A DNA stretch of 63,288 bases, the filler included. It is 5 parts of 5 records of this genome, joined end to end, with 100 filler letters (N's around TTAATTAATTAA, not from the genome) between each part and the next. Parts side by side here need not be neighbours in the genome. Positions count along the whole stretch, not along the records: positions 21,991 to 29,451 come from SRR31156797_4252; 4 more parts are not named here. The stretch is one strand, 5' to 3'. Under the pieces are notes generated by a model. That model made no database searches and had not been told where the DNA came from. It was given only the letters and a program-made list of their open reading frames with translations. Below, piece after piece: positions 1 to 63,288 of this stretch. The translations under genes and the position numbers were made by a program. Position 1 is the first letter of the stretch. The number at the start of each line of letters is the position of its first letter.

Positions 1-2310
1 AAAGTTTTCGAGCCATTTGTGCATGGCGTACCAGGCAATCGGGCAACCAATTACAAAAGCAATTGTTACCCATTTAATGAAGTCTTTATTGAGCATGGTA
101 AGTATCTCCCGTACTTTGGCTCCATTTACTTTACGAACACCTATTTCTTTTGTACGCTGTCCTGCAATAAATACCGAAAGGGCAAACAAACCAATTACAG
201 CAATAAAAATGGCCAGGCCGGTAAACACCAGCACAAAAGTTTTCATACCAGCTTCGCGGTGATAAAGGGCTTCAAATTTTTTATCTAAAAATGTGTAACT
301 AAAAGGTGATTCGGGATATGCTGCTATCCAGCTTTTTTTGACAAAATCAATGGTTTGTGCTAAACCTTGCGGTTTTGTACGAACAACCAGGTAATTGTGA
401 AAATTTCGGAGTTGAATAGCAAAAGGACGAAGTTTTTTATGGTACGATTCGAAATGAATGTCTTTGACCACACCAATTATTTTAAGACGTGTAAGCTGTT
501 CGTTGTTCGATCGTACTTCGCTGTTGTAAATATATTTACCCACCGGATCATCTAAGCCCAATACTCTAACCGCCGTTTCATTTAAAATGATGTTGTTCTG
601 GTCGTCATAATTTCTTCCAAAATCACGCCCCTCCAAAACCTCAAAACCAAGCGTAGAAATAAAATCGTAACTTGCTTCGTATGGAATTACAACCTGATGC
701 GAACTTTCGCCCTGTTTTTTCAAATACAAGGGAAAATTAAAGTTGCCATCTCCCGGTACGGTATTAGCAGTTGATACCGAGACAATACCTGGATTGCTTT
801 CCAACGTGGCTTTAAAGTTTTCAAAGTTTTGACCTAAAGCAAAAACAGGAGCATCACAAACCAACACATGTTCTTGATCAAATCCCGGATCTTTACGAAT
901 TAAATAGTTCAACTGCCGCGAAACGCCAATAGACGAAACAATTAAAATAATGGCAATTACAAATTGTGAAACAGCTAGAACCCGACGAAACCCATTCCCA
1001 CTCTTATCTTTCTCAAACGTCGATTTTAACAGGTTTATATTTTTGCTGGCAATTATTTTAAGCGCAGGGTAGATACCACCAAGCACACCTGAAAACAAAA
1101 TGAGGAACAAAATTAGAAAATAAGTTAGTGGCTCGTTAAACGGCTTAAAATGACTGATCCCTGCCGATATTGGCTCCAGAAAATCTATCGCCAACAAACC
1201 GATAAGTAAAGACAAAACCATGGCAATTAAAACAAATACAACCGACTCAGTTATAAATCCCAGCAAAACATTCCTCCTTTGCATTCCTGAGATTTTCCTA
1301 ATCGCCATTTCTTTCGACCGCCTGAGCGTACCAAACGTGCACAAATTAATGTAGTTGAGTAAGGCAATAATTAAAATCATTAACGCAATACCAACAGCTA
1401 TTTTTATATTTCTTATGCTTCCGTTTGCTTGTAATTCCCGTTCATAATTGGAGTGAAGATGAATGCTGGTTATGGGTTGCAAAATATATTTCCAATAATC
1501 GGTTTCGGCTGTTTCGTTTAATGCAAATTGTTTACCATATCCCTGGTTAACATGTTTTTCAACGATGGATTCTAATTTTGACTCCACAAGTTTGGGATCC
1601 GATTTAGGTCCTAAAAGCGCATAGGTATAGTAGGTATTATTCAACCAATGGTTTGTATGACTATCAGGATCGCCGTTACTTGAAAATAAAATATCAAAAT
1701 TGAAATGCAATTGTTTTGGTGGATTCTCACAAATTCCCATAATTTGGTAAGGCCTGTACCTCCCAAATATTTTTAGGTCCAGGCTTTCGCCCATTACCTC
1801 CCCCTCTGCATAAGCTTCTTCTCCAAAATATTTTAGCGCAGTTTCTTCGGTAATAACTATTGCATATCTGTCTTTTAAACATGTTTTTGGATCTCCTTGT
1901 AGAAGTTCGAAATTAAAAACTTCAAAGAAGTTGGAGTCGGCTTCGGTAACATATTTCTCATTGTAAGTAATGGATTCACCTTCCTTATTTACTCTTTTTA
2001 CCGAAAGCATCCACTGCCATAAACGAGTGGCTTTCTCTACTTCCGGAACTTCACGAACCAGGGTCTTTGCCAAAGGAGGTGCAGCCATCGAAGAACTAAA
2101 ATCAGTTCCTCCCAATCTAACTTTGGAAGCTACTCGGTATAATTGTTCATGTTGAGAAAAGTGTTTATCGTATTTGAATTCGTTTTGCACATAGGAATAA
2201 ATAAGCAGACAGGAAGTAAAAGCAATTACCAGGCTCAGCACATTTATTCCCGAAATTGTCCTGTTTTTTAGCAGGTTCCGAACGAACTGGTTTATAAAGG
2301 TCTTGGTCAT
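1..2310 (-). CDS. FtsX/MacB-like ABC transporter permease, 3'-truncated by window edge
   Basis: ATG at 2310 reads MTKTFINQFVRNLLKNRTISGINVLSLVIAF..; not in ORF track because no stop inside window; same N-terminal architecture as neighbouring permeases. Confidence 0.85.
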   Translation of the reverse strand, partial: MTKTFINQFVRNLLKNRTISGINVLSLVIAFTSCLLIYSYVQNEFKYDKHFSQHEQLYRVASKVRLGGTDFSSSMAAPPLAKTLVREVPEVEKATRLWQWMLSVKRVNKEGESITYNEKYVTEADSNFFEVFNFELLQGDPKTCLKDRYAIVITEETALKYFGEEAYAEGEVMGESLDLKIFGRYRPYQIMGICENPPKQLHFNFDILFSSNGDPDSHTNHWLNNTYYTYALLGPKSDPKLVESKLESIVEKHVNQGYGKQFALNETAETDYWKYILQPITSIHLHSNYERELQANGSIRNIKIAVGIALMILIIALLNYINLCTFGTLRRSKEMAIRKISGMQRRNVLLGFITESVVFVLIAMVLSLLIGLLAIDFLEPISAGISHFKPFNEPLTYFLILFLILFSGVLGGIYPALKIIASKNINLLKSTFEKDKSGNGFRRVLAVSQFVIAIILIVSSIGVSRQLNYLIRKDPGFDQEHVLVCDAPVFALGQNFENFKATLESNPGIVSVSTANTVPGDGNFNFPLYLKKQGESSHQVVIPYEASYDFISTLGFEVLEGRDFGRNYDDQNNIILNETAVRVLGLDDPVGKYIYNSEVRSNNEQLTRLKIIGVVKDIHFESYHKKLRPFAIQLRNFHNYLVVRTKPQGLAQTIDFVKKSWIAAYPESPFSYTFLDKKFEALYHREAGMKTFVLVFTGLAIFIAVIGLFALSVFIAGQRTKEIGVRKVNGAKVREILTMLNKDFIKWVTIAFVIGCPIAWYAMHKWLENF

Positions 2311-2557
2311 TTTTTTAGGTTTTATATGGTTCTGGTTTTTTATATTATTACTTATAAATCAATGCTTCTTACCCAACTGTGTGGTTGTGATTTCGAGCTG
2401 CCGATCTTCATCTTTTATTCACCCTTACCTGCCCGACTTATTGGGATCTTCGATTGGAGTATTTTCTATTTCATAAATTAAACCTCTCATTCTTCTTATT
2501 CCCTTTTCTCACAGCTCACTCCCTAAGCCCCTTTTAGAAGTTTCGGGAAAACAAACG

Positions 2558-4906
2558 TTATTCGTACCTTAACGCCTTCACCGGATTCTGTATAGCCGCT
2601 TTATATGCCAGGAATCCGCTTGAGACAATAATAATCAGAATAGATCCAATTGCAACGAATAAAATATCCCAAACAGTAGCCTGGTATTTATAGGCACCGG
2701 GTGTTGATCTTTGTAGTATTGGGAAAACCGGCACAACATTTATAATCGCAATTAAAATAAGTACGATTAACTTTTTGATGGGCAATATAAACATTTGAGT
2801 TGTTTTTGCACCATGCACTTTCCGAATGCCTATTTCTTTTATCTTTTGTTGTGTGGTGAAAACAACCAATCCAAATATTCCTACAAGGGCAATTATAATT
2901 GCTAAAACAGTAAAAAATCCGGATGTATTTCTAACGTTGGTCCATATATCAAGTTCTTTTCTATCTCTGTCTTCATCAAATTCATAAATATTGAAAATCG
3001 AGTTTGGGAAAAATCCGGCAAGCTTATTTTTTACTTCTTTTTTTGCCTGATAGATTTTTTCGGAATTCACTAAGAAGGTAAAACAAGTTGATTGATCCAG
3101 GTTACCGTCATGCAATAATAAAAAGTACGGCTCTATTAAATGATGCAAATCATTCTGATTGAAATCTTTCATAACGCCAATTACCTCATATCTTTTACCT
3201 CCATCTTCAATCCACTTACCAATAGCATTTTTCCATCCAAATTTTTTAACCGCTATTTCATTAACAATGCATTTGTTTACATCAGTTGAGTATTCTTGAG
3301 AAAAGTTACGCCCCTCAAGAAGAGTAAAATTATAGGTGTTTATAAAATCGTAACAGGCTTTGTTATAATGAACACTGGTTAGTTCATCTTTTGGACCTCC
3401 TTCGTAAAAAATATCTGTTCCCCAATTGTGATGTAACGGTGTATTACCCGATAAACTTAAGTTTTTTATATCCGGATTGCTAAGGATTTCGTTACGCAAA
3501 ACATTGTAAGAAACGTGGCTGTTATTAGATGGTATCCGGGTGTGTAATAGATATTCTTTATTAAAACCTACATCTTTATTTTCCAGGAAATTGACTTGTT
3601 TGTAGATCCAAATACTTGATCCGAATAAAATGGTTGAAAGTATAAATTGAACATATACCATAACCATCATGCCCGAAGATTTTCTTTTTATACCGGAAAA
3701 ATTGGTTTGTCCTTTTAGCATTTTTATCGGATTGTATCCCGAAGCAACATAGGCGGGGTATATTCCGGCTAAAAAGCCGGCAATAATTATAATTCCAAGC
3801 ATAAAAAAAATCAGTCCCGCGTCATTAAAAACCGACAAGGTAATTTCCCGCTTTACCACAGTCCTGAAAAACGGCATACAAACAAATGTTAGTAAAAGAG
3901 CTATAAAAAAAGCGAATACTGATATAATTATCGATTCGGATAAAAATTGCCAACGAATTTTTCCTCTGCTGCTTCCGTTTGTTTTTCTAATAGCAATTTC
4001 TTTTGAACGTTTGGTTGACATAGAAGTGGAAAGGTTCATAAAATTTACTTTGGCCAAAAGTAAAATCAGAATGCCCATTAAAGAATAGAAAAACACTCCA
4101 CTTTTTGCATCTCTTGATTCGTCGGGATCAAGATGAAGCTTTTGCAGGGGATGGAGATACAGATAAGATTTATTTAAAGAGAGATGATCTTCGTAGATAT
4201 TTCTAATTTGATGATCAACAAAAGAAACTGATGAACCGGGTTTTAGCAACACATAGGTCATATAGGAGGCACTGCTCCATTCATTGAAGTGTTTACTACT
4301 TGCCTCTTTTATGGAACGAATATAACCAGCCCGAATATGGGAATTTGCCGGAATATCTTCCATTATTCCTGTAACCAATAATTCGTTTTTTTCTTTATCA
4401 TAAATTATCTCACCAACAGGGTTTTGATCTGGAAAGTATTTTTGGGCCATTGTTTGCGATAAAACAATAGCATTGGGCTGGTCTAGAACATTTTCCTTAT
4501 TACCTTGAATTAATTTGAAAGAAAATATGTCAAATATATCACTGGGTGCAGATGCTCCAAATTGCTCAACAAATGTTAATTCCGGTGTCGATGAAAAAAT
4601 CTTGTTCTTTTCTGTATCTATTGAAATCGCTTCTTCTACTTCCGGGATATTGTTTTTTAAATGGTTAGCAACAGGAAAAGATGTTAGGGTATTAACATCC
4701 AGTCTATCTCCTTTTTTATAGCCTTGTACCCTGTAAATCCTGTCGAAATTCGTATTGAAAGTATCCCAGCTTTTTTCGTATTGTGTATATTTTGCAATAA
4801 GAATAAACGCTGTAATACCTAAGGATAACCCAACAATCTGGATAGAAGAAAGCAATCTGTTTCTTTTAATATTTCGAATTGCTATGTTTATAAAATGTTT
4901 AATCAT
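2558..4906 (-). CDS. FtsX/MacB-like ABC transporter permease
   Basis: 782 aa; two KEI(A/G)IRKxxG motifs; C-terminus NPVKALRYE. Confidence 0.92.
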   Translation of the reverse strand: MIKHFINIAIRNIKRNRLLSSIQIVGLSLGITAFILIAKYTQYEKSWDTFNTNFDRIYRVQGYKKGDRLDVNTLTSFPVANHLKNNIPEVEEAISIDTEKNKIFSSTPELTFVEQFGASAPSDIFDIFSFKLIQGNKENVLDQPNAIVLSQTMAQKYFPDQNPVGEIIYDKEKNELLVTGIMEDIPANSHIRAGYIRSIKEASSKHFNEWSSASYMTYVLLKPGSSVSFVDHQIRNIYEDHLSLNKSYLYLHPLQKLHLDPDESRDAKSGVFFYSLMGILILLLAKVNFMNLSTSMSTKRSKEIAIRKTNGSSRGKIRWQFLSESIIISVFAFFIALLLTFVCMPFFRTVVKREITLSVFNDAGLIFFMLGIIIIAGFLAGIYPAYVASGYNPIKMLKGQTNFSGIKRKSSGMMVMVYVQFILSTILFGSSIWIYKQVNFLENKDVGFNKEYLLHTRIPSNNSHVSYNVLRNEILSNPDIKNLSLSGNTPLHHNWGTDIFYEGGPKDELTSVHYNKACYDFINTYNFTLLEGRNFSQEYSTDVNKCIVNEIAVKKFGWKNAIGKWIEDGGKRYEVIGVMKDFNQNDLHHLIEPYFLLLHDGNLDQSTCFTFLVNSEKIYQAKKEVKNKLAGFFPNSIFNIYEFDEDRDRKELDIWTNVRNTSGFFTVLAIIIALVGIFGLVVFTTQQKIKEIGIRKVHGAKTTQMFILPIKKLIVLILIAIINVVPVFPILQRSTPGAYKYQATVWDILFVAIGSILIIIVSSGFLAYKAAIQNPVKALRYE

Positions 4907-4942
4907 AATCTTTTAAAGTTTCTGTTTTAATCGAAAAGGAAA

Positions 4943-7357
4943 TCACTCGTATCTCAAGGCTTCTACCGGATTTCTTGTAGCCGTTTTCCAACTCTGCCAG
5001 CTTACTGTTAATAACGCAATACCTGTTGTTAAAGCAGCTGCCAGTGCAAATATCCACCAGCTCAATGTAGTTTTGTATGCAAAATTATTGAGCCATTGTA
5101 GCATAACCCCCAGACAAACTGGAATTGAGATTGCTACCGATAATAATACCAAAAGCATATATTTACTCACAATCAACCACCAGATTGTAGCTTCGGAAGC
5201 GCCATTTATTTTTCGAATTGCTAACTCTTTTACTTTTGTTTTTATTGAGAAAAACAAAATGGCATACAGCCCGATACAGGCAACAAGAATAGACAATACC
5301 GCTAGAACCAGCATCAGTTTTTTTGCCTGTCGGTCTTTGTAATATTTTTGTGCCAGTGCATCATCAAGAAACTCGTAATATAACGGTCTTTTTATTTGGT
5401 ATTCGCCCCAAAGAGATGACAATGCCGTTAAAGCTTCTGTTATTTGATTGTTGTTGATTTTCATCGCAACATTTCCAATGTATTTGCCCCGAAATATTAC
5501 TAAGGGCTCAATTTTATGGTGTAGCGATCTATAATTGTAATTTTTTACCACGCCTATAATTTTATAGGTTTCATCGCCAACAATATATTGATCGAGAATA
5601 TCGCCTTTGCCCTTAAACTCATGTGCTGCTGTTTCGTTTAAAATAACACTGTTGTTATCGGCATTGAGTTTTTCACTAAAACCACGTCCTTTTACGAGTT
5701 GTAGTCCGTAAGTGTTAAAATAATCGCCATCAATCAAAAAATGATTGGCAGCAAGCTGATTGTCGGCATCTCCCGTGCGATTGAAATAAACCGACGTTAA
5801 TTCGGGATCATCACCAATAAAATTACTAACAAGGCAAACATCCTCCACCGATGTATATGTTTTTAGTTTTTCCATAAAGTGAAGGCGATTGGGACGATTT
5901 AGGTCGTACAAACGAAACATTACAATGTTCTTTTCGCCGTAATCCCTGTTTTTAGAATTCAGGAAACTTAATTGTTTTTGTACAATAAGCGTACTCAGAA
6001 TAATCATTACCGACAAGGCAAATTGTACAATGATAAGCGTATTCTTTAAGCCACCCAGAGAACCCGACTTCGAACTTTTTGAATTGAGTAAGGATAAAAC
6101 ATTTAGCCTTGAATAATAAGAAATCGGAATCATATTTATCAGAATGCTACAAACAATAATTCCAAGAAAGCTAAACGATAAAATTTTAATTAAATCGTTA
6201 TGAGCAAGAGAAATAACGATATCCAAGTGTTTTACCAACATATTTTTTGTGGCGACATAAATAACGATGCCTAACGCAAAACCCATTGCCCAGTACAAAA
6301 TAGTTTCGATTAGTAACATTTGGGTTAGTTGCATTTTGAATGCTCCGTTTGTTTTTCGCACGCCGATTTCTTTTATCCGAAGCGAAAGAGAAGCTAATGT
6401 CAGGTTTACAAAGTTTATCCCCGATATCAGAAAAATAATAAAAGCAATTGCCCCGACACCGTACAAATAAATTTTATTCGATGTTTTTGCTGAATCGAAA
6501 GCGTGATTCGACAAATGAATTTTTGTCAAAACTTCGGAGTGATATTTTATCGGGATATCCTCCGATTTAGTTAAATTTTTGTAACTGTTTCCGGGTGTTT
6601 TTTTAATGATACCATCGCCGTCGATATCAGTTTGTCCATAGATTAGTTTTGTAATTTTAAAATCTAACGCATTGACTTTGCCGGTGTTGGCAGTTTTAAT
6701 GTAGGTCGTAACATTTTTATCTTTCCAACTCTGCATTGTCGGATCAATAGTATTATTGATGTTTACGATAACATTCGCTTCTAAATGTGAATTTTGGGGC
6801 AAATTGCAAAATACCGACGATACAACATACGATTCGTATTGTTTGCCGTGTTTGATTTTTAATTCGTGTCCAAGTGGATTTTCATTGCCAAAGTATATTG
6901 AGGCAATTTTTTCGGAAATAGCAATGCTTTTTTTATCGGGCAATGCCGATGACAAATTCTTTTTGTAAGAAATACCAAAAAAATCAAGAAAATTTGGATC
7001 TGCAAAAATCACTCCCGTAACATTACTGATTTTATTATTCACCTCAATAAAAGCATTCCCCTGATTCTGAATCCGGAGCGATTTTTCTATCTCAGGAATT
7101 TCTTTTACATATTCAGCCAACAGCGACGATGTTGCCACTGAATTAATACTTTGTCCGACGAGTTCGCCCTGTCGGTAAACCCGATATATGTTGTCTTTAT
7201 CGGGTACATAATTATCGAAACTAAGTTCGGAATAAATATATACAGCAGTTAAGATGACTACCGCAAACGATATTCCCAAACCAATAAGTTTGGCAAACGA
7301 TAAAGTTCGATTTTTAAGTAACTGTCTGAATGTGATTTTAATGTAGTTGCTATTCAC
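4943..7357 (-). CDS. FtsX/MacB-like ABC transporter permease
   Basis: 804 aa; KEIGVRKTNGA and KELAIRKINGA motifs; ends RNPVEALRYE; GTG start. Confidence 0.92.
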   Translation of the reverse strand: MNSNYIKITFRQLLKNRTLSFAKLIGLGISFAVVILTAVYIYSELSFDNYVPDKDNIYRVYRQGELVGQSINSVATSSLLAEYVKEIPEIEKSLRIQNQGNAFIEVNNKISNVTGVIFADPNFLDFFGISYKKNLSSALPDKKSIAISEKIASIYFGNENPLGHELKIKHGKQYESYVVSSVFCNLPQNSHLEANVIVNINNTIDPTMQSWKDKNVTTYIKTANTGKVNALDFKITKLIYGQTDIDGDGIIKKTPGNSYKNLTKSEDIPIKYHSEVLTKIHLSNHAFDSAKTSNKIYLYGVGAIAFIIFLISGINFVNLTLASLSLRIKEIGVRKTNGAFKMQLTQMLLIETILYWAMGFALGIVIYVATKNMLVKHLDIVISLAHNDLIKILSFSFLGIIVCSILINMIPISYYSRLNVLSLLNSKSSKSGSLGGLKNTLIIVQFALSVMIILSTLIVQKQLSFLNSKNRDYGEKNIVMFRLYDLNRPNRLHFMEKLKTYTSVEDVCLVSNFIGDDPELTSVYFNRTGDADNQLAANHFLIDGDYFNTYGLQLVKGRGFSEKLNADNNSVILNETAAHEFKGKGDILDQYIVGDETYKIIGVVKNYNYRSLHHKIEPLVIFRGKYIGNVAMKINNNQITEALTALSSLWGEYQIKRPLYYEFLDDALAQKYYKDRQAKKLMLVLAVLSILVACIGLYAILFFSIKTKVKELAIRKINGASEATIWWLIVSKYMLLVLLSVAISIPVCLGVMLQWLNNFAYKTTLSWWIFALAAALTTGIALLTVSWQSWKTATRNPVEALRYE

Positions 7358-7427
7358 TTTAAAGCTGTTAATATTTGTTGTTCCATTTCATTTATTATTC
7401 TCTTTTCAATTTTACAGCATCCCAATT

Positions 7428-7455
7428 CTCCCCCTTCGGGGGAGTTAGAGGGGGC
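7428..7455. repeat. REP-like GC-rich palindrome
   Basis: CTCCCCC-TTC-GGGGGAG hairpin followed by TTAGAGGGGGC immediately after a stop codon in AT-rich DNA. Confidence 0.55.
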
Positions 7456-7457
7456 TT

Positions 7458-7554
7458 CTATTCATACCTCAAAGCTTCCACCGGATTTCGAGTCGCAGCC
7501 TTCCACGATTGGAAAGAAACAGTCAACAATGCAATGCCCAATGCCAACACTCCT
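7458..7554 (-). CDS. C-terminal fragment of a fourth FtsX-like permease
   Basis: Reverse strand reads ..GVLALGIALLTVSFQSWKAATRNPVEALRYE*; 5' part lost at gap. Confidence 0.85.
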
Positions 7555-7654
7555 NNNNNNNNNNNNNNNNNNNNNNNNNNNNNNNNNNNNNNNNNNNNTT
7601 AATTAATTAANNNNNNNNNNNNNNNNNNNNNNNNNNNNNNNNNNNNNNNNNNNN
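7555..7654. other. Artificial contig spacer
   Basis: N-run with TTAATTAATTAA (stops in six frames). Confidence 0.99.
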
Positions 7655-7655
7655 G

Positions 7656-10022
7656 GTTGGAATAATTGTCGGATTACTGGCTGCCCTTCAACTGGCGTTT
7701 CCTGTATTTAATTTCAATATGGAGTATACATCTTTTGGACGTGTTCGTCCGATTCACACCAACGCCATAATATTTGCTTTTGTAGGAAATGCCATTTTTG
7801 CCGGTGTTTATTATTCACTTCAGAAACTACTAAAAGCAAGGCTATTCAGCGATGTTTTAAGTAAAATACACTTTTGGGGCTGGCAGCTTATTATTGTTCT
7901 TGCAGCAGTAACTTTTGTTTTAGGAATTACAACATCGAAAGAATATGCAGAACTGGAATGGCCCATCGACATATTAATAGCCGTTGTTTGGGTTATTTTT
8001 GGCTGGAACATGATTGGTACCATAATAAAAAGGAGAGTTCAGCATATTTATGCCGCCATTTGGTGGTACCTGGCTACATTTCTGGGTGTTGCCATTTTAC
8101 ATGTAGTTAACTCGTTTGCATTACCCATTTCACTTACAAAAAGTTATTCCATTTACGCCGGAGCTCAGGATGCAGTGGTACAATGGTGGTACGGACACAA
8201 TGCCGTGGCATTTTTCCTGACAACTCCATTTCTTGGTTTAATGTATTACTATCTGCCAAAAGCTGCTAACCGTCCAATATATTCTTATAAATTATCAATT
8301 ATCCATTTCTGGTCGCTTATCTTTTTATATATGTGGGCAGGCCCGCACCATTTATTATATCAGGCATTGCCAGAATGGGCACAAGCGCTGGGTGTAACAT
8401 TCTCAATTATGTTGATTGCCCCGTCGTGGGGAGGAATGATAAACGGACTTTTAACATTACGCGGAGCCTGGGATAAAGTACGCGACAGTGCAGCACTCAA
8501 ATTTTTTGTTATTGCAATAACTGCCTACGGAATGTCGACATTTGAAGGGCCAATGATGTCGCTGAAAAGTGTAAATCAGATTACGCATTTCACCGACTGG
8601 ACCATTGCGCATACCCACATTGCAGGAATGGCCTGGAACGGAGGTATCGTTTTTGGTATTTTATACTGGCTCGTTCCTAAAATGTTTAAAACAAAATTAT
8701 TCTCCGAAAAACTGGCAAATACCCACTTTTGGTTAGCCACACTTTCCATTCTAATTTATGCAATTCCGCTTTACTGGGCAGCAGTTACACAATGGTTAAT
8801 GTTAAGAGAATATACAGAAGAGGGATATTTAGCTTATCCTAATTTCCTTGAAACACTTACACAAATATTACCCATGTATACCGTTCGGATAATAGGAGGT
8901 GCATTGTATCTCATGGGATTTTTGGTAATGGTTTACAACCTGTTTAAAACAATGGCAGCTGGACAAGTGGAAAGCAATGAAGCGGCTGAAGCTCCTGCGC
9001 TGGTATTACAAGGTGCCCGAAATCCTGTAAAAGAAACCATTCACCGCTGGATGGAAAGAAAAGCAGTCCGGTTTTCAATTTGGGTTTTTATTGCACTGGT
9101 AATTGGTGGTGCGGTAGAAATTATTCCAATGATTTTTATTAAATCAAATGTTCCAACTATAGATTCGGTAAAACCTTACACTCCTCTGGAACTAGAGGGT
9201 CGCGATATCTACATTTCTGAAGGATGTTACACCTGCCACTCACAAATGGTTCGTCCGTTCCGCTGGGAAACCGATCGGTACGGAGAGTACTCAAAAATTG
9301 GTGAATTTGTTTACGATCATCCATATCAGTGGGGTTCAAGAAGAACAGGACCAGACTTAGGAAGAGCTGGAGTAATTGGGGGACCAATGTATAAAAATGC
9401 TGCCTGGCATTACAACCATTTTATGGATCCTCAAAAAATGAATGAACAATCGATTATGCCAAATTATGCCTGGTTTGCTAAAAAAGATGTAGATCTGGAA
9501 ATGACTCCCGCAAAAATCAGAGCAATGCAAACACTGGGGGTTCCTTACGAAGATGGATACGACGAAAAAGCCGTTGACGATTATATGGCTCAGGCGCAAA
9601 TTATTGTCGACGATTTAAAAGCTTCGGGGATTGATATTGAACCTGCAAAACAAATGGTGGCAATGATTGCCTATATGCACAAATTAGGAAAAGACATTTC
9701 ACCACCACCAGTTTTGGTTGTTGAATCGGATGAACCACAAAAAGAAGAGATCGAACTTTTAACATCGCAGGAAGATTTGGATGCCGCAGAAAAAATGTAC
9801 CAAACAACCTGTACTGTTTGTCATGGTGCCCAAGGCCAAGGTTTTGCAACGTTCCCAAGTTTAATTGATGATGAATGGATTAACGGCAGTTCTCCTGCTC
9901 AAATCTATAACTCTATTGCAAATGGGAATGTAGCCAAAGGAATGATTGCGTATAAAAATCAATATTCCGAAAAGCAAATTACTCAATTAACCAGTTATAT
10001 ACTTGAAACATTAAACAAATGA
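7656..10022 (+). CDS. ccoN: cbb3-type cytochrome c oxidase subunit I/II fusion (CcoN-CcoO) with extra C-terminal cytochrome c domain; 5'-truncated
   Basis: RPIHTNA, QWWYGHNAV, WAGPHH, HTH motifs; CcoO EGCYTCHSQMVRP and WGSRRTGPDL; extra CTVCH; frame open from contig edge (VGIIVGLLAALQLAFP) upstream of 7719. Confidence 0.95.
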   Translation, partial: VGIIVGLLAALQLAFPVFNFNMEYTSFGRVRPIHTNAIIFAFVGNAIFAGVYYSLQKLLKARLFSDVLSKIHFWGWQLIIVLAAVTFVLGITTSKEYAELEWPIDILIAVVWVIFGWNMIGTIIKRRVQHIYAAIWWYLATFLGVAILHVVNSFALPISLTKSYSIYAGAQDAVVQWWYGHNAVAFFLTTPFLGLMYYYLPKAANRPIYSYKLSIIHFWSLIFLYMWAGPHHLLYQALPEWAQALGVTFSIMLIAPSWGGMINGLLTLRGAWDKVRDSAALKFFVIAITAYGMSTFEGPMMSLKSVNQITHFTDWTIAHTHIAGMAWNGGIVFGILYWLVPKMFKTKLFSEKLANTHFWLATLSILIYAIPLYWAAVTQWLMLREYTEEGYLAYPNFLETLTQILPMYTVRIIGGALYLMGFLVMVYNLFKTMAAGQVESNEAAEAPALVLQGARNPVKETIHRWMERKAVRFSIWVFIALVIGGAVEIIPMIFIKSNVPTIDSVKPYTPLELEGRDIYISEGCYTCHSQMVRPFRWETDRYGEYSKIGEFVYDHPYQWGSRRTGPDLGRAGVIGGPMYKNAAWHYNHFMDPQKMNEQSIMPNYAWFAKKDVDLEMTPAKIRAMQTLGVPYEDGYDEKAVDDYMAQAQIIVDDLKASGIDIEPAKQMVAMIAYMHKLGKDISPPPVLVVESDEPQKEEIELLTSQEDLDAAEKMYQTTCTVCHGAQGQGFATFPSLIDDEWINGSSPAQIYNSIANGNVAKGMIAYKNQYSEKQITQLTSYILETLNK

Positions 10023-10213
10023 AAATTGTAAGTAATTTATTGGAAAACATTGAAGGAATCCAAATATTTTATATTGTTGGATTATTAATTTTTGTGATTC
10101 TGTTTATTGTTATACTCATTCGGACTTTAAGAATGTCGGACAATGAAATGAATGAAATTAAAAATTCAATTTTGCAGGATTCTGACACAGAAAATAGTTT
10201 AACACCGAATTAA
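10019..10213 (+). CDS. ccoQ: cbb3 oxidase subunit CcoQ-like small membrane protein
   Basis: 64 aa with a single TM helix, located between ccoNO and ccoP. Confidence 0.75.
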   Translation: MKIVSNLLENIEGIQIFYIVGLLIFVILFIVILIRTLRMSDNEMNEIKNSILQDSDTENSLTPN

Positions 10214-10224
10214 AAATAAGCAAA

Positions 10225-10797
10225 ATGGCAACAGAAAATAAACCGGTCGATCAGCATGAAGAAAACATTACCGAGCATGAATATGATGGCATAAAAGAAT
10301 TGGATAATCCGCCACCACGTTGGATTATGGCCATTTTTTACATTACAATAGGCATTTCCATAATTTATGGAGCCTATTATTTCTGGCTTGGAGTAGGAGA
10401 TCATCAGGATGCAGAATATGTAAAAAAATCGGAAAGACACGATGCCAAATATCAAATGGTTAGTCTTTCTGCCGACGATTTGAGCTGGCTAACTGATGAA
10501 GCTTCAATTGCCGAGGGGAAAACCATTTATCAGGAAATGAACTGTTTTGCCTGCCACGGAATGAATGGTGAAGGAAATGCAATTGGCCCAAATATTACCG
10601 ATAATGCCTGGATTAACGGCTGCGATTTTCAAAGTGTTTTTAACATTATTAAAAACGGAAATCCGGCAAAAGGAATGACCGCTTTCAAAGGCCAGATTAG
10701 CGACGATAAAATTCAGAAAGTAAGCAGTTATATTCATACCCTGGTTGGTACTAATCCGGCAAATGCAAAAGAAGCACAGGGAGAAAAATGTGAATAA
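10225..10797 (+). CDS. ccoP: cbb3 oxidase subunit III (monohaem CcoP)
   Basis: HEYDGIKELDNPPPRW N-terminal motif; single CFACH. Confidence 0.93.
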   Translation: MATENKPVDQHEENITEHEYDGIKELDNPPPRWIMAIFYITIGISIIYGAYYFWLGVGDHQDAEYVKKSERHDAKYQMVSLSADDLSWLTDEASIAEGKTIYQEMNCFACHGMNGEGNAIGPNITDNAWINGCDFQSVFNIIKNGNPAKGMTAFKGQISDDKIQKVSSYIHTLVGTNPANAKEAQGEKCE

Positions 10798-10809
10798 AAA
10801 ATTAATATC

Positions 10810-10836
10810 AAAAAGGGAATAGTTTTCCCTTTTTTT
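10810..10836 (+). terminator. Hairpin plus T-tract between ccoP and ccoG
   Basis: AAAAGGGAA..TTCCCTTTT followed by T-run. Confidence 0.55.
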
Positions 10837-10853
10837 AATTTCAAATTGAACAT

Positions 10854-12218
10854 ATGTCGAATGAGGAATTATCCTTCAGAGATCGTCCGATAAACATCGA
10901 TGAAAAAGGAAGCCGGAAATGGGTTTATGCAAAAAAGCCCTCTGGAAAATGGTATACCCGCCGCACAATTTTCAGCTGGGGTGTTTTACTCTTTTTAATG
11001 GGTGCGCCATTTATACGAATACAAGGGAATCCATTTATATTACTGGATATTGCTCATCGGAAATTCATCATTTTCGGAGCCATTTTCTGGGCACAGGACA
11101 CTTTTATTTTAGCCCTTTTAATGCTTTCATTTGTTTTATTTATCGTTCTTTTTACGGTAACATTTGGCCGAATTTGGTGTGGCTGGGCATGCCCGCAAAC
11201 CATTTTTCTGGAAATGGTTTTTCGTAAAATCGAATACCTCATTGAAGGAGATTATAAAAAACGGCATAAACTCGATAACGGCCCCTGGACATCTGAAAAA
11301 ATCTTAAAAAAAGCTACAAAACATATCGCTTTTATAATCATTGCAATAGCCATGACCAATGTTTTTCTCATGTGGTTTATTGGCAACGAAAGATGGCTGG
11401 AACTCATACGTGAACCCATTCAGCAAAATATTTCAGGTTTTATTATTATGCTCATTATTTCCGGAATATTTTACTGGATCTACTCTTTTTTCAGGGAACA
11501 GATTTGTACGATGGTTTGTCCGTACGGAAGAATGCAGGGCGTTTTGCTCGACTCAAAATCGATAGTAGTTACTTACGATTACAAAAGAGGAGAACCGCGA
11601 GGTGCAAAAAACACCGGCGACTGTATCGACTGCCACCAGTGCGTTTCGGTTTGTCCGACCGGAATCGATATCAGAAACGGAACACAGCTGGAATGTATAA
11701 ATTGTACAGCTTGTATCGACCAGTGCAATAAAATAATGCATGTAACCAAAAAACCACCAGGTCTTATTCGTTACGATTCGGAATCAGGAATCAAAGCAGG
11801 ACATACCTCGGTATGGAATGCCAGAAACCGGGCATATTCAGTGGTCTTACTTATAATATTTTCCTTTTTTATTTACACACTTTTATCAAGGCCGGTAATT
11901 GAAACTACTATTTTACGCACACCCGGTCTTTTATTTCAGCAAAACGAGGATAACACAATTTCGAATGTATATAACATTAAAATTGTAAACAAAACACACA
12001 ACGAAATGCCCCTGGAAATTCGCTTGTTATCGCATAATGGCAATATTCAAATGGCAGGAAATTCAATGGTAATAAAAGATCAGGATCGGTTTGAATCAAC
12101 ATTTATTTTATTCATTCAAAAAGATGATTTAAAAAGCGATAAAACAGAAATTGAATTTGGAATTCTCAGCAATAACGAAATGATTGAAACTTATAAAGCT
12201 ACTTTTGTAGGACCGTAA
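10854..12218 (+). CDS. ccoG: Cytochrome c oxidase accessory protein CcoG/FixG
   Basis: GRIWCGWACPQT, CPYGRMQ, CIDCHQCVSVCPTGIDIR, CINCTACIDQC. Confidence 0.95.
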   Translation: MSNEELSFRDRPINIDEKGSRKWVYAKKPSGKWYTRRTIFSWGVLLFLMGAPFIRIQGNPFILLDIAHRKFIIFGAIFWAQDTFILALLMLSFVLFIVLFTVTFGRIWCGWACPQTIFLEMVFRKIEYLIEGDYKKRHKLDNGPWTSEKILKKATKHIAFIIIAIAMTNVFLMWFIGNERWLELIREPIQQNISGFIIMLIISGIFYWIYSFFREQICTMVCPYGRMQGVLLDSKSIVVTYDYKRGEPRGAKNTGDCIDCHQCVSVCPTGIDIRNGTQLECINCTACIDQCNKIMHVTKKPPGLIRYDSESGIKAGHTSVWNARNRAYSVVLLIIFSFFIYTLLSRPVIETTILRTPGLLFQQNEDNTISNVYNIKIVNKTHNEMPLEIRLLSHNGNIQMAGNSMVIKDQDRFESTFILFIQKDDLKSDKTEIEFGILSNNEMIETYKATFVGP

Positions 12219-12312
12219 AAAAAGCGAGTGTTGGAGAAAGAAAGTAAAAAAGGTGAAAAAGAGAGAAAAAAGATACATTTTATAAATTTGAACGGATAAA
12301 AAAGAACAGGTG

Positions 12313-12753
12313 ATGAAATTTAATTGGGGAACAGGAATTTTTACTTTTTTAGCTTTGTTTTTATTGGCAGCAACCGCGTTTATAATTTTTGCCGTTCGGC
12401 AAGATGTAAACTTAGTACACAAAGATTATTATGAAAAAGGAGTGGATTACACCGCACAAATGGATGTAGAAGCACGTTCAGTAAAATATAACAATGCGAT
12501 TATTATTGGATTGGAAGATTCGATTCTTCGCATAAAAATTGAAGAGTCGCTGGCAACAAAAATAGATTCAGGCAGTGTTTTAATGTACCGGCCATCGTCG
12601 AGCAAAAATGATATTACATTATCATTTGGTAAATCAGCACAAATAATCGATATCCCAAAAGAAAATCTCCTTCACGGAAGATATATTCTTAAATTATTCT
12701 GGTATTCAGAAGGACTAAAATATGAACTCGACCGGCCAGTAAATATTCAATAG
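12313..12753 (+). CDS. ccoH: FixH/CcoH family protein
   Basis: MKFNWGTGI..LVHKDYYEKG pattern; operon position. Confidence 0.85.
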   Translation: MKFNWGTGIFTFLALFLLAATAFIIFAVRQDVNLVHKDYYEKGVDYTAQMDVEARSVKYNNAIIIGLEDSILRIKIEESLATKIDSGSVLMYRPSSSKNDITLSFGKSAQIIDIPKENLLHGRYILKLFWYSEGLKYELDRPVNIQ

Positions 12754-12797
12754 AAAAATCAAAAATAACACAATAACCTTTAAATTACTTTAACGAT

Positions 12798-13559
12798 ATG
12801 ACCATATTAATTTCAGCATTTGTTTTGGGTCTGATGGGGAGTTTCCACTGCGCAGGAATGTGTGGACCTATTGCCATCGCACTCCCACTCCACGGAAATA
12901 CCGTTCCTCAGAAGATATTTGGCGGAGCTTTATATAATATTGGGAGAACTATAACCTACGGGTTAATGGGTGCCGTTTTTGGGTTACTCGGGCAAGGAAT
13001 TCAAATGATTGGATTTCAACAAAAAGTATCGGTAATAATGGGAGCATTAATGATTATTTCTGTTCTTTTTCCTGCCCTTTTTAAAAATCAGTACAGTATG
13101 GAAAAAAGCTGGTTCTCGCTGGTAGGAAAATTAAAAAAAACAATTGGGGGAATGTTCTCCATTCGTTCTTTTCAAAGTTTGTTTTTTATAGGAATGTTAA
13201 ACGGGCTGCTTCCCTGCGGACTGGTATACATGGCTATTGCCGGAGCAATAGGAACAGGAAATGTTACCGAAGGAACATTGTATATGGTACTTTTCGGGCT
13301 TGGAACAATTCCAATGCTACTGGCTATTTCGCTGGCCGGAAATATAATGAGCCTGGCTGTCAGAAAAAAAATAAATAAACTCATTCCGGTTCTGGTAGTT
13401 GTTGTTGGGATACTATTCATTTTACGTGGTTTAAGTTTGGGAATTCCGTATTTAAGTCCGCCAAAACAAAAAATTGAAATGAAATTTGAAAAAAGCCTTG
13501 AACAAAATACAACTGCATATTATTTGGAATCAAAAGGAGATTGCTGTTCAACAAAATGA
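12798..13559 (+). CDS. Sulfite exporter TauE/SafE (DsbD_2-like) membrane protein of the cbb3 cluster
   Basis: GSFHCAGMCGP, YNIGRTITY, NGLLPCGLVY, FGLGTIP. Confidence 0.9.
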   Translation: MTILISAFVLGLMGSFHCAGMCGPIAIALPLHGNTVPQKIFGGALYNIGRTITYGLMGAVFGLLGQGIQMIGFQQKVSVIMGALMIISVLFPALFKNQYSMEKSWFSLVGKLKKTIGGMFSIRSFQSLFFIGMLNGLLPCGLVYMAIAGAIGTGNVTEGTLYMVLFGLGTIPMLLAISLAGNIMSLAVRKKINKLIPVLVVVVGILFILRGLSLGIPYLSPPKQKIEMKFEKSLEQNTTAYYLESKGDCCSTK

Positions 13560-15946
13560 ATTCAGAAAAAAATAATAGTTGTGTACATTGTGGTGCCGAT
13601 TGCGGAAAAAATCCGGTAATTTGGAACGATAAGAAATTTTGTTGTAATGGATGCAAAACAGTTTATCAGTTACTTAACGAGAATAAACTTTACAATTATT
13701 ATAACCTCGAAGAATCGCCGGGAATAAAAGTTGAAACCACTGAATTTGGAAATAAATACGCCTTTCTTGATAATGACGATGTAAAAGAAAAACTAATTTC
13801 TTTTTCTGAAGGTGGAATATCGAAAGTAAAATTATTTATCCCTGTAATACATTGTGCTTCCTGCATTTGGTTACTCGAAAACCTAAAAACACTTCATCGC
13901 GGGATTAAATATTCATTTGTGAATTTCACCCGTAAAGAAGTAGATATAACATTTGATGAAACGAAACTTTCGTTGCGGCAGTTGGTTGAGTTACTAAGTT
14001 CTGTTCATTACATTCCCGACCTGTCGCAAAGCCTTTCTGATAAGGAAGAAGATAAACAATCCTATAAAAAACTTTTGTATAAAATAGGAGTTGCCGGTTT
14101 TGTATTTATTAATGTAATGACATATAGTTTGCCCGCCTATTTTAATGGTGAACCACTAAGTGGCGAACTACAATCGTTATTTAATATTCTAAGTTATATT
14201 CTGGTAATACCTGTCGCTTTTTACAGTGGCAGCGACTATTATATTTCGGCATTTAAAAACCTGCTTAAAAAAAATATCAGCATTGATTTGCCCATTGCAC
14301 TGGGAATAATTGTACTTTTTTTAGTTACCAGTTACGAAGTGTTTTTTATTGGCGGGCCCGGTTACTGCGACAGTCTTTCAGGTTTAATATTCTTTTTGCT
14401 GGTGGGGAAATGGTACCAAGGCAAAACATACGAAGCATTGTCGTTCGACCGAAATTACCGTTCCTATTTTCCGATTGCAGTAACAAAAATCAATAAACAA
14501 ATAGAAGAGAGTATTTTGCTTGAAAACATTGTTGTTGACGATGAACTGATTATCAGAAACAAAGAATTGATTCCTGCCGATTCGAAACTTTTGGAAGGAG
14601 AAGGACAAATCGATTACAGTTTTGTTACCGGCGAATCGAGCCCGGTGCTAAAAAACCATGGCGATTTTATTTATGCCGGGGGCCGGCAAATGGGAGGAAT
14701 CATTAAAATACGGGTTCAAAAAGAAGTTAACCAAAGCCATCTCACTAAACTTTGGAACCAGGATAAAACGTACGAAAAACCAGTCGATTCATTAAAATCG
14801 CTTTCCGATAAAATAAGTAAATATTTTACCCTCATAATTATTGCAATAGCCATTTTAGGGTTCATTTACTGGGTTATTCAGGGAGATACACACACAGCTA
14901 TTTTTGTATTTACAGCTGTTTTAATTGTGGCCTGCCCATGCGCACTTGCCCTTTCAATTCCATTTACTTTTGGGAATACCATGCGTATTTTTGGGAAATC
15001 GGGGTTGTACATTAAAAACACAGAAGTAATCGAAAAACTTTCACATATTTCAACTTTGGTTTTCGATAAAACAGGCACGCTCACCCGCCCCAACGAAAAT
15101 AAAATTGTTTTTTCAGGGAAATCACTCTCCAAAAAAGAAACCGATGCTGTTTTTTCTTTGGCCAAACAATCTACTCATCCGTTAAGCAGCGCCATTTCCG
15201 GATTTTATAATTCGGCAAAATATATTGCTCCCGAACATTTTGTTGAAGTTGCAGGACGCGGAATATTTGGAAAAGTTAACAATCTGGAAATAAAAATTGG
15301 GTCGAAAGAATATGTGACCAATCAACCGGAAACAAATAACCGGAAATCGTCGGTAGTATATCTGGCAATAAATAACGTTGAGACAGGATTTTATACCATT
15401 AGCAATATGTACCGCGAAGGATTTGAAAGTGTTTTAAACAGGCTGAAAAATAACTTCAAATTGTTCTTAGTATCGGGAGACAATAATGCAGAACAACAAA
15501 ATCTGGCATCTTTTTTTGAAAATGAAAATATGCTTTTCAATCAAAAACCTGCCGACAAAGCCGTATTTATTCAGCAACTGCAAAAAAACGGCGAAACAGT
15601 TTTAATGACCGGCGATGGACTTAACGATGCCGGGGCATTAATGCAAAGCGATGTTGCGCTAACCATCGCCGATAAAGTTTACCATTTTGCTCCTGCCAGC
15701 GATGCCGTTCTCGAAGCCGATAAGTTTCAGAAACTTGCAAAGTTCATTCGTTTCACTAAAACATCGTTAAACATTGTAAAACTAAGTTTTGCCATCTCTT
15801 TTTTATATAATATTATTGGGATTGCTTTTGCAATTACAGGAAATCTTTCGCCAATTGTGGCAGCCATTTTAATGCCAATAAGTTCGGTTTCGGTTGTCGC
15901 ATTTGCCACTTTTGCCACCCGAATTGCAGGCAAAATGAAGCTATAA
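13556..15946 (+). CDS. ccoI: Heavy-metal P1B-type ATPase CcoI/FixI
   Basis: FCCNGC, CASC, TGES, CPC, DKTGT, GDGLND; ATG 13556 overlaps upstream stop (ATGA). Confidence 0.92.
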   Translation: MNSEKNNSCVHCGADCGKNPVIWNDKKFCCNGCKTVYQLLNENKLYNYYNLEESPGIKVETTEFGNKYAFLDNDDVKEKLISFSEGGISKVKLFIPVIHCASCIWLLENLKTLHRGIKYSFVNFTRKEVDITFDETKLSLRQLVELLSSVHYIPDLSQSLSDKEEDKQSYKKLLYKIGVAGFVFINVMTYSLPAYFNGEPLSGELQSLFNILSYILVIPVAFYSGSDYYISAFKNLLKKNISIDLPIALGIIVLFLVTSYEVFFIGGPGYCDSLSGLIFFLLVGKWYQGKTYEALSFDRNYRSYFPIAVTKINKQIEESILLENIVVDDELIIRNKELIPADSKLLEGEGQIDYSFVTGESSPVLKNHGDFIYAGGRQMGGIIKIRVQKEVNQSHLTKLWNQDKTYEKPVDSLKSLSDKISKYFTLIIIAIAILGFIYWVIQGDTHTAIFVFTAVLIVACPCALALSIPFTFGNTMRIFGKSGLYIKNTEVIEKLSHISTLVFDKTGTLTRPNENKIVFSGKSLSKKETDAVFSLAKQSTHPLSSAISGFYNSAKYIAPEHFVEVAGRGIFGKVNNLEIKIGSKEYVTNQPETNNRKSSVVYLAINNVETGFYTISNMYREGFESVLNRLKNNFKLFLVSGDNNAEQQNLASFFENENMLFNQKPADKAVFIQQLQKNGETVLMTGDGLNDAGALMQSDVALTIADKVYHFAPASDAVLEADKFQKLAKFIRFTKTSLNIVKLSFAISFLYNIIGIAFAITGNLSPIVAAILMPISSVSVVAFATFATRIAGKMKL

Positions 15947-16067
15947 ATTCTGTTGCTACTCATGAATAACATTTCAATAATATTATTTCATTTTTATCAT
16001 AAGAAATTTGAATTCGAGCCTACATATTTCAATTTCTTACTATTTTTACGCATCAAAAATCAATAAA

Positions 16068-16811
16068 ATGATTCACGACAAAAAAGTAGTAGTTGTTCTG
16101 CCCGCATATAACGCATCGAAAACACTTGAAATTACATATAAAGAAATCGACTTTTCCATAGTCGACGAAGTTATTCTTGTTGATGATTTAAGCAAAGACG
16201 ACACGGTTGAAGTGGGCAAAAACCTTGGAATTAAACACATTGTTGTTCACGAGCAAAACAAAGGTTATGGAGGCAACCAAAAGTCGTGTTACAACAAAGC
16301 GCTCGAAATTGGTGCCGACATTGTTATTATGCTTCACCCCGATTATCAGTACACGCCAAAACTAATTCCGGCAATGGCGAATTTACTGGCCAGCGATTTA
16401 TATCACGTGGTTTTAGGCTCACGAATTCTGGGAACAGGAGCGTTAAAAGGTGGAATGCCCATGATTAAATACATTGCCAACCGCGGATTAACTTTTTTTC
16501 AAAATCTGCTCATGAACGCTAAACTTTCGGAATACCACACCGGTTACCGGGCTTTTACCCGCGAAGTTTTGGAGAAAGTTGATTTTAATGCCAACTCCGA
16601 TAATTTTGTTTTCGACAACCAGATGCTGGCTCAAATTTGGTACGCCGGTTACGAAATTGCAGAAATTACCTGCCCCACCAAATATTTCGACGATGCTTCG
16701 AGTATCAGTCTGAAAAACAGCAGCATTTATGGAATTGGGGTTTTGAAAACTTCGTTACAATTTCGGTTACGAAAATGGGGACTGGCAAAATATAAGTATT
16801 TGAAAAAGTAA
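16068..16811 (+). CDS. GT2 glycosyltransferase (polyprenol-phosphate glycosyltransferase-like)
   Basis: VVLPAYNA, LVDDLSKD, NKGYGGNQK, HPDYQY; ATG 16068 preferred. Confidence 0.9.
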   Translation: MIHDKKVVVVLPAYNASKTLEITYKEIDFSIVDEVILVDDLSKDDTVEVGKNLGIKHIVVHEQNKGYGGNQKSCYNKALEIGADIVIMLHPDYQYTPKLIPAMANLLASDLYHVVLGSRILGTGALKGGMPMIKYIANRGLTFFQNLLMNAKLSEYHTGYRAFTREVLEKVDFNANSDNFVFDNQMLAQIWYAGYEIAEITCPTKYFDDASSISLKNSSIYGIGVLKTSLQFRLRKWGLAKYKYLKK

Positions 16812-16946
16812 AATTTGATCTCTTTCTCTGGTTCAATTCTATTTTAAAAATCGTTACATTACAAAACAATAAAATGCTGCCATTTTTCGAAAAACAGATA
16901 ATTCTATGTACTTTCGAAACCTGTTATTTATAAATCCTTTCCTTTT

Positions 16947-18218
16947 ATGAATAAGATTCTTAAAACACTTTCTTTGCTCATAATTTCATTATTTATACTT
17001 TCACTTTTCGGATGGATGGTAAATCATATTTCGCAAGGCGATAAGAAGTTTGGAGCATTCGGCAATATAATTAAACACATGTATTCTTTCCCCGATCTTT
17101 TTTCACAGTCGGTTGAAGAAGTAAAAACACTACCCAAGACTTTTATTCCAACTCCTCAGAATTTTAAAGCTGTAAATAACCTGGAATCGGATGTTAAAAT
17201 TCTAAGTACATATTCTGACAAGGGAGATCGTACAATTGTTTTAATGAACCTCAGAAACGACTCTGTTATTTACAAATGGAACATTAAAAATCCATACGCA
17301 GAGCACACCAGAATCCTGAATCCAATTTTACTTCCCAAAAAATCTTTAATATTTGGATTTGACGGTTTCTCAGGATTAATAAAAATTGATTCACTAACAA
17401 ATGTTATTTGGACGCAGGATAGTATTCAGGTTCATCATTCAATGAACCTCGACAGTAATGGTGATGTTTGGGTTTGCACATTTCAACCATCGCCATACAA
17501 ACCGGCAACATACAAATTAAATGGGCGAACCATTTATTATAAAGACAATTACATTACTAAAATTGATTCTGAAACGGGAAAAATCCTTTTTCATCAATCG
17601 CTGACTAATATTTTAACCGAAAACAATTTATCGGGATACCTTTTAAAATCGCAGGTTATAAAAGATCCCATTCATTTAAACGATATTGAACCAGCTTTAA
17701 ATACGTCCACAAATTTCAACAGGGAAGATGTTTTTATAAGTATGCGAAATATTTCTTTGGTTCTTCAATACCGCCCCTCACAAAATAAAATTGTAAAAGT
17801 AATTGAAGGCTCGTTTTCTACTCAGCACGATGTAGATATACTTAATGACAATACCCTGGCTATTTTCAACAATAACAATTACCAAATATCATCTTCAGAA
17901 AGTAAGGCCGCTCCAAATGATTTAACTAATCTGGAAATTGCAGGAGACTTTTATTCCAATATTGTAAACTATAATCTGGAAAATAATAAAACAACATTTA
18001 TTGGCGATTCTGTTTTTAGAGCAAATAAAATTTTTACCGGCACAGAAGGACTGGTTGATTTTATAAACCTGGATACTTATTTTATTGAAGAACAAAATTC
18101 TGGAGTAATCTGGGTTATTGAAAAGAATAAAGTTATTTACAAGAACGTTTTAAAATCACAACACGAAGGTTATCATCATTTAACAAACTGGATTAGAATA
18201 ATTAAAGATTATGATTAA
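16947..18218 (+). CDS. Arylsulfotransferase (ASST)-like membrane-anchored protein
   Basis: N-terminal TM; VHHS, DPIHLNDI, QHDVD motifs. Confidence 0.7.
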   Translation: MNKILKTLSLLIISLFILSLFGWMVNHISQGDKKFGAFGNIIKHMYSFPDLFSQSVEEVKTLPKTFIPTPQNFKAVNNLESDVKILSTYSDKGDRTIVLMNLRNDSVIYKWNIKNPYAEHTRILNPILLPKKSLIFGFDGFSGLIKIDSLTNVIWTQDSIQVHHSMNLDSNGDVWVCTFQPSPYKPATYKLNGRTIYYKDNYITKIDSETGKILFHQSLTNILTENNLSGYLLKSQVIKDPIHLNDIEPALNTSTNFNREDVFISMRNISLVLQYRPSQNKIVKVIEGSFSTQHDVDILNDNTLAIFNNNNYQISSSESKAAPNDLTNLEIAGDFYSNIVNYNLENNKTTFIGDSVFRANKIFTGTEGLVDFINLDTYFIEEQNSGVIWVIEKNKVIYKNVLKSQHEGYHHLTNWIRIIKDYD

Positions 18219-18357
18219 TTTATTGTATATCGGCCCGGGGCTGGGTATTGGAACCATTATACTCATTTTTATAATTGGAGGAATTGTTCTGTTTGCATTT
18301 TTCTATATTTTCTGGCTTAAAATCAAAAGTTTCTTTAAAAAGAAAAACAAGAAATAA
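18211..18357 (+). CDS. 48-aa single-TM protein with YIGPG motif
   Basis: MINLLYIGPGLGIGTIILIFIIGGIVLFAFFYIFWLKIKSFFKKKNKK*; overlaps upstream gene end and downstream start (TAATG). Confidence 0.75.
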   Translation: MINLLYIGPGLGIGTIILIFIIGGIVLFAFFYIFWLKIKSFFKKKNKK

Positions 18358-19736
18358 TGGTTTACTATTTCATCTTATTTGTTAGTTTACTTACGATAAT
18401 ATTTATTTTAAAAAAATATCGATATACTTTCTATTCGATTGCTGAGAATAGCGTTGAACTAATCGACATTCTTATTACTAACATTGATGAAAACACTAAA
18501 ATTAAGCTTGTAAAAAAGAGTAATAATAAGCTTCTGGCTTCGCTTCTGAAAATATTTTTAATTGGTAGTCTGGCAATTATCTTAGGCAGTATCCCAATTC
18601 TTTTGTATTTGTTAATTTCAAAAGAAACATTCAACAATCTTGAATTTACAACGTTAAATGCGCTGATTGCAATTTCACTGGGAGCAACAATTCCTTTTCT
18701 ATTACCTCAAAAAACTAAAGATTCAGATTATTCGGAGTTATCGCAATTGCTACACAGAATAGCATTGAATAATTACCAAATTTCAAATAAATTATTCAAA
18801 AAGGAATCAAAAAAAATTAAACTGGAGAAATTAGAACTACAAACTTCTTTTGTAATTGTTTCAGGCCTGGCAAGAGCAGGCACAACCAGTTTAATGAACG
18901 ATCTTGCTAAAATAAACAAATTTGTTTCACTCAATTATGCCAACATGCCCTTCTTGTTATGTCCAAATTTCTGGGCAAAAGTGTACAAGCCCAAAACAGA
19001 AAAAACAAAAGAAAGGAGCCATAAAGATGGGATTAAAATTGGTGTAAATTCGAACGAAGCACTTGAAGAATATTTCTTTAAAGTAAAAGCAAACGATTCG
19101 TACATTACTGATGAATATTTAAAAGAGTACAAAATTTCGGAAGACGTTTATAAGGATTATCTAACTTATCAAAGCATTATTAAACGAAATAATCAAAAAA
19201 CATATCTAGCAAAAAATAACAATTTTATACTCCGTTATAAATCAGTTCGTGAATTCAACAACGATTTTATTATGGTTGTATTATTTCGGGATCCATTTAT
19301 GCATGCATCATCGTTAATGGAAAAACATCGCGATTATCTGGACTTACAGCAAAAAGATCCTTTTGTTTTGGAATATATGAATTGGCTGGGGCATCATGAG
19401 TTTGGGCTAGATCAAAAACCTTTTTATTTCAACAAATCCGACAACAACCATTTTAAAGATAAGAAGACACTCGATTATTGGTTGTATTCCTGGATAAACT
19501 ATTATACGTATGCGCTATCGTTTCGCCATTCAAATACTATTTTTATTAATTACGATGAATACTGTATGAATCCAAAATCAACGGTTAAAAAAATAATTTC
19601 AAAAACAAACCTGAAAACGGACATCCCGGAATTTAAGCCATTTATCAACAAAAGAAAAAACACCGATACTTATTCCGACAACCTAAAGGAAACTGCCGAC
19701 AAATTATTTCAGGAACTAAAATTAGCAACTACCTAA
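18357..19736 (+). CDS. Membrane-anchored sulfotransferase family protein
   Basis: N-terminal TMs; SGLARAGTT PAPS-binding loop; LFRDP..S motif. Confidence 0.8.
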   Translation: MVYYFILFVSLLTIIFILKKYRYTFYSIAENSVELIDILITNIDENTKIKLVKKSNNKLLASLLKIFLIGSLAIILGSIPILLYLLISKETFNNLEFTTLNALIAISLGATIPFLLPQKTKDSDYSELSQLLHRIALNNYQISNKLFKKESKKIKLEKLELQTSFVIVSGLARAGTTSLMNDLAKINKFVSLNYANMPFLLCPNFWAKVYKPKTEKTKERSHKDGIKIGVNSNEALEEYFFKVKANDSYITDEYLKEYKISEDVYKDYLTYQSIIKRNNQKTYLAKNNNFILRYKSVREFNNDFIMVVLFRDPFMHASSLMEKHRDYLDLQQKDPFVLEYMNWLGHHEFGLDQKPFYFNKSDNNHFKDKKTLDYWLYSWINYYTYALSFRHSNTIFINYDEYCMNPKSTVKKIISKTNLKTDIPEFKPFINKRKNTDTYSDNLKETADKLFQELKLATT

Positions 19737-19765
19737 ACATTTAATATGTATTTCAAAAAAATCAG

Positions 19766-21223
19766 GTGAAAAATTATATGTTAACAAATCGTATTAAATT
19801 AATACTTATTCTCTTTTTAATTCTTTCGGGAATTGCAATAGTAGCTTTTGTGAGTTATAAAGCAACCGTTACCTCATTTACCCACGACGAAAGTTTTACT
19901 TACCTCAATTACGTTCATCAATCGTTTTTCGATATTATTATTTTTAAAACACCCTACACTAACAACCACATATTAAATACGTTGCTAATAAAATACTCAG
20001 AAAATATATTTGGTTCATCGGAACTTGCTCTTAGGTTACCAAATATTATAGCACTGGCTATTTATTTAGTATATTCTACACTGATTTTTGCAAAGCATAA
20101 AATAGAATTATGGATCCCTGTATTTATAATAATGTCTTTCAATCCATTTCTCCTCGATTTTTTTGGCTTAGCAAGAGGTTACGGATTATCGATAGGGTTA
20201 ATGATTTTTAGCACATTTTATTTGATAAACCATTTTGAAACCAAAAAACAATCCGATTTAATTCTTTTTAATGCAGGAGCCATTCTTGCAGTATTTGCAA
20301 ATTTTACATTGTTGAATTTTTATGTTGCCGGACTAATTACTTTCAATATAATTCTTCTTTCTGATTTCAGATTTAAAACCGGAATTATTAATTCAGTTAA
20401 AAGTCTAATGCGAGAAAACAAAATAAACTTTTATTCAATAATTATTGCATTAATTACTCTTTTTGAGCCAGTTAGAAGAATGGCTCAACATAACATTTTA
20501 GATTACGGAGGGAAAAACGGACTTCGCGACACATTTGCATCGCAGGTTTATAATACTTTTTACAATACTCCAATAAAAGGAAGTTTAAGAGATGCGCTTT
20601 CAGAAATTATAGTCATAATTATAGTCGTAAATTTTATTATTTTTCTTACCAACTTTATTCTGAGAAACAGATCCTTTTTCACCCGTTTCAAGGGTCTAAT
20701 TATTTCGAACTTGATTATTCTATTAATTTTAACAGCAACAGTAGTTCAACATTTTCTTTTTGGTTACGATTTTTTAAAAGATCGATTTGCCTTGTTCCTT
20801 TATCCTTTAATAATGTTAAATACAGGTTTTCTGATATATTATTTGGCTTCATTTAAATTAAAATATTTTGTTATTCCGGTCGCGTATATTCTTGTTCCTT
20901 TTTTTAGCTATAATCTTATCGGAAATCTAAATACACGAAGTTATAAAGACTGGAAGTTCGACATGGACACAAAAGAAATGCTCGAGGTTCTTGCCAATGA
21001 AAAAGGCACACAAAAACAAATTAAACTTGGTATTAACTGGCTTTTTGAGCCAACTACAAACTACTATCGGATTACTAAAAACTACGAATGGTTGGTTCCG
21101 ACAAACCGCGAAGGAATATCAGAAATGGACGATTTTATATATGTTATGAAAAAAGACTCAGTTAAAAACAAGGAGATAAAATTTGTTACTCACGAAGGAA
21201 GAGCAATTTTATATAAGAATTAA
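19766..21223 (+). CDS. GT-C fold integral membrane glycosyltransferase-like protein
   Basis: THDESFT, NNHILNT, LALRLPN, ARGYGL; multi-TM; start may be ATG 19778. Confidence 0.65.
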   Translation: MKNYMLTNRIKLILILFLILSGIAIVAFVSYKATVTSFTHDESFTYLNYVHQSFFDIIIFKTPYTNNHILNTLLIKYSENIFGSSELALRLPNIIALAIYLVYSTLIFAKHKIELWIPVFIIMSFNPFLLDFFGLARGYGLSIGLMIFSTFYLINHFETKKQSDLILFNAGAILAVFANFTLLNFYVAGLITFNIILLSDFRFKTGIINSVKSLMRENKINFYSIIIALITLFEPVRRMAQHNILDYGGKNGLRDTFASQVYNTFYNTPIKGSLRDALSEIIVIIIVVNFIIFLTNFILRNRSFFTRFKGLIISNLIILLILTATVVQHFLFGYDFLKDRFALFLYPLIMLNTGFLIYYLASFKLKYFVIPVAYILVPFFSYNLIGNLNTRSYKDWKFDMDTKEMLEVLANEKGTQKQIKLGINWLFEPTTNYYRITKNYEWLVPTNREGISEMDDFIYVMKKDSVKNKEIKFVTHEGRAILYKN

Positions 21224-21295
21224 AAAAAACAAATTTATATGTTTGATTTCCTTTAAGAATCGTTTATTTTATTTTGGAATTAACTTACCAAGACT

Positions 21296-21890
21296 ATGAA
21301 AAAAAACTTACTCGCCATAATTGCTTCACTACTTTTTACTACTGTTTTGTTCTTTTTTCTGTTTAAACCGGTTATTCAGCACCCAAACAGTTATTTGTAT
21401 TCAAAATCGGGCGATGCACAAAAGAGCTATTTCAATTTTTCGTATTACCTGAAGTACGATCAGGGAATTAAACACGATGGGATTAATTATCCGTACGGCG
21501 ACCATTTACAGTATATTAACTCACATCCTTTGTATGTTCAGGTGTTAAAATTTGTGGATAAAAATATATATCCGGTTGCCAATTACGGTGTAGCCATTTT
21601 AAACCTTTCAATGATAATTTCGTTGCTGCTGGCCATCCCGTTTCTATTTCTGATTCTTCGGCATTATTCGCTTCCGCGCTGGTATGCAGCTGTTTTATCG
21701 GTTATATTATTGTTGCTTACTCCACAGTTCGATCGTATTCACGGGCACTTCGAAATGGTGTATGCCTTTTTTCTGCCCATGTACTGGTATTTACTAATTC
21801 GCTGGCGGCAAGGAAATAAACGCCTTTTGTGGAGCTCCCTTTTAATAATTGCCGGATTAGTTGGCGGATTTACCAGTGCCTATTTCGCTT
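21296..21890 (+). CDS. Multi-TM membrane protein (possibly GT-C type), 3'-truncated
   Basis: Open to gap; NYPYGDH motif and several hydrophobic segments. Confidence 0.6.
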
Positions 21891-21990
21891 NNNNNNNNNN
21901 NNNNNNNNNNNNNNNNNNNNNNNNNNNNNNNNNNTTAATTAATTAANNNNNNNNNNNNNNNNNNNNNNNNNNNNNNNNNNNNNNNNNNNN
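21891..21990. other. Artificial contig spacer
   Basis: N-run with TTAATTAATTAA. Confidence 0.99.
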
Positions 21991-22127
21991 ATTGTATTTT
22001 AATAATTTAGAAATTTTGCATAGGTATCTTACAACCTACCTTACACACAAAAACTCCAAAACACAAATTGTTCACAAAGTAGTTAAGGGTTCATTGAGAA
22101 TTCCAAATGCTTCGATGATCTTAAGCT

Positions 22128-23063
22128 TTATATACTTCCTCTGGTGTTGAGCCATCCAAACATTTTATCAAAGGCATTTTCCCGTGCCGGTTTACCAGAC
22201 AGGAAAACATCATGCACTGCATTTTCAATTTCCACCATCTTTACATCCGGACCCAGCTGCGGTGATATCCTTTTGATATCCTCAACATTTAAGATCACAT
22301 CACTGGTTTGTGCAACCTTTTTATATTTAAATATCCGGGCAGATCTGTTTGAATGCAATACCAGCACCGGGACCTGTATATTTGATGAACGCAATGACCG
22401 TTGCGCCCGAAAAACAGCACTTATCCAAACAAACCAGGTTTGAAACCCATCGATAGGTTTCCATTTGAGGCTATAATCCCATTCACCAAAATGATCCTTG
22501 TGCAGCGACATACCATATGCTGGTGGGATGGTCTTTTTGATAGCTGCACCTGGTGCAATCTTTGCCATTAAGTTTGCAGCAATTCTTGAGAGCGGCCTCA
22601 ACATCGGGGGTTGATTAAAATCGAGAAACGGCGCATTTAAAATCAGGACATCAACCAGGTTTCTGGAGTTACCCTTGTTCATATATATCGCAGAGATCAA
22701 CCCTCCGGTGGAATGTCCAAGAAGGATTAACCTGTTGGGATTGATTGTCTTTATCTTGTCGGTAGCCAGATCGATTTCCTCGAAATAATCCGTGAGATTT
22801 TTACAAAAGTTGGGCCGCTGATGTGGCAAAAGTGAGCGGCCGTGCCTGCGCAGATCAAGCGCATAAAAATCATAACCTTCCCTGTTAAACCGCTCAGCCA
22901 TGTGATCCTGAAAAAAGTAGTCCACATAGCCGTGGATATACAGTACACTTTTTCGGTTTTGGGTATTATTTTTTGATGCGATGAGAGTAGCTTCCACTTC
23001 ACCATCAATGTCATCTTGTAATGAGAGTGTCTCTATTGAATATTTCCGGAGCATTTCGGCCAT
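22128..23063 (-). CDS. Alpha/beta hydrolase (lysophospholipase-like)
   Basis: LYIHGYVDYF, GHSTGG nucleophile elbow, C-terminal HDV. Confidence 0.9.
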   Translation of the reverse strand: MAEMLRKYSIETLSLQDDIDGEVEATLIASKNNTQNRKSVLYIHGYVDYFFQDHMAERFNREGYDFYALDLRRHGRSLLPHQRPNFCKNLTDYFEEIDLATDKIKTINPNRLILLGHSTGGLISAIYMNKGNSRNLVDVLILNAPFLDFNQPPMLRPLSRIAANLMAKIAPGAAIKKTIPPAYGMSLHKDHFGEWDYSLKWKPIDGFQTWFVWISAVFRAQRSLRSSNIQVPVLVLHSNRSARIFKYKKVAQTSDVILNVEDIKRISPQLGPDVKMVEIENAVHDVFLSGKPARENAFDKMFGWLNTRGSI

Positions 23064-23064
23064 G

Positions 23065-24678
23065 TTACTTCATCATAAAATTCATCTCCTGCTTCTTGTA
23101 TTCCCGCATTTGTTTTACAGGCTCTATGATTGTATAACCATCCCACAACTGATCGTCAAACTGGTCAACAAAAATGACTTCCATTTTTTTCTTTTCCTTA
23201 AAATCCGCGAATGCCTCGCCGGAGATTTCGGTGTTATCCAAAACAAGGTATTCCACCGATTCTTTCATCGACATGGCTAAGCGAAACCGCACCTTTACCT
23301 CCATCAATGTTTTATCAAAAAGGAACCGTTTTCTTTTTTTTATCAATGCTATTTTCCGGTTGATACTGGCATTTGAAGCACTGTTATAGGAAAAATATTT
23401 GAGTGCATAAGTGCTGTTCTGCTTCTCAAAATAAATAGAACCGCTAAACTGTGTTTCCGCGTAGCCAACGCCCAATAGTTGAATTTCCAATCCCAGCTTA
23501 CCTGGAGCATAGGCATAATCGGCACGCACCAACGCATAGGTTTTGGTGGCAATGAACAGGCGTCCCTCGTACAGCCCTTTCGCCCTGGGCCTGAAATCAA
23601 TAATATATACTTCCTCGCCATTTACACGGGTTCCACCGGCAAGTGAATATTTATAACGCGCGGTTTTATGCAAAAACTCCCATTGATCTTTATCTTCGAG
23701 GTTTGTGTACCGCTCCTTGCGCACAATACCCCATCTTTGATATTTTACCCATCGCTCATTTCCTTTCAGGGTATCTTCCTGTGGTTCAGCAACTATTGTG
23801 TCAAACTGCGAATTAAATTCCAGTGAATCGCTAACCACGGAATCTTGATCGTTTTCTTCTTCCATATCAAGCTTACCACCAAAAATGCCGCTTCTCGCCT
23901 TCCAGTATTCATCCTCATCTGTGTTGGCAAAGGCATTTTCAAAAATGGCTTCAAGCTGCTTAAGATCGGCAACGTCTTTTTCCATTAATGATACGGTTCT
24001 GATAGGATCAATTTTGAAGGTTACGGAATCCTCCGGATTTTTGTTGTAATACAGATCGCCCAAAAAATCAGTGAAAGAGGTAAAATTGTCCGGGAATTTT
24101 TCTTCCACCAGATCAATCATATCCCTGTCCAGTTGCGGAACCGAGCTTTTTTTATATTTCAACTCAAACCCGGTAATGTCCTGATTATCGCGGTCGCGGA
24201 TAAAAACCTGTCGCCTGCTTGTGGTTAGCTTATAGTTTTTGCTTTTGTTTTCGAGCACCTTTTTTACAATCTCCCTGGGATTTGGGCTGCCCCCGAAAAC
24301 CAGTATTTCGCTGAGGTTGATGATATCCTCTTCCATCAACACATCAGGCGAATGCTTTAACTGTTCGATGGTGCGTTTAACTGTTTTGTAACCCATATAC
24401 TGGAAACGTACAGTATCAGCAAAACCAAGTCCTGAAATATCCATGGCATACTGTCCGTGTTCATTACTCACGGCACCGGTATGCTTGCTCAGCACATAAA
24501 TGTGGGTGTAAGGCAACGGAGCCTTGCTTTTATGATCGAGCACCAGGCCGTGAATTACCAGCGAAGAATCCCCGGAAGGGCTGATTTCCGTTTCGATCTC
24601 CGGGGGGAACAATGTTGCAAATCCTGCCGTGGAAAGCAAAAGCAATAAACCGATGAATGGTATGCACTTCCTGATCAT
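23065..24678 (-). CDS. Carboxypeptidase-regulatory-like domain exported protein
   Basis: Signal peptide; GLVLDHKSKAPLPY..GAVSNEHGQY..YMGYKT pattern. Confidence 0.75.
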   Translation of the reverse strand: MIRKCIPFIGLLLLLSTAGFATLFPPEIETEISPSGDSSLVIHGLVLDHKSKAPLPYTHIYVLSKHTGAVSNEHGQYAMDISGLGFADTVRFQYMGYKTVKRTIEQLKHSPDVLMEEDIINLSEILVFGGSPNPREIVKKVLENKSKNYKLTTSRRQVFIRDRDNQDITGFELKYKKSSVPQLDRDMIDLVEEKFPDNFTSFTDFLGDLYYNKNPEDSVTFKIDPIRTVSLMEKDVADLKQLEAIFENAFANTDEDEYWKARSGIFGGKLDMEEENDQDSVVSDSLEFNSQFDTIVAEPQEDTLKGNERWVKYQRWGIVRKERYTNLEDKDQWEFLHKTARYKYSLAGGTRVNGEEVYIIDFRPRAKGLYEGRLFIATKTYALVRADYAYAPGKLGLEIQLLGVGYAETQFSGSIYFEKQNSTYALKYFSYNSASNASINRKIALIKKRKRFLFDKTLMEVKVRFRLAMSMKESVEYLVLDNTEISGEAFADFKEKKKMEVIFVDQFDDQLWDGYTIIEPVKQMREYKKQEMNFMMK

Positions 24679-25111
24679 TTGGTTGAAATATTAACGGTTA
24701 CAATATACAAACATTTGCGGTTCCTGACAAACCCGGAAAATCCATAAAAGACGACTTTTCTTGCCATGTCATTCAGGATGTGTTAATGCTAAACTGATGA
24801 TTTAGTGAATGATGCCGGCTTAACCAATCACCGCATTAAACAATTATCCGCAAGACGATCAGGACGTGATTTTGTTACATCCCGAATACCCTGCAATAAA
24901 CAAATCCTTGCAGTGTTGATATTCAAACCATCTCCGGTTTTATGGCGGCTCCTGGAAATATTTTATTTTAGCAGGTGAATTATCAAAACCTGTGAACATG
25001 AAAAATTTTACCATAATCCGTGTGAACCTTAAGCCCCCTGTTTCGGGTTGTCATTTCAACTGAGCAGAAAGCGGGTTTTGGATGTGATTTTGATAAAAAT
25101 ACACAAACCTG

Positions 25112-25174
25112 AACATATCTGCAGTATGATGTTGGATATGTTTGGAAAAGTGGAATATATTATGAGTTAGTAGC
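25112..25174 (+). mobile_element. attI-like primary recombination site of cassette array
   Basis: Core GTTAGTAGC (25166-25174) is the reverse complement of GCTACTAAC at the end of the first gene; no attC-type left arm upstream; 8-bp inverted repeat AACATATC/GATATGTT at 25112-25142. Confidence 0.6.
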
Positions 25175-25202
25175 AACTTTTAAAAAGACAAAAATTTACA
25201 AA

Positions 25203-26588
25203 TTGAAAAGACATTTAATCATACTAAGTTTTCTTCTAATTGCAATTTCTTCATTTTCTGATTATCGATTAACTCGGGGACCCAACATTGGAGAGGTATA
25301 TTATATTGGACCAACTTACAGTGGATTGGGCATTTACCACTCGACTGATTTTGGGAATACTGCAGTTTGTGTTGATAGTACAACTAATGCAACAGGAGTT
25401 GTTGCAGACTTATCAGAAGGAGTGCTTTATTACAGAAACATGGGAGAGGCATTATATATTTCTTATAATCACGGTCAACAAGGAACATGGCAACTTCAAA
25501 ATGGTGGGATTTACCCTGGATTCGCAAGCGGCAGAATAGAAGGAGAAATTTACAACATTATCGTTTCTCATAGTGATAATTATGGCGAAACTTTTAATCC
25601 ACATAGTTACAATGGCTTTTTTGGCAACTACTTTGAAAGCGAAATAGACAACCAACCAGATATTGGATACCTGCTTACCTACAAATCAAGTGTTGCAGAT
25701 TCTGTATACTTATTGAAATCAATTGACAATTATGAAAATTTAGAATTAAATCGGGTTTTTAACTTCCATTGGAACGATGCAATTACTCTGACCAGAGGAA
25801 CAAATAGTGGAGAGTTATATTTATTGAATAGCACCAATCGTGAACTATGGTTTACTAATGACTTTTCAGAAAGCTGGATTAAAGTGGACAACATTAATTT
25901 TGGTAGCAGCCCTTATGGAGCTACAATAGTCGGAGGAAGACAAAATGGAGAAGTCTATATTAAATATGACTTTGTTAATTTAATGTGGCAAAATGCCCAT
26001 ACTTACATTTTCCACTCAACTGACTATGGGAAAACCTTTGAAGTTTTCCATCCTTTTGGAAAAGGAAATGAACCTGTTTTAGCAAATTTCTCTACAACAG
26101 AAAATGAGGTTTTATTGACAACCCCTGTTGCATTTTCAAACTTTTCAATAGGCAATATTTTGGAATATCAATGGGACTTTGAAAACGATGGAGTAATTGA
26201 CTCTTATGATGAATTTCCAACTCACACTTATCAAGATACGGGTTATTATTCTGTGAAACTTTCAGTGGTAGGAGCAGACAGCACAAATACCTTCATTAAA
26301 GAAAATTACATTCATGTCATTGACACCATAACAAGTAGTCCTGACTTAAATTATCAGGCAGTTAGTGTCTCGCCAAATCCTTTCAATAAAAGAATTTCAA
26401 TTGAATTAAGACAAGATTTTGAAATGATTGAAATTCTTGACTTAAATGGAAAAAGTCATTTTTCAAAAAAAATATACCCGGAAAACAAGATTGAAATCCT
26501 TGACTTGAAACAATTGAAGAAGGGAATATTCATCTTGAAAATTAGGACTAAAGGAAAAGACATTACGAAGAAAATAATAAAGAATTAA
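25203..26588 (+). CDS. Cassette 1: secreted protein with BNR-like motifs, PKD domain and T9SS type-A C-terminal domain
   Basis: Signal peptide; STDFG/STDYG; YQWDFENDG..PTHTYQDTGYYSVKL; SPNPF..KGIFILKI..TKKIIKN; TTG start. Confidence 0.85.
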   Translation: MKRHLIILSFLLIAISSFSDYRLTRGPNIGEVYYIGPTYSGLGIYHSTDFGNTAVCVDSTTNATGVVADLSEGVLYYRNMGEALYISYNHGQQGTWQLQNGGIYPGFASGRIEGEIYNIIVSHSDNYGETFNPHSYNGFFGNYFESEIDNQPDIGYLLTYKSSVADSVYLLKSIDNYENLELNRVFNFHWNDAITLTRGTNSGELYLLNSTNRELWFTNDFSESWIKVDNINFGSSPYGATIVGGRQNGEVYIKYDFVNLMWQNAHTYIFHSTDYGKTFEVFHPFGKGNEPVLANFSTTENEVLLTTPVAFSNFSIGNILEYQWDFENDGVIDSYDEFPTHTYQDTGYYSVKLSVVGADSTNTFIKENYIHVIDTITSSPDLNYQAVSVSPNPFNKRISIELRQDFEMIEILDLNGKSHFSKKIYPENKIEILDLKQLKKGIFILKIRTKGKDITKKIIKN

Positions 26589-26597
26589 GAAAAAGCA

Positions 26598-26736
26598 GCT
26601 ACTAACAGCCCATGATAGCCCATAGCCGGCTTACGGATCATCAAGAAAAAGAATTGTAAATTTGAGCATATGTAACATCAACGAACATCAGAGTAAAGAA
26701 ACGGCTACGGGCCATATGGGCAAAACGTTGGCAACC
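26598..26736 (+). mobile_element. attC-like site 1
   Basis: GCTACTAAC-A-GCCCATgATAGCCCATAGCCG..CGGCTACGGGCCATATGGGC-AAAAC-GTTGGCAACC imperfect palindrome. Confidence 0.85.
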
Positions 26737-26755
26737 ATATAAGCATGTATGTAAA

Positions 26756-27541
26756 ATGAAAAATATCATACTATTAATATTAGCAACACTTCTTTCGAAT
26801 CTAAACATCTTCGGACAAACTCGAGTTATTTCTGGGAGAGTGATAACTGAGTATTTAGAACCATTACCTATGTTAGACATTCAAAATTCTGATGCAAAAA
26901 TCCTAGGTAAAACAGATATGGATGGGAGGTTTAAATTTAGCATTCCTCAAGAAACGGACAGTTTGCTGTTTCGCTATATCGGCTTGGAGCGGACTGATAT
27001 AAAATTAAAGCACGATTGCGACACAATAGAAGTTATCATGTTTTATAGTGGATCCTCTCATTGGTCCTTTAATAAAATAGATAGAATTCGCAAGAAAAGA
27101 TTTGATGAATTACCCAACATACATACTATTGCAGTAAAAGAAGGGCTATTTACGACTAATTCTAATTGCTATGAAAGAGAATTTAAACCTGATAAACCAG
27201 AACTGAAAGTGATTAGTAAGTATTTAAAAGAATTAAGGAAAGCTAACAAAAATGATTTTAAAGAATTAAAAATCGGTGACATTGTAAAAATACCATTTGG
27301 AGTAAACAGCTCGGAAAAAAGTATTAGTAGTACTTATTCACTTTGCGAGAATTGTACTGAGGAAGATTATGATTACGTAATTACTGGAAAGATTATTAAT
27401 AAATACAGAAGAAATTTTACTCTTAAAATTGAGATTACAGAAATGCAACAATATGACTCCTTAGAATATAGAGGGAAGACTTTAAAAATCGGCAATGATT
27501 TTAAATATGAGATGAGAATTTTTAAAGTGATAATAAATTAA
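26756..27541 (+). CDS. Cassette 2: exported hypothetical protein with carboxypeptidase-regulatory-like N-terminal domain
   Basis: Signal peptide; ISGRVI..EPLP..TDMDGRF..FRYIG. Confidence 0.75.
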   Translation: MKNIILLILATLLSNLNIFGQTRVISGRVITEYLEPLPMLDIQNSDAKILGKTDMDGRFKFSIPQETDSLLFRYIGLERTDIKLKHDCDTIEVIMFYSGSSHWSFNKIDRIRKKRFDELPNIHTIAVKEGLFTTNSNCYEREFKPDKPELKVISKYLKELRKANKNDFKELKIGDIVKIPFGVNSSEKSISSTYSLCENCTEEDYDYVITGKIINKYRRNFTLKIEITEMQQYDSLEYRGKTLKIGNDFKYEMRIFKVIIN

Positions 27542-27544
27542 AAC

Positions 27545-27670
27545 GGTTGCCAACAAAAGCTAAACACCATAAGGGTTTTGGCGCATTAGAAATGAATAAG
27601 AATACGTAAAAAAAATAAAACAAAATAGGGAAAAGCTCCTTACAGTGCTTAGCCCCGACCGTTGTGGGTA
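27545..27670 (+). mobile_element. attC-like site 2
   Basis: GGTTGCCAAC-AAAA-GCTAAACACCATAAGG..CCTTACAGTGCTTAGC-CCCGACC-GTTGTGGGTA. Confidence 0.85.
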
Positions 27671-27706
27671 ATGCAACCAAAGACATAGACGTAAGATGAA
27701 TTAAAT

Positions 27707-28363
27707 ATGAAATACACAGAAGACATAGTAAAAAAAGCAGCGAAGGATGCATATTTGAATGGTGATGTAAAATTTGAGATTTTAACTGAAAATTGTGCGT
27801 TGATTGTGATTGACATGCAAGATGAATTCGTAAAGCCAGAGTGGACATCCTCTTGGATTCCTGAAGCGACAAAACAAGTAACAAAAATAAAAATCCTAAT
27901 AGATTTCTGTAGACAAAAAAAAATCCCAGTAATTTATACAGCATTCAAGGATACTCATTTGTACAAAGACAGACCAAAAACAGGAGATTTGATGCCGAAT
28001 AGATATCCTGAATTAGGAGAAGACTCAACTTGGTTTAAGCAAGGGAAGATATGGCATGAATTAGAACCTAATGAACATGATATTGTGATTTACAAGCCAT
28101 CTTATGGTGCTTTCTATGATACTCCATTAGAGACAATTCTAAAAAACTTAGAAAAGGATACGATTATAATTTGCGGTACACTGACGAATTATTGCTGTGG
28201 AACAACTGCGAGACAGGGATATGAGCGAGGTTTTAAAGTACTTTTTGGGAGTGATGTGACTTCAACCGATGATCCAGAGATGCAAGAACCTGAATTAAAA
28301 GTATTAAGAAAAGGATTTGCAAAGGTTATGACTTTAAACGACATACAAAATCACATAGGATAA
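27707..28363 (+). CDS. Cassette 3: isochorismatase-family cysteine hydrolase
   Basis: ALIVIDMQDEF, KPSYGAFYDT, GTLTNYCCGTTARQG (D-K-C triad). Confidence 0.92.
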   Translation: MKYTEDIVKKAAKDAYLNGDVKFEILTENCALIVIDMQDEFVKPEWTSSWIPEATKQVTKIKILIDFCRQKKIPVIYTAFKDTHLYKDRPKTGDLMPNRYPELGEDSTWFKQGKIWHELEPNEHDIVIYKPSYGAFYDTPLETILKNLEKDTIIICGTLTNYCCGTTARQGYERGFKVLFGSDVTSTDDPEMQEPELKVLRKGFAKVMTLNDIQNHIG

Positions 28364-28369
28364 TGCACA

Positions 28370-28506
28370 TACCCACAACAGCCAATATAGAAAATAGCTG
28401 GGCAGTAGGTTTTCGAACTTCGGTAGCCCGCATCAGGCTTTTATCTCGGTAGATAGGAACGTAGCCCGTATTCCGCTAATTTCCATATTGGCAACACGTT
28501 AGCTGC
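28370..28506 (+). mobile_element. attC-like site 3
   Basis: TACCCACAAC-A-GCCAATATAGAAAATAGC..GCTAATTTCCATATTGGC-AACAC-GTTAGCTGC. Confidence 0.85.
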
Positions 28507-28514
28507 AAGGCAAA

Positions 28515-29426
28515 ATGACAGACATGAGAGATATTTACTCAAAAAGAAATAAAAGTGTTCCTGATAAACTTGTCTATAACCAAATTGACGAGAAACTACG
28601 TGTTCAAATTATCAGGACATGGTGGAAGTTTTTTAATCAGTATGATGAAGAAACATCTGAAAAACTATGGTTCAAAATCAATAGTATAATCTGTGACGAA
28701 CACGGAAAACATACTCTCCTTGCAGATGACCTAAGAAGATGGAAGGAGAGTTACAGGTGCCAATATTACTTTGAGAACTTGGAATCTTTAGACGAATCTT
28801 TTGATGTCATTGAAATTGTATTCAGAGCTATATCTAAAATTCCCGAAGTCATTCATCTAAGAATATCTCCAAGACCAGATGAAGTAATAGCTGAGCTAAA
28901 CGAGAGATTTCGAGAAAACGACTTTGGTTATGAATTTACTAAAGGCATGATAGTTAGGGTGGACAATAAACTGCTTCATAAGGACATAGTAAATCAAGTA
29001 ATCCAATTAACTAATGACAGTTTTTTTTCAAATGCAAATGAAGAGTTTCTGTCTGCTTTGAATCATTTGAGACATGGGCGTAATAAAGAAGCCTTAAACG
29101 ATAGCCTAAAGTCATTTGAATCCACTATGAAAATAATAATCCACGACATGGGTTGGGATTATAATGAAAATGACACCGCAAGTAAATTGATTCAAAAATG
29201 CCTTGACAATGAACTGATTCCGAAATCCCTTCAAAGTCAATTTTCTGCACTAAGAACAACTCTTGAAGCAGGTATACCGACCATTCGAAATAAGAATAGC
29301 GGACATGGACAAGGTCCTAAGAAAATCGTAGTTCCTGACAGCTTAGCGACCTATTCAATTTACATGACCGGGACGTGCATTAATTATCTAATCGAATTGT
29401 ACAAAGAAAAAAAGCCCAGCAGCTAA
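28515..29426 (+). CDS. Cassette 4: STM4504/CBY_0614-like protein with abortive-infection-like C-terminal domain
   Basis: IYSKRN..LRVQII N-terminus; ELNERFRE..GYEF; KSFESTMK; PTIRNKNSGHGQG (RxxxxxH); stop codon lies within inverse core. Confidence 0.7.
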   Translation: MTDMRDIYSKRNKSVPDKLVYNQIDEKLRVQIIRTWWKFFNQYDEETSEKLWFKINSIICDEHGKHTLLADDLRRWKESYRCQYYFENLESLDESFDVIEIVFRAISKIPEVIHLRISPRPDEVIAELNERFRENDFGYEFTKGMIVRVDNKLLHKDIVNQVIQLTNDSFFSNANEEFLSALNHLRHGRNKEALNDSLKSFESTMKIIIHDMGWDYNENDTASKLIQKCLDNELIPKSLQSQFSALRTTLEAGIPTIRNKNSGHGQGPKKIVVPDSLATYSIYMTGTCINYLIELYKEKKPSS

Positions 29427-29451
29427 TCGAGTAGACGGCCCCGGCCATGAA
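29426..29451 (-). mobile_element. 3' end of putative group IIC intron inserted in attC-like site 4
   Basis: Reverse strand ..GGCCGGGGCCGTCTACTCGAT|TAGCTGC; replaces the hairpin arm expected after GCAGCTAA. Confidence 0.65.
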
Positions 29452-29551
29452 NNNNNNNNNNNNNNNNNNNNNNNNNNNNNNNNNNNNNNNNNNNNTTAAT
29501 TAATTAANNNNNNNNNNNNNNNNNNNNNNNNNNNNNNNNNNNNNNNNNNNN
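29452..29551. other. Artificial contig spacer
   Basis: N-run with TTAATTAATTAA. Confidence 0.99.
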
Positions 29552-30193
29552 TTCAAATGCAGTACCAGCATCTAAACCTTTGCCTAAAACAGTTTGTGAA
29601 ATCAAATCAGGATTTTCCAGTACTTCATTATGAGATACTGATGAACCAACTGTTGTAACAATACCTTCACCAACACGGGCGATAATTGTTTCTTCTCCTG
29701 CACCACCAACTAATCTCTCTATATTAGCACGTACTGTAACTCTTGCTTTAGCACGGAGCTCAATACCATTCTTTGCAATTGCTGCAACGATTGGTGTTTC
29801 AATGATTTTTGGTTGAACGCTCATTTTGACCGCTGTCAAAACATCTCGACCAGCTAGGTCAATAGCACATGCTCTCTCAAAACCTAGGTCAATGCCTGCA
29901 CGCTGTGACGCGATAAGTGCAGATACTACTCTGTCTACTCTACCGCCTGCTAATAGATGAGCTTCCAGCTTATCTATTGATAAACTAAGTCCTGCTTTTA
30001 CTGCCATAATCATCGGATTGATTACTCTTGTTGGCGATACTCTTCTCAGACGCATACCAATCAATTGGATAATGCTGACCTTTACTCCTGAAGCTGATGC
30101 TGTAATCCATAATCTTACTGGAATAAAAGAGAATACGATTGCTAGAAATACAAAAACAATTATTATAATTGCAATAACTAAACCTTGACCCAT
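29552..30193 (-). CDS. floA: Flotillin-like protein FloA (YqfA), 3'-truncated
   Basis: [44 protein letters not shown]. Confidence 0.93.
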
Positions 30194-30225
30194 TTTTAAT
30201 ACCTGCCTTTTTTATTATTTTGTTA

Positions 30226-30741
30226 TTAATTTTCCTTTATTACAACAATGCGATATCCTTCAACTTTTTCTATTTTCACATCGCTGCCTTTGTCGATAAA
30301 AACTCCATCCGTTACTACTGCCAGTCTGACTCCGTCGAAGTCACATGTACCCGCTGGTCTTAAGTGAGTCAATGCTACACCTCTTTTGCCAACGAAATAC
30401 TTCATATCATTATGACTTATGTATCCTTGTTCGCTGGTTTCAGCATTTTTATTCACTAGTTTCGATTTATATATTGCTCCCTTGCTTGCACTTCTCATTA
30501 TTATTATTGCCAATATAGTCAGTATCATCAGAATAATCAAAAAGATTACTAATCCTTCATAAAAATTACCTGCACTTAATACAATTCCCATTAATAATAG
30601 GATTAATCCAGTTATTCCCGGAAAGGCAAATCCTGGCGTAAACATTTCAATTACTATAAATATAAAACCAACAATATAGCATAGCGTTGCAATCCAAGTT
30701 AAATCCCCGAAAAAAGCCATTATATTTTCCCACGCTCCCAT
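30226..30741 (-). CDS. NfeD-like membrane protein
   Basis: EMFTPGF TMs; ALTHLRPAG..VEGYRIVV OB-fold; directly upstream of floA. Confidence 0.88.
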   Translation of the reverse strand: MGAWENIMAFFGDLTWIATLCYIVGFIFIVIEMFTPGFAFPGITGLILLLMGIVLSAGNFYEGLVIFLIILMILTILAIIIMRSASKGAIYKSKLVNKNAETSEQGYISHNDMKYFVGKRGVALTHLRPAGTCDFDGVRLAVVTDGVFIDKGSDVKIEKVEGYRIVVIKEN

Positions 30742-30862
30742 AGTGTTACCTCCTGTCTAATTAGTCAATAATTCCTATAACTAATTTATATATCTATAAT
30801 ACAATTCTTTATGTGAAATTTCATAGTAATTTACTACACAATACATATAACTGTTCAAAATG

Positions 30863-31747
30863 TCAGCTTTCGCTATTAATATTTGCCTGAGGAATATATC
30901 CGTAAAATCTAGTAAGTCCCTTACCCGTTGATATCTGAATTCTGCCTTTATACTTTTCAACAGTCTCTTTTATAATAAACAAGCCCATGCCAGTCCCTTT
31001 ATCGCCTTTTGTTGTAAAACCTGGTTCAAATATTTTCCCGAGAATTTCATCTGATATATTTCCATCGTTTTCAACTGAAAAATAGACAGATTTTATATCC
31101 TCGCGAAGACTTATGTGTATTTCACCATTATGTTCTTTAGCTGCATATATTGCATTATCTATTAAATTAGAAAGTATTCTACAAAACTCCCATCCCTCTA
31201 TCTGAAGTGAATCAAGTCGTGCTGTAATGTGAAGATGTATAGGTACATTTTCCTCGTTAGCACGTTGTTGTTTTGCTGCAAGTAGTCCGTTTACAGCAGG
31301 ATTGTTGGTCTTTAGCAATTCACCAACCTGCCTAATGTCCTCATAAATCTGAGCTATATAGTTAGCTGCTTCATCATACTCCTTTAGCTGTATTAATGAG
31401 TGAACAACCTGTAAATGATTGATAAAATCATGTCTTTGTACTCTTAATTTTGTGTTTAGGGCCTCTGTACTCTCGATGGTCTGAATCATTTCAATATATT
31501 GTGCTCTTGACTTTAGTATATTCCAAGCATTATTCATAAGAAGTCCATTGCCCAATACAATCACTGGTATCATAACCAAAATCATTGCAGCGGTTGATGT
31601 TGTACTTCCGCTAAAATAAAGTACTGCCAACACAATGCTCGCAATAATCTGCAGCCAACTTCCAATCATAACTAAAAAGGCTGTTTTCCTTGGATTTACT
31701 TTCACATTAAAAACATTTGATGCAATATTTTTTGTCTTTTCAAGCAT
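30863..31747 (-). CDS. Sensor histidine kinase (Spo0B-like/GHKL)
   Basis: RVQRHDFINHLQV, SNLIDNA, IFEPGFTTKG, GMGL. Confidence 0.9.
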   Translation of the reverse strand: MLEKTKNIASNVFNVKVNPRKTAFLVMIGSWLQIIASIVLAVLYFSGSTTSTAAMILVMIPVIVLGNGLLMNNAWNILKSRAQYIEMIQTIESTEALNTKLRVQRHDFINHLQVVHSLIQLKEYDEAANYIAQIYEDIRQVGELLKTNNPAVNGLLAAKQQRANEENVPIHLHITARLDSLQIEGWEFCRILSNLIDNAIYAAKEHNGEIHISLREDIKSVYFSVENDGNISDEILGKIFEPGFTTKGDKGTGMGLFIIKETVEKYKGRIQISTGKGLTRFYGYIPQANINSES

Positions 31748-31826
31748 AGTATCATTTTATCAAAAAAAATCTTATTTAGCAATGAGATTACTTTTTATTA
31801 TAAGTATAATATACATATATTCCTAA

Positions 31827-33041
31827 TTATTCGTAATAGGTGTCCATAAAATCCATTAATTTTGATTTATCAAAGTGTTTTTTGTGATATTGAAGTGCTT
31901 TCTCGCGCCAGTTATCTAAATCTTCATTATTCTCAATAATGTTTACTAAAGCTTTTGCAATATCCTCTGTCTCTCCATGCTTAAAGCATAATCCACAGTC
32001 AGCTTCTTTAATAAGATTGTGCGTTTCTCCCTCAGCAATAGCAATAATAGGCATTCCGCATGCTAAATAGGACTGTATTTTTGCCGGTATGGTCATATTA
32101 GATATTGAATCATTCTTTAGACTTAGATATGCAATGTCACATGCTCCCATGTAATCTGGTATATCTGTTGCAGGCTTTCTCTCTATGAAATTAAACATAT
32201 ATTCCAAATTATTTTTTGCAACATATCCTATAAGTTCTGATTTATTTCTACCGTCACCAATAATATTTATACGTATATTATTCCCATATTCCAATTTCTC
32301 TACTTGTTTACCGATATCAGCTAATATGTGCAGTTGTTGAAATTCTCCGATATTACCTGCATATACAAGGTTGAGTTTATCATCAATTGGTATTTCTTTA
32401 ACATTAATTTCTGATTTACTTTTGGGTTTATAAAAGTCCTCTGCATACTGAGGCCAAAATTCAATTTTTTCTTCTGGTACTCCCCTATTCATTATAGCTT
32501 TTACAAAGCTATTGGAGGTAACAAAAATTTTATCACAGTGTTTATAAATGAAATCCACCATTTTACCGATTGAATTGAGAATAAATTTATTTGAAACCCC
32601 AGTCATAAGCTGTACATTCTCAGGCCATAAATCCTGAACATACAGATAACAAGGGATATTCTTCCTTTTTTTATACCATACTCCAAGCAGTGCCTGAGAC
32701 ATGGGTGATACTTCAAACATAAATATATAGTCTGTTTTAATATTCGTAAAGAGTTTCCAGAAAAAACCTGACACTACAAATGAAAGATAATTAAGTGAAA
32801 GCATAATTGAACTACTGCCTCTAGGAATTATTGGCAGTCTTACTATTTTCATGCCATTGTATTCTTCATTTCTCTTTTTGAAGAGTCCATAACCATCAAA
32901 GAATTTTCCAATCGGATAGTTTGGAATTCCTGTTACAACTACTACTTCATATCCTCTTTTTACCCATTCAGATGCAATGTCATTTATTCTAAACTGTTCA
33001 GGATAAAAATACTGCGAAATAACCAGTATACGTTTCTTCAC
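31827..33041 (-). CDS. GT4 glycosyltransferase
   Basis: SQYFYPE, VQDLWPE, YAGNIG, PAKIQSYLACGMPI. Confidence 0.9.
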   Translation of the reverse strand: MKKRILVISQYFYPEQFRINDIASEWVKRGYEVVVVTGIPNYPIGKFFDGYGLFKKRNEEYNGMKIVRLPIIPRGSSSIMLSLNYLSFVVSGFFWKLFTNIKTDYIFMFEVSPMSQALLGVWYKKRKNIPCYLYVQDLWPENVQLMTGVSNKFILNSIGKMVDFIYKHCDKIFVTSNSFVKAIMNRGVPEEKIEFWPQYAEDFYKPKSKSEINVKEIPIDDKLNLVYAGNIGEFQQLHILADIGKQVEKLEYGNNIRINIIGDGRNKSELIGYVAKNNLEYMFNFIERKPATDIPDYMGACDIAYLSLKNDSISNMTIPAKIQSYLACGMPIIAIAEGETHNLIKEADCGLCFKHGETEDIAKALVNIIENNEDLDNWREKALQYHKKHFDKSKLMDFMDTYYE

Positions 33042-33916
33042 TGCTTATCCTCGCAATCAGCGGTAACACTTAGTTTAATTGATTCTTCCAGACTTCTTAT
33101 TTGATAATTGTATTTATATTCACTTAAATCTTTATCATACATTAGATTACCAAAGACTTTTTTAAGTATATTTACTCTTTCTATTAATAATTTGATAGCC
33201 CAATTGAATACTTTGGTGAGCTTAATATCTTTTCCGGATTCTCTACTGATTAATTTGACTAGATAGCTGGTATTTACATACTCTGCATTTTGTGGATAAA
33301 AGATTCCGCTGTCATTATTATCAATAACAAGTTTAATAAATTCACAAAGATTATCTACATGCAGCATTGATCTTTTATTATCGTAATCAGGGAAAAAAGG
33401 CATTTTCTCAGCAAATCTCACTAAACGAGGAAAATTGCCCTTTGAATTATTACCATATATCATGGGCGGACGTAATATCGCAATTTTAAACGAATCATCT
33501 TCTAATCCCAGAATCCCATATTCTGCCATGATTTTACTGTTGCCATAGAAATTATCACATTTGGGAATTGTATTGCAAGTTATTAAGCCATTCTCCATAT
33601 TACTATTGGTATATATAATAATACTGCTCATGAATATAAACAGACCAACTCCAGCTTCTTTTGCTTTCTTTGCTGTAGATACAGTTAAATCCCGGTTAAT
33701 TTTGTAATACAAGTCTTTCTCTTTTAAATCAGAAGATACGTGAGCGATACCCGCTACATGAAAAACCACATCATAATTTAAGAAGTCAAAATCTTCCCAT
33801 TTTTCATCCTTCATATCCAAAGTATCTACTTTATACTTTGGTTCATACCCGCATATATGATTTTCAAAGCTAGTACCTATATAGCTGTTAGCTCCTGTTA
33901 TCAATATTTTCTTCAT
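33038..33916 (-). CDS. NAD-dependent epimerase/dehydratase
   Basis: ITGANSYIG, HVAGIAH, YGNSK, RPPMIYG. Confidence 0.9.
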   Translation of the reverse strand: MKKILITGANSYIGTSFENHICGYEPKYKVDTLDMKDEKWEDFDFLNYDVVFHVAGIAHVSSDLKEKDLYYKINRDLTVSTAKKAKEAGVGLFIFMSSIIIYTNSNMENGLITCNTIPKCDNFYGNSKIMAEYGILGLEDDSFKIAILRPPMIYGNNSKGNFPRLVRFAEKMPFFPDYDNKRSMLHVDNLCEFIKLVIDNNDSGIFYPQNAEYVNTSYLVKLISRESGKDIKLTKVFNWAIKLLIERVNILKKVFGNLMYDKDLSEYKYNYQIRSLEESIKLSVTADCEDKQ

Positions 33917-34789
33917 TTATTTCTCCGCAAAATTTGTATTTTTGCTTTTATTTCCTTTATCGCTAAATCCCATAGTAATTGCATTATGAGGGCAAATATC
34001 TACACAATCACCGCACCTTATACATTCTGCACTATTAGGATTATTCATTGCATCTACATGCATCTTGCATACATTGGTACATGCTCTGCATCTTGTGCAC
34101 TTATCAGCATCAATGCTAATATTATAAAACGAATACTTATTAAATAATGAGTATATTGCACCTAATGGACACAAGTACTTACAGAATACTCTATAGATAA
34201 GTATTGAAAACAATATTATACCAATTAATAAGAATAATTTCCACAAAAACAATGAACCTACTAAATTTCGTAAGCTTTCGTTGCCAATAAGCAACGGAAT
34301 ACCACCCTCTAATGTACCAGCTGGACATATATATTTACAAAAATAAGGTGCTCTTACACCATATTTGTCTACAAGCATCATTGGCAGTAGTATCACAAAT
34401 ACTACAAGTACTACATACTTTAAGTATTTTAGCACATTATGTATTTTTTTATTAGTCTTAATTTTCCTAATTGGTATTTTATAAAGCAATTCTTGTATAA
34501 ATCCGAAAGGACACAAGAAGCCACATACCATTCTGCCAAAAGCAATAGAAAAAGCTAATAGCATACCCGAAACATAGAGGGAAAACTTAAATTCCCTATT
34601 GTTTAGCACTCCCTGTAAAGACCCAACAGGACATGCCCCAAGAGCACCAGGACAGGAATAACAGTTGAGTCCGGGTATACATACTGACTTAGTTTTGCCT
34701 TGATAAATTGTTGAAGTAAGAAAGCCTTGAATATATACATTTGATGTAATTGTAACAATAAGCTGTATAATCCATCTTTTTATTCTCAT
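33917..34789 (-). CDS. 4Fe-4S binding membrane protein
   Basis: PGLNCYSCPGA, CGFLCPFG, CKYICPAG, two CxxCxxCxxxC motifs; ATG 34789 coupled to upstream stop. Confidence 0.9.
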   Translation of the reverse strand: MRIKRWIIQLIVTITSNVYIQGFLTSTIYQGKTKSVCIPGLNCYSCPGALGACPVGSLQGVLNNREFKFSLYVSGMLLAFSIAFGRMVCGFLCPFGFIQELLYKIPIRKIKTNKKIHNVLKYLKYVVLVVFVILLPMMLVDKYGVRAPYFCKYICPAGTLEGGIPLLIGNESLRNLVGSLFLWKLFLLIGIILFSILIYRVFCKYLCPLGAIYSLFNKYSFYNISIDADKCTRCRACTNVCKMHVDAMNNPNSAECIRCGDCVDICPHNAITMGFSDKGNKSKNTNFAEK

Positions 34790-34923
34790 CAGCCGACTCC
34801 AATACACTCCAGACAGATTCTAGTTGCCTTATTAATTACTACTTCTATTTCTCCAACATATATCCCGGCTATTATCATAATGATAGCAATAGTTAGAATA
34901 ATATATTTAATATATGATTTCAT
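34789..34923 (-). CDS. CD1871A-family small CXXC membrane protein (44 aa)
   Basis: MKSYIKYIILTIAIIMIIAGIYVGEIEVVINKATRICLECIGVG*; TGATG overlap with the 4Fe-4S gene. Confidence 0.85.
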   Translation of the reverse strand: MKSYIKYIILTIAIIMIIAGIYVGEIEVVINKATRICLECIGVG

Positions 34924-35163
34924 TTTATACCGCCCAAAGAAATTCTTTATAATTATAGCACTTTATCATAATCGATACAATTTATTTGAATGTGGTTTTA
35001 TTCTTTTAGTACAAAAATTTACAATAATTAATGATAAAACAATAATAGCTGCTATTTATGTACAAAATGTATCAAAATCGTTCATATTGCATAACAATGA
35101 TTATTGATATAAATAATAACATATGATATACTTTATCAAATTATACTTTATGTGAAAGGTACT

Positions 35164-36246
35164 ATGATGAAATCACAATACAGAGTTGGTATTATTGGAG
35201 CGACAGGCATGGTGGGACAAAGATTTGTAACACTGCTGCAGAATCATCCTTTCTTTAGCATTACTTTGCTGGCTGCAAGCAAAAGATCAGCAGGTAAGAA
35301 ATATTCAGACGTCATGGCTGACAGATGGATTATGGCTGAAAATTATAAAAAAAATATTGGCGAAATGATAGTTTATGACGCTGAAGACATAGAAGAAATC
35401 AGCAAACATGTTGATTTAGTTTTCTGTGCAATATCTCTTGATAAAAAGGCTACTAAAGATTTGGAAGAACGTTATGCTAAAGCAGAAATACCTGTTGTTT
35501 CAAATAATAGTGCAAACAGGGGAATAAATGATGTACCAATGTTAATTCCAGAAATTAATGATGCCCATCTTGAAATAATTGAGACTCAAAAGAAGCGGTT
35601 AGGAACAAAGCGTGGTTTCATCACTGTTAAACCAAACTGTTCTATACAATCTTATGTTCCTGTTTTAGAGCCATTAAAGGAATTCGGCATAAAGCGAGTA
35701 TTAGTATGTACATATCAGGCAATATCTGGTGCAGGAAAGAACTTTGATACATGGCCTGAAATGGTAGACAATGTAATTCCATACATAGGCGGCGAAGAGG
35801 AAAAAAGTGAAAATGAACCTCTTAAAATATGGGGTGAAGTAGTAGATGGTGTTGTAATAAATGCTGAATCACCTTCTATCACATCTCAATGCATAAGAGT
35901 ACCAGCCATTGATGGTCACTTAGCAGCATGCTTCGTAGATTTTGAAAAAAAGCCTACTATGGATGAAATGAAAAAGAAATGGTCAGAATTTAAGGGAGAA
36001 CCTCAAAATCTTGACCTGCCAAACGCTCCAAAACAGTTTATAACCTACTTTGAAGAACCTGACAGACCACAAACACGTCTTGACAGAAACCTGGAAAAAG
36101 GTATGGGTATATCTGTTGGGAGGCTTCGCCCTGATAAGCAGTATGATTACAAATTTGTTGCACTTAGCCATAATACCCTGCGAGGTGCAGCAGGCGGTGC
36201 AGTGCTAATGGCTGAATTATTAGCTGCAAAGGGATATTTAGACTAG
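35164..36246 (+). CDS. asd: Aspartate-semialdehyde dehydrogenase
   Basis: IIGATGMVGQRF, KPNCS, TYQAISGAG, SHNTLRGAAGG. Confidence 0.95.
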   Translation: MMKSQYRVGIIGATGMVGQRFVTLLQNHPFFSITLLAASKRSAGKKYSDVMADRWIMAENYKKNIGEMIVYDAEDIEEISKHVDLVFCAISLDKKATKDLEERYAKAEIPVVSNNSANRGINDVPMLIPEINDAHLEIIETQKKRLGTKRGFITVKPNCSIQSYVPVLEPLKEFGIKRVLVCTYQAISGAGKNFDTWPEMVDNVIPYIGGEEEKSENEPLKIWGEVVDGVVINAESPSITSQCIRVPAIDGHLAACFVDFEKKPTMDEMKKKWSEFKGEPQNLDLPNAPKQFITYFEEPDRPQTRLDRNLEKGMGISVGRLRPDKQYDYKFVALSHNTLRGAAGGAVLMAELLAAKGYLD

Positions 36247-36253
36247 ACCTTAA

Positions 36254-36329
36254 GCCAATGTAGCTCAGTCGGCAGAGCAGCAGTTTCGTAAACTGCAGGT
36301 CAGGGGTTCAATTCCCCTCATTGGCTCCA
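36254..36329 (+). tRNA. tRNA-Thr(CGT)
   Basis: 76 nt cloverleaf; acceptor GCCAATG/CATTGGC; anticodon arm GCAGT-TTCGTAA-ACTGC; GGTTCAATT T-loop; CCA end. Confidence 0.95.
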
Positions 36330-36336
36330 AAATAAT

Positions 36337-36816
36337 ATGATTGATTCAAAGCATATATATTATATTAATGAGACTATAAAGCTTGCCAAAAATGCAGCAA
36401 GCCATCTTGATGTGCCTGTAGGTGCATTAGTAGTTAAAGACCATATAATAATTGGACGGGGTGAAAACAGAAGGATTATTGATAACGACGCATCAGCCCA
36501 TGCAGAGATAGTCGCAATACGTGAAGCCTGCCAAACAGTTAATAGCTGGAATCTATCAGGTTCTAGCATATATGTCAGCCTTGAGCCATGTGCTATGTGT
36601 GCAGGTGCAATTGTTAATTCCCGAATCACCAGCCTATACTTCGGTGCTTATGACGGATCAAATGGATGCTGCGGCAGTGTATATAACATAGTAAAGGATG
36701 ATAGGCTAAATCATAAAGTAAATGTATATGGCGGTTTGCTCCATGAAGAATGTGCTGAAATATTGAAGAACTTCTTTCGAGACAAGCGTGATACAATAAA
36801 TAAAAAGATATATTAA
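36337..36816 (+). CDS. tadA: tRNA adenosine(34) deaminase
   Basis: VPVGA, HAE, EPCAMCAGA. Confidence 0.88.
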   Translation: MIDSKHIYYINETIKLAKNAASHLDVPVGALVVKDHIIIGRGENRRIIDNDASAHAEIVAIREACQTVNSWNLSGSSIYVSLEPCAMCAGAIVNSRITSLYFGAYDGSNGCCGSVYNIVKDDRLNHKVNVYGGLLHEECAEILKNFFRDKRDTINKKIY

Positions 36817-36825
36817 GGAGATGCT

Positions 36826-38193
36826 ATGAATAAGGTACTAGATAAATCAATCACAAAATTTCTTGAGGCTAATAAAGATAAATTTATCGCAGATATACGT
36901 GGATTATTACAGTTCAATTCTGTAAAAGGTGAAAAAAAAGGAGACATGCTCTTTGGTGAAGAGAATGGTAAATGTCTTGACTTTATGATGAATTTATGCG
37001 AAAGCTATGGATTTGTCACAATGAATTATGATTACTATTGCATGGATGCAATATTTGGCAAAGGGGAGAAATCAATTGGTTCCTTATCCCATCTGGATAT
37101 AGTGCCTGCTGGTGAAGGTTGGCAGCATAACCCTTTCGCAGGTGAAATCGTTGATAATGTAATGTATGGACGTGGAGTAATTGACGACAAAGGACCTTCA
37201 ATAGCTGCACTTTACGGATTATTAGCCCTTATGGATTATGGGTTCACTCCTAAGAAGACTATTAAATTGATTTTTGGCTGTGATGAAGAAACAGGTATGG
37301 GAGATATCGAGTATTATTTAAGTAAGGCAGACGCTCCTGATTTAGCATTTTCCCCAGATGCTGATTTTCCTGTGGTATATGCTGAGAAAAATATCTTTCA
37401 AGGGGAATACGAATGCAAGCTACTAGGCAAAACTAATATCATTAGCTTAGATGGCGGTACAGCAGTTAATGCTGTTCCAAGCAATGCTTCTGCTACAATA
37501 AGTTATGATAAGAAACCCGAAGATACTGAAAATATTAAGTATTCATTTAAAAACGGTGAGCTAACAATCAAAGCAAAAGGTATAACCACTCACGCATCTA
37601 CGCCGCAAGAAGGGGACAATGCAATTATTAAACTTATTAAAGCAATACTGCCTCTCCTATCTGACGATGATACTGCAAAGAAATCTCTTCATACATTACT
37701 TGATACATTAACTGATATTAATGGTAAAGGTCTTGACATATACTGCGAAGATGAACCTACTGGCAAATCTACACTCAATTTTGGTATTATTTCTTTCGAT
37801 AACAATACCATTAAAATATCAATTGATGTACGCCATCCTGTGACATGTGATACAGAAATACTTTTAAAAAAGCTGAACACTGGAATACCTGAATTCAGTA
37901 AAACTTCTGATCATTTCTTAGAGGGATTATATAAGCCTAAGGATAGTCAATTGGTCTCTACCCTACAAAGCGTATACCATGATATAACAGGTGACTATGA
38001 TGCAGAGCCTGTATCTATGGGTGGCGGTACATATGCTAGGACTCTGCCAAATGCAGTAGCTTTTGGACCTCATTTTCCTGGTGGTAACGCAGGAGGAGCA
38101 CACATTGTTGATGAGCACTGCGATATTGATGAACTACTAAAAGCAGCTAGAATCTATGCACATTGTTTCTATGAATTGGCAAAGGATGAGTAA
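36826..38193 (+). CDS. M20 family PepV/Sapep-like dipeptidase
   Basis: SHLDIVP, GRGVIDDKGP, GCDEETG, GGGTYAR, AHIVDE. Confidence 0.9.
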   Translation: MNKVLDKSITKFLEANKDKFIADIRGLLQFNSVKGEKKGDMLFGEENGKCLDFMMNLCESYGFVTMNYDYYCMDAIFGKGEKSIGSLSHLDIVPAGEGWQHNPFAGEIVDNVMYGRGVIDDKGPSIAALYGLLALMDYGFTPKKTIKLIFGCDEETGMGDIEYYLSKADAPDLAFSPDADFPVVYAEKNIFQGEYECKLLGKTNIISLDGGTAVNAVPSNASATISYDKKPEDTENIKYSFKNGELTIKAKGITTHASTPQEGDNAIIKLIKAILPLLSDDDTAKKSLHTLLDTLTDINGKGLDIYCEDEPTGKSTLNFGIISFDNNTIKISIDVRHPVTCDTEILLKKLNTGIPEFSKTSDHFLEGLYKPKDSQLVSTLQSVYHDITGDYDAEPVSMGGGTYARTLPNAVAFGPHFPGGNAGGAHIVDEHCDIDELLKAARIYAHCFYELAKDE

Positions 38194-38199
38194 TCTCTT

Positions 38200-39279
38200 A
38201 TGTTTAAACCACATATATATACAGAACCAAATTTTAATGAGATAACAAATTCTAAAGAAGCACAATACGCTTTAGCTCCAGAAGACGGTGTAGCCCCAGA
38301 TAATTTTCACGCTACAAGTATTTATCCTGAGTACTACTTAATTAACGGTAACTGGATTCTCCCAGAAAAAGCAAGAATGGACTGCGTACCTGTGCTTGTA
38401 GACAATAATAAAATTCGTATTGTTGAATTCCGCAACCTGAAAAAGAATGATAAAGTAATTTTAGGCAGAACTGAAGATGGCAGTGAAGGAATATATCTCC
38501 ATGATAAAGGTTTTGTAAGTGGCTCAAATGATAAGGATGTTTTTGGTTTCCGTCAAAGCCGCTCCAGAGAGACTGCATATTCAAAGGATTATGATGAGCT
38601 TTATAAGCTGCTGAATTATGAAAAAGATTCGGGTAGTGTTGTCTGGGTACTAGGTCCTGCTGTAGCATTTGACTACGATTCAAGAAATGCTTTTGTACAT
38701 CTGATAAATAATGGATATGTTAATGCGGTACTTGCAGGTAATGCACTTGCAACTCACGATTTAGAGGGTGACTTGTTCAGGACAGCTCTTGGTCAGGATA
38801 TTTACACACAGCAATACATGAAAAACGGACATTATAACCATTTGGAGTTAATAAATAATGTTCGCAAAGCAGGCTCAATAAAGAAATACTGTGAAAACAC
38901 ATCATCAGGTATAATTGATTCATGTGTAAAAAAGAATGTTCCCTTTGTACTAGCTGGCTCAATAAGGGATGATGGTCCTCTGCCGGAAGTCTATGGCAAT
39001 TGTTACGAAGCACAGGATGCCATGAGAAAAGTATTAAAGAATGCAACTACTGTGATCTGTCTTGCAACACAGCTTCACACAATTGCAAGCGGTAATATGA
39101 CTCCTTCATACACTGTTGTAGATGGTCAGGTCCGCCCAGTTTATATCTATAGTATTGATGTAGCAGAATTTGCAGTAAATAAGTTAAAGGACAGAGGTTC
39201 ACTATCAGTTACAACCATAGTAACAAATGTACAGGATTTTTTAAGCCATCTAGTAAAAGAACTTATTGGGAATTATTAA
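38200..39279 (+). CDS. LOR/SDH-conserved-domain protein (ArgZ/AgrE C-terminal-like, possible ornithine cyclodeaminase)
   Basis: APEDGVAPDNFHATS, AGNALATHDLE, LAGSIRDDGPLP, KLKDRGS. Confidence 0.7.
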   Translation: MFKPHIYTEPNFNEITNSKEAQYALAPEDGVAPDNFHATSIYPEYYLINGNWILPEKARMDCVPVLVDNNKIRIVEFRNLKKNDKVILGRTEDGSEGIYLHDKGFVSGSNDKDVFGFRQSRSRETAYSKDYDELYKLLNYEKDSGSVVWVLGPAVAFDYDSRNAFVHLINNGYVNAVLAGNALATHDLEGDLFRTALGQDIYTQQYMKNGHYNHLELINNVRKAGSIKKYCENTSSGIIDSCVKKNVPFVLAGSIRDDGPLPEVYGNCYEAQDAMRKVLKNATTVICLATQLHTIASGNMTPSYTVVDGQVRPVYIYSIDVAEFAVNKLKDRGSLSVTTIVTNVQDFLSHLVKELIGNY

Positions 39280-39291
39280 TCCACGCTATTT

Positions 39292-39322
39292 AAGCTGGTA
39301 ACAAAAGTTACTGGCTTTTTTT
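39292..39322 (+). terminator. Intrinsic terminator
   Basis: AAGCTGGTAAC-AAAA-GTTACTGGCTT plus T-run. Confidence 0.7.
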
Positions 39323-39358
39323 ATACACATTTTATTTGCACTATTACATTTAAGTTTA

Positions 39359-39406
39359 TTGACAAAAATAACAGCAATGTTATAATTGTAGAGTGCTCGT
39401 GCACGA
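39359..39406 (+). promoter_or_regulatory. SigA promoter with candidate LacI-type operator
   Basis: TTGACA-16nt-TATAAT with extended TG; GTGCTCGTGCACGA near-palindrome just downstream. Confidence 0.75.
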
Positions 39407-39421
39407 ATAATAGGAGTAATA

Positions 39422-40444
39422 ATGTCAATTACTATAAAAGAAATCGCTACTTTAGCCGGAGTTTCCAGAGGAACCGTTGACAGAGCATTAAACGGTCGAG
39501 GAGGAGTAAGCAAAGAAGTAGAAAAGCGCATATTAGAAATTGCCGAGACAAAGGGTTATAAGCCTAACTTAGCTGCGAAATCATTGGCTTTAAAGTCACA
39601 GAAGTTAACTATCGGTGTAATAATGTATTCAATTGGTAATGAATTCTTTGACGATGTCTTAGACGGAATTTACACTGCAGCAAATGAGATAAAGGAATTT
39701 GCTGTAAATGTAATTATCAAGGAACTGGAAGGCTATAAAATAGAGGAACAAATATCAGCAATTGATGAATTCTTAAACATGGGAGTCAACGCAATAGCTA
39801 TCACTCCACTTAATGCTAAAGTACTAAGAGACAAATTAGATTCAATAAAAAATATACCTATAATTGCACTCAACGTAAATATAGAAGGTAAGCATAATAT
39901 TGATTATATTGGATGCGATTATTACAAATCTGGTCAGACTGCAGGTGCAATGATGGGATTATATGCAAAAGGTAAAGGCAATATTCTCGTTGTAACAGGT
40001 AATAAAAATGTATATGGTCACGCCAGAAGGACTAAAGGTTTTGTTGATGTTATTACAAATGAAAACAAAAATATAAATATAGTAGATATAGTTGAGAATT
40101 TTGATAGTAATGAAATTGCTTACGATTTAATTAAAAATTTATTAAAAATACATCCCGAAATTGATGGAATATTCTTTGGAGCCGGCGGTGCAGATGGTGG
40201 TATAAATGCTATACTTGAAGCTAATCTTGACCAGAAACTAACTATCATAGCAAATGATGTTACAAAGACACGTATTGAGTTCTTAAAGCAAGATGTAATA
40301 AATGCAATTATATGCCAACAGCCGTTTGAACAAGGATATAACACTATAAAGAGGTTATTTGACTGTATCATGAACAATGAAACGACTAGTGGAGAAAAAA
40401 TCTATACTATTATTGGAATCAAATTAAAGTACAATTTTGATTAG
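39422..40444 (+). CDS. LacI family transcriptional regulator
   Basis: ITIKEIATLAGVSRGTVDRALN HTH plus periplasmic-binding fold. Confidence 0.93.
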   Translation: MSITIKEIATLAGVSRGTVDRALNGRGGVSKEVEKRILEIAETKGYKPNLAAKSLALKSQKLTIGVIMYSIGNEFFDDVLDGIYTAANEIKEFAVNVIIKELEGYKIEEQISAIDEFLNMGVNAIAITPLNAKVLRDKLDSIKNIPIIALNVNIEGKHNIDYIGCDYYKSGQTAGAMMGLYAKGKGNILVVTGNKNVYGHARRTKGFVDVITNENKNINIVDIVENFDSNEIAYDLIKNLLKIHPEIDGIFFGAGGADGGINAILEANLDQKLTIIANDVTKTRIEFLKQDVINAIICQQPFEQGYNTIKRLFDCIMNNETTSGEKIYTIIGIKLKYNFD

Positions 40445-40456
40445 GAGGAGTTATCT

Positions 40457-41953
40457 ATGAAGTATGTAGCAGGTATCGATGTTGGAACATCAGGTGTAAA
40501 GTGTATTATCATTGACGAAAACGGCAAAGTAATATCGTCAGCAACAGAAAATTATGATTTAATAATTCCACAAGCAGGCTGGTCTGAACAAGACCCGGAA
40601 AGCTGGTGGGAAGGAACTAAAGTCGCAATGAAAAAAGCGATTACTGACAGTAAAGTTGACAATAAAGATATTATTGGCTTAGGTTTTTCTGGACAGATGC
40701 ATGGGCTGGTTGCCATGGATGATAATAACCAAGTAATTCGAAATGCCATACTTTGGAATGACCAAAGGACGCAAGCTGAATGTGATGAAATAATAGAAAA
40801 AGCAGGTGGGCTTGACAAGTTGACATCCTATACAAATAATACAATGCTTACCGGTTTTACTGGCGGTAAAATATTGTGGTTGAAGAAGAATGAACCTGAT
40901 AATTATAAGAAAATGAAGTATTTCTTCATGCCAAAAGACTATATAAGATATAAATTCACAAATGAAATCTATACAGAAGTATCAGATGCTTCAGGTACAG
41001 GACTATTTGATGTTGAGAAAAGAACATGGAATTTTGATATAATCGAAAAAATCGGCTTAAACAGTGATGCTTTTGTCAAATCCGTCGAATCTGATGAAGT
41101 AGCAGGATTTGTTACAGAACAAGCTGGAGATGATACCGGTCTTGCTGTAGGTACTAAAGTATTTGCAGGCGGCGGTGATGCAGTTATCCAGTCTACAGGC
41201 ATGGGAATTGTAAGGGAAGGTGTTGTTGGACTTATTATAGGTACCTCAGGTATTGTATCCATGGCTTTAGATGGATTTGGCGAAAACAAAAACGGTGCAT
41301 TACAATTCTTCTGTAATAACTCAGCTGATAAATGGTCTGCATTTGGATGTCAATTGTCTTCTGGCGGTTCACTAGAATGGTATAAGAATACATTCTTCGA
41401 TAATTACGAAGACCCATTCAAAGAGATTAATGAAGGCGTTGCTAATTCTTCCGTAGGCTCAAATGGAGTAATCTTCCTCCCCTATCTCTCAGGCGAAAGA
41501 TGTCCTCATGCTAATCCAGATGCCCGTGGTGTATTCTATGGTCTGTCTCTCCAAAATACAAAAGGCGATATGACCAGAAGCGTTATGGAGGGAGTAACAT
41601 TTGGTTTAAAGGAAATATACGACTTAATAAAAGTCGCGAAACCAGATATGCAACCAAAGGAAATAATATCTTCCGGAGGTGGCAGCAAAAGCGCAGCATG
41701 GAGACAAATACAAGCTGATATATTCAACCTACCTGTAAAAACATTGACTGGTGCTGGAGAAGGCGGTGCTTATGGTGCAGCTATTGTTGCAGGTGTGGGA
41801 TTAGGAATATGGCCTTCATTAGAAGAAGCATCAAATGTATTGGCTATGGAAACACTTACTTTGCCTATTTCCAAAAATGTAGAAGAATACAAAGCAGTAT
41901 TTGCTAAGTATCAGCAATTATATAAAGATTTGGAAGAGTCCTTTAGCAGATAA
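40457..41953 (+). CDS. xylB: Xylulokinase (FGGY kinase)
   Basis: GIDVGTSG, SGQMHG, ILWNDQRT, SDASGT, LPYLSGER. Confidence 0.85.
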   Translation: MKYVAGIDVGTSGVKCIIIDENGKVISSATENYDLIIPQAGWSEQDPESWWEGTKVAMKKAITDSKVDNKDIIGLGFSGQMHGLVAMDDNNQVIRNAILWNDQRTQAECDEIIEKAGGLDKLTSYTNNTMLTGFTGGKILWLKKNEPDNYKKMKYFFMPKDYIRYKFTNEIYTEVSDASGTGLFDVEKRTWNFDIIEKIGLNSDAFVKSVESDEVAGFVTEQAGDDTGLAVGTKVFAGGGDAVIQSTGMGIVREGVVGLIIGTSGIVSMALDGFGENKNGALQFFCNNSADKWSAFGCQLSSGGSLEWYKNTFFDNYEDPFKEINEGVANSSVGSNGVIFLPYLSGERCPHANPDARGVFYGLSLQNTKGDMTRSVMEGVTFGLKEIYDLIKVAKPDMQPKEIISSGGGSKSAAWRQIQADIFNLPVKTLTGAGEGGAYGAAIVAGVGLGIWPSLEEASNVLAMETLTLPISKNVEEYKAVFAKYQQLYKDLEESFSR

Positions 41954-41973
41954 TTTCATTTTGCATATATAAT

Positions 41974-41999
41974 AAGAGAGCTGTCAAAAGCTCTCTTTT
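41974..41999. terminator. Terminator between convergent genes
   Basis: AAGAGAGCT-GTCAAA-AGCTCTCTTTT. Confidence 0.75.
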
Positions 42000-42023
42000 A
42001 TAATATTCATATTTATAATGCTT

Positions 42024-42707
42024 TTATTTTTGAGACATAATATATTTCTCAGCGATATCAATATCAATTGGTTCATTAATATCAATGCCTTCAATTTCAT
42101 CAATTACAAATCCTGTTGGATTCTTTCCTAATATAAAATTTGTTTCTATTAGAGAATCAATCTGGGTGATATATATTGCAGAATCTTCAATATACAATGG
42201 CTCTCTCTCTTGTCGTCTCCTAGGTGCATTGGGATACAGCCTTGAGAAATTATTCTCAGCATCTTTAACCCAATGGTCATTATATGTTGCATGAAGAGAA
42301 AGCATAGCATCATGGGTATCCGAAACCGATAAATATTCTTCATAGCACTTTTTCACAGTTTCTGCTTTCCTCAATGGGCTGGTCGCAGGAAGAGTCATAA
42401 TATGTTCATACTCAATGCCTAATTCTTCCTTGCAATATTTAATAGCGTGAATTAAAGCACTTTCTGTGCTGGCTGTATCATGAGATATAGATTCAGGTCG
42501 CTTGATAATTATTACTTCTTTATACCTTCTAGCAACTTCCGTTATTTTCTCACTATCAGTACTAACTACAATATCACATTCAATACTAGAATTTATTGCA
42601 CATTCAATAGCATATTCCAGCAGCGGCTTGCCGCAGACTGGATAAATATTTTTTAGAGGTATACCCTTTGATCCACCTCTGGCAGGAATAACAATTAATA
42701 ATTTCAA
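42024..42707 (-). CDS. neuA: Acylneuraminate cytidylyltransferase (NeuA-like)
   Basis: IPARGGSKGIPLKN, TSPLR, IDINEPID; TTG start at 42707 after AGAGGT RBS. Confidence 0.85.
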   Translation of the reverse strand: MKLLIVIPARGGSKGIPLKNIYPVCGKPLLEYAIECAINSSIECDIVVSTDSEKITEVARRYKEVIIIKRPESISHDTASTESALIHAIKYCKEELGIEYEHIMTLPATSPLRKAETVKKCYEEYLSVSDTHDAMLSLHATYNDHWVKDAENNFSRLYPNAPRRRQEREPLYIEDSAIYITQIDSLIETNFILGKNPTGFVIDEIEGIDINEPIDIDIAEKYIMSQK

Positions 42708-42708
42708 A

Positions 42709-43065
42709 TTATACCTCTTTTGTTTCCAGATACTCAAAAATATCGTCCAGAGTAATAATATCAATCAGTTTGAAGTCATTACTGATTATTGGTATCAAAG
42801 TAATTCTCTTTTTAAATATTTTATATGCCTTTTCCATATCTTTGTTTTTAAGATATATGAAATTTGTATTTTGTACATGCTTACATTGGGAATGAAGTTC
42901 TACTCCGTCAAGAATACCTCTGATAATATCGCCCTGACTAATAACACCGACTAATTTCCCATCATTGTTAACAGTAAAGATATTCCTGTTTCGATTTTTT
43001 TGAATTATATCTACTGCGGTGATAATCGTTTCACTTTCGTTAATATAGAAATCCTGTAAATTCAT
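42709..43065 (-). CDS. Stand-alone CBS-domain protein
   Basis: GKLVGVISQGDI CBS pair; ATG 43065 with AAGGAG RBS. Confidence 0.8.
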   Translation of the reverse strand: MNLQDFYINESETIITAVDIIQKNRNRNIFTVNNDGKLVGVISQGDIIRGILDGVELHSQCKHVQNTNFIYLKNKDMEKAYKIFKKRITLIPIISNDFKLIDIITLDDIFEYLETKEV

Positions 43066-43228
43066 TTTAACTCCTTGTATAATATACATAGTCAGAAATT
43101 AACTTTATTGTACATATCCGATTATGTATGTGCTTAGTCAATGGATTTAAATAAATAAGAGACTAGCAACACAATCACTATGTAGTTCATCTTCTAGCTA
43201 TAATTTCGCCTTTATTTCATAAAAGCTC

Positions 43229-44368
43229 TTAATAGGTTAATTTCTTGATTAACAGTTTGTTGTCAACTTTCGTATTCAGTAGTATGTCCAGTATTCTCTT
43301 GGTTGATTTACCGTCACCATATGGATTTACACATTCTTTATTCAAATAATCTCTGAATTCAGCAGATATCGCCTTGTTAACTGCATCAATAATCTCTTTC
43401 TCGTCAAAATCAATATCAATTACGTTTATCCCACGGAACCTCATATCCTGCCGTCTGCCGATGTTTACTGCGGGAATCTTGAAAGTTGGTGCTTCAAGAA
43501 GTCCAGAACTGGAGTTGCCTACAATTGCCTGACAATTCTTTAGTAATCCCAAATAATCCTGCCTTTGCAGATTAGCATACATGTGGTACTCGCCTTCTTT
43601 GTATTGATTTATTGCCTTGGAAATTTCAGACGAACCTGCATCATTATTTGGCATAATCATAATCTTTTTTAGATTTATCTTGTTAAGTGCCTTTATCAAG
43701 ATTTCTGCCTGAGAAGATGCATACATATATTCTTCTGTTACAGGATGAATAACTGTTAATAGATAACCACCAGACAAATCAACAATAAGTTTATCTTCTA
43801 GTTCCTCTATCTCAGTATATTCGCTGTTGACCATTTCATCTATCTGTGGCGCACCTACGTTATGTACTCTAAATGGCTGCTCTCCCAAATTTATCAATCT
43901 GTCAGCTGCATCCTGGTTTGCTGCTAAGTGTACATGAGTATATTTACCGATAGAATGTCTCGTCATTCCGTCAATATTGCCTGAAAGTTCCCCAGCCTGA
44001 ATATGGGCTACTGGTGTGTAAGTAAACCCCCCTACAATAGCACCGACTAATTGCTCTCCTCTGTCTCCTGCTAATAGTATCCAGTCTGGTTTTTCATTTT
44101 CAACAATATCAGGAAGTGAGGTCAAGAATATTCCTAGTGACTTTGCCTGTGTATAGTGATTATATCCATCCAGAGACATATTTACCTTGTAATGTATCTT
44201 AAATCCATCGTTTTCAATCTCTTTATAAGAGCTGCCAAATGCCTTTAATAAATGCATATTTGTAACAATTAAGCAGTACTCTACCCCATCTGTAGCATCT
44301 ATTTGCTTTAACAAAGGTCTGATATAGCCCCATTCGCCTCTAGACCCTGTTATTATCATTATTTTCAT
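43229..44368 (-). CDS. neuC: Hydrolysing UDP-GlcNAc 2-epimerase (NeuC-like)
   Basis: TGSRGEWG, AGDRGE, VGNSSSGLLEAP, NPYGDG. Confidence 0.9.
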   Translation of the reverse strand: MKIMIITGSRGEWGYIRPLLKQIDATDGVEYCLIVTNMHLLKAFGSSYKEIENDGFKIHYKVNMSLDGYNHYTQAKSLGIFLTSLPDIVENEKPDWILLAGDRGEQLVGAIVGGFTYTPVAHIQAGELSGNIDGMTRHSIGKYTHVHLAANQDAADRLINLGEQPFRVHNVGAPQIDEMVNSEYTEIEELEDKLIVDLSGGYLLTVIHPVTEEYMYASSQAEILIKALNKINLKKIMIMPNNDAGSSEISKAINQYKEGEYHMYANLQRQDYLGLLKNCQAIVGNSSSGLLEAPTFKIPAVNIGRRQDMRFRGINVIDIDFDEKEIIDAVNKAISAEFRDYLNKECVNPYGDGKSTKRILDILLNTKVDNKLLIKKLTY

Positions 44369-44403
44369 CGTATGTTAATCCACACCTTTCAATATATAAA
44401 TAA

Positions 44404-45429
44404 CTACTTAATATCTTCTTTTAGAATTAAGCTGTTAGCTTTTATATCTCTTTTTGCAATCTTGCCCAGTACTTCACTCATTTTATATGAAGGAATACCA
44501 TTTCCGGGTCTCTTTGACCAAATCATTTCCTGAGTAATAACATCACCCTTTTTAATATCCTTTATAGATACAATCGAACGGAATGCCCATTCACGTATTG
44601 CTTTTTCCTTTTCGTGAACTTCTTTCTTATCACCGCTTGCTAATTTCACTTTTTTTACGCCATCGATCAAATTTTTTAAATCATTAAAATCAATTGAAAC
44701 AGATTGGTCAGGACCTTTTGTCAGCTTATCAATAATTACATGCTTTTCAATAATAGCAGCTCCTAATCCAACTGCTGCATAACAAGTATACAAATCCGGT
44801 GTATGATCCGAATGCCCGATTACTGCTTTATCATATCGTTTAATCATCTTTGGAATTACATTAAGGTTTATATCCTCGTAAACAGGCGGATATTCAGATA
44901 CACAATTGGTAAAAGCTAAAGGAATATCATACTTTATTAAAGCGTTATATGTTCTGTCTATTTCCGCAAATGTACACATGCCAGTAGAAATAATCATAGG
45001 CTTTCCCAGCTTGGCAATAGCTTCTAAGCTAGGAATATCTGTCATTTCACCTGAACCTATCTTGAATGCATCTACACCAATTTTATTAATCTCTTGAGCT
45101 GCTTTTAAGGAAAATGGTGTGCACAGATACCGTATTCCAATACTCTTGCAATAATCCATCAGCTGTTTATGCTCATCCAAGGTCAACGCATATAGTTTCA
45201 AAAAATCATACAACGGAATATCAAAATTGTCAGACATGGGAACATCTTTTAGCATTTCTTCATCTGGTAAATGATGCTGAAATTTAATAGCATCACTGCC
45301 AGCTAGTTTAGCCAAACGGGCCATTTCCTTAGCTGTTTCAAGAGAACCCATGTGATTGTCACAACCCTCTGCTATAACATATACACTCTCTTTATACCCT
45401 ATCTTCCTATCACCAATTACAAAGTCCAT
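44404..45429 (-). CDS. neuB: N-acetylneuraminate synthase family protein (NeuB-like)
   Basis: IAEGCDNHMG, KIGSGE, STGM, GHSDHT, IEKH, KRPGNGI. Confidence 0.92.
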   Translation of the reverse strand: MDFVIGDRKIGYKESVYVIAEGCDNHMGSLETAKEMARLAKLAGSDAIKFQHHLPDEEMLKDVPMSDNFDIPLYDFLKLYALTLDEHKQLMDYCKSIGIRYLCTPFSLKAAQEINKIGVDAFKIGSGEMTDIPSLEAIAKLGKPMIISTGMCTFAEIDRTYNALIKYDIPLAFTNCVSEYPPVYEDINLNVIPKMIKRYDKAVIGHSDHTPDLYTCYAAVGLGAAIIEKHVIIDKLTKGPDQSVSIDFNDLKNLIDGVKKVKLASGDKKEVHEKEKAIREWAFRSIVSIKDIKKGDVITQEMIWSKRPGNGIPSYKMSEVLGKIAKRDIKANSLILKEDIK

Positions 45430-45639
45430 ATCGTTACTCCTAGATAATTTAACTTATTATATATTACCACAAAATCATTTATTTTGGTATATTATTAGAA
45501 ATAAAAAATATTTATAAATTATTACATTTAACTTATATATCTACACGGATTATCGTTAGGTTAAATATTTATAAATTATGAAATAATTTTAATATTGTGT
45601 GCTATTATATTTTAAACTTTTACAGGAGTTATATTTATT

Positions 45640-46726
45640 ATGATGATAAATTCAATGATTAAATGGATTGTAATTACTTTAAAAGGATTATTATCTATCA
45701 TGTTATTAACTATTCCATTATTCAAATTGATAAATGCCAGTAGAACCAAGATTAATACTGACAGCAGAATACAAGAAAATCTTTATATTGAAATTGGCGG
45801 AATAAATCAGTATTTACAGATACGAGGAAATGATAAAGATAATCCAGTTATTCTATTTCTCCATGGCGGCCCTGGTTTCCCCCTGTCCTATTTATCAACT
45901 TATTATCAGACAGACTAGAGGATGATTATACATTTATATGCTGGGATTAGCGTGGCTGCGGCACAACATATTACGCAAATGCAGACAGCGGTGAGCTATC
46001 AATTGATAATTTAATTAATGATATTAGTGAAATAATAGCATACATAAAGGCTAATATTAATGATGATAAGGTTATCATAATGGGTCAGTCATGGGGTGCA
46101 GTATCTATGCTCAGTAATGCCCTCAGAATGTACAATCATTTATTGGCATTGGTCAGGTAATTGATTTTGATAAAGGTAAAGTATATTTTGGAGAAAAAGC
46201 TCTGGAAATTGCGAATACTAATGGAGATGCAAAAAATGCAAATAAGCTTAAAACATCAATTTCTGAATTTAAGAAAACCACTGATATAGTTAATATCAAT
46301 ATTGAAAACTTAGAAAATCTGATAATTAGATTAATGGAGTACCTAAAAGGCAGTGAAGAGATTACTGGTTTACAACAAATGTGGGCAGGTATTACTTCAC
46401 CAAATATGAATTTTAATGATATTAAATGGTTTTTTAATGCATCGAGTACTGAAAAAATCATAAATCTTGAAATGTAATTAATAAACTATATGTATAATGA
46501 ATTCAATATATATGAGATAGATAGCAAGTATCAGGTTCCGGTATTCTATATACAGGGTACAAATGATTACATAACACCTACTGACATGGTTATTGAATAT
46601 TATGAAACTATTAGTGCACCAAGAAAAAATTTATATACGATACAAGACTGCGGACATACACCATTTCTCGATAACCCAGAAGTATTTGCGAAATATGTAA
46701 AGGAAGCTCTTGATTCAATATGTTAG
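45640..46726 (+). pseudogene. Disrupted alpha/beta hydrolase (proline iminopeptidase-like)
   Basis: LHGGPG; frameshift near 45916; WD*RG (TAG 45948-45950); GQSWG; further frameshift and stops; C-terminal QGTNDYITP..GHTP. Confidence 0.85.
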
Positions 46727-47129
46727 GATGTATTATAGGTTATATTATATGTATAATAATATCTTTCAATATAAGCTTATTGTATAATTAAATTCGACCT
46801 ATTTCTTATCTATAGTAACATATAGTAACAATTACTATACATTCTTCAATTCCTCTCAATATCAGATAATTTATCAGTCATTTCCCGGATTTTCAACCAT
46901 CAGTAAAAGTTATTATATTACTGCCATGTTATGACAAAACGATCAACCCCATACACTATAATGAAATAAGACAAAACCCCTAAACATACTGCTTAGGGAT
47001 TTTTGCTCTTATTACCGAAGGCTCTGATTATAAAAAGGTTATACCAGATATAGAACCCCTTAAAGTGCACCTTAAAAGAATAGAATAAGCGGTACAAACC
47101 GCAGAGCAATCACGTAATAGTAAAGCAAA

Positions 47130-47155
47130 AGACGTATCCTTTGTGGAATACGTCT
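47130..47155 (-). terminator. Terminator downstream of tRNA
   Basis: AGACGTAT..ATACGTCT hairpin with short T-tract on minus strand. Confidence 0.6.
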
Positions 47156-47156
47156 C

Positions 47157-47186
47157 TGGTGCCGAAGGCCGGACTCGAACCGGCAC
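47157..47186 (-). tRNA. tRNA 3' fragment (probably Leu), truncated by gap
   Basis: Reverse strand GTGCCGGTTCGAGTCCGGCCTTCGGCACCA: T-arm plus ACCA; anticodon not visible. Confidence 0.75.
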
Positions 47187-47286
47187 NNNNNNNNNNNNNN
47201 NNNNNNNNNNNNNNNNNNNNNNNNNNNNNNTTAATTAATTAANNNNNNNNNNNNNNNNNNNNNNNNNNNNNNNNNNNNNNNNNNNN
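47187..47286. other. Artificial contig spacer
   Basis: N-run with TTAATTAATTAA. Confidence 0.99.
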
Positions 47287-47592
<306 letters not shown>

Positions 47593-47768
47593 CTAGCTCC
47601 TGAATTACTTAAAGTAAGCTTTGTGAAAAATCTATCCCTACTCACAATGCGTAAATAGGGACGCAAAATTCTATGCACCAGTGGGAGGTGTGTCAAGAAA
47701 TATACAGATCTTTTTTTAGCCCGTTTTTGGGCAAGAAGTGGTACTGAATACAAATGAGAAGAGTAAAG

Positions 47769-48044
47769 TCACCAAGATATTGATTTATCGTGATTTATAG
47801 TGAGTTCGACAAAATCAAACCTATTGATGATTTGAATTGTTGTCGCACACTTTTTTAGCCAGCCACGAGCTTGCAGATCCTCTTGCAAAACATAGATGCC
47901 ATTAACCTTTCTAATGTGAGCAAAATACTCCGTATTTTCAGCTACAGCATAGACAGCATTTTCCGTTAACAACAAAATGTCTGAAGGTTGTAGGTAACGT
48001 TGAACAAGCTTTAGCTTTTCTAGCGATTTAACAATATGTAACAA
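47769..48044 (-). CDS. tusB: Sulfur relay protein TusB
   Basis: MLHIVKS..LLTENAVY..EDLQARG..SISW; operon position. Confidence 0.9.
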   Translation of the reverse strand: MLHIVKSLEKLKLVQRYLQPSDILLLTENAVYAVAENTEYFAHIRKVNGIYVLQEDLQARGWLKKCATTIQIINRFDFVELTINHDKSISW

Positions 48045-48054
48045 GCCAAATACC

Positions 48055-48411
48055 TCAGAAAGTCAGCAACTGATCAAACTTATCCCATTCGACAGCCATC
48101 TCTTGTGGTGAGAGAAGTTGTCCGTCGATGATAAGATCATTTTCATCTACGCCCCAATCCTGCATGCTTTGCTCACAGATAAAGCGTTGTTCAATGTCAT
48201 AAAGGTCCAGCAACTTAAAGGCACTGATATAATCTCGACTGAGGACTTGCGCAGGATCTTGTTCCTTCAACAACTGCAAAACACCTTCGCCGACAAAGAA
48301 AATAGCGAGTTCTTCTGAATACGCAGAAGCGGCCAATAATGCATCGAGCCCTTCTCTCCCTGATGAGATTGCATGCGGAGCGGAATGAAATATAAAAGCG
48401 ACTTTCTTCAA
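48055..48411 (-). CDS. tusC: Sulfur relay protein TusC
   Basis: [18 protein letters not shown]. Confidence 0.93.
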
Positions 48412-48815
48412 AATTGCACCACTCTGTCTTGGCTAAGTAACGCCTCTGCCAGACTACCTAAACCCGACTGTTCAAACTGTTCAGCTAAGTTATTGGATGA
48501 CAACTGATGCTGGTTCGCTTCCGCCTCACCAATCACACCTCGGCGCAATGCTGCAGCAACGCAGGTTTCTAAACGCACCTGATGCTTTACTGCTAATGTT
48601 TGCCAGGCTTTGACCAGGTCAAATTCATCATTGGCAGGCACGGTTAAAGCCGAACCATTAAACACACCATCTTGATAGAAAAAGACACTTTTCAACTGGT
48701 GACCTTTTTCTATCAGAGCTTGTGCAAACAGGTAGGCATTACGTGCCGATTGGGTTCCATAGACAGAGCCGTTAACCAATAAAGTGTAGGTTAACGAGAC
48801 TTCGCCAGAACTCAC
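48408..48815 (-). CDS. tusD: Sulfurtransferase TusD
   Basis: [26 protein letters not shown]. Confidence 0.95.
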
Positions 48816-49537
48816 GCTTCATCATCCTCAGTTTTACGCTGACGGATATAAAGATACACAGTGTGCTTAGAAATATTTAAGCGGTCAGCAACACGGTTAA
48901 TCGCATCTTTGATATCGAAGATACCTTTATCGAACAGAGCCATCACTATCTGGCGGTTCTTGGTGTTGTTTGATACGGTCTTGTCGGTATTGATCTCTTC
49001 AATCGTACGCTCAACCGTTTGGTCCACCAGCTCTTCAACATCACTAGCAAAGTTCACTGACGACGCGGCATCTTTGGCTTCTTGAGTTGGCATAAATGAC
49101 TGAAGCACTTGCGAGAATGGTGCGTCTAAGTTGACGTTGATACACAGCAAGCCAATCACTCGATTTTCTCCATTACGAATTGCGACCGTAATGGACTTCA
49201 TCAAAACGCCACCTTTAGCGCGGGTAAAGTACGAGCGCGAGAAGTTACGTTCGGAGCCTTCTATGTCACGCAGCATCTTTAATGCTAAATCGGTGATAGG
49301 AGAACCAACCTGGCGACCTGTATTTTCACCGTTGGCAATTTTAATCGCAGAGGTATTCAAATCTTCCAATGAGTGCAAAACAATTTCACAGAAAGGGCCG
49401 ATCAAGCTGGCGATGCCGTCTACAACGGCTTCATAAGAACGCAAAATGACTTTGTCATGTTCGCTGAATGGCTTCACATGGACAGATTCCATTTCTAGCA
49501 GCATGTCAGCATTGTTAAAAGTTTCTGTTGTTGTCAC
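48812..49537 (-). CDS. yheO: YheO-like PAS/HTH transcriptional regulator
   Basis: [35 protein letters not shown]. Confidence 0.9.
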
Positions 49538-49716
49538 TGTACTTCGACCTTAAAAGTAAAAATCAACAAATTGGTGTAAGTTTATCAGAAAATTTGACTC
49601 GGTTAGTTAGCTATATCACTTACAACTGATTTGAAACAAAATATGTGTTCAATCTCACTTATATAACCAGTTGAAAGCAAAGTGTAAGGATGAATATCCC
49701 TTTAGGCACCACAAAG

Positions 49717-49743
49717 AAAAGGCCTGAACGAATCAGGCCTTTT
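49717..49743 (-). terminator. fkpA terminator
   Basis: AAAAGGCCTGA-ACGAA-TCAGGCCTTTT. Confidence 0.8.
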
Positions 49744-49765
49744 GCAAAATCGACTGGTGAGTTAC

Positions 49766-50539
49766 TTATTGTGCAGCTTCTTCACCGTTATCAATTTTTA
49801 GCAACTCAACTTCAAATACGAGTGTTGAGTTCGCTGGAATGGTTGGTGTGTCTTGTTCGCCATACGCAAGTTCAGGCGGGATAACAAACTTAAACTTAGA
49901 ACCCACAGGCATTAACTGCACGCCTTCTGTCCAACCAGGGATAACACGGTTTAGAGGGAAGGTAGCGGGTTCACCACGATCGTATGAGCTATCAAACTGA
50001 GTACCATCCGTTAACGTACCTTTGTAATGAACTTGAACCGTATCAGTGTCTTTAGGCTGCTCACCTTCCGCTGGGGTGATCACTTGGTAAAGTAAACCAG
50101 ATTCTGTTTTCTTCACGCCTTCTTGTTTTTCAAACTCTGAACGGAATGTCTCACCTGCTTCTTTGTTTGCTGCCGCTTTTTCAGCTGCTTGAGCTTGCAT
50201 GGTTTCCGCTACGCGCTTATCCAATGCTTCTAATGCTACACGAGTCTCTTCTTCTGTTAGCTCTGCTTTGCCAGCAAAAACATGTTCGATACCTTGAAGA
50301 ACGATATCTTTGTTCAATTCAATACCGATCTCACGAGGCTTATCTAAACTCGTATTCAAGTAGTTTGCAAAAGAGACACCGATTGCGTATGCCGCTTTAT
50401 CATCGTCCGTTTTAAAAGTGACTGCTTGTTGCTCTTGTGCTGCCGGAGTTGCTTCCGCTTTCGGGGCTTCATCTTTTTGGCAACCGACTGCAAGCATTAC
50501 CGTTGCAGCTAGCAGTGACACTTTAAATAGTGATTTCAT
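49766..50539 (-). CDS. fkpA: FKBP-type peptidyl-prolyl isomerase FkpA
   Basis: Lipobox-like [36 protein letters not shown]. Confidence 0.95.
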
Positions 50540-50753
50540 TTAATTCTCCAATTTGTTGGCAAAGCTTTTGTTATTATGCACAAAATTTACGTTGTCGCTG
50601 GTGCATAACAAAAAGTTGTACCAATATAGCGGTATGTTTTGTGATTGTCTCTAAGGTCTTGTGACCTTTCGCAATTAAAACGGTTCTTAACTCGAACAAA
50701 GTTTAACCCCAAGAGGTTAATAGCCCTATTCACTGAGCGGATAATTAGACCTA

Positions 50754-51734
50754 ATGCGGATAATCTACCATCTGACACTCTATTTTATTGTCATTGTTAC
50801 GTTAAACGGCTGCTTTTTCACAGGAAAAGAACTTGAGCGCTGGAATCTCGAGCCCAACGGTTCAACCAGCTTTGGGTTAAGTAGAGACGGTCGCTTCGCT
50901 CTGATCTATTCCAAAGAGCATCAATTAGTGCTTTGGGACCTTAGCACTCGTGAAAAACTGGCTGATCTCGGTCCACAAGATCCACAACAAAATACCGTCT
51001 CCCGCATCCGTCTTTCAGACAATGGACAATTTGCTGTCACAGCCAGTCAAATCAACTTTGCCGTTTGGGATTTAGCTTGGTCACAAGCAAAAGGCTTATG
51101 GTCAATCTCTGACGGTTTAATTCGCGACATTGATATCAGTAGCGATGGTCAACAAGTCTTACTCGGTCTTTCCAATGGCAAAGCCATATACGTCGATTTA
51201 GTCAGCGGAAGACGGATGGAGTTCCTTGCTCACCAAGAAAAAGTCAATTCCGTCGCTCTTGCTCCAAATGGGCGCTACGCGCTTACTGGAGGCAACGACT
51301 ATAAAGCTTACTTTTGGGACACCAAAACTGGACAAATATTGCATACCTTTGAACACGAACAACGAGTCAACCGCGTTGCTCTACAACGGGACGGCGAACT
51401 CGCATTTACTTCCGATGGTGGAAATCAGGCATTTGTTTGGGAACTCCCTTCTGGTCTGAAAAAATCTCAACTAAGCAGTTTTTCACGTCAGCTTATCTTT
51501 TCCAGCGCTCGTTTTTCAGATTCTGGCGATAAACTCGTGACAGGCACACCATCAAGCAGAGTAGAAGTCTGGAACACAGAGAGTGGTAAAAAACAGTCTA
51601 CATTCGAAGCTGAACCGCTAAAAGATACTCGCCCACCTCGAGCAGTAGTGTATGATGCGGTTTTTGATTCTCAGAATAGAATAGTTTCAGGAAGCTCTGC
51701 TGGAATTGCTCAAGCATGGCAGCTTGATAACTGA
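50754..51734 (+). CDS. WD40-repeat lipoprotein
   Basis: LNGC lipobox; repeated WD/WE/WN blades. Confidence 0.85.
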   Translation: MRIIYHLTLYFIVIVTLNGCFFTGKELERWNLEPNGSTSFGLSRDGRFALIYSKEHQLVLWDLSTREKLADLGPQDPQQNTVSRIRLSDNGQFAVTASQINFAVWDLAWSQAKGLWSISDGLIRDIDISSDGQQVLLGLSNGKAIYVDLVSGRRMEFLAHQEKVNSVALAPNGRYALTGGNDYKAYFWDTKTGQILHTFEHEQRVNRVALQRDGELAFTSDGGNQAFVWELPSGLKKSQLSSFSRQLIFSSARFSDSGDKLVTGTPSSRVEVWNTESGKKQSTFEAEPLKDTRPPRAVVYDAVFDSQNRIVSGSSAGIAQAWQLDN

Positions 51735-51754
51735 AGCCTAGAATTGGTATTACG

Positions 51755-51970
51755 ATGACAGAACAACTTCAACAACGTATTGATGACCTCGAATGCAAAG
51801 TCGCATTTCAGGAGCAAACCATTGATGAACTGAACGAAGCGCTTGCGCAACAGCAGTTATTAATCAATAAAATGCAAGATCAAATGAAATATGTGGTTGG
51901 TAAAATGAAAAACATGGAAACGTCAAACATGGCAGATCCAAATAAAGAACCGCCACCACCGCACTACTAG
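51755..51970 (+). CDS. slyX: SlyX family protein
   Basis: LECKVAFQEQTIDELN..EPPPPHY. Confidence 0.93.
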   Translation: MTEQLQQRIDDLECKVAFQEQTIDELNEALAQQQLLINKMQDQMKYVVGKMKNMETSNMADPNKEPPPPHY

Positions 51971-51993
51971 TTAATGGTTTATAAATAATCGGA

Positions 51994-52179
51994 TTACGAG
52001 AAATAGTAAGCCATGACAGCGCCAGCAACGACTAGACAACCACCTATGCGGCGTAATTGATTGTCTGGCTGTTCACTAAGTTGAGCGACCATCTGGCGCC
52101 AACCGTTCGGCGCAATCAACGGTCCGAGTCCCTCAACGACGAGTACAAGACCTAGTGCCATCCACAATGAATTAGACAT
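51994..52179 (-). CDS. yjeT: DUF2065/YjeT membrane protein
   Basis: ALGLVLVVEGLGP..LRRIGG; ATG 52179. Confidence 0.88.
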   Translation of the reverse strand: MSNSLWMALGLVLVVEGLGPLIAPNGWRQMVAQLSEQPDNQLRRIGGCLVVAGAVMAYYFS

Positions 52180-52195
52180 ATCTGTTCCCATAAAG

Positions 52196-52223
52196 AAAGG
52201 CTCCATCATGTGGAGCCTTTTTT
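52196..52223. terminator. Hairpin/terminator after hflC
   Basis: AAAGGCTCCA-TCATG-TGGAGCCTTT. Confidence 0.7.
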
Positions 52224-52241
52224 ATTTGATTAATGACGCAA

Positions 52242-53222
52242 TTATTTTACTGACTCGCCTTTAGCATTATTCATGTATTGGAAGAAGTCACTCTTCGGAT
52301 CCAACACTAAAATATCGCCTTTCTGGCTAAACGACTTCTCGTACGCTTTCAACGAACGTAAGAAGCTATAAAACTCAGGGTCTTTGTTATACGCATCAGA
52401 GTAAATCTTGGCCGCTTTTGCATCAGCATCACCACGTGTTACACGTGCGGTTTTATCCGCTTCAGCCAAAATTGTAGCTACTTCAAGTTCCGCTTGTGCA
52501 CGGATAACTTCCGCTTTTTCACGACCTTGAGAGCGGTGCTTACGAGCAACTGACTCACGCTCTGCACGCATACGACGGTAGATGGACTCACTGATTTCAT
52601 CAGGTAAGTTGATTTTCTTCATACGGAAATCAACCACTTCGACACCTAAGTCCTTCATCGCACTTTGACGAGTATCGTTAAGCACGTTTTCCATGATTTG
52701 ATCACGCTGACCATCAATTTCCAGAGCTTGCTTAGCCGCTTCCGTCGTTACAACTTCGGCATCCGCACTTTCCGGTAATACATCTTTGTTACGAGGGCCA
52801 GAAACGATTTGTTTGATTTCGCGTGCACCAATTTCTGAGCGAAGCACGTCAGTGACTTTACGCTCTAAAAGCGCTTCAGCAGTCATCGCATTACCGCCAC
52901 CCGTTGCCAGGTAATATTGACCGAAATCTTTAATACGCCATTTAACGTAGGTATCAATGATTACGTCTTTTTTCTCAGCGGTGACGAAACGGTCTGCACG
53001 GCCATCCATGGTTTGAATACGTGCATCAAGTGATTTCACACGATCAAACAGTGGCATTTTGATATGTAGACCAGGCTCATATATTTTAGCGATATCGTTG
53101 TTATCTTTCATTACTCGACCAAAACGAATAACAAAGCCTTTCTCCCCTTCAGGGATAACAAACATCGACATCAGTAATAGAGCCAATACTACGACAACAA
53201 CAGGGATCATTAACTTACGCAT
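52242..53222 (-). CDS. hflC: FtsH modulator HflC
   Basis: SPFH domain; LDARIQTMD, RMRAERE. Confidence 0.97.
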   Translation of the reverse strand: MRKLMIPVVVVVLALLLMSMFVIPEGEKGFVIRFGRVMKDNNDIAKIYEPGLHIKMPLFDRVKSLDARIQTMDGRADRFVTAEKKDVIIDTYVKWRIKDFGQYYLATGGGNAMTAEALLERKVTDVLRSEIGAREIKQIVSGPRNKDVLPESADAEVVTTEAAKQALEIDGQRDQIMENVLNDTRQSAMKDLGVEVVDFRMKKINLPDEISESIYRRMRAERESVARKHRSQGREKAEVIRAQAELEVATILAEADKTARVTRGDADAKAAKIYSDAYNKDPEFYSFLRSLKAYEKSFSQKGDILVLDPKSDFFQYMNNAKGESVK

Positions 53223-53224
53223 TA

Positions 53225-54424
53225 TTAGTATCTCCCTTGACGTGAACTGGTTGAACGAGATTGAGCATCAGTATCAGTATTCGATGTCGAACGCTGAGAT
53301 TCTAGCTCAATATGGTCGTAAGCCGATGATGACTTCTCAGCACGCTTTGTAGTAGTCGATTGCTGATCTGCCAACTTATCAATCGGCAAATAAAGCAGGT
53401 TACCACTAGATTCAGAATCAATAAGTACTTTAGAAGTGTTGCTATACACCTCTTCCATCGTATCTAAGTACAAACGGTTACGTGTAACTTCAGGCGCCGA
53501 TTGGTACTCAGGTAGTAGCTTTTCAAACTGAGCCACTTGACCCAGAGATTCGTTAACAACACGCTCGTTGTAACCCAAAGCTTCTTTTTTCAGACGTTCA
53601 GCACGCCCTGTTGCCTTAGGAAGAATTTCATTTTTATAAGCTTCAGCTTCACGAATGAAACGCTCTTCATCCTCACGAGCCGCGATAGCATCATCAAACG
53701 CATCTTTCACTTGCTCAGGTGGACGAGCAGACTGGAAGTTCACGTCAACGATGATTAAACCCATATCGTAGCTATCAATAATTTGATTCAACGTTTCTTG
53801 AGTGCTTTGACGAATCTGTTGACGACCACTGGTTAGGATGCTGTCCATTAGTGAATCACCAATTACCGCACGTAACGCTGAATCCGTAGCTTGGCGTAAG
53901 CTATCGTCCGCATTCGTTACTCGGTATAGGTACTTGAACGGGTCTGCAACACGGTATTGAACATCCATTGCAACCGTCACAACGTTCTCATCTTTGGTCA
54001 GCATTAGACCCGATGCGCGCATTGAGCGGATTGCTTGAATATTTACCGGAGTAACTTCGTCGATAAAGCGAGGACGCCAGTTTAGACCAGGCTCGACAAT
54101 ACGATCGTACTTACCTAAACGCAGCACAACACCACGCTCGGCTTCGCCGATAGTATAGAAACCAGCAAAGACCCAGATAGCAATCGCAATCACTGCAATC
54201 ACACCAAAGCCAATTGCTCCGCCGCCGGAGAAAGAAGGGCCTTTACCGCCACCACCTTTCTTACCAAATTTTCCACCCAGTTTTTGACTCAGCTTGTTAA
54301 ACACTTCATCTAGATCTGGTGGACCTTGTTCACGGCCGCCTTTATCACCACGATTATTGTTACCCCATGGGTCATTATCGCGGCCATTATTGCCGTTATT
54401 ATTTCCGGGCTCATTCCACGCCAT
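53225..54424 (-). CDS. hflK: FtsH modulator HflK
   Basis: MAWNEPG, GPPDLDE, MLTKDENVV. Confidence 0.97.
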   Translation of the reverse strand: MAWNEPGNNNGNNGRDNDPWGNNNRGDKGGREQGPPDLDEVFNKLSQKLGGKFGKKGGGGKGPSFSGGGAIGFGVIAVIAIAIWVFAGFYTIGEAERGVVLRLGKYDRIVEPGLNWRPRFIDEVTPVNIQAIRSMRASGLMLTKDENVVTVAMDVQYRVADPFKYLYRVTNADDSLRQATDSALRAVIGDSLMDSILTSGRQQIRQSTQETLNQIIDSYDMGLIIVDVNFQSARPPEQVKDAFDDAIAAREDEERFIREAEAYKNEILPKATGRAERLKKEALGYNERVVNESLGQVAQFEKLLPEYQSAPEVTRNRLYLDTMEEVYSNTSKVLIDSESSGNLLYLPIDKLADQQSTTTKRAEKSSSAYDHIELESQRSTSNTDTDAQSRSTSSRQGRY

Positions 54425-54469
54425 TAGAAAGCTCCATCATTTGATATGACGTTATACTCTAGCAGTCCT

Positions 54470-55759
54470 TTAAGTAACTATAAAGTCACGTAAAACTGCC
54501 TCTTCTCTTTTCTCTAGTCTAGACCAATCTACCTGCTGCATACGAATTGATATCAGCAAATTGCCCTCTGAATCATAATCTTCGTCCTGAATACAGTTCA
54601 TTTGGAAGAAAGTACTGCGTATTCGGCCTTGATGCTGCGGCGGAACACACAACTTGTATTCAACGATTTGACTGGCTAAACGTTCAGTCAACGCCTGAAA
54701 CAGCAAATCAATGCCCAGGCCTTCCATTGCTGAGATCCAGACAGCTCTTGGCATTCCCTCGTCATCTCTTTCTATACGAGGCTCTTGCAGATCTAGATTG
54801 TCAATCTTGTTCATGACTAACAGGACTGGCACTTCATCGGCGTCAATTTCCTGTAACACATCATCAACAGCTTGGATATTCTCACGAAAACGGTCGTCAC
54901 TTGCATCAACAACATGTAACAAAATGTCAGCTTCTTGCGTTTCTTGCAGTGTTGCTTTAAACGCTGCCACCAAATCATGTGGCAAATGACGAATAAAACC
55001 AACTGTATCCGCTAAAACAGCCGGACCGACATCATCCAACTGAATTTTTCTTAACGTTGGATCCAATGTCGCAAACAATTGGTCAGCAGCGTATACCCCT
55101 GCTTCAGTAATTCGGTTAAACAGAGTCGACTTACCCGCGTTGGTATAACCAACGAGAGAGACTGTCGGTATTTCCGCTCTGTTTCTTGCACGTCTGCCTT
55201 GCTCACGCTGTTTAGCTACACGCTCTAAACGGCGCAAAATTGCTTTAATTCGTTCACGCAATAAACGTCGGTCGGTTTCTAACTGGGTTTCACCCGGACC
55301 ACGTAGGCCGATACCACCTTTCTGGCGTTCCAAGTGCGTCCAACCTCGAATCAATCGAGTTGAAAGATGACGTAACTGAGCTAGCTCGACTTGCAACTTA
55401 CCTTCATGGGTACGCGCTCGCTGAGCAAAGATATCAAGAATTAAACCAGTACGGTCAACAACACGACACTGACATAAGGCTTCTAGGTTACGTTCTTGGG
55501 CAGGAGAAAGGGAATGGTTGAAGATCACCACATCGGCTTCTGTAGCTTTAATCGCCTGTGCAATCTCTTGGGCTTTACCTTCACCAACATAATATTTAGG
55601 GTGAGGAGATTGACGACTTCCGGTGATCACCTGAAGTGTCTCAACTCCTGCGGAAGATACCAGCATTTCGCATTCGCTGAGATCTTCCCATTCACCCTGT
55701 TGCGTGAAGTTGATATGAACAAGTACGGCTCGCTCACCGGCTTCATAACGGTCAAACAA
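54470..55759 (-). CDS. hflX: Ribosome-splitting GTPase HflX
   Basis: GYTNAGKST, LFATLDPT, DTVGF, NKID. Confidence 0.98.
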   Translation of the reverse strand: MFDRYEAGERAVLVHINFTQQGEWEDLSECEMLVSSAGVETLQVITGSRQSPHPKYYVGEGKAQEIAQAIKATEADVVIFNHSLSPAQERNLEALCQCRVVDRTGLILDIFAQRARTHEGKLQVELAQLRHLSTRLIRGWTHLERQKGGIGLRGPGETQLETDRRLLRERIKAILRRLERVAKQREQGRRARNRAEIPTVSLVGYTNAGKSTLFNRITEAGVYAADQLFATLDPTLRKIQLDDVGPAVLADTVGFIRHLPHDLVAAFKATLQETQEADILLHVVDASDDRFRENIQAVDDVLQEIDADEVPVLLVMNKIDNLDLQEPRIERDDEGMPRAVWISAMEGLGIDLLFQALTERLASQIVEYKLCVPPQHQGRIRSTFFQMNCIQDEDYDSEGNLLISIRMQQVDWSRLEKREEAVLRDFIVT

Positions 55760-55801
55760 GCTATCAACTCCTTAATAAATATAGCTTTATATTTTTAATA
55801 A

Positions 55802-56104
<303 letters not shown>

Positions 56105-56259
56105 CTAGCGGTGCACTAAAAATCGGTGCAGACCTTGCCTATGAGCTAAACGAATAAAAACCCCGTTGTGAAATGATATGGTGATAAAAAAACCAAAAAC
56201 AAGTCACGATCCCTGACAGGGTAAATCACGCAAAAGCGATCACATTATACACAGTGAAA

Positions 56260-57192
56260 TCAATCTAATGCTATGGCATTTGAAACTGTTTCGAATGCAA
56301 GATCAATGTTTTCGCTATCTAACCAAGTTAGATCATCCCAGCTGCGCAACCAGGTGATCTGACGCTTGGCCAATTGGCGGGTTGCACAAACTCCACGAAA
56401 AATCGCTTCATCTAAACTGCAATTCCCATCCAAGTAGTCCCACATCTGTCGATAACCCACACAGCGAATCGAGGGTAAATCTGGATGAAGATCCTTTCGA
56501 GCATAGAGTGCTTTCATTTCATCTTCAAATCCATTTTCAACCATCTTTTCAAAGCGTAGCTCAATTCGACGATGGAGCTCTGCCCTTTCCTTGGGTGCTA
56601 TTGCGAACTGCTTAACTCGAAATGGAAGTGGTTCTCCTTTCGTTTTCGTCAGCTCAGTTAGAGTTTTACCTGAAATTCGATAAACTTCCAATGCCCGCGA
56701 CAATCTTTGTGGATCATTTGGGTGAATTCTCTCAGCAGAGACCGGATCTATCGCTTTAAGTTGGTCATGTAAAGCGTCCCAACCATTATCATTGGCTTCT
56801 TTTTCAATTTGCTGACGAATTTCAGGATCCGCCGCCGGTAAAGGAGATAACCCTTCAAGTAGCGCTTTGTAATACAGCATAGTGCCCCCCACCAGCAGTG
56901 GGATCTTGCCTTGAGCCGCTATCTCATGCATCTCATTTAACGCATCACGACGAAAATCCGCCGCAGAATACGATTCGCTCGGATCGAGAATATCGATCAA
57001 GCGATGCGGAGCCAATTGCTGCTCTCTAGCATCCGGTTTCGCCGTACCAATATCCATACCTTTATAGATTAACGCTGAATCAACACTGATGATTTCAACG
57101 AGGTACTTCTGACGTAAACGTATCGCCAGTTCGGTCTTTCCTGATGCGGTTGGCCCCATTAAAAATAGAGCCAAAGGTAAATCTTTGGTCAT
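56260..57192 (-). CDS. miaA: tRNA dimethylallyltransferase
   Basis: [32 protein letters not shown]. Confidence 0.98.
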
Positions 57193-57197
57193 GAGTT

Positions 57198-59129
57198 TTA
57201 TGCTTTTAGTGCTTCTATCGTTGCAGAAAAATCTACAGCTTTGACAAAATTGGTGTCATTTAAAGGCAAACTTCCTTGCCATAACTGCTCAAGTTCAGAA
57301 ATCAATTGAATAGCTTCAGATAGAGTGTAGCTTGGTTTTGTCACAGAGACTTGCCGACTTAACCACTGGGCTAAATTTTGACTATCTAATTCCTGCTGCG
57401 ATTGAGTCAGATTCGAAGCCGCGTAAGATAACAGATCTTGTACCAAGTTTTGTAAGTTTTGCTGACGTAGAGGTTGCGGAACCCCCATTAGCATCAAGCT
57501 TTGTGGAGAGCGACGCTGAATTTCAATACCAAACTGGTCAAATAGTAAGTGATAGTGTTCAACCGCAGACATCTCTTCAGCGGAAACCTTTAACGATAAC
57601 GGTACCAGCAGCGGCTGACTTTTCAGCTTACCCTGCTGAGTATTCAGTTGCCCTAACACTCTCAACCACTCAGCCTTAGCCAATGACAGCAAAACACACC
57701 CTTGAGGTGAATTCATAAGTAAGAACTGCTGTTCGATGACAGTGATGGCCTTACCTAGTTGTTCAATCACAACGGGTTCTGCAGACCGCTTCTCAACAGG
57801 CTGCTCATAGACATCTTCTTCGTGACGAGGGTTCTCTGGCTCAGGCGTCTTCATCAACTCCTGATACACACGAACTTCAGCTTTGCTCGGTGACTTATCT
57901 ATCACTCTTTCTTGTGCTGGTTTTTGTTTTGGACGAGCAGATTCAACCCATTCACTGCGTTGAGCGGTTTCGCGAACTTGATGTGTACCCTGAGATTCAG
58001 CTGTCGATTTTCTCGGATAGGCCGGCGAGTTTTCAACCGCCTGCATCACTCGATCAGAAACATCACTCGTTGGTACTGTTTCTTCTGGCGTATGGAATGC
58101 ACCTTCATTGATTTCAGGAGCCTGAATATGCTGGCTTTCAGCCAGAGCACTGCTCAAAGCCTGATAGATAAAATCATGGACTAAACGCGACTGATGAAAA
58201 CGCACCTCGTGCTTAGCCGGGTGGACGTTGACATCAACCTGATGAGGATCAATTTCAATGTACAGCACATAAGTGGCAAACTGATCCGCCCTTAAACTGC
58301 TTTCGTAACTTTGACGGATCGCATGGTTGATCAATTTGTCGCGCATCATACGGCCATTTACGTAGCAATATTGAATATCGCTCTGCTGACGGGCACCTTC
58401 CGGTGTGGTTATCCAACCATTAAGTTTTAATCCTTGGTGTTCCAATTCAATCTTCAGCATGGAACGCACAAAAGCACCACCGCAAACGGCTGCAATACGT
58501 TTCTCGGCTTGAATTTCTGTTTTTGCCGCGCGGTACTGACGTACCATTTTTCCGTTATGACGCAGATTAAACGTCACATCAAACCGGCTGAGAGCGATAC
58601 GTTTTAACAGCTCATCGATGTGAGTAAATTCCGTCTTTTCAGTACGCAAGAATTTACGGCGGGCTGGTGTATTAAAGAATAGGTCTAAGACTTCTACCGT
58701 GGAACCAATAGGATGCGCAGCAGGCTGAAGCTTGACTTCCATCTCACGTCCTTCGCTGTATGCTGACCAGGCTTCATCCTGAGTCGCAGGGCGAGAGGTC
58801 AATGTTAAGCGAGAAACAGAGCTAATACTGGCTAACGCTTCACCACGAAAGCCCAAACTGATGATAGCTTCGAGATCATCGAGAGTGTGGATTTTCGACG
58901 TAGCATGACGACTCAAAGCCAGACCTAGCTCATCCTTAGAGATACCACAGCCATTATCTCGGATTCGAATCAGCTTAGCGCCGCCTTTTTCGATATCGAT
59001 ATCGATACGTGTAGCACCGGAATCTAAGCTATTTTCTACCAACTCTTTTACGACAGAAGCGGGTCTTTCTACCACCTCACCTGCGGCAATTTGGTTGGCT
59101 AAACGAGCGGGTAATATCTGAATCGTCAT
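57198..59129 (-). CDS. mutL: DNA mismatch repair protein MutL
   Basis: [32 protein letters not shown]. Confidence 0.98.
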
Positions 59130-59143
59130 ATTAACTTTTTAGG

Positions 59144-60856
59144 TCACTTATTGGGGATAATCAGCACTTGTCCGACCGCTAACTGATCGGAACGTAAGCT
59201 GTTCGCTTTTCTGACACTAGAGACACTGACACCATACTTAGTAGCAATCTTACCTAAGTACTCACCTCTCCTCACCGTATGCTTACGTACAGGGCGGTCT
59301 TTGAGGCTCACTGTTATTTTTAGCTTTTGTCCCAGCTTTAAGGTATCTGACCTTAGGTTATTTTCACGCTTAATCGCGGCTACAGAAACTTTGTAAGTAC
59401 TCGCTAACTTACCTAGGTAATCACCTTTTTCGACGGTATGAGTAATGGTTTCTGTCTCGACAGGGTTACTAACCACCGGAACTTTAAGCGGTGTACTTCC
59501 ACCAGGAATCGTCAATACTTGACCAATGGCGAGGCTGTTACTTTTAAGTTTGTTGGTGCTTTTAATCGCTTCGATGCTGGTACCGTATTTATTGGCAATA
59601 ACCGATAGCGAATCACCACGTTGCACTTTGTATTTTTGCGTTTTATTGCGGTTCGCAATCAAAGTCCCTTCTGGCGGGTTCTCTTCAAAATACTGCGCAA
59701 TGGCTTTCGCTAATGCTCGCGCTAACTTATCCTGATGACTGCGTTGAAATAACAGTTTTTCTTCTGTCGGGTTAGAAATAAACCCGGTTTCGACTAATAC
59801 CGATGGAATGTCCGGTGATTTAAGCACTGCAAGACTGGCGTTTACTGGCTCTTTTTTATGCAGATGAGCAACTTTGCCCATTTCACTTAAGATGTTCTTG
59901 GCAACTTTATAGCCCTCTTTTTGAGAGTGGCTGAACTGCAAATCTAGAAGTGTTTGGCTAACGTTGCGGTCATTGTTGTTTTTTGCCAGAACCTGACCTG
60001 CCCCACCTAACAACTCTGATTGTTGTTCATGGTTCTCTACCCAGCGAGCAATTTCAGTATTCGCCCGACGAGTATTCAGTACAAACACCGAAGCTCCTCT
60101 AGGTTTAGGCGAACCAAAGGCATCCGCATGAATCGATACGAGTAAATGAGCCTTGTTCTTACGCGCAATATCAGAGCGCTTATTTAAGTTAACAAAGTAA
60201 TCACCGCGGCGAGTCAGAACGCCTTTCATACCAGGAATCGCGTCTAACTGATCAACCAACTTCTTAGAGATACTTAATGTTGCATTCTTTTCATACTTAC
60301 GAGTCGGTCCAATAGAACCTGGGTCTTCACCACCATGCCCGGCATCTACGGCAATAACGATGTTGTCAGTGCCATAGAACTGCGATGCATCTCGACTCAC
60401 TTTAGTTGGTGAGCTGCTTGTGGCGTTAGGTTGAGAGGCTTGCTCATGCGGTAAGTCAACCACTAACCGATGTCCATATTGCCCGCCAGGTGTGGGAGCT
60501 AAAGTGAATAACTTAGCTGAAGACTTCTTTTTCAGTTCAAATACCAAACGATAAGTCTGTTTGTTTGGTGGAGAGCTGGAGCGAATCTTAGTGAGGACTT
60601 CACTGTCCGTTACTTTGAGCGGTAACTTAGATTTAGAAGAGGTGTTTTTCAAGTCAATGACTAACCGCTCAGGGCTAGTCAAAGTAAAATAGGTAAAACT
60701 CACTTCAGACTGAACATCAATCACAACGCGTGTTTCGTCCGGGGATGGCCATACTCGCACCCCTTCAAGAACATTGGCGTTGGCTATTGGTGTAAAAAGT
60801 GTCGTCGCTAAGGCAACGAAAGCAATGAAAAAACGAAAGTAAGATCTGATCAACAT
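59144..60856 (-). CDS. amiB: N-acetylmuramoyl-L-alanine amidase AmiB (AMIN, Amidase_3, three LysM)
   Basis: [24 protein letters not shown]; three LysM repeats. Confidence 0.93.
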
Positions 60857-61314
60857 AGCTCCAACTGACTCAGTAACGTACGTCCATACTCGTTATTAGC
60901 GGTCAGCAATGCTTGACGTTGTTCACCATCGTAACGAATTTCGATATCAATATCCGAAGTAGGCAGTAACCCCTGCCCCTTTTCTGGCCACTCAACCAGA
61001 CAGATCGCATCATCAGTGAAATAATCTCGGATCCCCATAAATTCAAGCTCTTCGGGATCCGCTAAACGATATAAATCGAAATGATAAACCTGCCAGTCAG
61101 CAAGCTGATAAGGTTCAACCAAAGTATAAGTTGGGCTTTTTACATTTCCCTGATGCCCTAACGCACGGATAAAGCCTCGGCTAAATGTGGTTTTCCCAGC
61201 ACCAAGATCACCATGCAAATAGAGCGTTGTCTGTTGAGAACACAACTTTGATAGTTCTGTGCCAAGTTTCACGGTTGCCTGCTCATCTTTTAAAGTAAAC
61301 GTCTTAGTGCTCAT
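60850..61314 (-). CDS. tsaE: t6A biosynthesis ATPase TsaE
   Basis: [28 protein letters not shown]. Confidence 0.97.
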
Positions 61315-61533
61315 TTAATATTTCTCAACTTCGTCGTTGGCTTTGACATCCCAACGACTATATAAAAACCAATACAACCCGAATAGTAAACTGGGAAGGA
61401 ATTGTGAGACAAGCAATCTTCTGTAAGCAAACAGAAAAATCTATGATCATTTTCCTTGCAACATCTTCTGACGCTAGATCCGCAACTGGAGATCCGTTAA
61501 GATCCTCGCCCCATACTCTAAGCCTAACTCACC

Positions 61534-62646
61534 ATGGATTATCAACAGCTAGCCGATCAGATCAAACTCTGGGCGACCGAACTCGGTTTCGAGAAAGTCG
61601 GCATCAGTGATATTGATCTGCAAGAACATGAACCGGCTCTCCAGCAATGGCTCGAAGCTGGATACCATGGTGAAATGGATTGGATGGCTCGCCATGGGAT
61701 GATGCGTGCACGCCCCGCAGAGCTGCTGCCGGGAACGCTACGAGTAATCAGTGCTCGAATGAACTACCTTCCTCCGGAAGCTCAATTTGCCTCTAACCTA
61801 TCTAATCCGACCCAAGCTTATATCAGTCGTTATGCTCTTGGACGCGATTACCACAAATTAGTTCGTAATCAATTGAAAAAACTCGGGGAAAAAATCGCTA
61901 AAGAAGTGGAAACGCTAGGTTTTCGCCCTTTTGTCGATTCCGCGCCGATACTCGAACGCCCACTGGCACAAAAAGCCGGATTAGGTTGGACAGGCAAGCA
62001 TTCACTGATTTTGGACAAAGATGCGGGGTCATGGTTCTTTTTAGGGGAGCTGTTAGTCGACATTCCTCTCCCCGTCGATGCCCCATCAGAAAATCAATGT
62101 GGTAAATGTACGGCCTGCATCACTTCTTGCCCCACGGGAGCAATCGTTGAAGAAGGCGTCGTAGATTCGCGTCGTTGTATATCCTATCTCACTATTGAGT
62201 TTGATGGTGTTATCCCAGAAGAATTCCGTAAAGCAATGGGCAACCGAATTTATGGCTGTGATGACTGCCAACTCGTGTGTCCTTGGAACCGATTTTCTGA
62301 CCTAACTTCCAAGCAAGATTTTCATCGCCGACCAGCATTTCAATCTCCGGATCTCGTTACCTTATTCGAATGGGATGAGAACACCTTCCTCAAAAATATG
62401 GAAGGTTCTGCGATTCGACGAATTGGCCATCAGCAATGGCAACGAAATATTGCAGTTGCTATGGGTAACGCTCCCTACTCTGATAAGGTCATTGAAGCAC
62501 TACAAAATGCAAAAGGGCGTTCTGAACTCTTGGATATTCATATTCAATGGGCCCTTGAACAGCAATACGCTCAACAGCCAATACAAAGTACTAAGCAGCA
62601 ACGGTTAATTCGAATAATTCAGAAAGGACTTACTAGAGACGCATAG
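61534..62646 (+). CDS. queG: Epoxyqueuosine reductase
   Basis: SRYALGRDYH, VDSAPILER, CGKCTACITSCP, GCDDCQLVCPWN. Confidence 0.97.
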   Translation: MDYQQLADQIKLWATELGFEKVGISDIDLQEHEPALQQWLEAGYHGEMDWMARHGMMRARPAELLPGTLRVISARMNYLPPEAQFASNLSNPTQAYISRYALGRDYHKLVRNQLKKLGEKIAKEVETLGFRPFVDSAPILERPLAQKAGLGWTGKHSLILDKDAGSWFFLGELLVDIPLPVDAPSENQCGKCTACITSCPTGAIVEEGVVDSRRCISYLTIEFDGVIPEEFRKAMGNRIYGCDDCQLVCPWNRFSDLTSKQDFHRRPAFQSPDLVTLFEWDENTFLKNMEGSAIRRIGHQQWQRNIAVAMGNAPYSDKVIEALQNAKGRSELLDIHIQWALEQQYAQQPIQSTKQQRLIRIIQKGLTRDA

Positions 62647-62657
62647 ACATTGCACTT

Positions 62658-63003
62658 ATATACACAAAATTTATGCATGTACCTTGATATGCTTCTCAAA
62701 TCAGACCTATGTGGAAAAAAAATTATTGCAGTAAACTTTTCTATATTTGAGAAAAGTTAGTCACATCAGCAGGAAATGATTAGGATCAAGGAAAATACAG
62801 TTAATGATCGTTTTTTACTAATTATTAGCCATATAAAAATGAAAACAACCCATTAAAAAACAACAACTTAAGCAAAATTAGACCGATTATAGCAATCTCT
62901 ATTACCACAAAAGATCCTGATTCTTCATTGAGTTTACTAAACAAAAAACAAATTATTCACCGAGTTATCCACAATTATATTTTGTGGATAAGTCTGTGCA
63001 TGA
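62658..63003. promoter_or_regulatory. datA-like cluster of DnaA boxes and IHF-like sites
   Basis: TGTGGAAAA 62710, TTATCCACA 62965, TGTGGATAA 62983, degenerate boxes 62658/62953/62995; IHF-like AAACAANNNNTTA at 62843 and 62858; lies between queG and tRNA-Gly. Confidence 0.7.
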
Positions 63004-63225
63004 ACAGTATAAAGATATCCTGAACACTGAGTACAGATGGGATAAAGAGGCAATTGAAGAATTTGCTTTTATCGAAAGGAGCTCGACCTAAATTAGGTGA
63101 GTTTCAACTTAGAGGGCTTATGCTTCACAGCATTATAGAAAGAGCATTGGCAATATGCCAAGTTTTGCAGTGTCAAAAGCAAAAAAATCTGCGACAAGCG
63201 CAGTTTACTTTTAATATTTTGATTT

Positions 63226-63288
63226 TGGAGCGACACACGAGGTTCCCAGCTCTTAAATAAAAAGGCGTGACCTCAACCTTGGCAAGCT
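63226..63288 (-). pseudogene. Interrupted tRNA-Gly(GCC) copy, truncated by window edge
   Basis: Reverse strand CTTGCCAAGGTTGAGGTCACG-[20 nt]-GAACCTCGTGTGTCGCTCCA; part of the T-arm replaced. Confidence 0.7.

Follow-up and report, generated by a model that had tools for sequence, protein, structure and literature searches.

Gene content of the locus

The window, meaning the whole stretch of 63,288 nucleotides analysed here, consists of five contigs concatenated via N linkers, and the locus lies on the contig spanning 21991-29451. Two minus-strand genes are followed there by four co-oriented plus-strand ORFs (25203-29426), whose functions are unrelated according to Pfam and NCBIfam. The features are as follows.

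22128-24678, minus strand: left flank, outside the array (Pfam); GC ~0.42
22128-23063, minus strand: alpha/beta hydrolase, left flank (Pfam)
23065-24678, minus strand: CarbopepD_reg_2 protein, 537 aa, left flank (Pfam)
24679-25165, plus strand: non-coding head region, 487 bp, before the first cassette junction
25166-25174, plus strand: left recombination junction, G/TTAGTAGC (slash, junction), inverse complement of the end of cassette 1 at 26598-26606
25167-26727, plus strand: cassette 1; ORF 25203-26588, secreted protein with PKD domain and T9SS C-terminal sorting domain
26598-26735, plus strand: att site 1, type A; core AAC...GTT 26604-26729, 126 nt
26728-27661, plus strand: cassette 2; ORF 26756-27541, exported protein, CarbopepD_reg_2-like (sub-threshold Pfam match, 29.5 bits against a cutoff of 32.2)
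27546-27670, plus strand: att site 2, a distinct site type; core 27552-27663, 112 nt
27662-28498, plus strand: cassette 3; ORF 27707-28363, isochorismatase-family hydrolase (E 8.6e-37)
28370-28506, plus strand: att site 3, type B; core 28377-28500, 124 nt
28499-29451, plus strand: cassette 4; ORF 28515-29426, AbiJ_NTD4 and DUF7014, STM4504/CBY_0614 family
29419-29451, plus strand: att site 4, cut by the contig end; R'' reads AAT
29452-29551, no strand: artificial contig-joining linker, N44-TTAATTAATTAA-N44, no biology

An earlier note on this DNA had described unrelated ORFs with short leaders and imperfect palindromes between them, and both descriptions hold: the leaders measure 17-46 nt from cassette junction to start codon, and the spacers of 167, 165 and 151 nt hold palindromes bounded by AAC and GTT, of which three are intact with cores of 112-126 nt. 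The array is also more AT-rich than the upstream genes, as had been said, with a GC of 0.31-0.36 against 0.42 in 22001-25000. The AbiJ-like ORF of cassette 4 is a candidate anti-phage gene. Position 29451 is the contig end, falling 33 nt into the fourth att site, so the array is cut downstream and comprises at least four cassettes, a point that the earlier note overlooked.

The gene divergent from the array (23065-24678) is the CarbopepD_reg_2 protein and not a tyrosine recombinase, and there is no adjacent integrase; on both counts the earlier note was right. No recombinase of any kind was found with NCBIfam among the 49 ORFs of the window. A tblastn search of the window with a relative's recombinase gave no match at E<=1, and hence no recombinase remnant in the head region, which does carry a candidate Bacteroidota -7 promoter box (TATGTTTG, 25137-25144). 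Named homologs of the left-flank gene come only from Bacteroidales or Bacteroidota MAGs (best, 81% identity), and the host of the array contig appears to be a member of the Bacteroidota, Bacteroidales-like. The gene set of the last contig of the window (47287-63288) reads as gammaproteobacterial, so the contigs beside the array contig are uninformative on the host.

Cassette ends and att sites

In all four cassettes the upstream GTT is followed by 8-10 nt that form the inverse complement of the bases 5' of the cassette's own AAC.

Cassette 1: start GTTAGTAGC at 25166, end GCTACTAAC at 26598
Cassette 2: start GTTGGCAAC at 26727, end GTTGCCAAC at 27546
Cassette 3: start GTTGTGGGTA at 27661, end TACCCACAAC at 28370
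Cassette 4: start GTTAGCTGC at 28498, end GCAGCTAA(T) at 29419

This start-end inverse complementarity is the signature of integron cassettes and substantiates the cassette-array architecture proposed from the letters. The rule extends to the related loci described below, where 26 of the 37 pairs of adjacent sites show at least five (mostly 6-7) consecutive complementary bases beside GTT/AAC; as controls, the two flanks of one and the same site did so in 1 of 80 cases and random pairs in 1.5%.

The four sites represent at least three sequence types, mixed within one array. The bottom strand of att site 1 folds into a 20-bp stem with a single bulged C, and its loop contains TAAATTTG at 26657-26664; covariance model R1 scores it at 117 bits on the minus strand and 19.9 on the plus strand, and it is 83-91% identical to sites in the 11 loci listed (L036 overlaps L035). 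Att site 3 gives 93 bits on the minus strand against 16.8 on the plus strand and is 87% identical to sites in L003, L017 and L048, while the start of att site 4 is 91% identical to L023 2838-2870. Att site 2 reaches only 17.8 bits (E 0.03) and forms a 16-bp stem from the bottom strand only, via G.T pairs, with none on the top strand. The folding energies of the three intact sites are within shuffle range (z = -1.56, -0.78 and -1.98, with 13, 42 and 7 of 200 shuffles folding at least equally well for sites 1, 2 and 3). The window contains two matches to the two-arm pattern shared by sites 1 and 3, and none of 100 shuffles contains any.

A site family across Bacteroidota

A single scan of species-representative genomes with a strict two-arm pattern returned 53 loci, 10 of which look like chance, non-palindromic DNA (~8 expected). 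The other 43 loci come from 30 assemblies, 27 of them Bacteroidota-labelled, and include contigs or chromosome records of 3.7 and 6.2 Mb. Within each locus all sites are co-oriented, and the covariance model recovered extra sites unmatched by the pattern, 30 of which were checked. The sites alone are common to the window contig and these loci; no cassette gene or flank was found in common between them. The window array thus belongs to a Bacteroidota-wide site family, and the suggestion that it is native to this phylum is well supported by the assembly labels, the flank homologs and the T9SS-tailed cargo.

An alignment of 50 distinct sites, in which the conserved site ends are partly imposed by the search pattern, pairs in 94.8% of cells compared with 75.8% in shuffles (0/500 reach 94.8%), while slid registers are 28-50% paired. 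Thirteen of 22 stem pairs carry changes at both partners, and covariation scores 0.445 against 0.133; alifold formed part of the same analysis. G.T is fixed at two stem positions (34/50 and 42/50 sites) and covariance model scores are far higher on the minus strand, so the bottom strand is the structured one. To an asymmetric loop the bottom strand's 5' arm contributes 5 nt and the other arm 1-2 nt, a feature also seen by eye in most of the 30 sites outside pattern selection. An extrahelical base is absent in 33/50 sites; the other 17 (type A, window site 1 included) have one bulged G or C on the double-prime arm, like canonical attC, and type A sites also carry a promoter-like TAnnTTTG. Rfam returned no match for the sites. 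The att sites had been called non-canonical, which fits their interior only, because the AAC/GTT ends and the R-box logic are canonical.

Recombinases at the array heads of relatives

A search confined to the ORFs of the loci yielded three PF00589 matches among 167. Two, in loci L016 and L038 from two MAGs, immediately precede the first cassette junction, are co-oriented with the cassettes, end 144-175 bp before the array start and are 44% identical over the 130 residues compared. One of these recombinases is complete, at 445 aa, whereas the locus of the second MAG takes in no more than the C-terminal part. Three arrays of one MAG have a common ~195-bp start made up of the recombinase 3' end and an attI-like block (89-98% identical); in a second MAG the block is 75% identical, and homology breaks off 2 nt after the GTT of the junction, where another cassette follows. 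No blastn match to this block was found in the window, whose left junction is dissimilar.

The complete protein is best matched in NCBIfam by XerA/'integron integrase' NF040815 (217 bits), reaches 160 bits in two stretches against TIGR02249, the NCBI integron integrase model (cutoff 265), and also scores below the NF011946 cutoff. Its best sequence match is to XerA (PDB 4a8e, 5hxy; 158 bits over residues 174-435), and Foldseek places XerA first (E 6.5e-17) and 2a3v second for the predicted model (pLDDT 84.4). The catalytic R, K, H, R, H and Y are invariant across 34 homologs, and a 170-aa N-terminal extension forms two ~65-aa modules. When aligned with VchIntIA (2a3v), query residues 346-369 face chain residues 180-246 and ~43 residues are absent, the absent stretch being the IntI-specific I2 helix/beta-4,5 region. 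All of K209, Y210, W219, P232, H240 and H241 fall in this stretch, residues that bind extrahelical bases in VchIntIA (PMC3053210, available text). In classical integrons deletion of the I2 region abolishes activity (PMC7790495, available text), so an I2-less enzyme acting on hairpins would need a different recognition mode.

The third recombinase beside a site, found in L010, is part of an IS91-type unit and shares only 28% identity, which shows that recombinases can adjoin sites for other reasons. From its adjacency in two MAGs, together with the remnants, the XerA-like recombinase probably moves the cassettes. The earlier note had supposed a divergent recombinase that standard IntI models could miss; this is partly borne out, by the two MAGs among the relatives, with adjacency as the functional link.

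Interpretation

We consider it probable that the locus is a CALIN-type segment, served in trans, of an integron-like system whose recombinase in relatives is XerA-like. The array head lacks a recombinase gene, and the array would therefore be of CALIN type, either served in trans or fossil. Each cassette would consist of one ORF, mostly lacking a promoter, and, behind it, a hairpin site of ~112-126 nt with AAC and GTT at its ends, and a tyrosine recombinase would insert and excise cassettes as circles. This enzyme would act on the folded bottom strand, a single-stranded substrate, with the crossover presumably at or near the conserved GTT; the first bases of a circular cassette would therefore pair with the bases preceding its own AAC. 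The fixed G.T wobbles would let only the bottom strand fold. The relatives' enzyme would work without the I2 helix and beta-4,5 region by which classical IntI grips extrahelical bases, and the lack of such a base in most sites, which have the asymmetric loop instead, is consistent with this. In relatives the array family thus adjoins a probable integrase without a part thought essential for such sites. Our literature search found no description of such a system.

It is unlikely, though worth weighing, that this is an ordinary CALIN with normal attC sites, served by a classical I2-bearing IntI elsewhere in the genome, the XerA-like genes being passengers or parts of other elements. The AAC/GTT site ends are canonical, as are the R-box complementarity, the co-orientation and the short leaders; type A sites keep the single bulged base, and the L010 recombinase clearly lies within an IS91 unit. 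CALINs are common, even more so in fragmented MAGs (PMC9024848 and PMC9668308, available text), and Bacteroidota are named among integron phyla in the accessible parts of reviews (PMC8618304, PMC9668308). Against this, the available text of an IntegronFinder 2 survey of 22,301 complete genomes has Bacteroidetes nearly without integrons, with nothing reported for Bacteroidetes proper beyond the In0 known earlier and a single complete integron from Salinibacter (PMC9024848). The shared layout in two independent MAGs (recombinase stop, 144-175 bp, first junction, same orientation) also argues against it, as do the recombinase 3' end that accompanies the attI-like block in each of three arrays from one MAG and the 33/50 sites without extrahelical bases.

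Host Xer-type double-strand recombination is what occurs at pdif modules on Acinetobacter plasmids, and chromosomal dimer-resolution recombinases could in principle read the hairpins as duplex. XerA proteins are indeed the nearest solved relatives of the array-linked recombinase, but the sites, as palindromes of 112-126 nt whose loop varies and whose G.T pairs are specific to one strand, are unlike 28-bp dif-like cores, start-end complementarity is required only where a circular cassette's site folds, and the linked enzyme at array heads has a 170-aa extension, unlike housekeeping Xer; we hold this to be very improbable. Still harder to credit are dispersed REP/MITE-like repeats, terminators or small-RNA genes between genes, even though the ~125-nt elements are 83-91% identical across genomes, loops included, type A sites carry a promoter-like motif and folding energies are unremarkable. 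Insertion would leave direct target duplications at each copy and not the neighbour complementarity seen in 26/37 pairs (1/80 for own flanks); the strict co-orientation, the absence of Rfam matches and the end of attI-like homology 2 nt past the junction GTT speak against it as well. Least likely is an artefact of assembly or binning, with a chimeric contig or with repeats made by misassembly: more than one organism did contribute contigs to the window and the array stops at a contig break, but at least three sequence types among four sites are not collapsed repeats, and the architecture recurs in 30 independent assemblies, some with records of 3.7 and 6.2 Mb.

Comparison with known systems

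A CALIN, as Cury in 2016 and Neron in 2022 are said to have defined it for IntegronFinder, is an array without an adjacent integrase. The window array resembles one in its co-oriented, AAC/GTT-bounded hairpin sites (at least two, <4 kb apart), in having one mostly promoter-less ORF per cassette and no integrase nearby, in a cassette start that pairs with its own R'' box, and in a cargo of secreted, metabolic and putative anti-phage genes. It differs in the site interiors, with their 5-versus-1-2-nt loop and no extrahelical base in 33/50, and in a host phylum almost without integrons in complete-genome surveys (PMC9024848, available text).

Like classical IntI (VchIntIA 2a3v, IntI1), the relatives' enzyme is a simple tyrosine recombinase of the Xer/IntI group, with its gene at the array head beside an attI-like junction ending .../GTT. 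Unlike IntI, it lacks ~43 residues of the I2 helix and beta-4,5 strands, falls below the TIGR02249 and NF011946 cutoffs, has the 170-aa N-terminal extension, and shares its direction of transcription with the cassettes. Spirochaetes and certain other phyla have 'inverted' integrons with the integrase gene in this orientation.

Archaeal XerA is the best match of the relatives' recombinase in sequence and fold, but it serves chromosome dimer resolution at dif, and we know of no link between XerA and cassette arrays; the recombinase considered here differs from it by an additional domain at the N-terminus and by having an array of its own. CTX phage, which integrates as folded single-stranded DNA through Xer recombination, illustrates that a Xer enzyme lacking I2 is able to act on a hairpin formed by one strand (PMC7790495, available text). 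As with the Vibrio cholerae repeats, copies within a site family are ~85-90% identical, loop included. Two differences from those repeats stand out: several site families are mixed in one array here (at least three types among four sites in the window), and one site family is common to labels that we take to belong to different orders (Bacteroidales, Flavobacteriales, Cytophagales).

The cassette array and its contig

The array contig carries a genuine integron-type cassette array in the integrase-less (CALIN) state, cut by the assembly.

Features of the window
7555-7654, 21891-21990, 29452-29551 and 47187-47286: N-run linkers, each N44-TTAATTAATTAA-N44, joining five contigs
21991-29451: array contig, 7461 nt
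Left part of array contig, minus strand: alpha/beta hydrolase and 537-aa CarbopepD_reg_2 protein, GC 0.42
25137-25144: TATGTTTG, 22 nt before the first cassette junction, candidate array promoter
Cassette ORF 1, + strand: PKD protein with T9SS sorting tail
Cassette ORF 2, + strand: exported protein, CarbopepD_reg_2 domain sub-threshold
Cassette ORF 3, + strand: isochorismatase-family hydrolase
Cassette ORF 4, + strand: AbiJ_NTD4/DUF7014 protein
47287-63288: last contig, GC ~0.44, with tusBCD, fkpA, hflXKC, miaA, mutL, amiB, tsaE and queG

The four array ORFs start beyond a 487-bp gap after the left flank. As the earlier note had described, they are co-oriented and unrelated to one another and more AT-rich than the upstream genes (GC 0.31-0.36 vs 0.42), the divergent gene, here the 537-aa CarbopepD_reg_2 protein, is no tyrosine recombinase, and no integrase adjoins the array: a tyrosine recombinase is encoded by none of the window's 49 ORFs of 90 aa or more, and tblastn with the relatives' recombinase gave no remnant in the window. 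The three complete spacers hold palindromes bounded by AAC and GTT, again as first noted, with measured lengths of 126, 112 and 124 nt in place of the proposed ~125-140 bp; only 33 nt of the fourth spacer are present before the contig end. An integron attC is an imperfect palindrome running from R'' (...AAC) to R' (GTT...) over 57-141 nt, and the three complete window sites fall within these bounds and lengths. The three sites and the cut fourth stand 0.7-0.9 kb apart on a 7461-nt contig without a recombinase and, if accepted as attC, make up a CALIN, that is, at least two attC less than 4 kb apart with no integrase.

In all four window cassettes the 8-10 nt after the upstream GTT are the exact inverse complement of the bases before the cassette's own AAC, AAT replacing AAC at the R'' of cassette 4's site. 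The left junction, G|TTAGTAGC at 25166, pairs in this way with the end of cassette 1. In integron cassettes an R'' complementary to the cassette's first bases is a relic of the circular form. A cassette circle whose R box is fully paired leaves just such end complementarity when it is inserted by crossover at GTT.

The folding energy of single sites is not discriminating (z -0.8 to -2.0, with 7-42 of 200 shuffles folding equally well). The bottom strand of the window sites folds better than the top, and site 2 forms its stem on the bottom strand alone, via G.T pairs. An Rfam scan of the array contig at E<=1 matched nothing. Sites 1 and 3, which represent two sequence subtypes (type A and type B respectively), have both arms in common, and a strict pattern drawn from them has two occurrences in the window, with none of 100 shuffles containing it. 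With R1, a covariance model of the site family, site 1 scores 117 bits on the minus strand vs 20 on the plus strand, and site 3 scores 93 vs 17; site 2 reaches 17.8 bits and the rest of the window at most 12 bits.

The 487 bp before the left junction (24679-25165) show no likeness to family att sites or to a recombinase remnant, and are unlike the attI-like blocks at the array heads of four related loci (L016, L004, L035 and L013). The candidate promoter at 25137-25144 lacks TTTG at the usual -33 distance. Every named homolog of the 537-aa protein comes from Bacteroidales or Bacteroidota MAGs, and its top match overall, 81% identical, carries no name. The last contig reads as gammaproteobacterial by gene set and order; the source bin or assembly therefore mixes organisms, and the neighbouring contigs are uninformative on the host of the array.

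A family of sites in Bacteroidota

Run over 185,579 species-representative genomes, the strict site pattern gave 53 loci. Ten were set aside as chance matches (non-palindromic, of odd length, with R1 at 26 bits or less, or unscored), about 8 being expected. The remaining 43 come from 30 assemblies, 27 of them labelled Bacteroidales, Bacteroidaceae, Bacteroidetes, Flavobacteriaceae genera, Cytophagales or Marinilabiliales-type genera; hairpins of the same family do stand beside other genes, a point whose failure the earlier note had named as telling against the array. Family sites are 125 nt long nearly throughout; their sequences divide into six or more subtypes, two of which are represented by window sites 1 and 3. 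What the window contig and the loci have in common is the sites alone, at 83-91% identity, with no shared cassette gene or flank; blastn of site 1 against 72,556 plasmids matched nothing. The other three assemblies are labelled, one each, Ignavibacteriaceae, Atribacteria and 'archaeon' (L032, L034 and L052), which could be mis-binning or transfer beyond Bacteroidota.

R1 gave 122 matches in the loci at E<=0.1, weak opposite-strand echoes included, and main-strand sites share one orientation inside every locus. We took 82 main-strand sites (79 from the loci, 3 from the window), omitting L036, which overlaps L035, and dropping two sites without clear AAC/GTT ends. Among adjacent site pairs in loci and window, 26 of 37 have at least 5, mostly 6-7, consecutive complementary bases abutting GTT and AAC; the two flanks of one and the same site do so in 1 of 80 cases and random pairs in 1.5% of 5000. 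The cassette rule therefore belongs to the site family as a whole, and the integron cassette-array architecture proposed from the window alone is borne out there and in the relatives.

Two other origins for such repeats were weighed and judged unlikely. Genes in pdif or Xer modules are flanked by 28-bp dif-like XerC/XerD core sites, and the sites here are hairpins of 112-126 nt with variable loops. Dispersed repeats of the REP or MITE type come with target-site duplications, in either orientation and with no tie to gene ends; the family sites keep to one orientation per locus, and pairing occurs between flanks of neighbouring sites, hardly ever between a site's own two.

Site structure and strand asymmetry

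Fifty distinct sites were aligned as bottom strands, and RNAalifold returned a single long stem, 12 of whose 18 pairs show compensatory changes. The structure tested comprised 22 pairs, AAC/GTT plus a 19-bp stem. In it 94.8% of cells are paired, vs 75.8% in shuffled alignments, a level reached by 0 of 500 shuffles; 13 of the 22 pairs show both-sided changes, the covariation score is 0.445 vs 0.133, and sliding the register leaves only 28-50% paired. G.T pairs occupy two positions of the stem, one in 34 and the other in 42 of the 50 sites, and there leave the top strand with A.C mismatches. The AAC/GTT pairs are set off from the stem by 5 nt on the 5' arm vs 1 nt on the 3' arm, an asymmetry that the search pattern partly imposes; by eye, most of 30 further sites found by the covariance model alone also have 5 nt vs 1-2 nt.

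Canonical attC sites carry two or three extrahelical bases on the '' (AAC-side) arm, typically T-N6-G (PMC3053210). The family sites do not: 33 of 50 have no bulged base on this arm and 17 have one (G in 15, C in 2), these one-bulge sites being type A, window site 1 among them. In place of extrahelical bases, the fixed G.T pairs and the 5-versus-1-2-nt loop provide the strand asymmetry.

Type A sites have a further conserved element. TAnnTTTG stands at a fixed loop position on the top strand in 16 of 17 type A rows, its free positions varying (AA, GA, AT); over all 50 sites it occurs 18 times on the top strand and twice on the bottom. Its window copy is at 26657-26664, and L002, L004, L013, L015, L016, L023, L027, L035 and L043 have type A sites with it at the matching loop position. 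The motif matches the Bacteroidota -7 promoter consensus and could act as a promoter for the downstream cassette, a role that would explain the conservation of the loop.

A recombinase at array heads

The 43 loci gave 167 stop-to-stop ORFs of 110 aa or more, among which Pfam recognised PF00589 in three (L016, L038 and L010). The L016 protein, P0001 (445 aa), has its stop codon 144 bp before the first cassette junction and the orientation of the five family sites of that locus, three of which lie in tandem directly downstream. In another MAG, L038 holds a C-terminal recombinase fragment, cut by the locus edge and 44% identical to P0001, which is cassette-sense and ends ~175 bp before a junction pairing, with one mismatch, with the R'' of the first site. 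Two further arrays of the L016 MAG begin with the same ~195 bp at 89-98% identity, comprising the last 12-18 recombinase codons and the attI-like block. In L013, from a different MAG, the block is 75% identical, and homology ends 2 nt beyond the junction GTT, where a different cassette follows. The tyrosine recombinase linked to such arrays that the earlier note proposed to look for is present by position at array heads in two MAGs, plus remnants, and absent from the window. From these positions we infer that the array-head recombinase acts on the family sites.

By eye, the attI-like block of L016 (reverse strand ~1620-1660, upstream of the first junction) contains CCCATATATATCCCTATACGG. It is similar to one stem arm of type A sites (GCCCATATAGCCCGTAGCC) and could serve as a recombinase-binding repeat.

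The L010 protein was rejected as a third array integrase, being 28% identical and paired with an IS91 Y2 transposase. We take this IS91-type unit to be an element of its own that inserted itself between a cassette's ORF and att site.

IS91-type unit in the loci
L010 2215-4123 / L011 1-1065 (CAWAHF010000004.1): 287-aa tyrosine recombinase, then Y2 transposase

P0001 matches first, among NCBIfam models, NF040815 ('XerA / site-specific tyrosine recombinase/integron integrase'; 217 bits, cutoff 220). On the integron integrase model TIGR02249 it scores 160 bits in two stretches, the cutoff being 265; the suggestion of a divergent recombinase that standard IntI models could miss is partly borne out, in relatives, with none in the window. 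The structure of XerA (4a8e) aligns contiguously over residues 174-435 (158 bits). That of VchIntIA (2a3v) aligns in two pieces, with query residues 346-369 opposite chain residues 180-246, the stretch in which the I2 helix lies together with the beta-4,5 residues binding extrahelical bases (PMC3053210). No annotated IntI1 appeared among 40 records spread over the 3455 of a wider search, and P0001 was aligned to 2a3v instead. An AlphaFold model of P0001 (pLDDT 84.4, pTM 0.48) has XerA as its best match (E 6.5e-17), then 2a3v (7.6e-15). The IntI-specific I2/intI_Cterm domain of a complete integron is accordingly found neither in the window nor in the array-head recombinase.

The catalytic residues are invariant across 34 homologs of P0001. 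Homologs are numerous in Bacteroidales MAGs, their source names being XerD, 'tyrosine-type recombinase/integrase' or 'site-specific tyrosine recombinase/integron integrase'; plasmids, searched by tblastn with the array-head recombinase, yielded only distant core matches of 33-40% identity, none covering 80% or more of the query, and so provided no annotated context. Residues 1-170 form two alpha/beta modules of a widespread ~65-aa repeat. A search with these 170 aa against 1.84 billion representatives returned 898 proteins at E<=0.001, just 2 of them at E<=1e-30, and no functional lead; Pfam offered only DUF5710, sub-threshold.

A proposed variant integron system

The working definition of an integron asks for an integrase that has the I2 insertion and for attC sites that have extrahelical bases, and surveys on this definition find almost no integrons in Bacteroidota. 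Here an array-head recombinase without the domain that reads extrahelical bases and sites that mostly lack such bases fit each other, and together these sequence features point to a variant integron system native to Bacteroidota. A classical IntI may nevertheless sit elsewhere in the array-bearing genomes, the recombinase survey having covered the 43 loci. As a fuller account of the variant system we regard as plausible, and just short of probable, a Bacteroidota integron lineage of its own, with an I2-less XerA-like integrase bearing a novel two-module N-terminal domain instead, and ~125-nt hairpin sites in which G.T wobbles and an asymmetric loop, not extrahelical bases, distinguish the reactive strand. 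If so, single-strand cassette recombination arose twice or the lineage is the ancestral state before I2, and standard finders requiring intI_Cterm systematically under-count integrons in a major phylum. To our knowledge, directed evolution of IntI1 has until now been the only approach to how tyrosine recombinases came to adopt folded single strands; a natural second example would make the question testable. Should an I2-less Xer-like enzyme indeed move the arrays, the integron definition is too narrow and a large mobile cassette pool has been overlooked in marine, sediment and gut-related Bacteroidota. With the present site model, further members of the family can be searched for directly.

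The literature bears on this from several sides. I2 is regarded as the innovation that enabled hairpin recombination, its deletion inactivating IntI1, and CTX phage provides a precedent for an I2-less Xer enzyme on a folded single strand (PMC7790495). Smyshlyaev et al. describe the insertion as 'not fully conserved' in an integron-like subgroup (PMC8138268). Cury et al. saw scattered recombinases without intI_Cterm near attC and concluded that they are not IntI (PMC4889954). In complete RefSeq genomes, the IntegronFinder 2 paper mentions for Bacteroidetes proper, in the sections available, only earlier In0 and one complete integron, in Salinibacter ruber (PMC9024848). Ghaly and colleagues place Bacteroidota among the phyla with integrons, with no detail in the available portions (PMC9668308, PMC8618304), and their taxon-specific attC models omit the phylum ('Bacteroid', 0 occurrences; PMC8352920). 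We found no description of Bacteroidota cassette arrays with an I2-less integrase in open-access and bioRxiv full texts; the IntegronFinder supplementary tables may list Bacteroidota CALINs.

Cargo, mini-cassettes and introns

Among the cargo of the window and related loci are anti-phage genes and genes for beta-lactamase-fold proteins, for secreted T9SS proteins and for peptidases. Between sites in the loci, defence-type cargo comprises ThsB-TIR, CAP12 TIR, SIR2_2, AbiEii-like AAA, DUF4238, Hypoth_Ymh and a pPIWI-associated nuclease; beta-lactamase-fold proteins (L007, L020, L028, L041) and S41 peptidases are also frequent. A 285-bp mini-cassette (start ATTATTCATGG) recurs in MAG CAWJBC01 (L002, L004, L015, L016, L035), in tandem with up to three copies, on three contigs and at four places with differing neighbours.

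Group II intron RNA domains (Rfam RF02001, RF01999, RF02012) and reverse-transcriptase ORFs adjoin att sites in some loci, and recall the group IIC introns that target attC sites. In L023 the cassettes and the intron are on opposite strands, and the intron seems to border directly on a site of the window's fourth-site type.

Cargo and intron features in the loci
L007, L011, L013, L018, L020, L026, L028, L030, L041, L048: noted defence, beta-lactamase-fold or S41 cargo
L023 895-1079, 3192-4100: group II intron features
L039 2294-2404, 2694-4055: group II intron features
L003 2754-2920, 3306-4124: group II intron features

Follow-up and report, generated by a model that had tools for sequence, protein, structure and literature searches.

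A contig of a probable Lentimicrobiaceae bacterium carries what is very probably the start of an integron-type gene cassette array

Positions 25166-29451 of the window, the whole 63,288-nucleotide stretch of DNA that we analysed, are very probably the beginning of a gene cassette array of the integron type. The array lies on a 7.46-kb contig (21991-29451) from an uncultured Bacteroidales bacterium, probably of the family Lentimicrobiaceae; the 537-aa CarboxypepD_reg-like protein of its chromosomal flank has 79% identity to a protein of a Lentimicrobiaceae MAG. Three complete cassettes and one truncated cassette follow each other in the same orientation (Table 1), each with a single ORF that is preceded by an untranslated leader of 17-46 nt and followed by an attC site of 124-126 nt, counted from AAC to GTT. 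The ORF of cassette 4 is a candidate anti-phage gene.

The contig ends within the fourth cassette, whose attC is represented by its opening 24 nt (29428-29451). The sequence-only reading that preceded this work took the sequence from 29452 for an insertion that cut short the fourth pair of cassette ends. It is instead one of four identical N44-TTAATTAATTAA-N44 linkers, which join five unrelated contigs in the window; by domain scans, the gene contents of the five pieces are those of different organisms. The contig reads GCAGCTAA (29419-29426), then T, then 24 more bases, and the fourth R'' thus reads AAT, not AAC.

Table 1. Features of the contig and of the adjoining linker, in window coordinates
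Feature	Position	Strand	Basis	ORF, arms or remarks
Alpha/beta hydrolase gene, chromosomal flank	22128-23063	-	Pfam and NCBIfam scans	no integrase
CarboxypepD_reg-like protein gene, chromosomal flank	23065-24678	-	Pfam and NCBIfam scans	no integrase
Array leader	25092-25168	+	conserved unstructured block	ends at first crossover GTT (25166-25168)
Cassette 1, 1561 bp	25167-26727	+	string positions, domain scans, arm pairing	ORF 25203-26588, secreted BNR/PKD protein with T9SS C-terminal sorting domain; own arms R' GTTAGTAGC at 25166, R'' GCTACTAAC at 26598
attC site 1, chimeric in array	26598-26736	+	folds; model R1 162.8 bits, bottom strand	order: R'' arm of cassette 1, inner site AAC 26604-GTT 26729, R' arm of cassette 2
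Cassette 2, 934 bp	26728-27661	+	string positions, domain scans, arm pairing	ORF 26756-27541, CarboxypepD_reg-like domain at N-terminus; arms GTTGGCAACC and GGTTGCCAAC
attC site 2	27545-27670	+	folds; model R1 22.5 bits, E 0.0022, exactly AAC-GTT	inner site 27552-27663
Cassette 3, 837 bp	27662-28498	+	string positions, domain scans, arm pairing	ORF 27707-28363, isochorismatase-family hydrolase; arms GTTGTGGGTA and TACCCACAAC
attC site 3	28370-28506	+	folds; model R1 30.4 bits, E 2.4e-5	inner site 28377-28500
Cassette 4, ended by contig end	28499-29451	+	domain scans, arm comparison, relatives in runs X3 and X4	ORF 28515-29426, AbiJ_NTD4 and DUF7014 (STM4504/CBY_0614 family); arms R' GTTAGCTGC, R'' GCAGCTAAT (29419-29427), AAT replacing AAC
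N44-TTAATTAATTAA-N44 linker between unrelated contigs	29452-29551			assembly artefact of the window

Pairing of the cassette ends

In units 1-3, the 5' GTT arm is complementary to the 3' AAC arm of the same unit over 9, 10 and 10 consecutive base pairs, whereas the arms on either side of the same intergenic element pair with each other over only 3, 4 and 3 bp. All 12 non-own arm combinations give 0-5 bp. The sequence-only reading had described this contrast as perfect complementarity across each gene and poor complementarity within each intergenic hairpin, with a pairing longer than the canonical 7 bp, and our measurements agree with it on both points. The eight strings on which it relied are all present at the coordinates that it gave, seven of them unique in the window, and its unit limits, with the fourth unit running from 28499 onward, are the exact standard cassette limits. 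As it remarked, GTTGTGG does not conform to GTTRRRY; the same is true of the other three sequences. Its shared pattern, GTTR-N4-Y-M-A, holds at all four sites of the window and fails in two of three further cassettes, leaving GTTR and an A at position 11 as the part common to all seven.

The three further complete cassettes, on metagenome contigs L019 and L020, show own pairing of 10 bp each and 3-4 bp within the array. The own-arm rule is much weaker in related genomes, where 9 of the 26 cassettes bounded by two attC model hits have matches at 9 or more of 10 positions; AAC is missing in 6/47 and GTT in 12/47 of the sites there. Among the other window ORFs of at least 150 aa, which served as controls, the longest GTT/AAC-anchored cross-gene inverted repeat measures 5 bp, and none of 40 reaches 6 bp. 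In 20000 shuffles of the flanks, the observed pairing length was reached 23 times for unit 1, 3 times for unit 2 and never for unit 3. Of the 40 control ORFs, 6 have unanchored cross-gene inverted repeats of at least 9 bp, so a bare match of 9-10 bp is unremarkable; the objection that such matches arise at chance frequency around ordinary genes is answered by the anchored comparison.

The pairing pattern can be understood from integron recombination. An attC site would act as folded single-stranded DNA of the bottom strand, and the integron integrase would cut R' between G and TT. Owing to the position of this cut, an excised cassette would be a circle whose attC is completed by the opening bases of that same cassette. 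Once inserted, the cassette would carry TT and 6-7 nt at its 5' end, far from the partner R'' arm, and the attC within the array would be a chimera, its R' arm being provided by the next cassette. With the remainder of R' at the cassette's own 5' end and chimeric sites in the array, pairing would be perfect across genes and poor within the intergenic elements. We infer that the cutter is an IntI enzyme. How a cassette is defined, the crossover at G|TT and the chimeric attC are textbook knowledge, set out in passages of PMC2674596, PMC3518468 and PMC4889954. The matching cassette ends, previously put forward as a signature of circular intermediates, are not a new signature but a known integron footprint that already belongs to the textbook definition of a cassette, as given in part of PMC2674596.

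Folding and covariation of the intergenic sites

The elements between the genes are sites of the attC type. At 3/3 complete sites of the window, and at 6/6 when L019 and L020 are added, the bounds are AAC (R'') and GTT (R') and the site lies just 3' of a single ORF. The bottom-strand fold consists of a basal R stem formed by AAC/GTT and the arms, a one-sided bulge of 3-4 nt, an L stem of about 20 bp and a loop of about 73 nt, which falls within the range of 20-100 nt that a section of PMC4889954 gives for attC terminal loops. The L stem contains an extrahelical base or a mismatch, with a clean extrahelical base only in attC1-type sites. In the L stem of site 2, the bottom strand is kept by G.T pairs whose top-strand equivalents are A.C mismatches.

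Circularising units 1-3 in silico at G|TT, one of the checks that the sequence-only reading had proposed, adds a basal stem of 9-12 bp and takes the bottom-strand folding energies from -15.65, -11.6 and -18.7 kcal/mol to -23.35, -19.3 and -28.4 kcal/mol, a stabilisation of 7.7, 7.7 and 9.7 kcal/mol. The top strands of the reconstituted sites reach -17.8, -15.6 and -25.1 kcal/mol, leaving the bottom strands lower by 5.55, 3.7 and 3.3 kcal/mol. For the sites as they stand in the array, the bottom-strand folds have only a slight advantage over shuffled sequences (z = -2.18, -0.58 and -1.98).

Covariance model R1, built from three attC1-type copies only and run with filters off on 66 kb, matches exactly the six complete intergenic elements of the window, L019 and L020. 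Every match lies on the bottom strand and runs exactly from AAC to GTT; the next best, unrelated match has an E-value of about 2. In the six-site alignment, which was fitted to the model structure and is biased towards it, the paired fraction of the cells is 97.2%, and two-sided changes occur in 11 of 24 pairs, values that none of 500 shuffles equalled. Slid registers of the same alignment are 31-55% paired. Three G.T pairs are retained in 5-6 of the six sites and favour the bottom strand. Thermodynamic and comparative data thus both point to the bottom strand as the probable recombinogenic strand. A search of Rfam, which does not include the IntegronFinder attC model, gave no match.

Leader, integrase and copies elsewhere

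A conserved leader block of about 55-80 nt heads arrays in several genomes. It forms no stable ssDNA fold, and its conservation ends at GTT (alignment A8). Copies were found among the assembled contigs of public runs, the form in which runs X1-X4 were compared: one on a second contig of the same depth in run X1 and one in X2. BLAST and a sequence model placed it at four further loci in related genomes, two in G022 and two in G023, which amounts to about two copies per genome, as for the window and the X1 contig. The leader is a candidate attI-like double-strand site. No integrase stands next to it at the four loci with enough upstream DNA to tell (window, G022:C74, G022:C107 and G023:C50), PF00589 recombinases are absent from all four leader contigs of G022 and G023, and the upstream genes that were scanned (4/18, 6/18 and 7/26 listed ORFs) are of housekeeping types. 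The 64 nt that precede the single IntI gene identified do not resemble the leader.

Pfam and NCBIfam scans of the ORFs of contig 21991-29451, covering 3.2 kb upstream of the array, found no integrase or other recombinase and no transposase. The contig hence lacks the intI gene, for a tyrosine recombinase with an IntI-specific extra domain, that stands beside the array in a complete integron, and the array is a CALIN, with three complete and one partial attC and integrase-free as far as the contig reaches; alternatively, it is an array with its integrase elsewhere in the genome. Among 23 genomes of the family of G001, the attC family is present in 19 and an integron integrase exceeds the cut-off in one, as a full-length TIGR02249 match on a contig of 1236 nt, which scores 420.9 bits where the cut-off is 265 and covers model positions 1-315. 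The two genomes richest in sites, G023 (33 sites) and G022 (13), have no IntI match, which is weak evidence because MAGs are incomplete. The sites of related genomes form many small clusters and singletons, and those of G023 are scattered over about 25 contigs.

Such scattered sites, the rarity of IntI beside a widespread attC family, and a repeated leader behind housekeeping-type genes on integrase-free contigs would also suit integron-like cassettes whose movement depends on a recombinase other than a classical IntI, or on one that acts only in trans, with the leader marking several chromosomal landing pads. We regard this as very unlikely. Integron platforms are routinely lost or fragmented in MAGs, and the single IntI gene does lie on such a short contig; integrase-less CALINs are, according to part of 10.1101/2022.09.11.507474, a frequent feature of ordinary integrons. 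Next to the arrays there was no alternative recombinase, the sole recombinase adjoining a site being part of an IS91-family element. Moreover, the site anatomy, the bottom-strand bias and the G|TT limits are exactly the features of IntI substrates.

The limits of similarity in other samples also point to an integron-type array. A near-identical copy of unit 1 in run X2 is similar from 25166 and is preceded by 3142 unrelated bases, while relatives of unit 4 with about 95% identity begin at 28498 (X3) and 28490 (X4), again with unrelated sequence before them. These starts coincide with the G of GTT, except for that in X4, which lies 8 nt upstream. The attC1-type repeat in X2 ends at 26729. Neither a circular junction nor an excision joint at G|TT was seen among the assembled contigs, which cannot reveal rare circles; the one X2 joint links 25170 to 26602, with the stretch between marked 'not known'. 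The attC1-type copies, found after three unrelated ORFs (window, L019, L020), are about 90% identical and alike from TAAC to GTT only. Relatives of site 3 occur on two other X1 contigs of tenfold lower depth, with 13-16 differences. Own pairing and similarity ending at GTT, in the window, L019, L020 and the runs, thus both place the crossover at G|TT. The occurrence of the same cassette in different neighbourhoods, seen for unit 1 and for unit 4, indicates that these cassettes are mobile. Overall, the observation made by the sequence-only reading is confirmed in part, and its interpretation of the units as former circles, each with a complete site and integrated by crossover at G|TT, is supported and fits every test that we ran (folding, relatives, attC1 copies).

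The X4 relative of unit 4 has the AAC that unit 4 lacks, and its homology runs only from about GTT to ...GCAGCTAA, where another attC follows. Neither this different attC nor the AAT of unit 4 is predicted by a simple model in which attC travels with its ORF. A homology confined to the gene, with a different element downstream, is compatible with each gene being a small transposable unit with terminal inverted repeats of 9-10 bp (GTT...AAC), moved by a transposase, the intergenic elements being backbone or target DNA, and the arms do formally qualify as such repeats. This is nonetheless highly improbable. A transposase would require a common end, whereas the arm sequences differ between all seven units of the window, L019 and L020; what is conserved are the inner sites and the AAC/GTT triplets. 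No target-site duplications were seen, the contig scans found no transposase, and structure and covariation indicate a folded single strand. Least credible of all is a conventional operon whose intergenic hairpins are terminators or REP-like elements and whose cross-gene complementarity is coincidental, a reading which could appeal to the unanchored control repeats and the marginal in-array folds but is contradicted by the anchored controls, shuffle tails of at most 1.2e-3 per gene at three adjacent genes, the recurrence of the own-arm rule in three more cassettes, homology limits at GTT in other samples and the absence of a T-run after the hairpins in the window sequence.

Comparison with known systems

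The overall architecture of this probable integron-type array is reminiscent of sedentary chromosomal integrons, such as that of Vibrio cholerae, in which the attC sites are of the VCR type. Both consist of tandem one-ORF cassettes in the same orientation with short untranslated leaders, long and, after unrelated cassettes, closely similar attC sites, chimeric array sites and G|TT limits. However, the array described here has no adjacent intI, related genomes contain scattered sites in place of one large array, and the host is a member of the Bacteroidales. Sections of two papers report that complete integrons are rare in complete Bacteroidetes genomes (PMC9024848) and list this phylum among those with integrons (PMC9668308).

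The number of attC sites and the integrase-free upstream region are shared with CALINs. At the first junction, the sequence ATGA|GTTAG agrees with the loose GWT motif of SALIN/attG insertions, as described in part of 10.1101/2022.09.11.507474. Unlike in the CALIN and attG descriptions of that text, as far as they extend, the DNA before cassette 1 is a conserved leader and not arbitrary genome sequence.

When comparing the sites with the classical short attC of mobile integrons, for example aadB with 60 bp, RYYYAAC/GTTRRRY arms and an extrahelical T-N6-G (in a portion of PMC3518468), there are similarities in the AAC/GTT triplets, the imperfect palindrome and the bottom-strand folding. A further likeness is the extrahelical base of attC1-type sites, which lies on the double-prime arm after 6 bp of the L stem. 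The sites of the window are, however, about twice as long, their reconstituted R stem has 9-10 Watson-Crick base pairs where 7 are expected, and of GTTRRRY only GTTR is kept (7/7). In place of a two-sided central spacer they have the one-sided 3-4 nt bulge, on the prime (R'/L') arm, and attC3 shows a T.T mismatch where a bulged base is expected.

The leader differs from attI in that it does not adjoin an integrase gene at the four loci and is present in about two copies per genome. In its position, its end at the crossover GTT, its conserved sequence free of single-strand structure and its size, it nevertheless resembles attI, of which attI1 measures about 65 bp.

Pairing of cassette ends in the window array

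The window consists of five contigs (1-7554, 7655-21890, 21991-29451, 29552-47186 and 47287-63288), whose gene content indicates different organisms, with sporulation-type kinase matches on the piece after 29552 and hflKC-hflX-miaA-mutL-amiB on the last piece (47287-63288). Since the gene content of the linked contigs points to different organisms, any feature spanning a linker is an artefact. The whole cassette finding is confined to the 7.46-kb contig 21991-29451, and by its anatomy the locus is made up of gene cassettes with attC sites of the integron type. The fourth site had been thought to be cut short by an insertion; what looked like an insertion is the linker that starts at 29452, where the contig ends.

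The sequence-only reading had proposed that each cassette carries its own matching pair of inverted ends, and all eight arm strings are present where it placed them (R' arms at 25166, 26727, 27661 and 28498; R'' arms at 26598, 27545, 28370 and 29419). To score pairing, each R' arm, starting at the G of GTT, was compared with each R'' arm, taken in reverse from the C that ends AAC. The two arms of cassettes 1-3 are complementary across their genes over 9, 10 and 10 consecutive bp, as proposed, and the 12 non-own combinations reach only 0-5 bp. Pairing between the two arms of each intergenic element is as poor as had been described (3, 4 and 3 bp). For the fourth cassette the proposal stands in part: its arms match at 8 of 9 positions, and its R'' arm reads GCAGCTAAT, with a T replacing the conserved C and 24 further contig bases downstream.

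Such matches do not occur at chance frequency. Across 40 other window ORFs of at least 150 aa, the longest cross-gene inverted repeat anchored on GTT/AAC was 5 bp, and flank shuffles matched the observed pairing length in 23, 3 and 0 per 20000 trials for cassettes 1, 2 and 3. Unanchored cross-gene repeats of at least 9 bp are found at 6 of the 40 control ORFs, so it is the triplet anchoring that gives the match its meaning. The own-arm observation is real and far above chance. Three further complete cassettes on the metagenome loci L019 and L020 show own-arm pairing of exactly 10 bp each, versus 3-4 in the array. Pairing had also been noted to exceed the 7-bp core, and it does so, at 9-10 bp, in all six complete cassettes of the window, L019 and L020. 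It seems to be a feature of the attC lineage here and not a new principle.

Coordinates of the array, its leader and associated features (window positions unless a locus is named)
Feature	Position	Strand	Remarks
Linker N44-TTAATTAATTAA-N44, four identical copies	7555-7654, 21891-21990, 29452-29551, 47187-47286		contig joints
Cassettes 1-4	25167-26727, 26728-27661, 27662-28498, 28499-29451		fourth cut off
attC1, attC2, attC3	26598-26736, 27545-27670, 28370-28506		intergenic sites
Cassette 4 ORF	28515-29426		AbiJ_NTD4 + DUF7014; NCBIfam STM4504/CBY_0614, 275 bits
Leader, window	25092-25168		ends at first crossover GTT
Leader, L067	342-418		ends at first crossover GTT
Leader, L073	8088-8164		ends at first crossover GTT
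Leader, L074	2191-2267	-	ends at first crossover GTT
Leader, L075	12015-12090	-	ends at first crossover GTT
Integrase of G020:C663	L036 188-1171	-	alone on 1236-nt contig ending 64 nt upstream of its start

Folding of the attC sites and possible exchange of their inner parts

The intergenic elements have AAC near the left end and GTT at the right end, separated by a long imperfect inverted repeat around a loop of ~73 nt. In their array form, their folds are only modestly better than those of shuffled sequences (bottom-strand z = -2.18, -0.58 and -1.98). Sites were reconstituted in silico by closing each unit on itself at G|TT, the circularisation suggested in the sequence-only reading. This added a basal stem that runs on into the inner one and lowered the bottom-strand energies from -15.65, -11.6 and -18.7 to -23.35, -19.3 and -28.4 kcal/mol; the bottom strand of the reconstituted sites is 3.3-5.55 kcal/mol stabler than the top. 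In the predicted fold, the R stem has 9-10 Watson-Crick pairs and a conserved G.T pair, a bulge of 3-4 nt is confined to the R'/L' arm, and the L stem is ~20 bp long. In sites of the attC1 type, a single bulged base is predicted on the double-prime arm, 6 bp into the L stem, and differs between copies (C, C, G).

A covariance model (R1) was trained on three attC1-type copies only, as bottom strand from AAC to GTT with a hand-given structure; when the three different types of attC were aligned with MAFFT, the left ends came out misaligned, and that alignment was dropped from modelling. Run with filters off over 66 kb, R1 retrieved precisely the six complete sites that the window, L019 and L020 contain; every match lay on the bottom strand with limits exactly at AAC and GTT, and no unrelated match was better than E about 2. 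Scores included 83 bits for L019-B, 30.4 bits (E 2.4e-5) for window attC3 and 22.5 bits (E 0.0022) for window attC2. In the six-site alignment, which is fitted to the model's own structure, standard pairs fill 97.2% of cells, two-sided changes occur in 11 of 24 pairs, none of 500 shuffles attains any of five measures, and slid registers are 31-55% paired. Three G.T pairs persist in 5-6 of the 6 sites; their top-strand equivalents are A.C mismatches. An Rfam scan of contig 21991-29451 with E up to 1 gave no match.

Relatives elsewhere allowed the cassette limits to be compared. The public run X1 contains the entire stretch and may be its source, and is not independent evidence; X2, X3 and X4 come from other studies, X3 and X4 covering unit 4 only and X2 parts of 24975-26736. 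A 3670-nt X2 contig matches 25166-25693 of cassette 1 with 2 differences after 3142 unrelated bases. X2 also holds attC1-type copies at higher depth, one contig diverging past 26729, the last T of GTT. In X3, a ~95% identical relative of cassette 4 starts at 28498, preceded by 114 unrelated bases, and in X4 another (95%) runs from 28490 to 29426, followed by C (hence AAC) and then a different attC. The stretch 29401/29412-29440/29443 also occurs on two other X4 contigs, there preceded by other sequence. In cassette 4, the ORF and its inner site seem to differ in history. Searching JGI metagenome contigs with the attC1 right-arm 20-mer returned three loci, of which L019 and L020 are true arrays and L021 is a eukaryote-like chance match. 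The attC1-type sites of the window, L019 and L020 have unrelated ORFs on both sides, and resemble one another between TAAC and GTT but not beyond. Whether homology ends exactly at GTT, the check suggested in the sequence-only reading, is thus answered favourably by both the X2-X4 relatives and these sites.

The inner 126 nt of the attC1-type sites have a mean column identity of 96% between unrelated cassettes. Their three outer R'' arms agree at 2-4 of 6 positions, yet pair perfectly with their own cassette start. Since the inner sites are near-identical, the arms are cassette-specific and the attC of the unit-4 relative differs from AA|C onward, these comparisons hint that inner sites may be exchanged or homogenised separately from the arms. 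A point mutation plus such exchange or homogenisation would account for both the AAT of site 4 and the different attC in X4. Several other searches were empty: no relative of the cassette 4 protein was among 201 pattern matches in metagenome_contigs, and the attC1 left arm had no match in viral contigs. Two viral matches to a leader 20-mer lay in a phage coding region and were dropped as chance matches, and an L019 cassette protein considered as a homologue of the window cassette 2 protein proved not homologous on comparison.

Spread, cargo and integrase in related genomes

The generality of the own-arm rule was assessed in 20 regions from family genomes with 48 model matches, reduced to 47 by removal of one overlapping opposite-strand match. 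Forty-one of the 47 sites start with AAC and 35 end with GTT. Among 26 cassettes lying between two model matches, the previous R' matches the own R'' at 9/10 positions or better in 9 and at 8 or better in 12; none of the 47 sites has an in-array arm match of at least 9/10. When any GTT up to 3.5 kb upstream is allowed, a partner of at least 9/10 exists for 18 of 47 sites, versus 42 of 940 shuffled arms. The own-arm rule is real in the family, but only about a third of cases there follow it. Its weaker form there fits decayed sites or sites missed by the model, and by comparison the window array looks recent. The rule also predicts the 5' limit of isolated cassettes: at G016:C46, a 10/10 upstream partner delimits a 787-bp single cassette.

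With the broader six-site model R2, sites are found in 19 of 23 family genomes at E up to 1e-3 and in 16 of 23 at 1e-5, G023 alone having 33 over about 25 contigs; across the order, 16 of 121 sampled genomes have them (1e-5, stricter filters). In G001 and G002, an attC regex, the 4.8-kb array as DNA and model R1 gave no match; one G001 site was found by R2. The 4-Mb contig G138:C1 has five scattered matches, four at 39.8 bits and one at 39.5, which may all derive from a single repeat or cassette.

As for cargo, cassette 1 (25203-26588) and L020 1-303 encode a type IX secretion (T9SS) C-terminal sorting domain, and other cassettes encode CarboxypepD_reg-like domain proteins. The pool of cassettes is suited to Bacteroidota hosts. 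The AbiJ-like cassette 4 protein, a candidate for defence, has weak PADLOC matches to the candidate system PDC-S32 (E 1.6e-10); the cassette may act against phages. An EAD11-CHAT protein is encoded by the cassette that follows the G023:C111 leader.

Upstream of the array lie genes for an alpha/beta hydrolase and a CarboxypepD_reg-like protein, the latter 79% identical to a Lentimicrobiaceae MAG protein, and no recombinase is present among the ORFs of contig 21991-29451. Full-length integron integrase occurs in one of 23 family genomes, at G020:C663 (score 420.9 bits, cut-off 265; model positions 1-315), and other family genomes gave Xer-like matches only (109-133 bits). As far as its contig reaches, the window array is a CALIN, an attC cluster lacking an integron integrase; the lineage has the enzyme, to judge from G020:C663 as its single example. 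The contig end near that gene suggests that assembly breaks at a repeat upstream of it. Local alignment of the G020:C663 flanks with the window pre-array region scored within shuffle range, and the intergenic DNA of L001, the closest MAG locus, whose contig ends 420 nt from the gene, has no similarity to that region.

Other recombinases were seen near related sites. At L076 (G023:C117), positions 2438-4733 hold the genes of an IS91-family transposase and of a Xer-like recombinase, ending 32 nt from an attC, with a GC-rich hairpin and the tetranucleotide GTTC directly before the site's AAC. The element looks like an IS inserted at the attC edge; its recombinase, considered as the array integrase, scores 117.6 against the IntI cut-off of 265, belongs with the transposase and was rejected. 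In the closest MAG, L014 (G001:C646) 3-2748 contains a 565-aa open frame in which the C-terminal part of UvrD, a zinc ribbon and a SAM_4-type tyrosine recombinase are combined. It scores best among the IntI-model matches of G001, below the threshold, and is followed by a KilA-N gene.

The array leader and comparison with known integrons

The 55-80 nt before the first GTT form a conserved leader with about two copies per genome. A second copy lies on a same-depth X1 contig, with GTTGTGCGG 15 nt further on, and another is present in X2; BLAST and a sequence-only model place copies at G023:C111, G023:C50, G022:C74 and G022:C107. In a five-way alignment conservation ceases at GTT, which is GTA in one copy. 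The leader carries a conserved inverted repeat, CATATC-N15-GATATG, and the two G022 copies have at least 230 nt further upstream in common. A short attC is ruled out, as neither strand has a stable ssDNA fold at four loci (z -1.22 to +0.60). No tyrosine recombinase was found on the four G022/G023 leader contigs, where neighbours, among the part of the listed ORFs scanned, are housekeeping-type genes. Within the sequence available downstream of the four other leaders, no own-arm partner reaches 8/10; three of these loci stop 557-2192 nt on, and one carries GTA in place of GTT.

A tentative reading, which we consider rather unlikely, is that Lentimicrobiaceae-type Bacteroidales harbour a dispersed integron, in which one attC family would be distributed over many small arrays and single cassettes with integrase-unlinked leaders. 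Were the leader a working attI, each genome would have several platforms for cassette capture, on which a single integrase encoded elsewhere, or else a recombinase so far unrecognised, would act in trans.

The argument from a cassette's own core site reportedly goes back to Hall et al. 1991 and Stokes et al. 1997. Our finding re-derives from raw sequence the reasoning that originally established where cassettes end and that crossover falls at G|TT, and adds no principle. According to the ACID paper, a cassette begins with the first T of R' and extends to the G of the following R', and the attC belonging to it is the sequence in the circular form (PMC2674596). The four proposed unit limits coincide with this definition, so the claimed signature of circular intermediates is correct and already textbook. 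Likewise, the integron crossover is placed between G and TT (PMC3518468), and arrays are described as made of chimeric attC sites with strong conservation limited to the AAC/GTT triplets (PMC4889954). The interpretation is right but textbook; the locus is a further case of a known kind, in a phylum little documented for integrons, where complete-genome surveys report them as rare (PMC9024848). It adds a host-range record: a fresh-looking array in a Bacteroidales lineage, with perfect own-arm pairing in six of six complete cassettes when L019 and L020 are included.

Two leads for specialists, the leader unlinked to an integrase and the near-identical inner sites versus cassette-specific arms, bear on how cassettes arise and how integrase-less arrays are serviced. 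A literature search by title or abstract returned nothing similar to multi-copy attI-like sites. When compared with attI, the leader occupies the same position, but it lacks linkage to intI and is present in about two copies per genome.

What the first reader, a model, noticed from the sequence alone, without database searches (positions are those of the whole stretch)
25112..29451. Integron-like gene-cassette array in a Bacteroidota contig with no adjacent integrase
Seen: four co-oriented, functionally unrelated ORFs with very short leaders, separated by ~125-140 bp imperfect palindromes that begin ..AAC and end GTT... The DNA looks more AT-rich than the upstream host genes. The gene divergent from the array is an exported protein, not a tyrosine recombinase. 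Established: this is the architecture of integron cassette arrays, which are mainly described from Proteobacteria. Inference: a Bacteroidota-native cassette capture system with non-canonical att sites, served in trans or by a divergent recombinase that standard IntI/attC models could miss.
Basis: partly seen in the sequence, partly recalled or inferred. Interest (0 to 1): 0.93.

Follow-up and report, generated by a model that had tools for sequence, protein, structure and literature searches.

The report
Bacteroidales cassette array, Xer-like recombinase system
This is a real row of four swappable gene cassettes behind a recombinase-less insertion site; it works like an integron but belongs to a Bacteroidota system with a different recombinase, and the same kind of junction bounds the blaVEB-1 and tet(X2) resistance genes.

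Summary
Confirmed, with corrections. The array fills the right end of a 7.5-kb Bacteroidales contig: an attI-like site (crossover G^TT at 25166), four cassettes, three complete hairpin sites of 112-126 bp, and a fourth site cut, most likely by a group II intron. Each cassette's two ends are exact complements (9, 10, 10, 8 nt), the scar of a circular intermediate. Cassette 1 starts at exactly 25166 in another study's contig with different upstream DNA. No recombinase gene or remnant lies on the contig. In relatives, the same attI type and hairpins follow a co-oriented tyrosine recombinase that lacks the IntI insertion (first-cassette scar in 20 of 25 loci, against 3 of 600 mismatched pairs). 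True IntI occurs in 1 of 23 related genomes, the hairpins in 22. So this is integron-like but not a canonical integron; service in trans is inferred. The scan noted this system before on other DNA (290 notes). New here: a model built without them recognises the blaVEB-1 site, which IntI1 is reported to use poorly, and tet(X2) is a complete cassette of this type. Nothing was tested biochemically.

The parts
22128..23063 (-). Host gene, alpha/beta hydrolase (Hydrolase_4); 43% GC; not part of the array
23065..24678 (-). Host gene divergent from the array, CarboxypepD_reg-like protein; 79% identical to a Lentimicrobiaceae MAG protein; not a recombinase
24964..24971 (+). Possible cassette promoter element: one-mismatch match to the Bacteroidota -7 motif TAnnTTTG (motif recalled; one of 8 such matches in the intergenic region); unproven
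25085..25168 (+). Orphan attI-like insertion site with an internal 8-bp inverted repeat; crossover G^TT at 25166/25167; same family as the sites that follow the recombinase stop codon in L077 and L098
   Evidence: nhmmer E 2.8e-11 with a model built without the window
25167..26727 (+). Cassette 1 (1561 bp): ORF 25203-26588, 461 aa, PKD domain plus T9SS sorting tail; own ends complementary over 9 nt; found in run X2 starting exactly at 25166
26597..26736 (.). att site s1 (AAC 26604, GTT 26727): stem on the bottom strand, 1x5 loop next to the core, one bulged base; homologs at 70-78% identity at 9 places in 7 related genomes, with different flanks
   Evidence: 61.3 bits
26728..27661 (+). Cassette 2 (934 bp): ORF 26756-27541, 261 aa, weak CarboxypepD_reg-like match below cut-off; own ends complementary over 10 nt
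27545..27670 (.). att site s2 (AAC 27552, GTT 27661): 1x4 loop, no bulge
   Evidence: 53.9 bits
27662..28498 (+). Cassette 3 (837 bp): ORF 27707-28363, 218 aa, isochorismatase-family hydrolase; own ends complementary over 10 nt
28370..28507 (.). att site s3 (AAC 28377, GTT 28498): 1x5 loop, no bulge; its loop region resembles that of the blaVEB-1 cassette site
   Evidence: 78.3 bits
28499..29425 (+). Cassette 4: ORF 28515-29426, 303 aa, AbiJ_NTD4+DUF7014 (STM4504/CBY_0614 family; possibly defence-related, inferred); ends complementary over 8 nt beyond the interrupted base
29426..29451 (-). Probable 3' end of a group II intron inserted into the bottom strand of the fourth att site; the contig ends 26 nt into it
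   Evidence: identity inferred from look-alike junctions in other loci

Best explanation
This is a gene-cassette array of a Bacteroidota integron-like system. In the intact form a tyrosine recombinase gene (Xer/IntI-related, about 380 aa, without the IntI insertion, with an extra N-terminal domain) is followed on the same strand by an attI-like site and then by cassettes. Each cassette is one or more genes plus a hairpin site of about 120 bp. A cassette is excised as a circle and inserted at G^TT, so its two ends become exact complements. The bottom strand of the site folds into a stem whose asymmetry comes from a 1 x 4-5 loop beside the core and conserved G.T wobble pairs, instead of the extrahelical G and T of classical attC. 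Here the attI survives without its recombinase gene, and the enzyme is most likely supplied from another locus of the same genome. Shown: anatomy, end scars, family membership of sites and attI, linkage to the recombinase in relatives. Inferred: catalysis by this enzyme, use of the folded bottom strand, present activity in trans.
For: Own-end complementarity of 9, 10, 10 and 8 nt in the four cassettes against 3-4 nt within each site. Cassette 1 begins at exactly 25166 in a contig of another study, after 3142 nt of other DNA (X2 record 9). At 50 recombinase loci, 73 sites lie downstream on the same strand (294 kb), 4 on the opposite strand, and 0 upstream (110 kb). The first-cassette scar of 9 nt or more is present in 20 of 25 loci with a site, against 3 of 600 mismatched pairs; consecutive cassettes show it in 40 of 48 cases. 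The attI model hits the window at E 2.8e-11. The recombinase aligns to IntI4 in two pieces with about 42 aa missing; all 14 homologs aligned with IntI1 lack the insertion; catalytic R, K, H, R, H, Y are invariant in 32 homologs. With neutral scoring, stem mismatches are A.C on top (G.T on the bottom strand) 100 times against 28 G.T on top, and the bottom strand folds more stably in 56 of 75 sites. The single-contig genome G328 has three full-length family members, an internally deleted copy, and an attI with a cassette but no recombinase nearby. In the likely source run, a second attI copy lies on a 4.5-kb contig at similar depth (318 against 334.5), with about 4.3 kb upstream; its 30 visible upstream letters resemble, by eye, the recombinase-end/attI junction of L077 and L098 (X1 record 5).
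Against: No recombination was tested. No host genome is held, so the recombinase of this organism was not seen; the X1 contig shows only 30 letters upstream of its attI. 25 of 50 recombinase loci had no detected site (12 have under 750 bp downstream, 13 have over 1.1 kb), and 5 of the 25 with a site lacked the scar. No precise excision joint was seen in contigs. No recombinase remnant is detectable beside the window's attI, so how it became an orphan is unknown. The stem-pair statistics are inflated because the sites were picked for pairing. One related genome does carry a true IntI. IntI1 can recombine the veb1 site precisely at low level (PMC3518468).
Confidence: 0.78

Rival explanations
1. 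Same system, but this array is a dead relic: the host has no working recombinase for this attI type any more and the cassettes are frozen.
For: No recombinase or remnant on the contig. The window's attI has drifted from its relatives. The fourth site is interrupted. G023 carries the same attI type and 56 site matches but no recombinase match at 1e-40. No excision joint was seen.
Against: All four ORFs are open and the end scars are perfect. Cassette 1 is nearly identical (2 differences in 528 nt) in another study's run, which points to recent movement. A second attI copy at similar depth exists in the likely source run. G023 is an incomplete MAG.
Confidence: 0.13
2. An ordinary CALIN: divergent attC sites handled by a canonical IntI encoded elsewhere.
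For: GTT/AAC cores, bottom-strand bias and site length fit attC in outline (PMC5027507). One site of this family is published as the attC of the veb1 cassette and is used by IntI1 at low level (PMC3518468). G020 has a true IntI.
Against: TIGR02249 passes its cut-off in 0 of 5 single-contig genomes (three of them checked for sites: 22, 41 and 53 matches) and 1 of 23 family genomes, while sites occur in 22 of 23. The spacer is 1 nt against 4-5 nt, not 5-6 on each arm; most sites lack the extrahelical base (53 of 73 without a bulge); 0 of 4 window cores match GTTRRRY. The model scores no other site of the class 1 integron above 13 bits. The first-cassette scar lies behind the non-IntI enzyme.
Confidence: 0.06
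3. The palindromes are terminators, REP-like repeats or structured RNAs between genes that piled up by other means, for example as homing targets of group II introns.
For: Group II introns do insert at these sites. Many sites in complete genomes lie away from any recombinase.
Against: No Rfam match at E up to 5. No terminator-like call spans a whole site. Such elements do not explain cassette-specific end complementarity, the shared breakpoint at the G of GTT in independent comparisons, or the one-sided linkage to the recombinase.
Confidence: 0.03

Closest known systems
Integrons (IntI + attI + attC cassettes; class 1 integrons, Vibrio cholerae sedentary integron with IntI4/VchIntIA, PDB 2a3v)
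   Same: Tandem co-oriented cassettes with short leaders; crossover at G^TT; complementary cassette ends; hairpin sites favouring the bottom strand; attI next to a tyrosine recombinase gene; shared Phage_int_SAM_4 domain.
   Different: The recombinase lacks the roughly 42-aa IntI insertion, scores 174 bits against the 265 cut-off of TIGR02249, has an extra N-terminal domain and is co-oriented, with attI after its stop codon. Sites have a 1 x 4-5 loop, usually no extrahelical base, conserved G.T wobbles and a narrow length of 116-126 bp. One genome can hold several recombinase/attI types.
CALIN (cluster of attC sites lacking an integrase; PMC4889954, PMC9024848, PMC8618304)
   Same: A cassette array with no recombinase gene beside it.
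   Different: The array keeps its attI-like site, its sites are not of canonical attC geometry, and the cognate enzyme is not IntI.
The veb1 cassette of class 1 integrons (Aubert, Naas, Nordmann 2012, PMC3518468)
   Same: Its site has the same geometry (1 x 4 loop, one bulge, 125 bp), scores 75.9 bits in a model built without it, and shares loop sequence with s3 (score 32; best of 1000 shuffles 23).
   Different: It is published as an inefficient attC of a class 1 integron; the passages read make no link to Bacteroidota or to another recombinase.
'Integron-like' subgroup of simple tyrosine recombinases (Smyshlyaev et al. 2021, PMC8138268); archaeal XerA (NF040815, PDB 4a8e)
   Same: [quoted passage not shown]
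   Different: The passages read assign no cassette function to members without the insertion. P0001 is below the XerA cut-off (202 against 220 bits) and far below XerC and XerD.
Group IIC-attC introns (PMC3001079)
   Same: Introns inserted in the bottom strand of cassette sites, opposite to the cassette genes; the same arrangement is seen at L151 and inferred for s4.
   Different: Only 26 nt of the element are in the window; its class was not determined.

Membership tests
Integron (canonical) | intI gene adjacent to attI | tested here: not met
   No tyrosine recombinase or remnant on the contig.
Integron (canonical) | Integrase carries the IntI-specific insertion in the catalytic domain | tested here: not met
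   The linked recombinase lacks about 42 aa against IntI4; 14 of 14 homologs lack it against IntI1; TIGR02249 174 of 265 bits.
Integron (canonical) | attI-type primary site receiving the first cassette | tested here: met
   attI-like site at E 2.8e-11 with a 9-nt first-cassette scar; scar in 20 of 25 recombinase loci. It is an analogue; no homology to attI1 was tested.
Integron (canonical) | Crossover at G^TT with complementary cassette ends | tested here: met
   4 of 4 window cassettes, the fourth with its first base lost to an insertion; shared breakpoints at the G.
Integron (canonical) | attC geometry: RYYYAAC/GTTRRRY cores, spacer of 5-6 nt on each arm, two or three extrahelical bases (PMC5027507) | tested here: not met
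   0 of 4 cores match GTTRRRY; loop of 1 against 4-5 nt; one bulge in s1, none in s2 and s3; 53 of 73 family sites without a bulge.
Integron (canonical) | Folding bias to the bottom strand | tested here: met
   100 against 28 wobble-type mismatches; bottom strand more stable in 56 of 75 family sites. In the window the differences are 1.9, 1.4 and 0.1 kcal/mol.
Integron (canonical) | Cassette promoter Pc upstream of attI | tested here: inconclusive
   Only a one-mismatch match to a recalled Bacteroidota motif at 24964; the sigma-70 scan does not cover this phylum's promoters.
Integron (canonical) | Recombinase-catalysed excision and insertion on folded single strands | not testable with these tools
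   Needs an assay; contigs showed no precise excision joint.
CALIN | Two or more sites passing the IntegronFinder attC model, no intI nearby | not testable with these tools
   The IntegronFinder model is not available here; absence of a nearby intI is met.
Xer/dif (XerC, XerD, XerA) | Recombinase passes the XerC, XerD or XerA family cut-off | tested here: not met
   XerD 174.6 of 329.6, XerC 161.3 of 335.15, XerA 202.1 of 220 bits for P0001.
Xer/dif (pdif modules) | Genes bounded by short dif-like sites | not tested
   No dif search was run; the sites seen are 112-126-bp hairpins.
Group IIC-attC intron | RT/maturase intron inserted in the bottom strand of a cassette site | tested here: inconclusive
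   Met at L151 (RVT_1+GIIM, Rfam D1-D4); the window holds only 26 nt with the same junction; class not determined.

The most novel reading that the evidence does not exclude
Bacteroidota run a second cassette-shuffling system parallel to integrons. A recombinase without the IntI insertion recombines hairpin sites recognised by loop asymmetry and G.T wobbles, and serves several dispersed arrays per genome, orphan attI sites such as this one included. It is also the route by which blaVEB and tet(X) were first packaged as cassettes: blaVEB-1 would be a foreign cassette caught in class 1 integrons, which explains its poor use by IntI1, and the reported homology-free uptake of resistance genes in Riemerella would be its activity.
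Probability: 0.6. Interest if true: 0.92.

Novelty: new variant of a known kind. Interest (0 to 1): 0.82.

Why it matters
Surveys report almost no integrons in Bacteroidota (PMC9024848), and the IntI insertion is described as essential for integron function (PMC8138268). A widespread cassette system without that insertion would change both views and offers a natural experiment on how folded DNA sites are recognised. It also turns three loose ends in the resistance literature into one testable hypothesis: the inefficient veb1 attC (PMC3518468), the 'xerD' gene often noted beside tet(X) (PMC7473080), and the unexplained homology-free integration of gene-plus-140-bp units in Riemerella (PMC13148043). 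A model of the site would let surveillance see which Bacteroidota genes are packaged as cassettes. This array itself carries no resistance gene.

Tried and rejected
Rfam scan of the contig: no match at E up to 5. DNA search of the two closest MAGs: nothing. A loose pattern gave one hit and one control hit, so it was dropped. The closest host-gene locus L001 ends about 420 bp upstream of the match, so an empty or different allele could not be judged. Homologs of cassette 3: 0 of 251 genomes at 1e-50. s3 against plasmids by blastn: no match; the veb1 link came through the recombinase search instead. s4 motif in viral contigs: 0. I first read the attI region as a conserved small ORF; I rejected this because the frame is broken by stops in several copies and no single frame is conserved. 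A recombinase remnant beside the window's attI was sought and not found. Single-sequence fold of the recombinase was useless (pLDDT 36). The HARP reading of the N-terminal domain was not confirmed: 1 of 32 members at E 0.018; the Atlas gave only unnamed Bacteroidota clusters; Foldseek hits listed were all tyrosine recombinases. The tet(X3) first-cassette scar failed (4 nt). The X2 joint 25170-26602 has unknown letters between, so it is not counted as an excision. X3 laid no records. The tree leaves TnpF and IntI1 unplaced. My idea of one recombinase per genome was wrong for G328, which has three.
Full report
Setting. The window is a string of separate contigs joined by N linkers; the finding lies on a 7461-bp contig, 21991-29451, and the array runs off its right end. 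No whole genome is held. The host is a Bacteroidales member: the divergent gene 23065-24678 is 79% identical to a Lentimicrobiaceae MAG protein, and cassette 1 has a T9SS sorting tail.

The observation. Four co-oriented ORFs of unrelated families are separated by three complete hairpin sites, 126, 112 and 124 bp from AAC to GTT. GC is 31-36% against 43% in the host genes. The two ends of one site match over only 3-4 nt. This is what insertion of a circle at G^TT leaves behind (established for integrons; PMC3518468 passages). In run X2, from another study, a 3670-nt contig matches cassette 1 from exactly 25166 with 2 differences in 528 nt, after 3142 nt of other DNA. Homologs of s1 at 70-78% identity occur at 9 places in 7 of 23 related genomes, with different flanks.

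The head of the array. The 80 bp before 25166 belong to a conserved attI-like family found in three metagenome contigs and six genomes, always ending at a GTT and followed by different DNA. A profile of 10 copies, built without the window, hits 25085-25160 at E 2.8e-11; the next best hit has E 0.67. In L077 (G328) and L098 (G020) this site follows the stop codon of a co-oriented tyrosine recombinase. Two other copies keep a C-terminal piece of that gene (L078, L082); the window keeps none that tblastn or an HMM can see.

The recombinase. Earlier scan notes pointed to a Xer-like enzyme; I tested this afresh. P0001 (383 aa) has Phage_integrase and Phage_int_SAM_4 domains and stays below every curated cut-off: XerA 202/220, integron integrase 174/265, XerD 175/330. 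It aligns to IntI4 (2a3v) as 109-276/8-175 and 302-377/243-318, so about 42 residues are missing. All 14 homologs aligned with IntI1 lack the insertion. The catalytic residues are invariant in 32 homologs. A model folded with that alignment (pLDDT 87) matches XerA and IntI4 best. The N-terminal 75-aa domain stayed unnamed. Matches were found in 53 of 301 Bacteroidales genomes at 1e-70 and in 17 of 23 family genomes at 1e-40, a few of the latter apparently IS91-type integrases.

Linkage test. I examined 50 recombinase loci: 43 of the 61 places and 7 more, picked for likely downstream sequence. There are 73 sites downstream on the same strand in 294 kb, 4 on the opposite strand, and 0 in 110 kb upstream. 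25 loci had a site; 25 had none, of which 12 have under 750 bp downstream and 4 others have intron-cut sites. In 20 of the 25, a GTT within 220 bp of the stop codon matches the first site's left end over 9 nt or more; mismatched pairs do so in 3 of 600. Consecutive cassettes match in 40 of 48; the two ends of one site in 11 of 73, nine of them in one tandem-duplicated array by my count of the listing.

Site anatomy. Most sites are 116-126 bp. One base follows AAC and 4-5 unpaired bases precede GTT; 53 of 73 have no bulge, and the commonest bulge is at one fixed position, as in s1. Classical attC has 5-6 bases on each arm and two or three extrahelical bases (PMC5027507 passages). With symmetric scoring, mismatches are A.C on the top strand 100 times and G.T 28 times in 54 sites, and the bottom strand folds more stably in 56 of 75. 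Two bottom-strand G.T pairs are conserved, in 45 of 49 and 25 of 47 sites; the overall pairing figures of that call are inflated by selection. I infer that loop asymmetry and wobbles mark the strand, in place of the bases that the IntI insertion grips.

Model and controls. Model R1 (49 sites from recombinase loci; none from the window or from class 1 integrons) hits only s3, s1 and s2 in the window (78.3, 61.3, 53.9 bits). It hits 22 of 23 family genomes, one of them with a single weak match; counts are lower bounds and four of these genomes supplied training sites. A true IntI is present in 1 of these 23 and in 0 of 5 single-contig genomes. G328 has 22 sites in about ten clusters. I fetched ten regions around these clusters: beside the L077 gene there are two more full-length family members (462-463 aa), an internally deleted copy, an attI with a cassette scar but no recombinase nearby (L178), and two cassettes starting at DNA unlike attI. 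Orphan arrays beside intact enzymes elsewhere are thus normal. For our host the only hint is run X1, which may be the source of this DNA and is not independent: a second attI copy and a further s1-like site lie on contigs of similar depth.

The fourth site. After R'' the contig reads into a motif found at 13 places in 8 of 166 loci. Of the 12 that I printed, 11 continue into sequence that looks like the last domains of a group II intron (the likeness is recalled). At L151 the element carries RVT_1 and GIIM domains and Rfam group II hits on the opposite strand. Introns that enter the bottom strand of attC are known (PMC3001079 passages). I infer an intron here, which also explains the contig break.

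Cargo. Ten loci with homologs of cassette 1 (37-51% identity) show, by eye, no GTT/AAC ends and sit in ordinary gene clusters, so this cassette gene comes from a native family. The one homolog of cassette 4 found (1 of 251 genomes) is itself a cassette of this type.

Link to resistance genes. Searching plasmids with P0001 gave 223 records. 5'-truncated homologs lie directly upstream of blaVEB-3 and tet(X3), on the same strand. Identity between blaVEB-3 there and blaVEB-1 in class 1 integrons starts within 3 nt of the G of GTT (query position 66-69). The veb1 site has this family's geometry, a 10-nt end scar, and scores 75.9 bits, while no other site of that integron exceeds 13 bits. Its loop resembles that of s3. 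The VEB-3-linked enzyme nests among the Bacteroidota enzymes (96/92). Aubert et al. found that IntI1 uses this site weakly though precisely (PMC3518468; abstract, passages and section 5 read). tet(X2) on a Myroides plasmid is a complete cassette (10-nt scar, 61.5 bits), and a Riemerella plasmid has six sites of 59-89 bits. Against: tet(X3) shows only a 4-nt match, 3 of the 16 genes scored gave a scar of 9 nt or more, and TnpF is unplaced in the tree. PMC13148043 (section 11 and passages read; supplements not seen, its Fig. S6 may bear on this) reports integration of a gene with 27 bp upstream and 140 bp downstream without homology and calls the mechanism unknown; I did not test that sequence.

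What is in print. IntegronFinder 2.0 found earlier only In0 elements in Bacteroidetes and now one complete integron, in Salinibacter (PMC9024848 passages). PMC8138268 (passages) says the insertion is essential for integron function yet not fully conserved in its integron-like subgroup. PMC7473080 and PMC11194056 (passages) note 'xerD' beside tet(X) without a mechanism; in some of those cases the gene may be the IS91-linked integrase instead. PMC4889954, PMC8618304 and PMC13616975 (passages) added background only. Ten searches showed no description of this system; the library lacks most subscription papers. The scan itself holds 290 notes on such arrays, unchecked and not counted as support; the words veb1 and blaVEB occur in none, and a tetX/Riemerella query returned none.

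Verdict. A real cassette array that works like an integron and fails the membership tests for IntI and canonical attC. Best reading: an orphan attI platform of a Bacteroidota system with a Xer-like recombinase, served in trans (0.78). Novelty: new variant of a known kind. Interest 0.82.

Noticed in passing
L172:5001-6081 (NZ_CP031802.1) and L168:5142-6763 (NZ_CP084417.1): The blaVEB-1 cassette carries a site of this family; blaVEB-3 sits directly behind a 5'-truncated homolog of the recombinase with the same left boundary.
   Followed up: yes
L186:7001-8337, L167:5052-7200, L185, L187: tet(X2) is a complete cassette of this type. tet(X3) has the tet(X2)-type left end and a different right end and follows TnpF. 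A Riemerella plasmid resistance region has six strong sites.
   Followed up: partly
L151:3913-13500 and L152 (G120): Arrays in which nearly every att site carries a group II intron copy: four junctions in L151, three in L152.
   Followed up: partly
G328: L077, L177, L178, L183, L184: One genome holds three full-length recombinases of the family; the attI sequences beside them differ (at least three types), and two genes are 462-463 aa with a duplicated-looking N-terminal part.
   Followed up: partly
L176:~1870 and L182 (G328): Cassettes starting at DNA unlike attI, both preceded by a similar TCTTAT...GGA context; possibly preferred secondary insertion sites.
   Followed up: no
L155 (G318:C1:1500-16500): Array with many near-identical 325-bp cassettes in tandem, interleaved with repeated integrase-like genes.
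   Followed up: no
L035:2673-2732, L177, L185:509-707 and 9170-9369: Short (60 bp) and long (about 190-200 bp) variants of the site with the same arms.
   Followed up: no
G020:C663:188-1129: A true integron integrase (421 bits, over cut-off) in a Lentimicrobiaceae-family MAG that also has the Xer-like system; could be real or a binning error.
   Followed up: no
L186:1057-1075: The aadS cassette's right end reads AAT where AAC is expected and continues into an IS91-type element, the same insertion point as the intron in the window.
   Followed up: no
L128:3499-3564 and 6019-6088: Rfam DUF805 RNA motifs inside cassettes of one array.
   Followed up: no
window:21991-22083: The left end of the contig matches other contigs of run X1 at similar depth over 38-41 nt: a short repeat of unknown kind.
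   Followed up: no
window:29552-47186: The next contig looks like a Bacillota (Clostridia-type) fragment (FloA, GHKL kinase, asd); it is unrelated to the array.
   Followed up: no

Follow-up and report, generated by a model that had tools for sequence, protein, structure and literature searches.

An integron-like gene-cassette array in a Bacteroidales bacterium and the Xer/IntI-like recombinase that probably serves it

One contig of a Bacteroidales bacterium carries three imperfect hairpins, each 120–134 nt long, lying between ORFs of the same (plus) strand. This raises the question of whether such hairpins delimit mobile gene cassettes and, if so, which recombinase would move them. The contig occupies positions 21991–29451 of the window, by which we mean the whole 63,288-nt stretch of DNA analysed here, composed of five contigs joined by N linkers. 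We interpret all three hairpins as recombination sites of the attC type that belong to mobile gene cassettes. The locus is probably an integron-like array comprising four or more such cassettes, which look promoterless, and it is most likely run by the Xer/IntI-like recombinase found in relatives. The predicted features of the array are as follows:

25088–25168, plus strand: attI-like element E at the array head, ending in the crossover triplet GTT at 25166–25168
25167–26727, plus strand: cassette 1, with an ORF at 25203–26588; contains site 1
26600–26733, minus strand: site 1, attC-type, with the AAC-side box at 26600–26606 and the GTT-side box at 26727–26733; the bottom strand is the minus strand
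26728–27661, plus strand: cassette 2, with an ORF at 26756–27541; contains site 2
27548–27667, minus strand: site 2, attC-type, a divergent family member
27662–28498, plus strand: cassette 3, with an ORF at 27707–28363; contains site 3
28373–28504, minus strand: site 3, attC-type, which folds and is matched by model R2
28499–29451, plus strand: cassette 4, with an ORF at 28515–29426; interrupted by the contig end
29419–29451, minus strand: site 4, start only, with the AAC-side box GCAGCTAAT overlapping the stop codon; the N linker interrupts the site

An earlier note on this DNA had proposed three att-type sites, all of which were recovered, but it missed the fourth, starting at 29419, and overlooked the cassette-boundary signature, the attI-like head and the non-IntI recombinase of relatives described below. 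Pfam searches showed that the cassette 1 ORF product combines a PKD domain with a T9SS C-terminal sorting domain, that the cassette 3 ORF is isochorismatase-like (PF00857, 127.3 bits) and that the cassette 4 ORF is AbiJ-like, with AbiJ_NTD4 and DUF7014 domains; the cassette 2 ORF gave a weak CarboxypepD_reg-like match that falls below the Pfam cut-off (29.5 versus 32.2 bits). No integrase was detected among the 49 window ORFs scanned with Pfam, and the window contig holds no recombinase, the best IntI tblastn match having an E-value of 0.30. A search of this contig for an IntI remnant beside the array found none.

Folding of the window sites predicts stems of about 20 pairs and loops of about 70 nt, and all three complete sites end in AAC and GTT triplets, with AAT taking the place of AAC in site 4. 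Both the sequences and the folds bear out the bottom-strand G.T wobble counts of the earlier note: site 1 has two and site 2 three, and site 3 has a single wobble together with one T/T mismatch. They likewise bear out the 1x5 loop shared by sites 1 and 3 (top strand AAC-A-GCC...GGC-AAAAC/AACAC-GTT) and the single bulged base of site 1, which is G 26614 on the top strand and C on the bottom strand. Site 2 matches the common design once its bottom strand gains three G.T pairs (GGG versus TTT), after which its spacer is 4x1. The suggested bottom-strand folding bias is present in all three sites, if modestly: the DNA minimum free energies of the bottom and top strands are -15.65 versus -13.8 kcal/mol for site 1, -14.6 versus -11.1 kcal/mol for site 2 and -19.4 versus -19.1 kcal/mol for site 3. 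The z-scores of the bottom-strand folds of these sites are weak (-1.5 to -2.1). A MAFFT alignment of the three sites was rejected on account of misaligned 3' arms; the seed alignment comprised sites 1 and 3 only, with the structure assigned by hand.

Model R1 identified ~138-nt sites of a conserved family in 15 of 23 Lentimicrobiaceae-family genomes. The window sites are themselves members of it, site 2 less clearly than sites 1 and 3, contrary to the earlier impression that primary sequence is poorly conserved: site 1 scores 134.9 bits with R2, a model partly built from site 1 itself, site 3 scores 79 bits, and site 2, which lies outside the training set of the model, is matched at 27545–27670 on the minus strand (38.6 bits, E 1e-7). 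Across 48 distinct sites, the check for covariation on homologues that had been called for gave a positive result, with compensatory changes at 18 of 23 pairs and 93.6% of cells pairing, in an alignment of related sequences that was fitted to the model structure. The covariation score of 0.387 compares with 0.132 in shuffles, none of 500 of which reached it, and drops to 0.05–0.11 when the pairing partners are slid.

The same 48 sites identify the bottom strand as the carrier of the selected pairing, again as proposed from the window alone: G.T on the bottom strand occupies 87 cells as against 15 for A/C, which amounts to 1.8 G.T pairs per site on the bottom strand versus 0.3 on the top, and when the consensus stem is considered, the bottom strand is the more stable one in 39 sites, with a mean difference of 2.05 kcal/mol. 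By whole-site minimum free energy, the bottom strand is better in just 29 of 48 (mean 0.70 kcal/mol, p 0.08). The asymmetric internal loop also proves to be a conserved family feature, a 5x1 spacer in which 5 (or 4) nt of the bottom-strand AAC arm face one unpaired base, T in 47 of 48 sites. On the bottom-strand 3' arm, opposite AAC, 41 sites have a bulged base (G in 31, T in 7, A in 2 and C in 1) and seven have none. The three positions of AAC are conserved in 46, 44 and 42 sites, and those of GTT in 44, 45 and 47.

Nivina 2016 (PMC5027507) presents a bottom-strand excess of G.T pairs (1.24 per attC versus 0.39 on the top strand) and a bulged base opposite AAC as ordinary properties of attC sites. 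These traits mark the present sites as attC-like and not as a new class. The “structurally distinct att class” of the earlier note survives in so far as the sites are of the attC kind and have a conserved asymmetric spacer, but the G.T bias and the bulge set no new class apart. Like attC, the sites have the AAC inverse core and the GTT core at their two ends, form imperfect palindromes that fold into hairpins and are conserved more in structure than in sequence, and show chimeric boxes between neighbouring cassettes. They depart from it in the central spacer, which is unpaired on both arms in attC, whereas here 4–5 nt face a single T. They also have one extrahelical base where classical attC, according to PMC5027507, has two or three. 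Locus L062 has a classical attC beside a high-scoring IntI gene; its two arms contain unpaired stretches of comparable length, and model R2 does not match it. This site was the one classical attC to emerge from a naive scan of IntI contigs for AAC...GTT hairpins, a procedure that proved too noisy.

Each cassette begins at the TT of one GTT triplet, extends up to the G of the following one and has its own site at the 3' end. It is because of this 3' position that the box following site n pairs with the starting box of site n+1. This boundary signature is present throughout the window array. At the array start, GTTAGTAGC (position 25166) and GCTACTAAC in site 1 are reverse complements (9/9); so are, further on, GTTGGCAACC at 26727 and GGTTGCCAAC at 27545–27554 (10/10), and GTTGTGGGTA at 27661 and TACCCACAAC at 28370–28379 (10/10). 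The box of site 4, GCAGCTAAT, is complementary to GTTAGCTGC at 28498 at 8 of 9 positions, the mismatch being the one that changes AAC to AAT. Over 24 neighbouring site pairs from the relatives and the window, two of them from the window itself, a mean of 4.25 of the 7 variable box positions match, versus 2.1 in 1382 unrelated pairings; at least five of seven match in 13/24 neighbouring pairs and in 51/1382 unrelated ones. Given the box complementarity of neighbouring sites together with the covariation in 48 distinct relatives, chance can be excluded.

The cassettes also occur as modules in other DNA, as seen in a comparison with independent runs that covered X2, X4 and X5. Run X2, a metagenome from a different study, contains cassette 1 alone, from 25166 to 26729 at ~99% identity, with unlike DNA on either side, and the ends of the match coincide with the predicted GTT triplets. 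Runs X4 and X5 contain the cassette 4 gene (28490/28496–29426, ~95%) within unlike flanks. The longest ORF is on the top strand in 22 of the 24 inter-site intervals. As a side observation, the cassettes of the relatives are rich in defence-like genes, including those for AbiJ-like proteins, AbiEii-type ATPases, Fic, Schlafen/AlbA_2 and EAD11-CHAT.

The array begins with element E, which an nhmmer profile of four copies places at 25090–25169. Fifteen further stretches were recovered: two family genomes contain three of them and metagenome contigs the other twelve, with some places represented by two assemblies. The copies are conserved as far as GTT and unrelated beyond it. Locus L091 encodes a 488-aa recombinase whose stop codon falls inside the element. 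In L088 and L092, from the same metagenome, different cassettes follow an identical copy of it; the window array is headed by the same attI-like element that abuts the recombinase gene in L091. Similarly, G021 and G024 have 131 nt after the stop codon in common and diverge right past GTT. Two other explanations of the element were rejected: it is not a short attC hairpin, as pairing is not kept between its copies, and since the genes that follow it in the window and in G023 are unrelated (E 1.4), its conservation is not that of a shared gene leader. Near the element, a search for an IntI remnant gave one 29-bit match, 1.1 kb off and inside other genes, which was set aside. The DNA upstream of L001, a relative of the flank gene, could not be aligned, and that contig stops 420 nt from the gene.

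In the relatives, the attI-like element lies just past the stop codon of an Xer/IntI-like tyrosine recombinase of 380–565 aa, at a distance of ~40–140 nt, and the recombinase gene is transcribed towards the cassettes. The protein has an extra N-terminal region of ~100–280 aa, to which Pfam assigned no confident match. Aligned with three IntIs, 5/5 recombinases have a gap of ~42 residues where the IntI-specific insertion lies in the catalytic domain. TIGR02249 scores for the recombinase (L091, 166.5 bits; G001:C646, 202.1 bits; G002:C29, 232 bits) are all below the cut-off of 265, with the IntI of G020 scoring 421.1 as a control. Of 401 Bacteroidales genomes, 73 encode the recombinase (E<=1e-60) and 7 a canonical IntI above the cut-off.

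Arrays headed by this recombinase show the same box matches between successive sites: 10/10 then 9/10 in L051, 10/10 and 10/10 in L124, 9/10 in both L112 and L129, and 9/10 twice in L131, with no matches in the control regions of the box search. L128 and L130 have only weak chains of boxes, and the search of the recombinase-headed L122, L123 and L125, where the downstream DNA exceeds 1.6 kb, recovered no hairpin with a matching box. Three such platforms are present in the closed genome G328 (5.1 Mb). In the count by genome, sites and recombinase co-occur in 13, sites alone in two, the recombinase alone in four and neither in four (one-sided Fisher p ~0.08, counted by hand), the recombinase hits in this count including the short IS91-linked relatives. 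The genome with the most sites of any, G023 (34), has no recombinase homologue at E<=1e-30.

On this evidence, the active form of the site is probably the folded bottom strand. The fold would begin with the AAC/GTT pair and continue with 4–5 bulged nt of the AAC arm that face one T; above these would come a stretch of six pairs, an extrahelical base in the arm opposite AAC, ~14 further pairs and a loop of ~70 nt. A tyrosine recombinase would cut at AAC/GTT; strand exchange between two such sites would then excise a cassette, and exchange with the attI-like element at the array head would insert one. We infer the folding of single strands in the cell, the position of cleavage and the acting enzyme from the comparisons above, and the enzyme is most likely the 380–565 aa Xer/IntI-like recombinase of the relatives, encoded directly upstream of the attI-like site and the cassettes. 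Counted against this assignment is the description of the IntI insertion as essential for integron function in PMC8138268.

The alternative that survives best is that the window holds an ordinary integron array without an integrase (CALIN), with a canonical IntI elsewhere or lost, and with the long Xer-like recombinase a bystander or in some other role. We regard this as unlikely, although it accounts for several observations. Within the family, G020 does encode a canonical IntI (420.9 bits; the contig is 1236 bp long), as do the seven of 401 genomes of the order mentioned above, and the IntI-bearing G048, G269 and G349 hold 12, 6 and 3 family sites, respectively. Moreover, AAC/GTT, the bulge opposite AAC and the G.T excess are all among the IntI-substrate features reported in PMC5027507, and PMC8618304 and PMC9668308 describe CALINs as common and intI as easily lost from fragmented genomes. 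However, IntI exceeds the cut-off in only 1 of 15 site-bearing family genomes, and no family site adjoins IntI at nine IntI loci searched with filters off (best 13.7 bits, E 0.18), whereas the attI-like element and the matching boxes of the first cassettes sit past the 3' end of the non-IntI recombinase. As defined by Cury 2016 and described in PMC8618304, a CALIN is a cluster of attC sites lacking an integron integrase; the window contig resembles one in having at least three attC-type sites and zero integrases, but differs from it in that the array keeps a conserved attI-like head.

It is far less probable that the sites are handled by a short Xer-like recombinase (~275–325 aa) carried along with an IS91-family transposase. 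Such a gene does abut a family site in L026, L050, L110, L116, L117 and L118, and the junction GTTGAACTAA recurs in L026, L050, L057, L034 and L124; but the gene in L050 is followed by an IS91-family transposase (400.7 bits), its strand relative to the site varies between loci, the recurring junction looks like that of an insertion sequence targeting the sites, and neither an attI-like head nor a matching cassette box accompanies it.

Equally improbable is that the hairpins are not recombination sites but intergenic repeats serving as terminators, RNA elements or REP/MITE-like hairpins: their location downstream of ORFs, one 5-pair terminator-like match inside site 1 (minus strand, 26715–26701) and a bottom-strand G.U bias that would also fit an antisense RNA are set against coding (plus) strands that lack a terminator-like hairpin with a T run in all three sites, the lack of a match to any Rfam family, and a box swap, run matches ending at GTT and varied cassettes behind one head that such repeats would not lead one to expect. 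The suggested overlap with Flavo-1 was not borne out by Rfam, either at the gathering score in the window or up to E 10 in 26300–28800. At the gathering score, the single Rfam match in the whole window is a tRNA, with none to an attC family; the sub-threshold matches in 26300–28800 are five to snoRNA or RNA-OUT families only (E 2–9). The loci after the IntI of G349 gave no Rfam match.

Returning to an array run by the recombinase of the relatives, its parts can be compared with those of known systems. In the sedentary chromosomal integron of Vibrio cholerae, for example, the repeats are ~130 nt long. The present arrays share with such integrons long, imperfectly paired hairpins that have a long variable loop, homogeneity of the sites within a lineage and same-strand cassette genes that are mostly unannotated or defence-like, but they are short, occur several per genome and have no adjoining IntI. 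With complete IntI integrons they share a tyrosine recombinase gene, one primary site conserved to GTT and hairpin-ended cassettes, whereas their recombinase falls below the TIGR02249 cut-off, lacks the insertion and has an extra N-terminal region. In the “inverted integrase” integrons of Treponema, the integrase gene points towards the cassettes, and so does the recombinase gene here. The pdif sites of Acinetobacter plasmids are short, double-stranded, ~28-bp and Xer-dependent; the modules that they flank are comparable as gene modules bounded by sites for an Xer-type tyrosine recombinase, but the sites here are hairpins of 120–138 nt whose wobble pairs are strand-specific, and a dedicated recombinase gene stands at the array head.

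Integrons are defined by IntI. We see roughly even chances that Bacteroidales possess a second, independently built integron, composed of an insertion-less Xer-like recombinase with its own N-terminal region, a primary site just past its stop codon and 5x1 hairpin cassette sites whose folded bottom strands recombine. If so, it would be about ten times commoner in Bacteroidales than canonical integrons, and single-strand hairpin recombination would have evolved or been retained without the helix thought to enable it in IntI. Should the long recombinase indeed run the system, integron-type gene capture would be far wider than IntI-based surveys show, tools keyed to IntI would miss such arrays, and a natural second example would make the single-strand requirements of a tyrosine recombinase testable. 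The gain of the extra IntI domain is described in PMC7790495 as the step from double-strand to single-strand recombination, and IntegronFinder 2.0 (PMC9024848) counted one complete integron in Bacteroidetes among complete genomes. Among open-access papers and preprints, we found neither a published description of such a recombinase with cassette arrays nor a precedent for an insertion-less enzyme acting on folded strands. A homologue of the recombinase is also present in the named and presumably cultured Sunxiuqinia elliptica.

The window is composed of five contigs joined by four N44-TTAATTAATTAA-N44 linkers (7555-7654, 21891-21990, 29452-29551 and 47187-47286), of which the contig at 21991-29451 (7461 bp) carries the three hairpins. 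On this contig, 524 nt without a long ORF separates two minus-strand genes from four plus-strand ORFs, between which the hairpins lie; a fourth hairpin, starting at 29419, runs into the contig end and is truncated.

Features of the hairpin-bearing contig
Ahead of the array, minus strand: alpha/beta hydrolase and CarboxypepD_reg-domain protein genes
25203-26588, plus strand: ORF with a PKD domain and a T9SS sorting domain
26600-26733: hairpin, site 1
26756-27541, plus strand: ORF with a weak CarboxypepD_reg-like match
27548-27667: hairpin, site 2
27707-28363, plus strand: ORF, isochorismatase
28373-28504: hairpin, site 3
28515-29426, plus strand: ORF, AbiJ_NTD4 plus DUF7014

The last contig (47287-63288) has 43.8% G+C versus 34-37% in the other four and a different gene content (DsrE/TusD-like, HflK/C/X, MiaA, MutL), and could derive from a different organism. 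At gathering score, Rfam matches the window only once, in a tRNA gene (36254-36326, 72.3 bits) outside the hairpin-bearing contig.

The sequence and DNA folds bear out the earlier note's description of the hairpins, namely two, three and one G.T wobbles in sites 1, 2 and 3, a 1x5 top-strand spacer in sites 1 and 3, and a single bulged base in site 1. The bottom strand, as had been proposed, folds better in every site (by 1.85, 3.5 and 0.3 kcal/mol), with modest z-scores against shuffles (-1.5 to -2.1). With three more G.T pairs added on its bottom strand, site 2 has the same design and a 4x1 spacer. The suggested overlap with Flavo-1 was not recovered, as no Rfam family, Flavo-1 included, matches the window sites. 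Action as terminators is unlikely, no coding-strand terminator signature having been found at the three sites.

A gene flanking the array has a counterpart at 79% identity in a Lentimicrobiaceae MAG. With a covariance model (R1) built from sites 1 and 3, each taken as its bottom strand, we obtained full-length matches in 15 of 23 genomes of this family, with a maximum of 34 in one genome; 49 matches, 48 of them distinct, formed the family alignment. Homologues covary, in keeping with the structured site proposed earlier: among the 48 distinct sites 18 of 23 pairs are changed on both sides and 93.6% of cells are paired. At 0.387, the covariation score exceeds that of shuffled alignments (0.132; 0/500 as high) and that obtained with partners slid (0.05-0.11), in an alignment fitted to the model structure and made up of related sequences. 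The 5-nt spacer of the AAC arm opens with G in 45/48 sites, the opposite spacer is a single T in 47/48, and a bulged base lies six pairs in on the arm opposite AAC in 41/48. Bottom-strand G.T cells number 87 versus 15 A/C cells, and consensus stem stability favors the bottom strand in 39 of the 48 sites (mean 2.05 kcal/mol); the whole-site minimum free energy gives a weaker bias (29/48, p 0.08). A second model (R2), built from the family alignment with site 2 left out, picks up site 2 at 38.6 bits. The top strand holds the longest inter-site ORF in 22 of 24 intervals. The G.T excess and the bulge opposite AAC are shared with attC sites, for which both were already published (PMC5027507). The window hairpins are very probably attC-type cassette sites and, judging from the alignment, are a conserved structural variant of that type with a 5x1 spacer.

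Following each site, the 9-10 nt that begin with GTT are reverse-complementary to the 9-10 nt box, ending in AAC, with which the next site opens. The box pairs are GTTGGCAACC / GGTTGCCAAC from site 1 to site 2, GTTGTGGGTA / TACCCACAAC from site 2 to site 3, and GTTAGCTGC / GCAGCTAAT (8/9 positions) from site 3 to the truncated site 4; at the array start, before the first ORF, GTTAGTAGC at 25166 is complementary to GCTACTAAC in site 1. In relatives' arrays, this boundary signature is present at at least 5 of 7 positions in 13/24 neighboring pairs versus 51/1382 unrelated pairings. Such a chimeric arrangement would be expected if circular cassettes with one hairpin site each entered the array by crossover within GTT. 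Public sequencing runs agree with the predicted boundaries, their assembled contigs showing presence and joins rather than frequencies. In X2, a salt-lake metagenome from another study, cassette 1 is present at ~99% identity, with DNA unlike the window on the outer side of both predicted GTT triplets (25166 and 26729). The cassette 4 gene (28490/28496-29426) occurs at ~95% with different flanks in X4 (manure) and X5 (compost), while in X1, the probable source run, another contig, sixfold lower in depth, matches cassette 3 only at its two ends (27658-27676 and 28362-28390) and carries different DNA in the middle. By these comparisons, the window hairpins bound what are predicted to be mobile cassettes.

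Two family genomes, with three copies between them, and twelve metagenome contigs conserve the 80 nt preceding 25166, some of these stretches being the same place assembled twice. In every copy the similarity stops at GTT and the following DNA is unrelated. The box of the next hairpin site complements the element junction in G022:C107, save for a one-base indel, and 6 of 12 metagenome loci have a correctly oriented family site downstream (in a seventh, a family site is present only upstream). With conservation ending at GTT, unrelated DNA beyond it and matching boxes or sites downstream, the element behaves, at the sequence level, as an attI site does. Its upstream flanks vary (an oxidoreductase gene, a ThiF gene or, in the window, the CarboxypepD_reg gene); hence, most copies stand without a recombinase. 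In the metagenome locus L089 a family site (403-540) lies ~850 nt upstream of the element (1395-1429) in the same orientation, indicating that the element can sit inside or after another array. Two G022 copies (L078 2191-2626, L079 9230-9664) have 436 nt in common at 88% identity, ending in GTT; their flanking genes are unlike and the longer common stretch has no recognized coding content.

At L091, the element is directly 3' of, and partly overlaps the end of, a gene for a 488-aa tyrosine recombinase transcribed towards the junction, and the contig stops one base past GTT. Two contigs from the same metagenome begin 126 nt before GTT and carry the identical element followed by different cassettes. 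Stand-alone element copies retain ~55 nt of the recombinase gene 3' end, with indels. Homologues of this long recombinase head arrays in other genomes, where conservation from genome to genome covers 40-140 nt past the stop codon and ends at GTT; for instance, G021 and G024 have the same 131 nt beyond the stop codon and diverge immediately past GTT.

Recombinase-headed loci: agreement of the next hairpin box with the junction
L051 (G022:C129): 10/10, then 9/10
L124 (G016:C21): 10/10 and 10/10
L112 (G021:C2): 9/10; 68-nt site, -13.7 (bottom) versus -8.6 (top) kcal/mol
L129 (G149): 9/10
L131 (closed genome G328): 9/10 twice

In the box search that included L051 and L112, control regions gave no matches. 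Downstream of the recombinase, no matching box with a hairpin was found in L122, L123 and L125, and L128 and L130 show weak box chains only. Several long recombinase copies contain one in-frame stop codon each, TAG or TAA, and are otherwise full length (L051 4139-5563 in G022:C129; G328:C1 1626375-1627763 and 3715608-3716999); these still head arrays with matching boxes. Small ORFs of ~60-76 aa adjoining family sites (L054 9711-9914, L055 6600-6827 and 8627-8800, all minus strand) resemble long recombinase residues 1 to 65-80 at 35-76% identity, with no Pfam match.

The long recombinase combines Phage_int_SAM_4 and Phage_integrase domains, scores 166.5-232 bits against the integron-integrase model cut-off of 265, and in alignment lacks ~42 residues exactly at the specific insertion of three IntIs. 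Its relatives are publicly named XerD, site-specific integrase or tyrosine-type recombinase, and integron integrase is the name of none of the best 120 clusters. It is found in 17/23 family genomes (E<=1e-30, a count including shorter IS91-linked relatives) and 73/401 Bacteroidales genomes (E<=1e-60), and canonical IntI above cut-off in 1/23 and 7/401. The hairpin-bearing contig is devoid of recombinase genes, and no full homologue was found in G023, the genome richest in sites. Across the 23 genomes, sites and recombinase co-occur in 13, with sites only in 2, recombinase only in 4 and neither in 4 (one-sided p ~0.08, not significant). Because the IntI-bearing genomes also contain family sites, canonical IntI may instead act on them in trans. 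On balance, we lean towards placing the sites in an integron-like system whose recombinase is not an IntI; no description of such a system was found in open-access papers and preprints.

A short Xer-like recombinase gene adjoins family sites in six loci (L026, L050, L110, L116, L117 and L118; regions include L050 5938-8240 and L026 1057-2139). In L050, it is followed by an IS91-family transposase (400.7 bits), and the junction GTTGAACTAA is seen repeatedly, in five loci, the end of L124 among them. From its placement, this unit looks like an insertion sequence targeting family sites. The truncated site 4 has its first 20 nt (TAATCGAGTAGACGGCCCCG, window 29424-29443) in common with G349:C86 (L071 ~4135-4180), where they lie immediately 3' of a canonical IntI coding sequence containing an in-frame TAA; an Rfam scan of 1.5 kb at this locus gave no match. 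There, TAATCGAGTAGACGGCCCCG is followed by a hairpin and GGGGTGCGCCTCTCA, an arrangement that may resemble insertion of the 5' end of a group II intron next to a hairpin; GGGGTGCGCCTCTCA also occurs in an X4 contig with a loose end at 29443.
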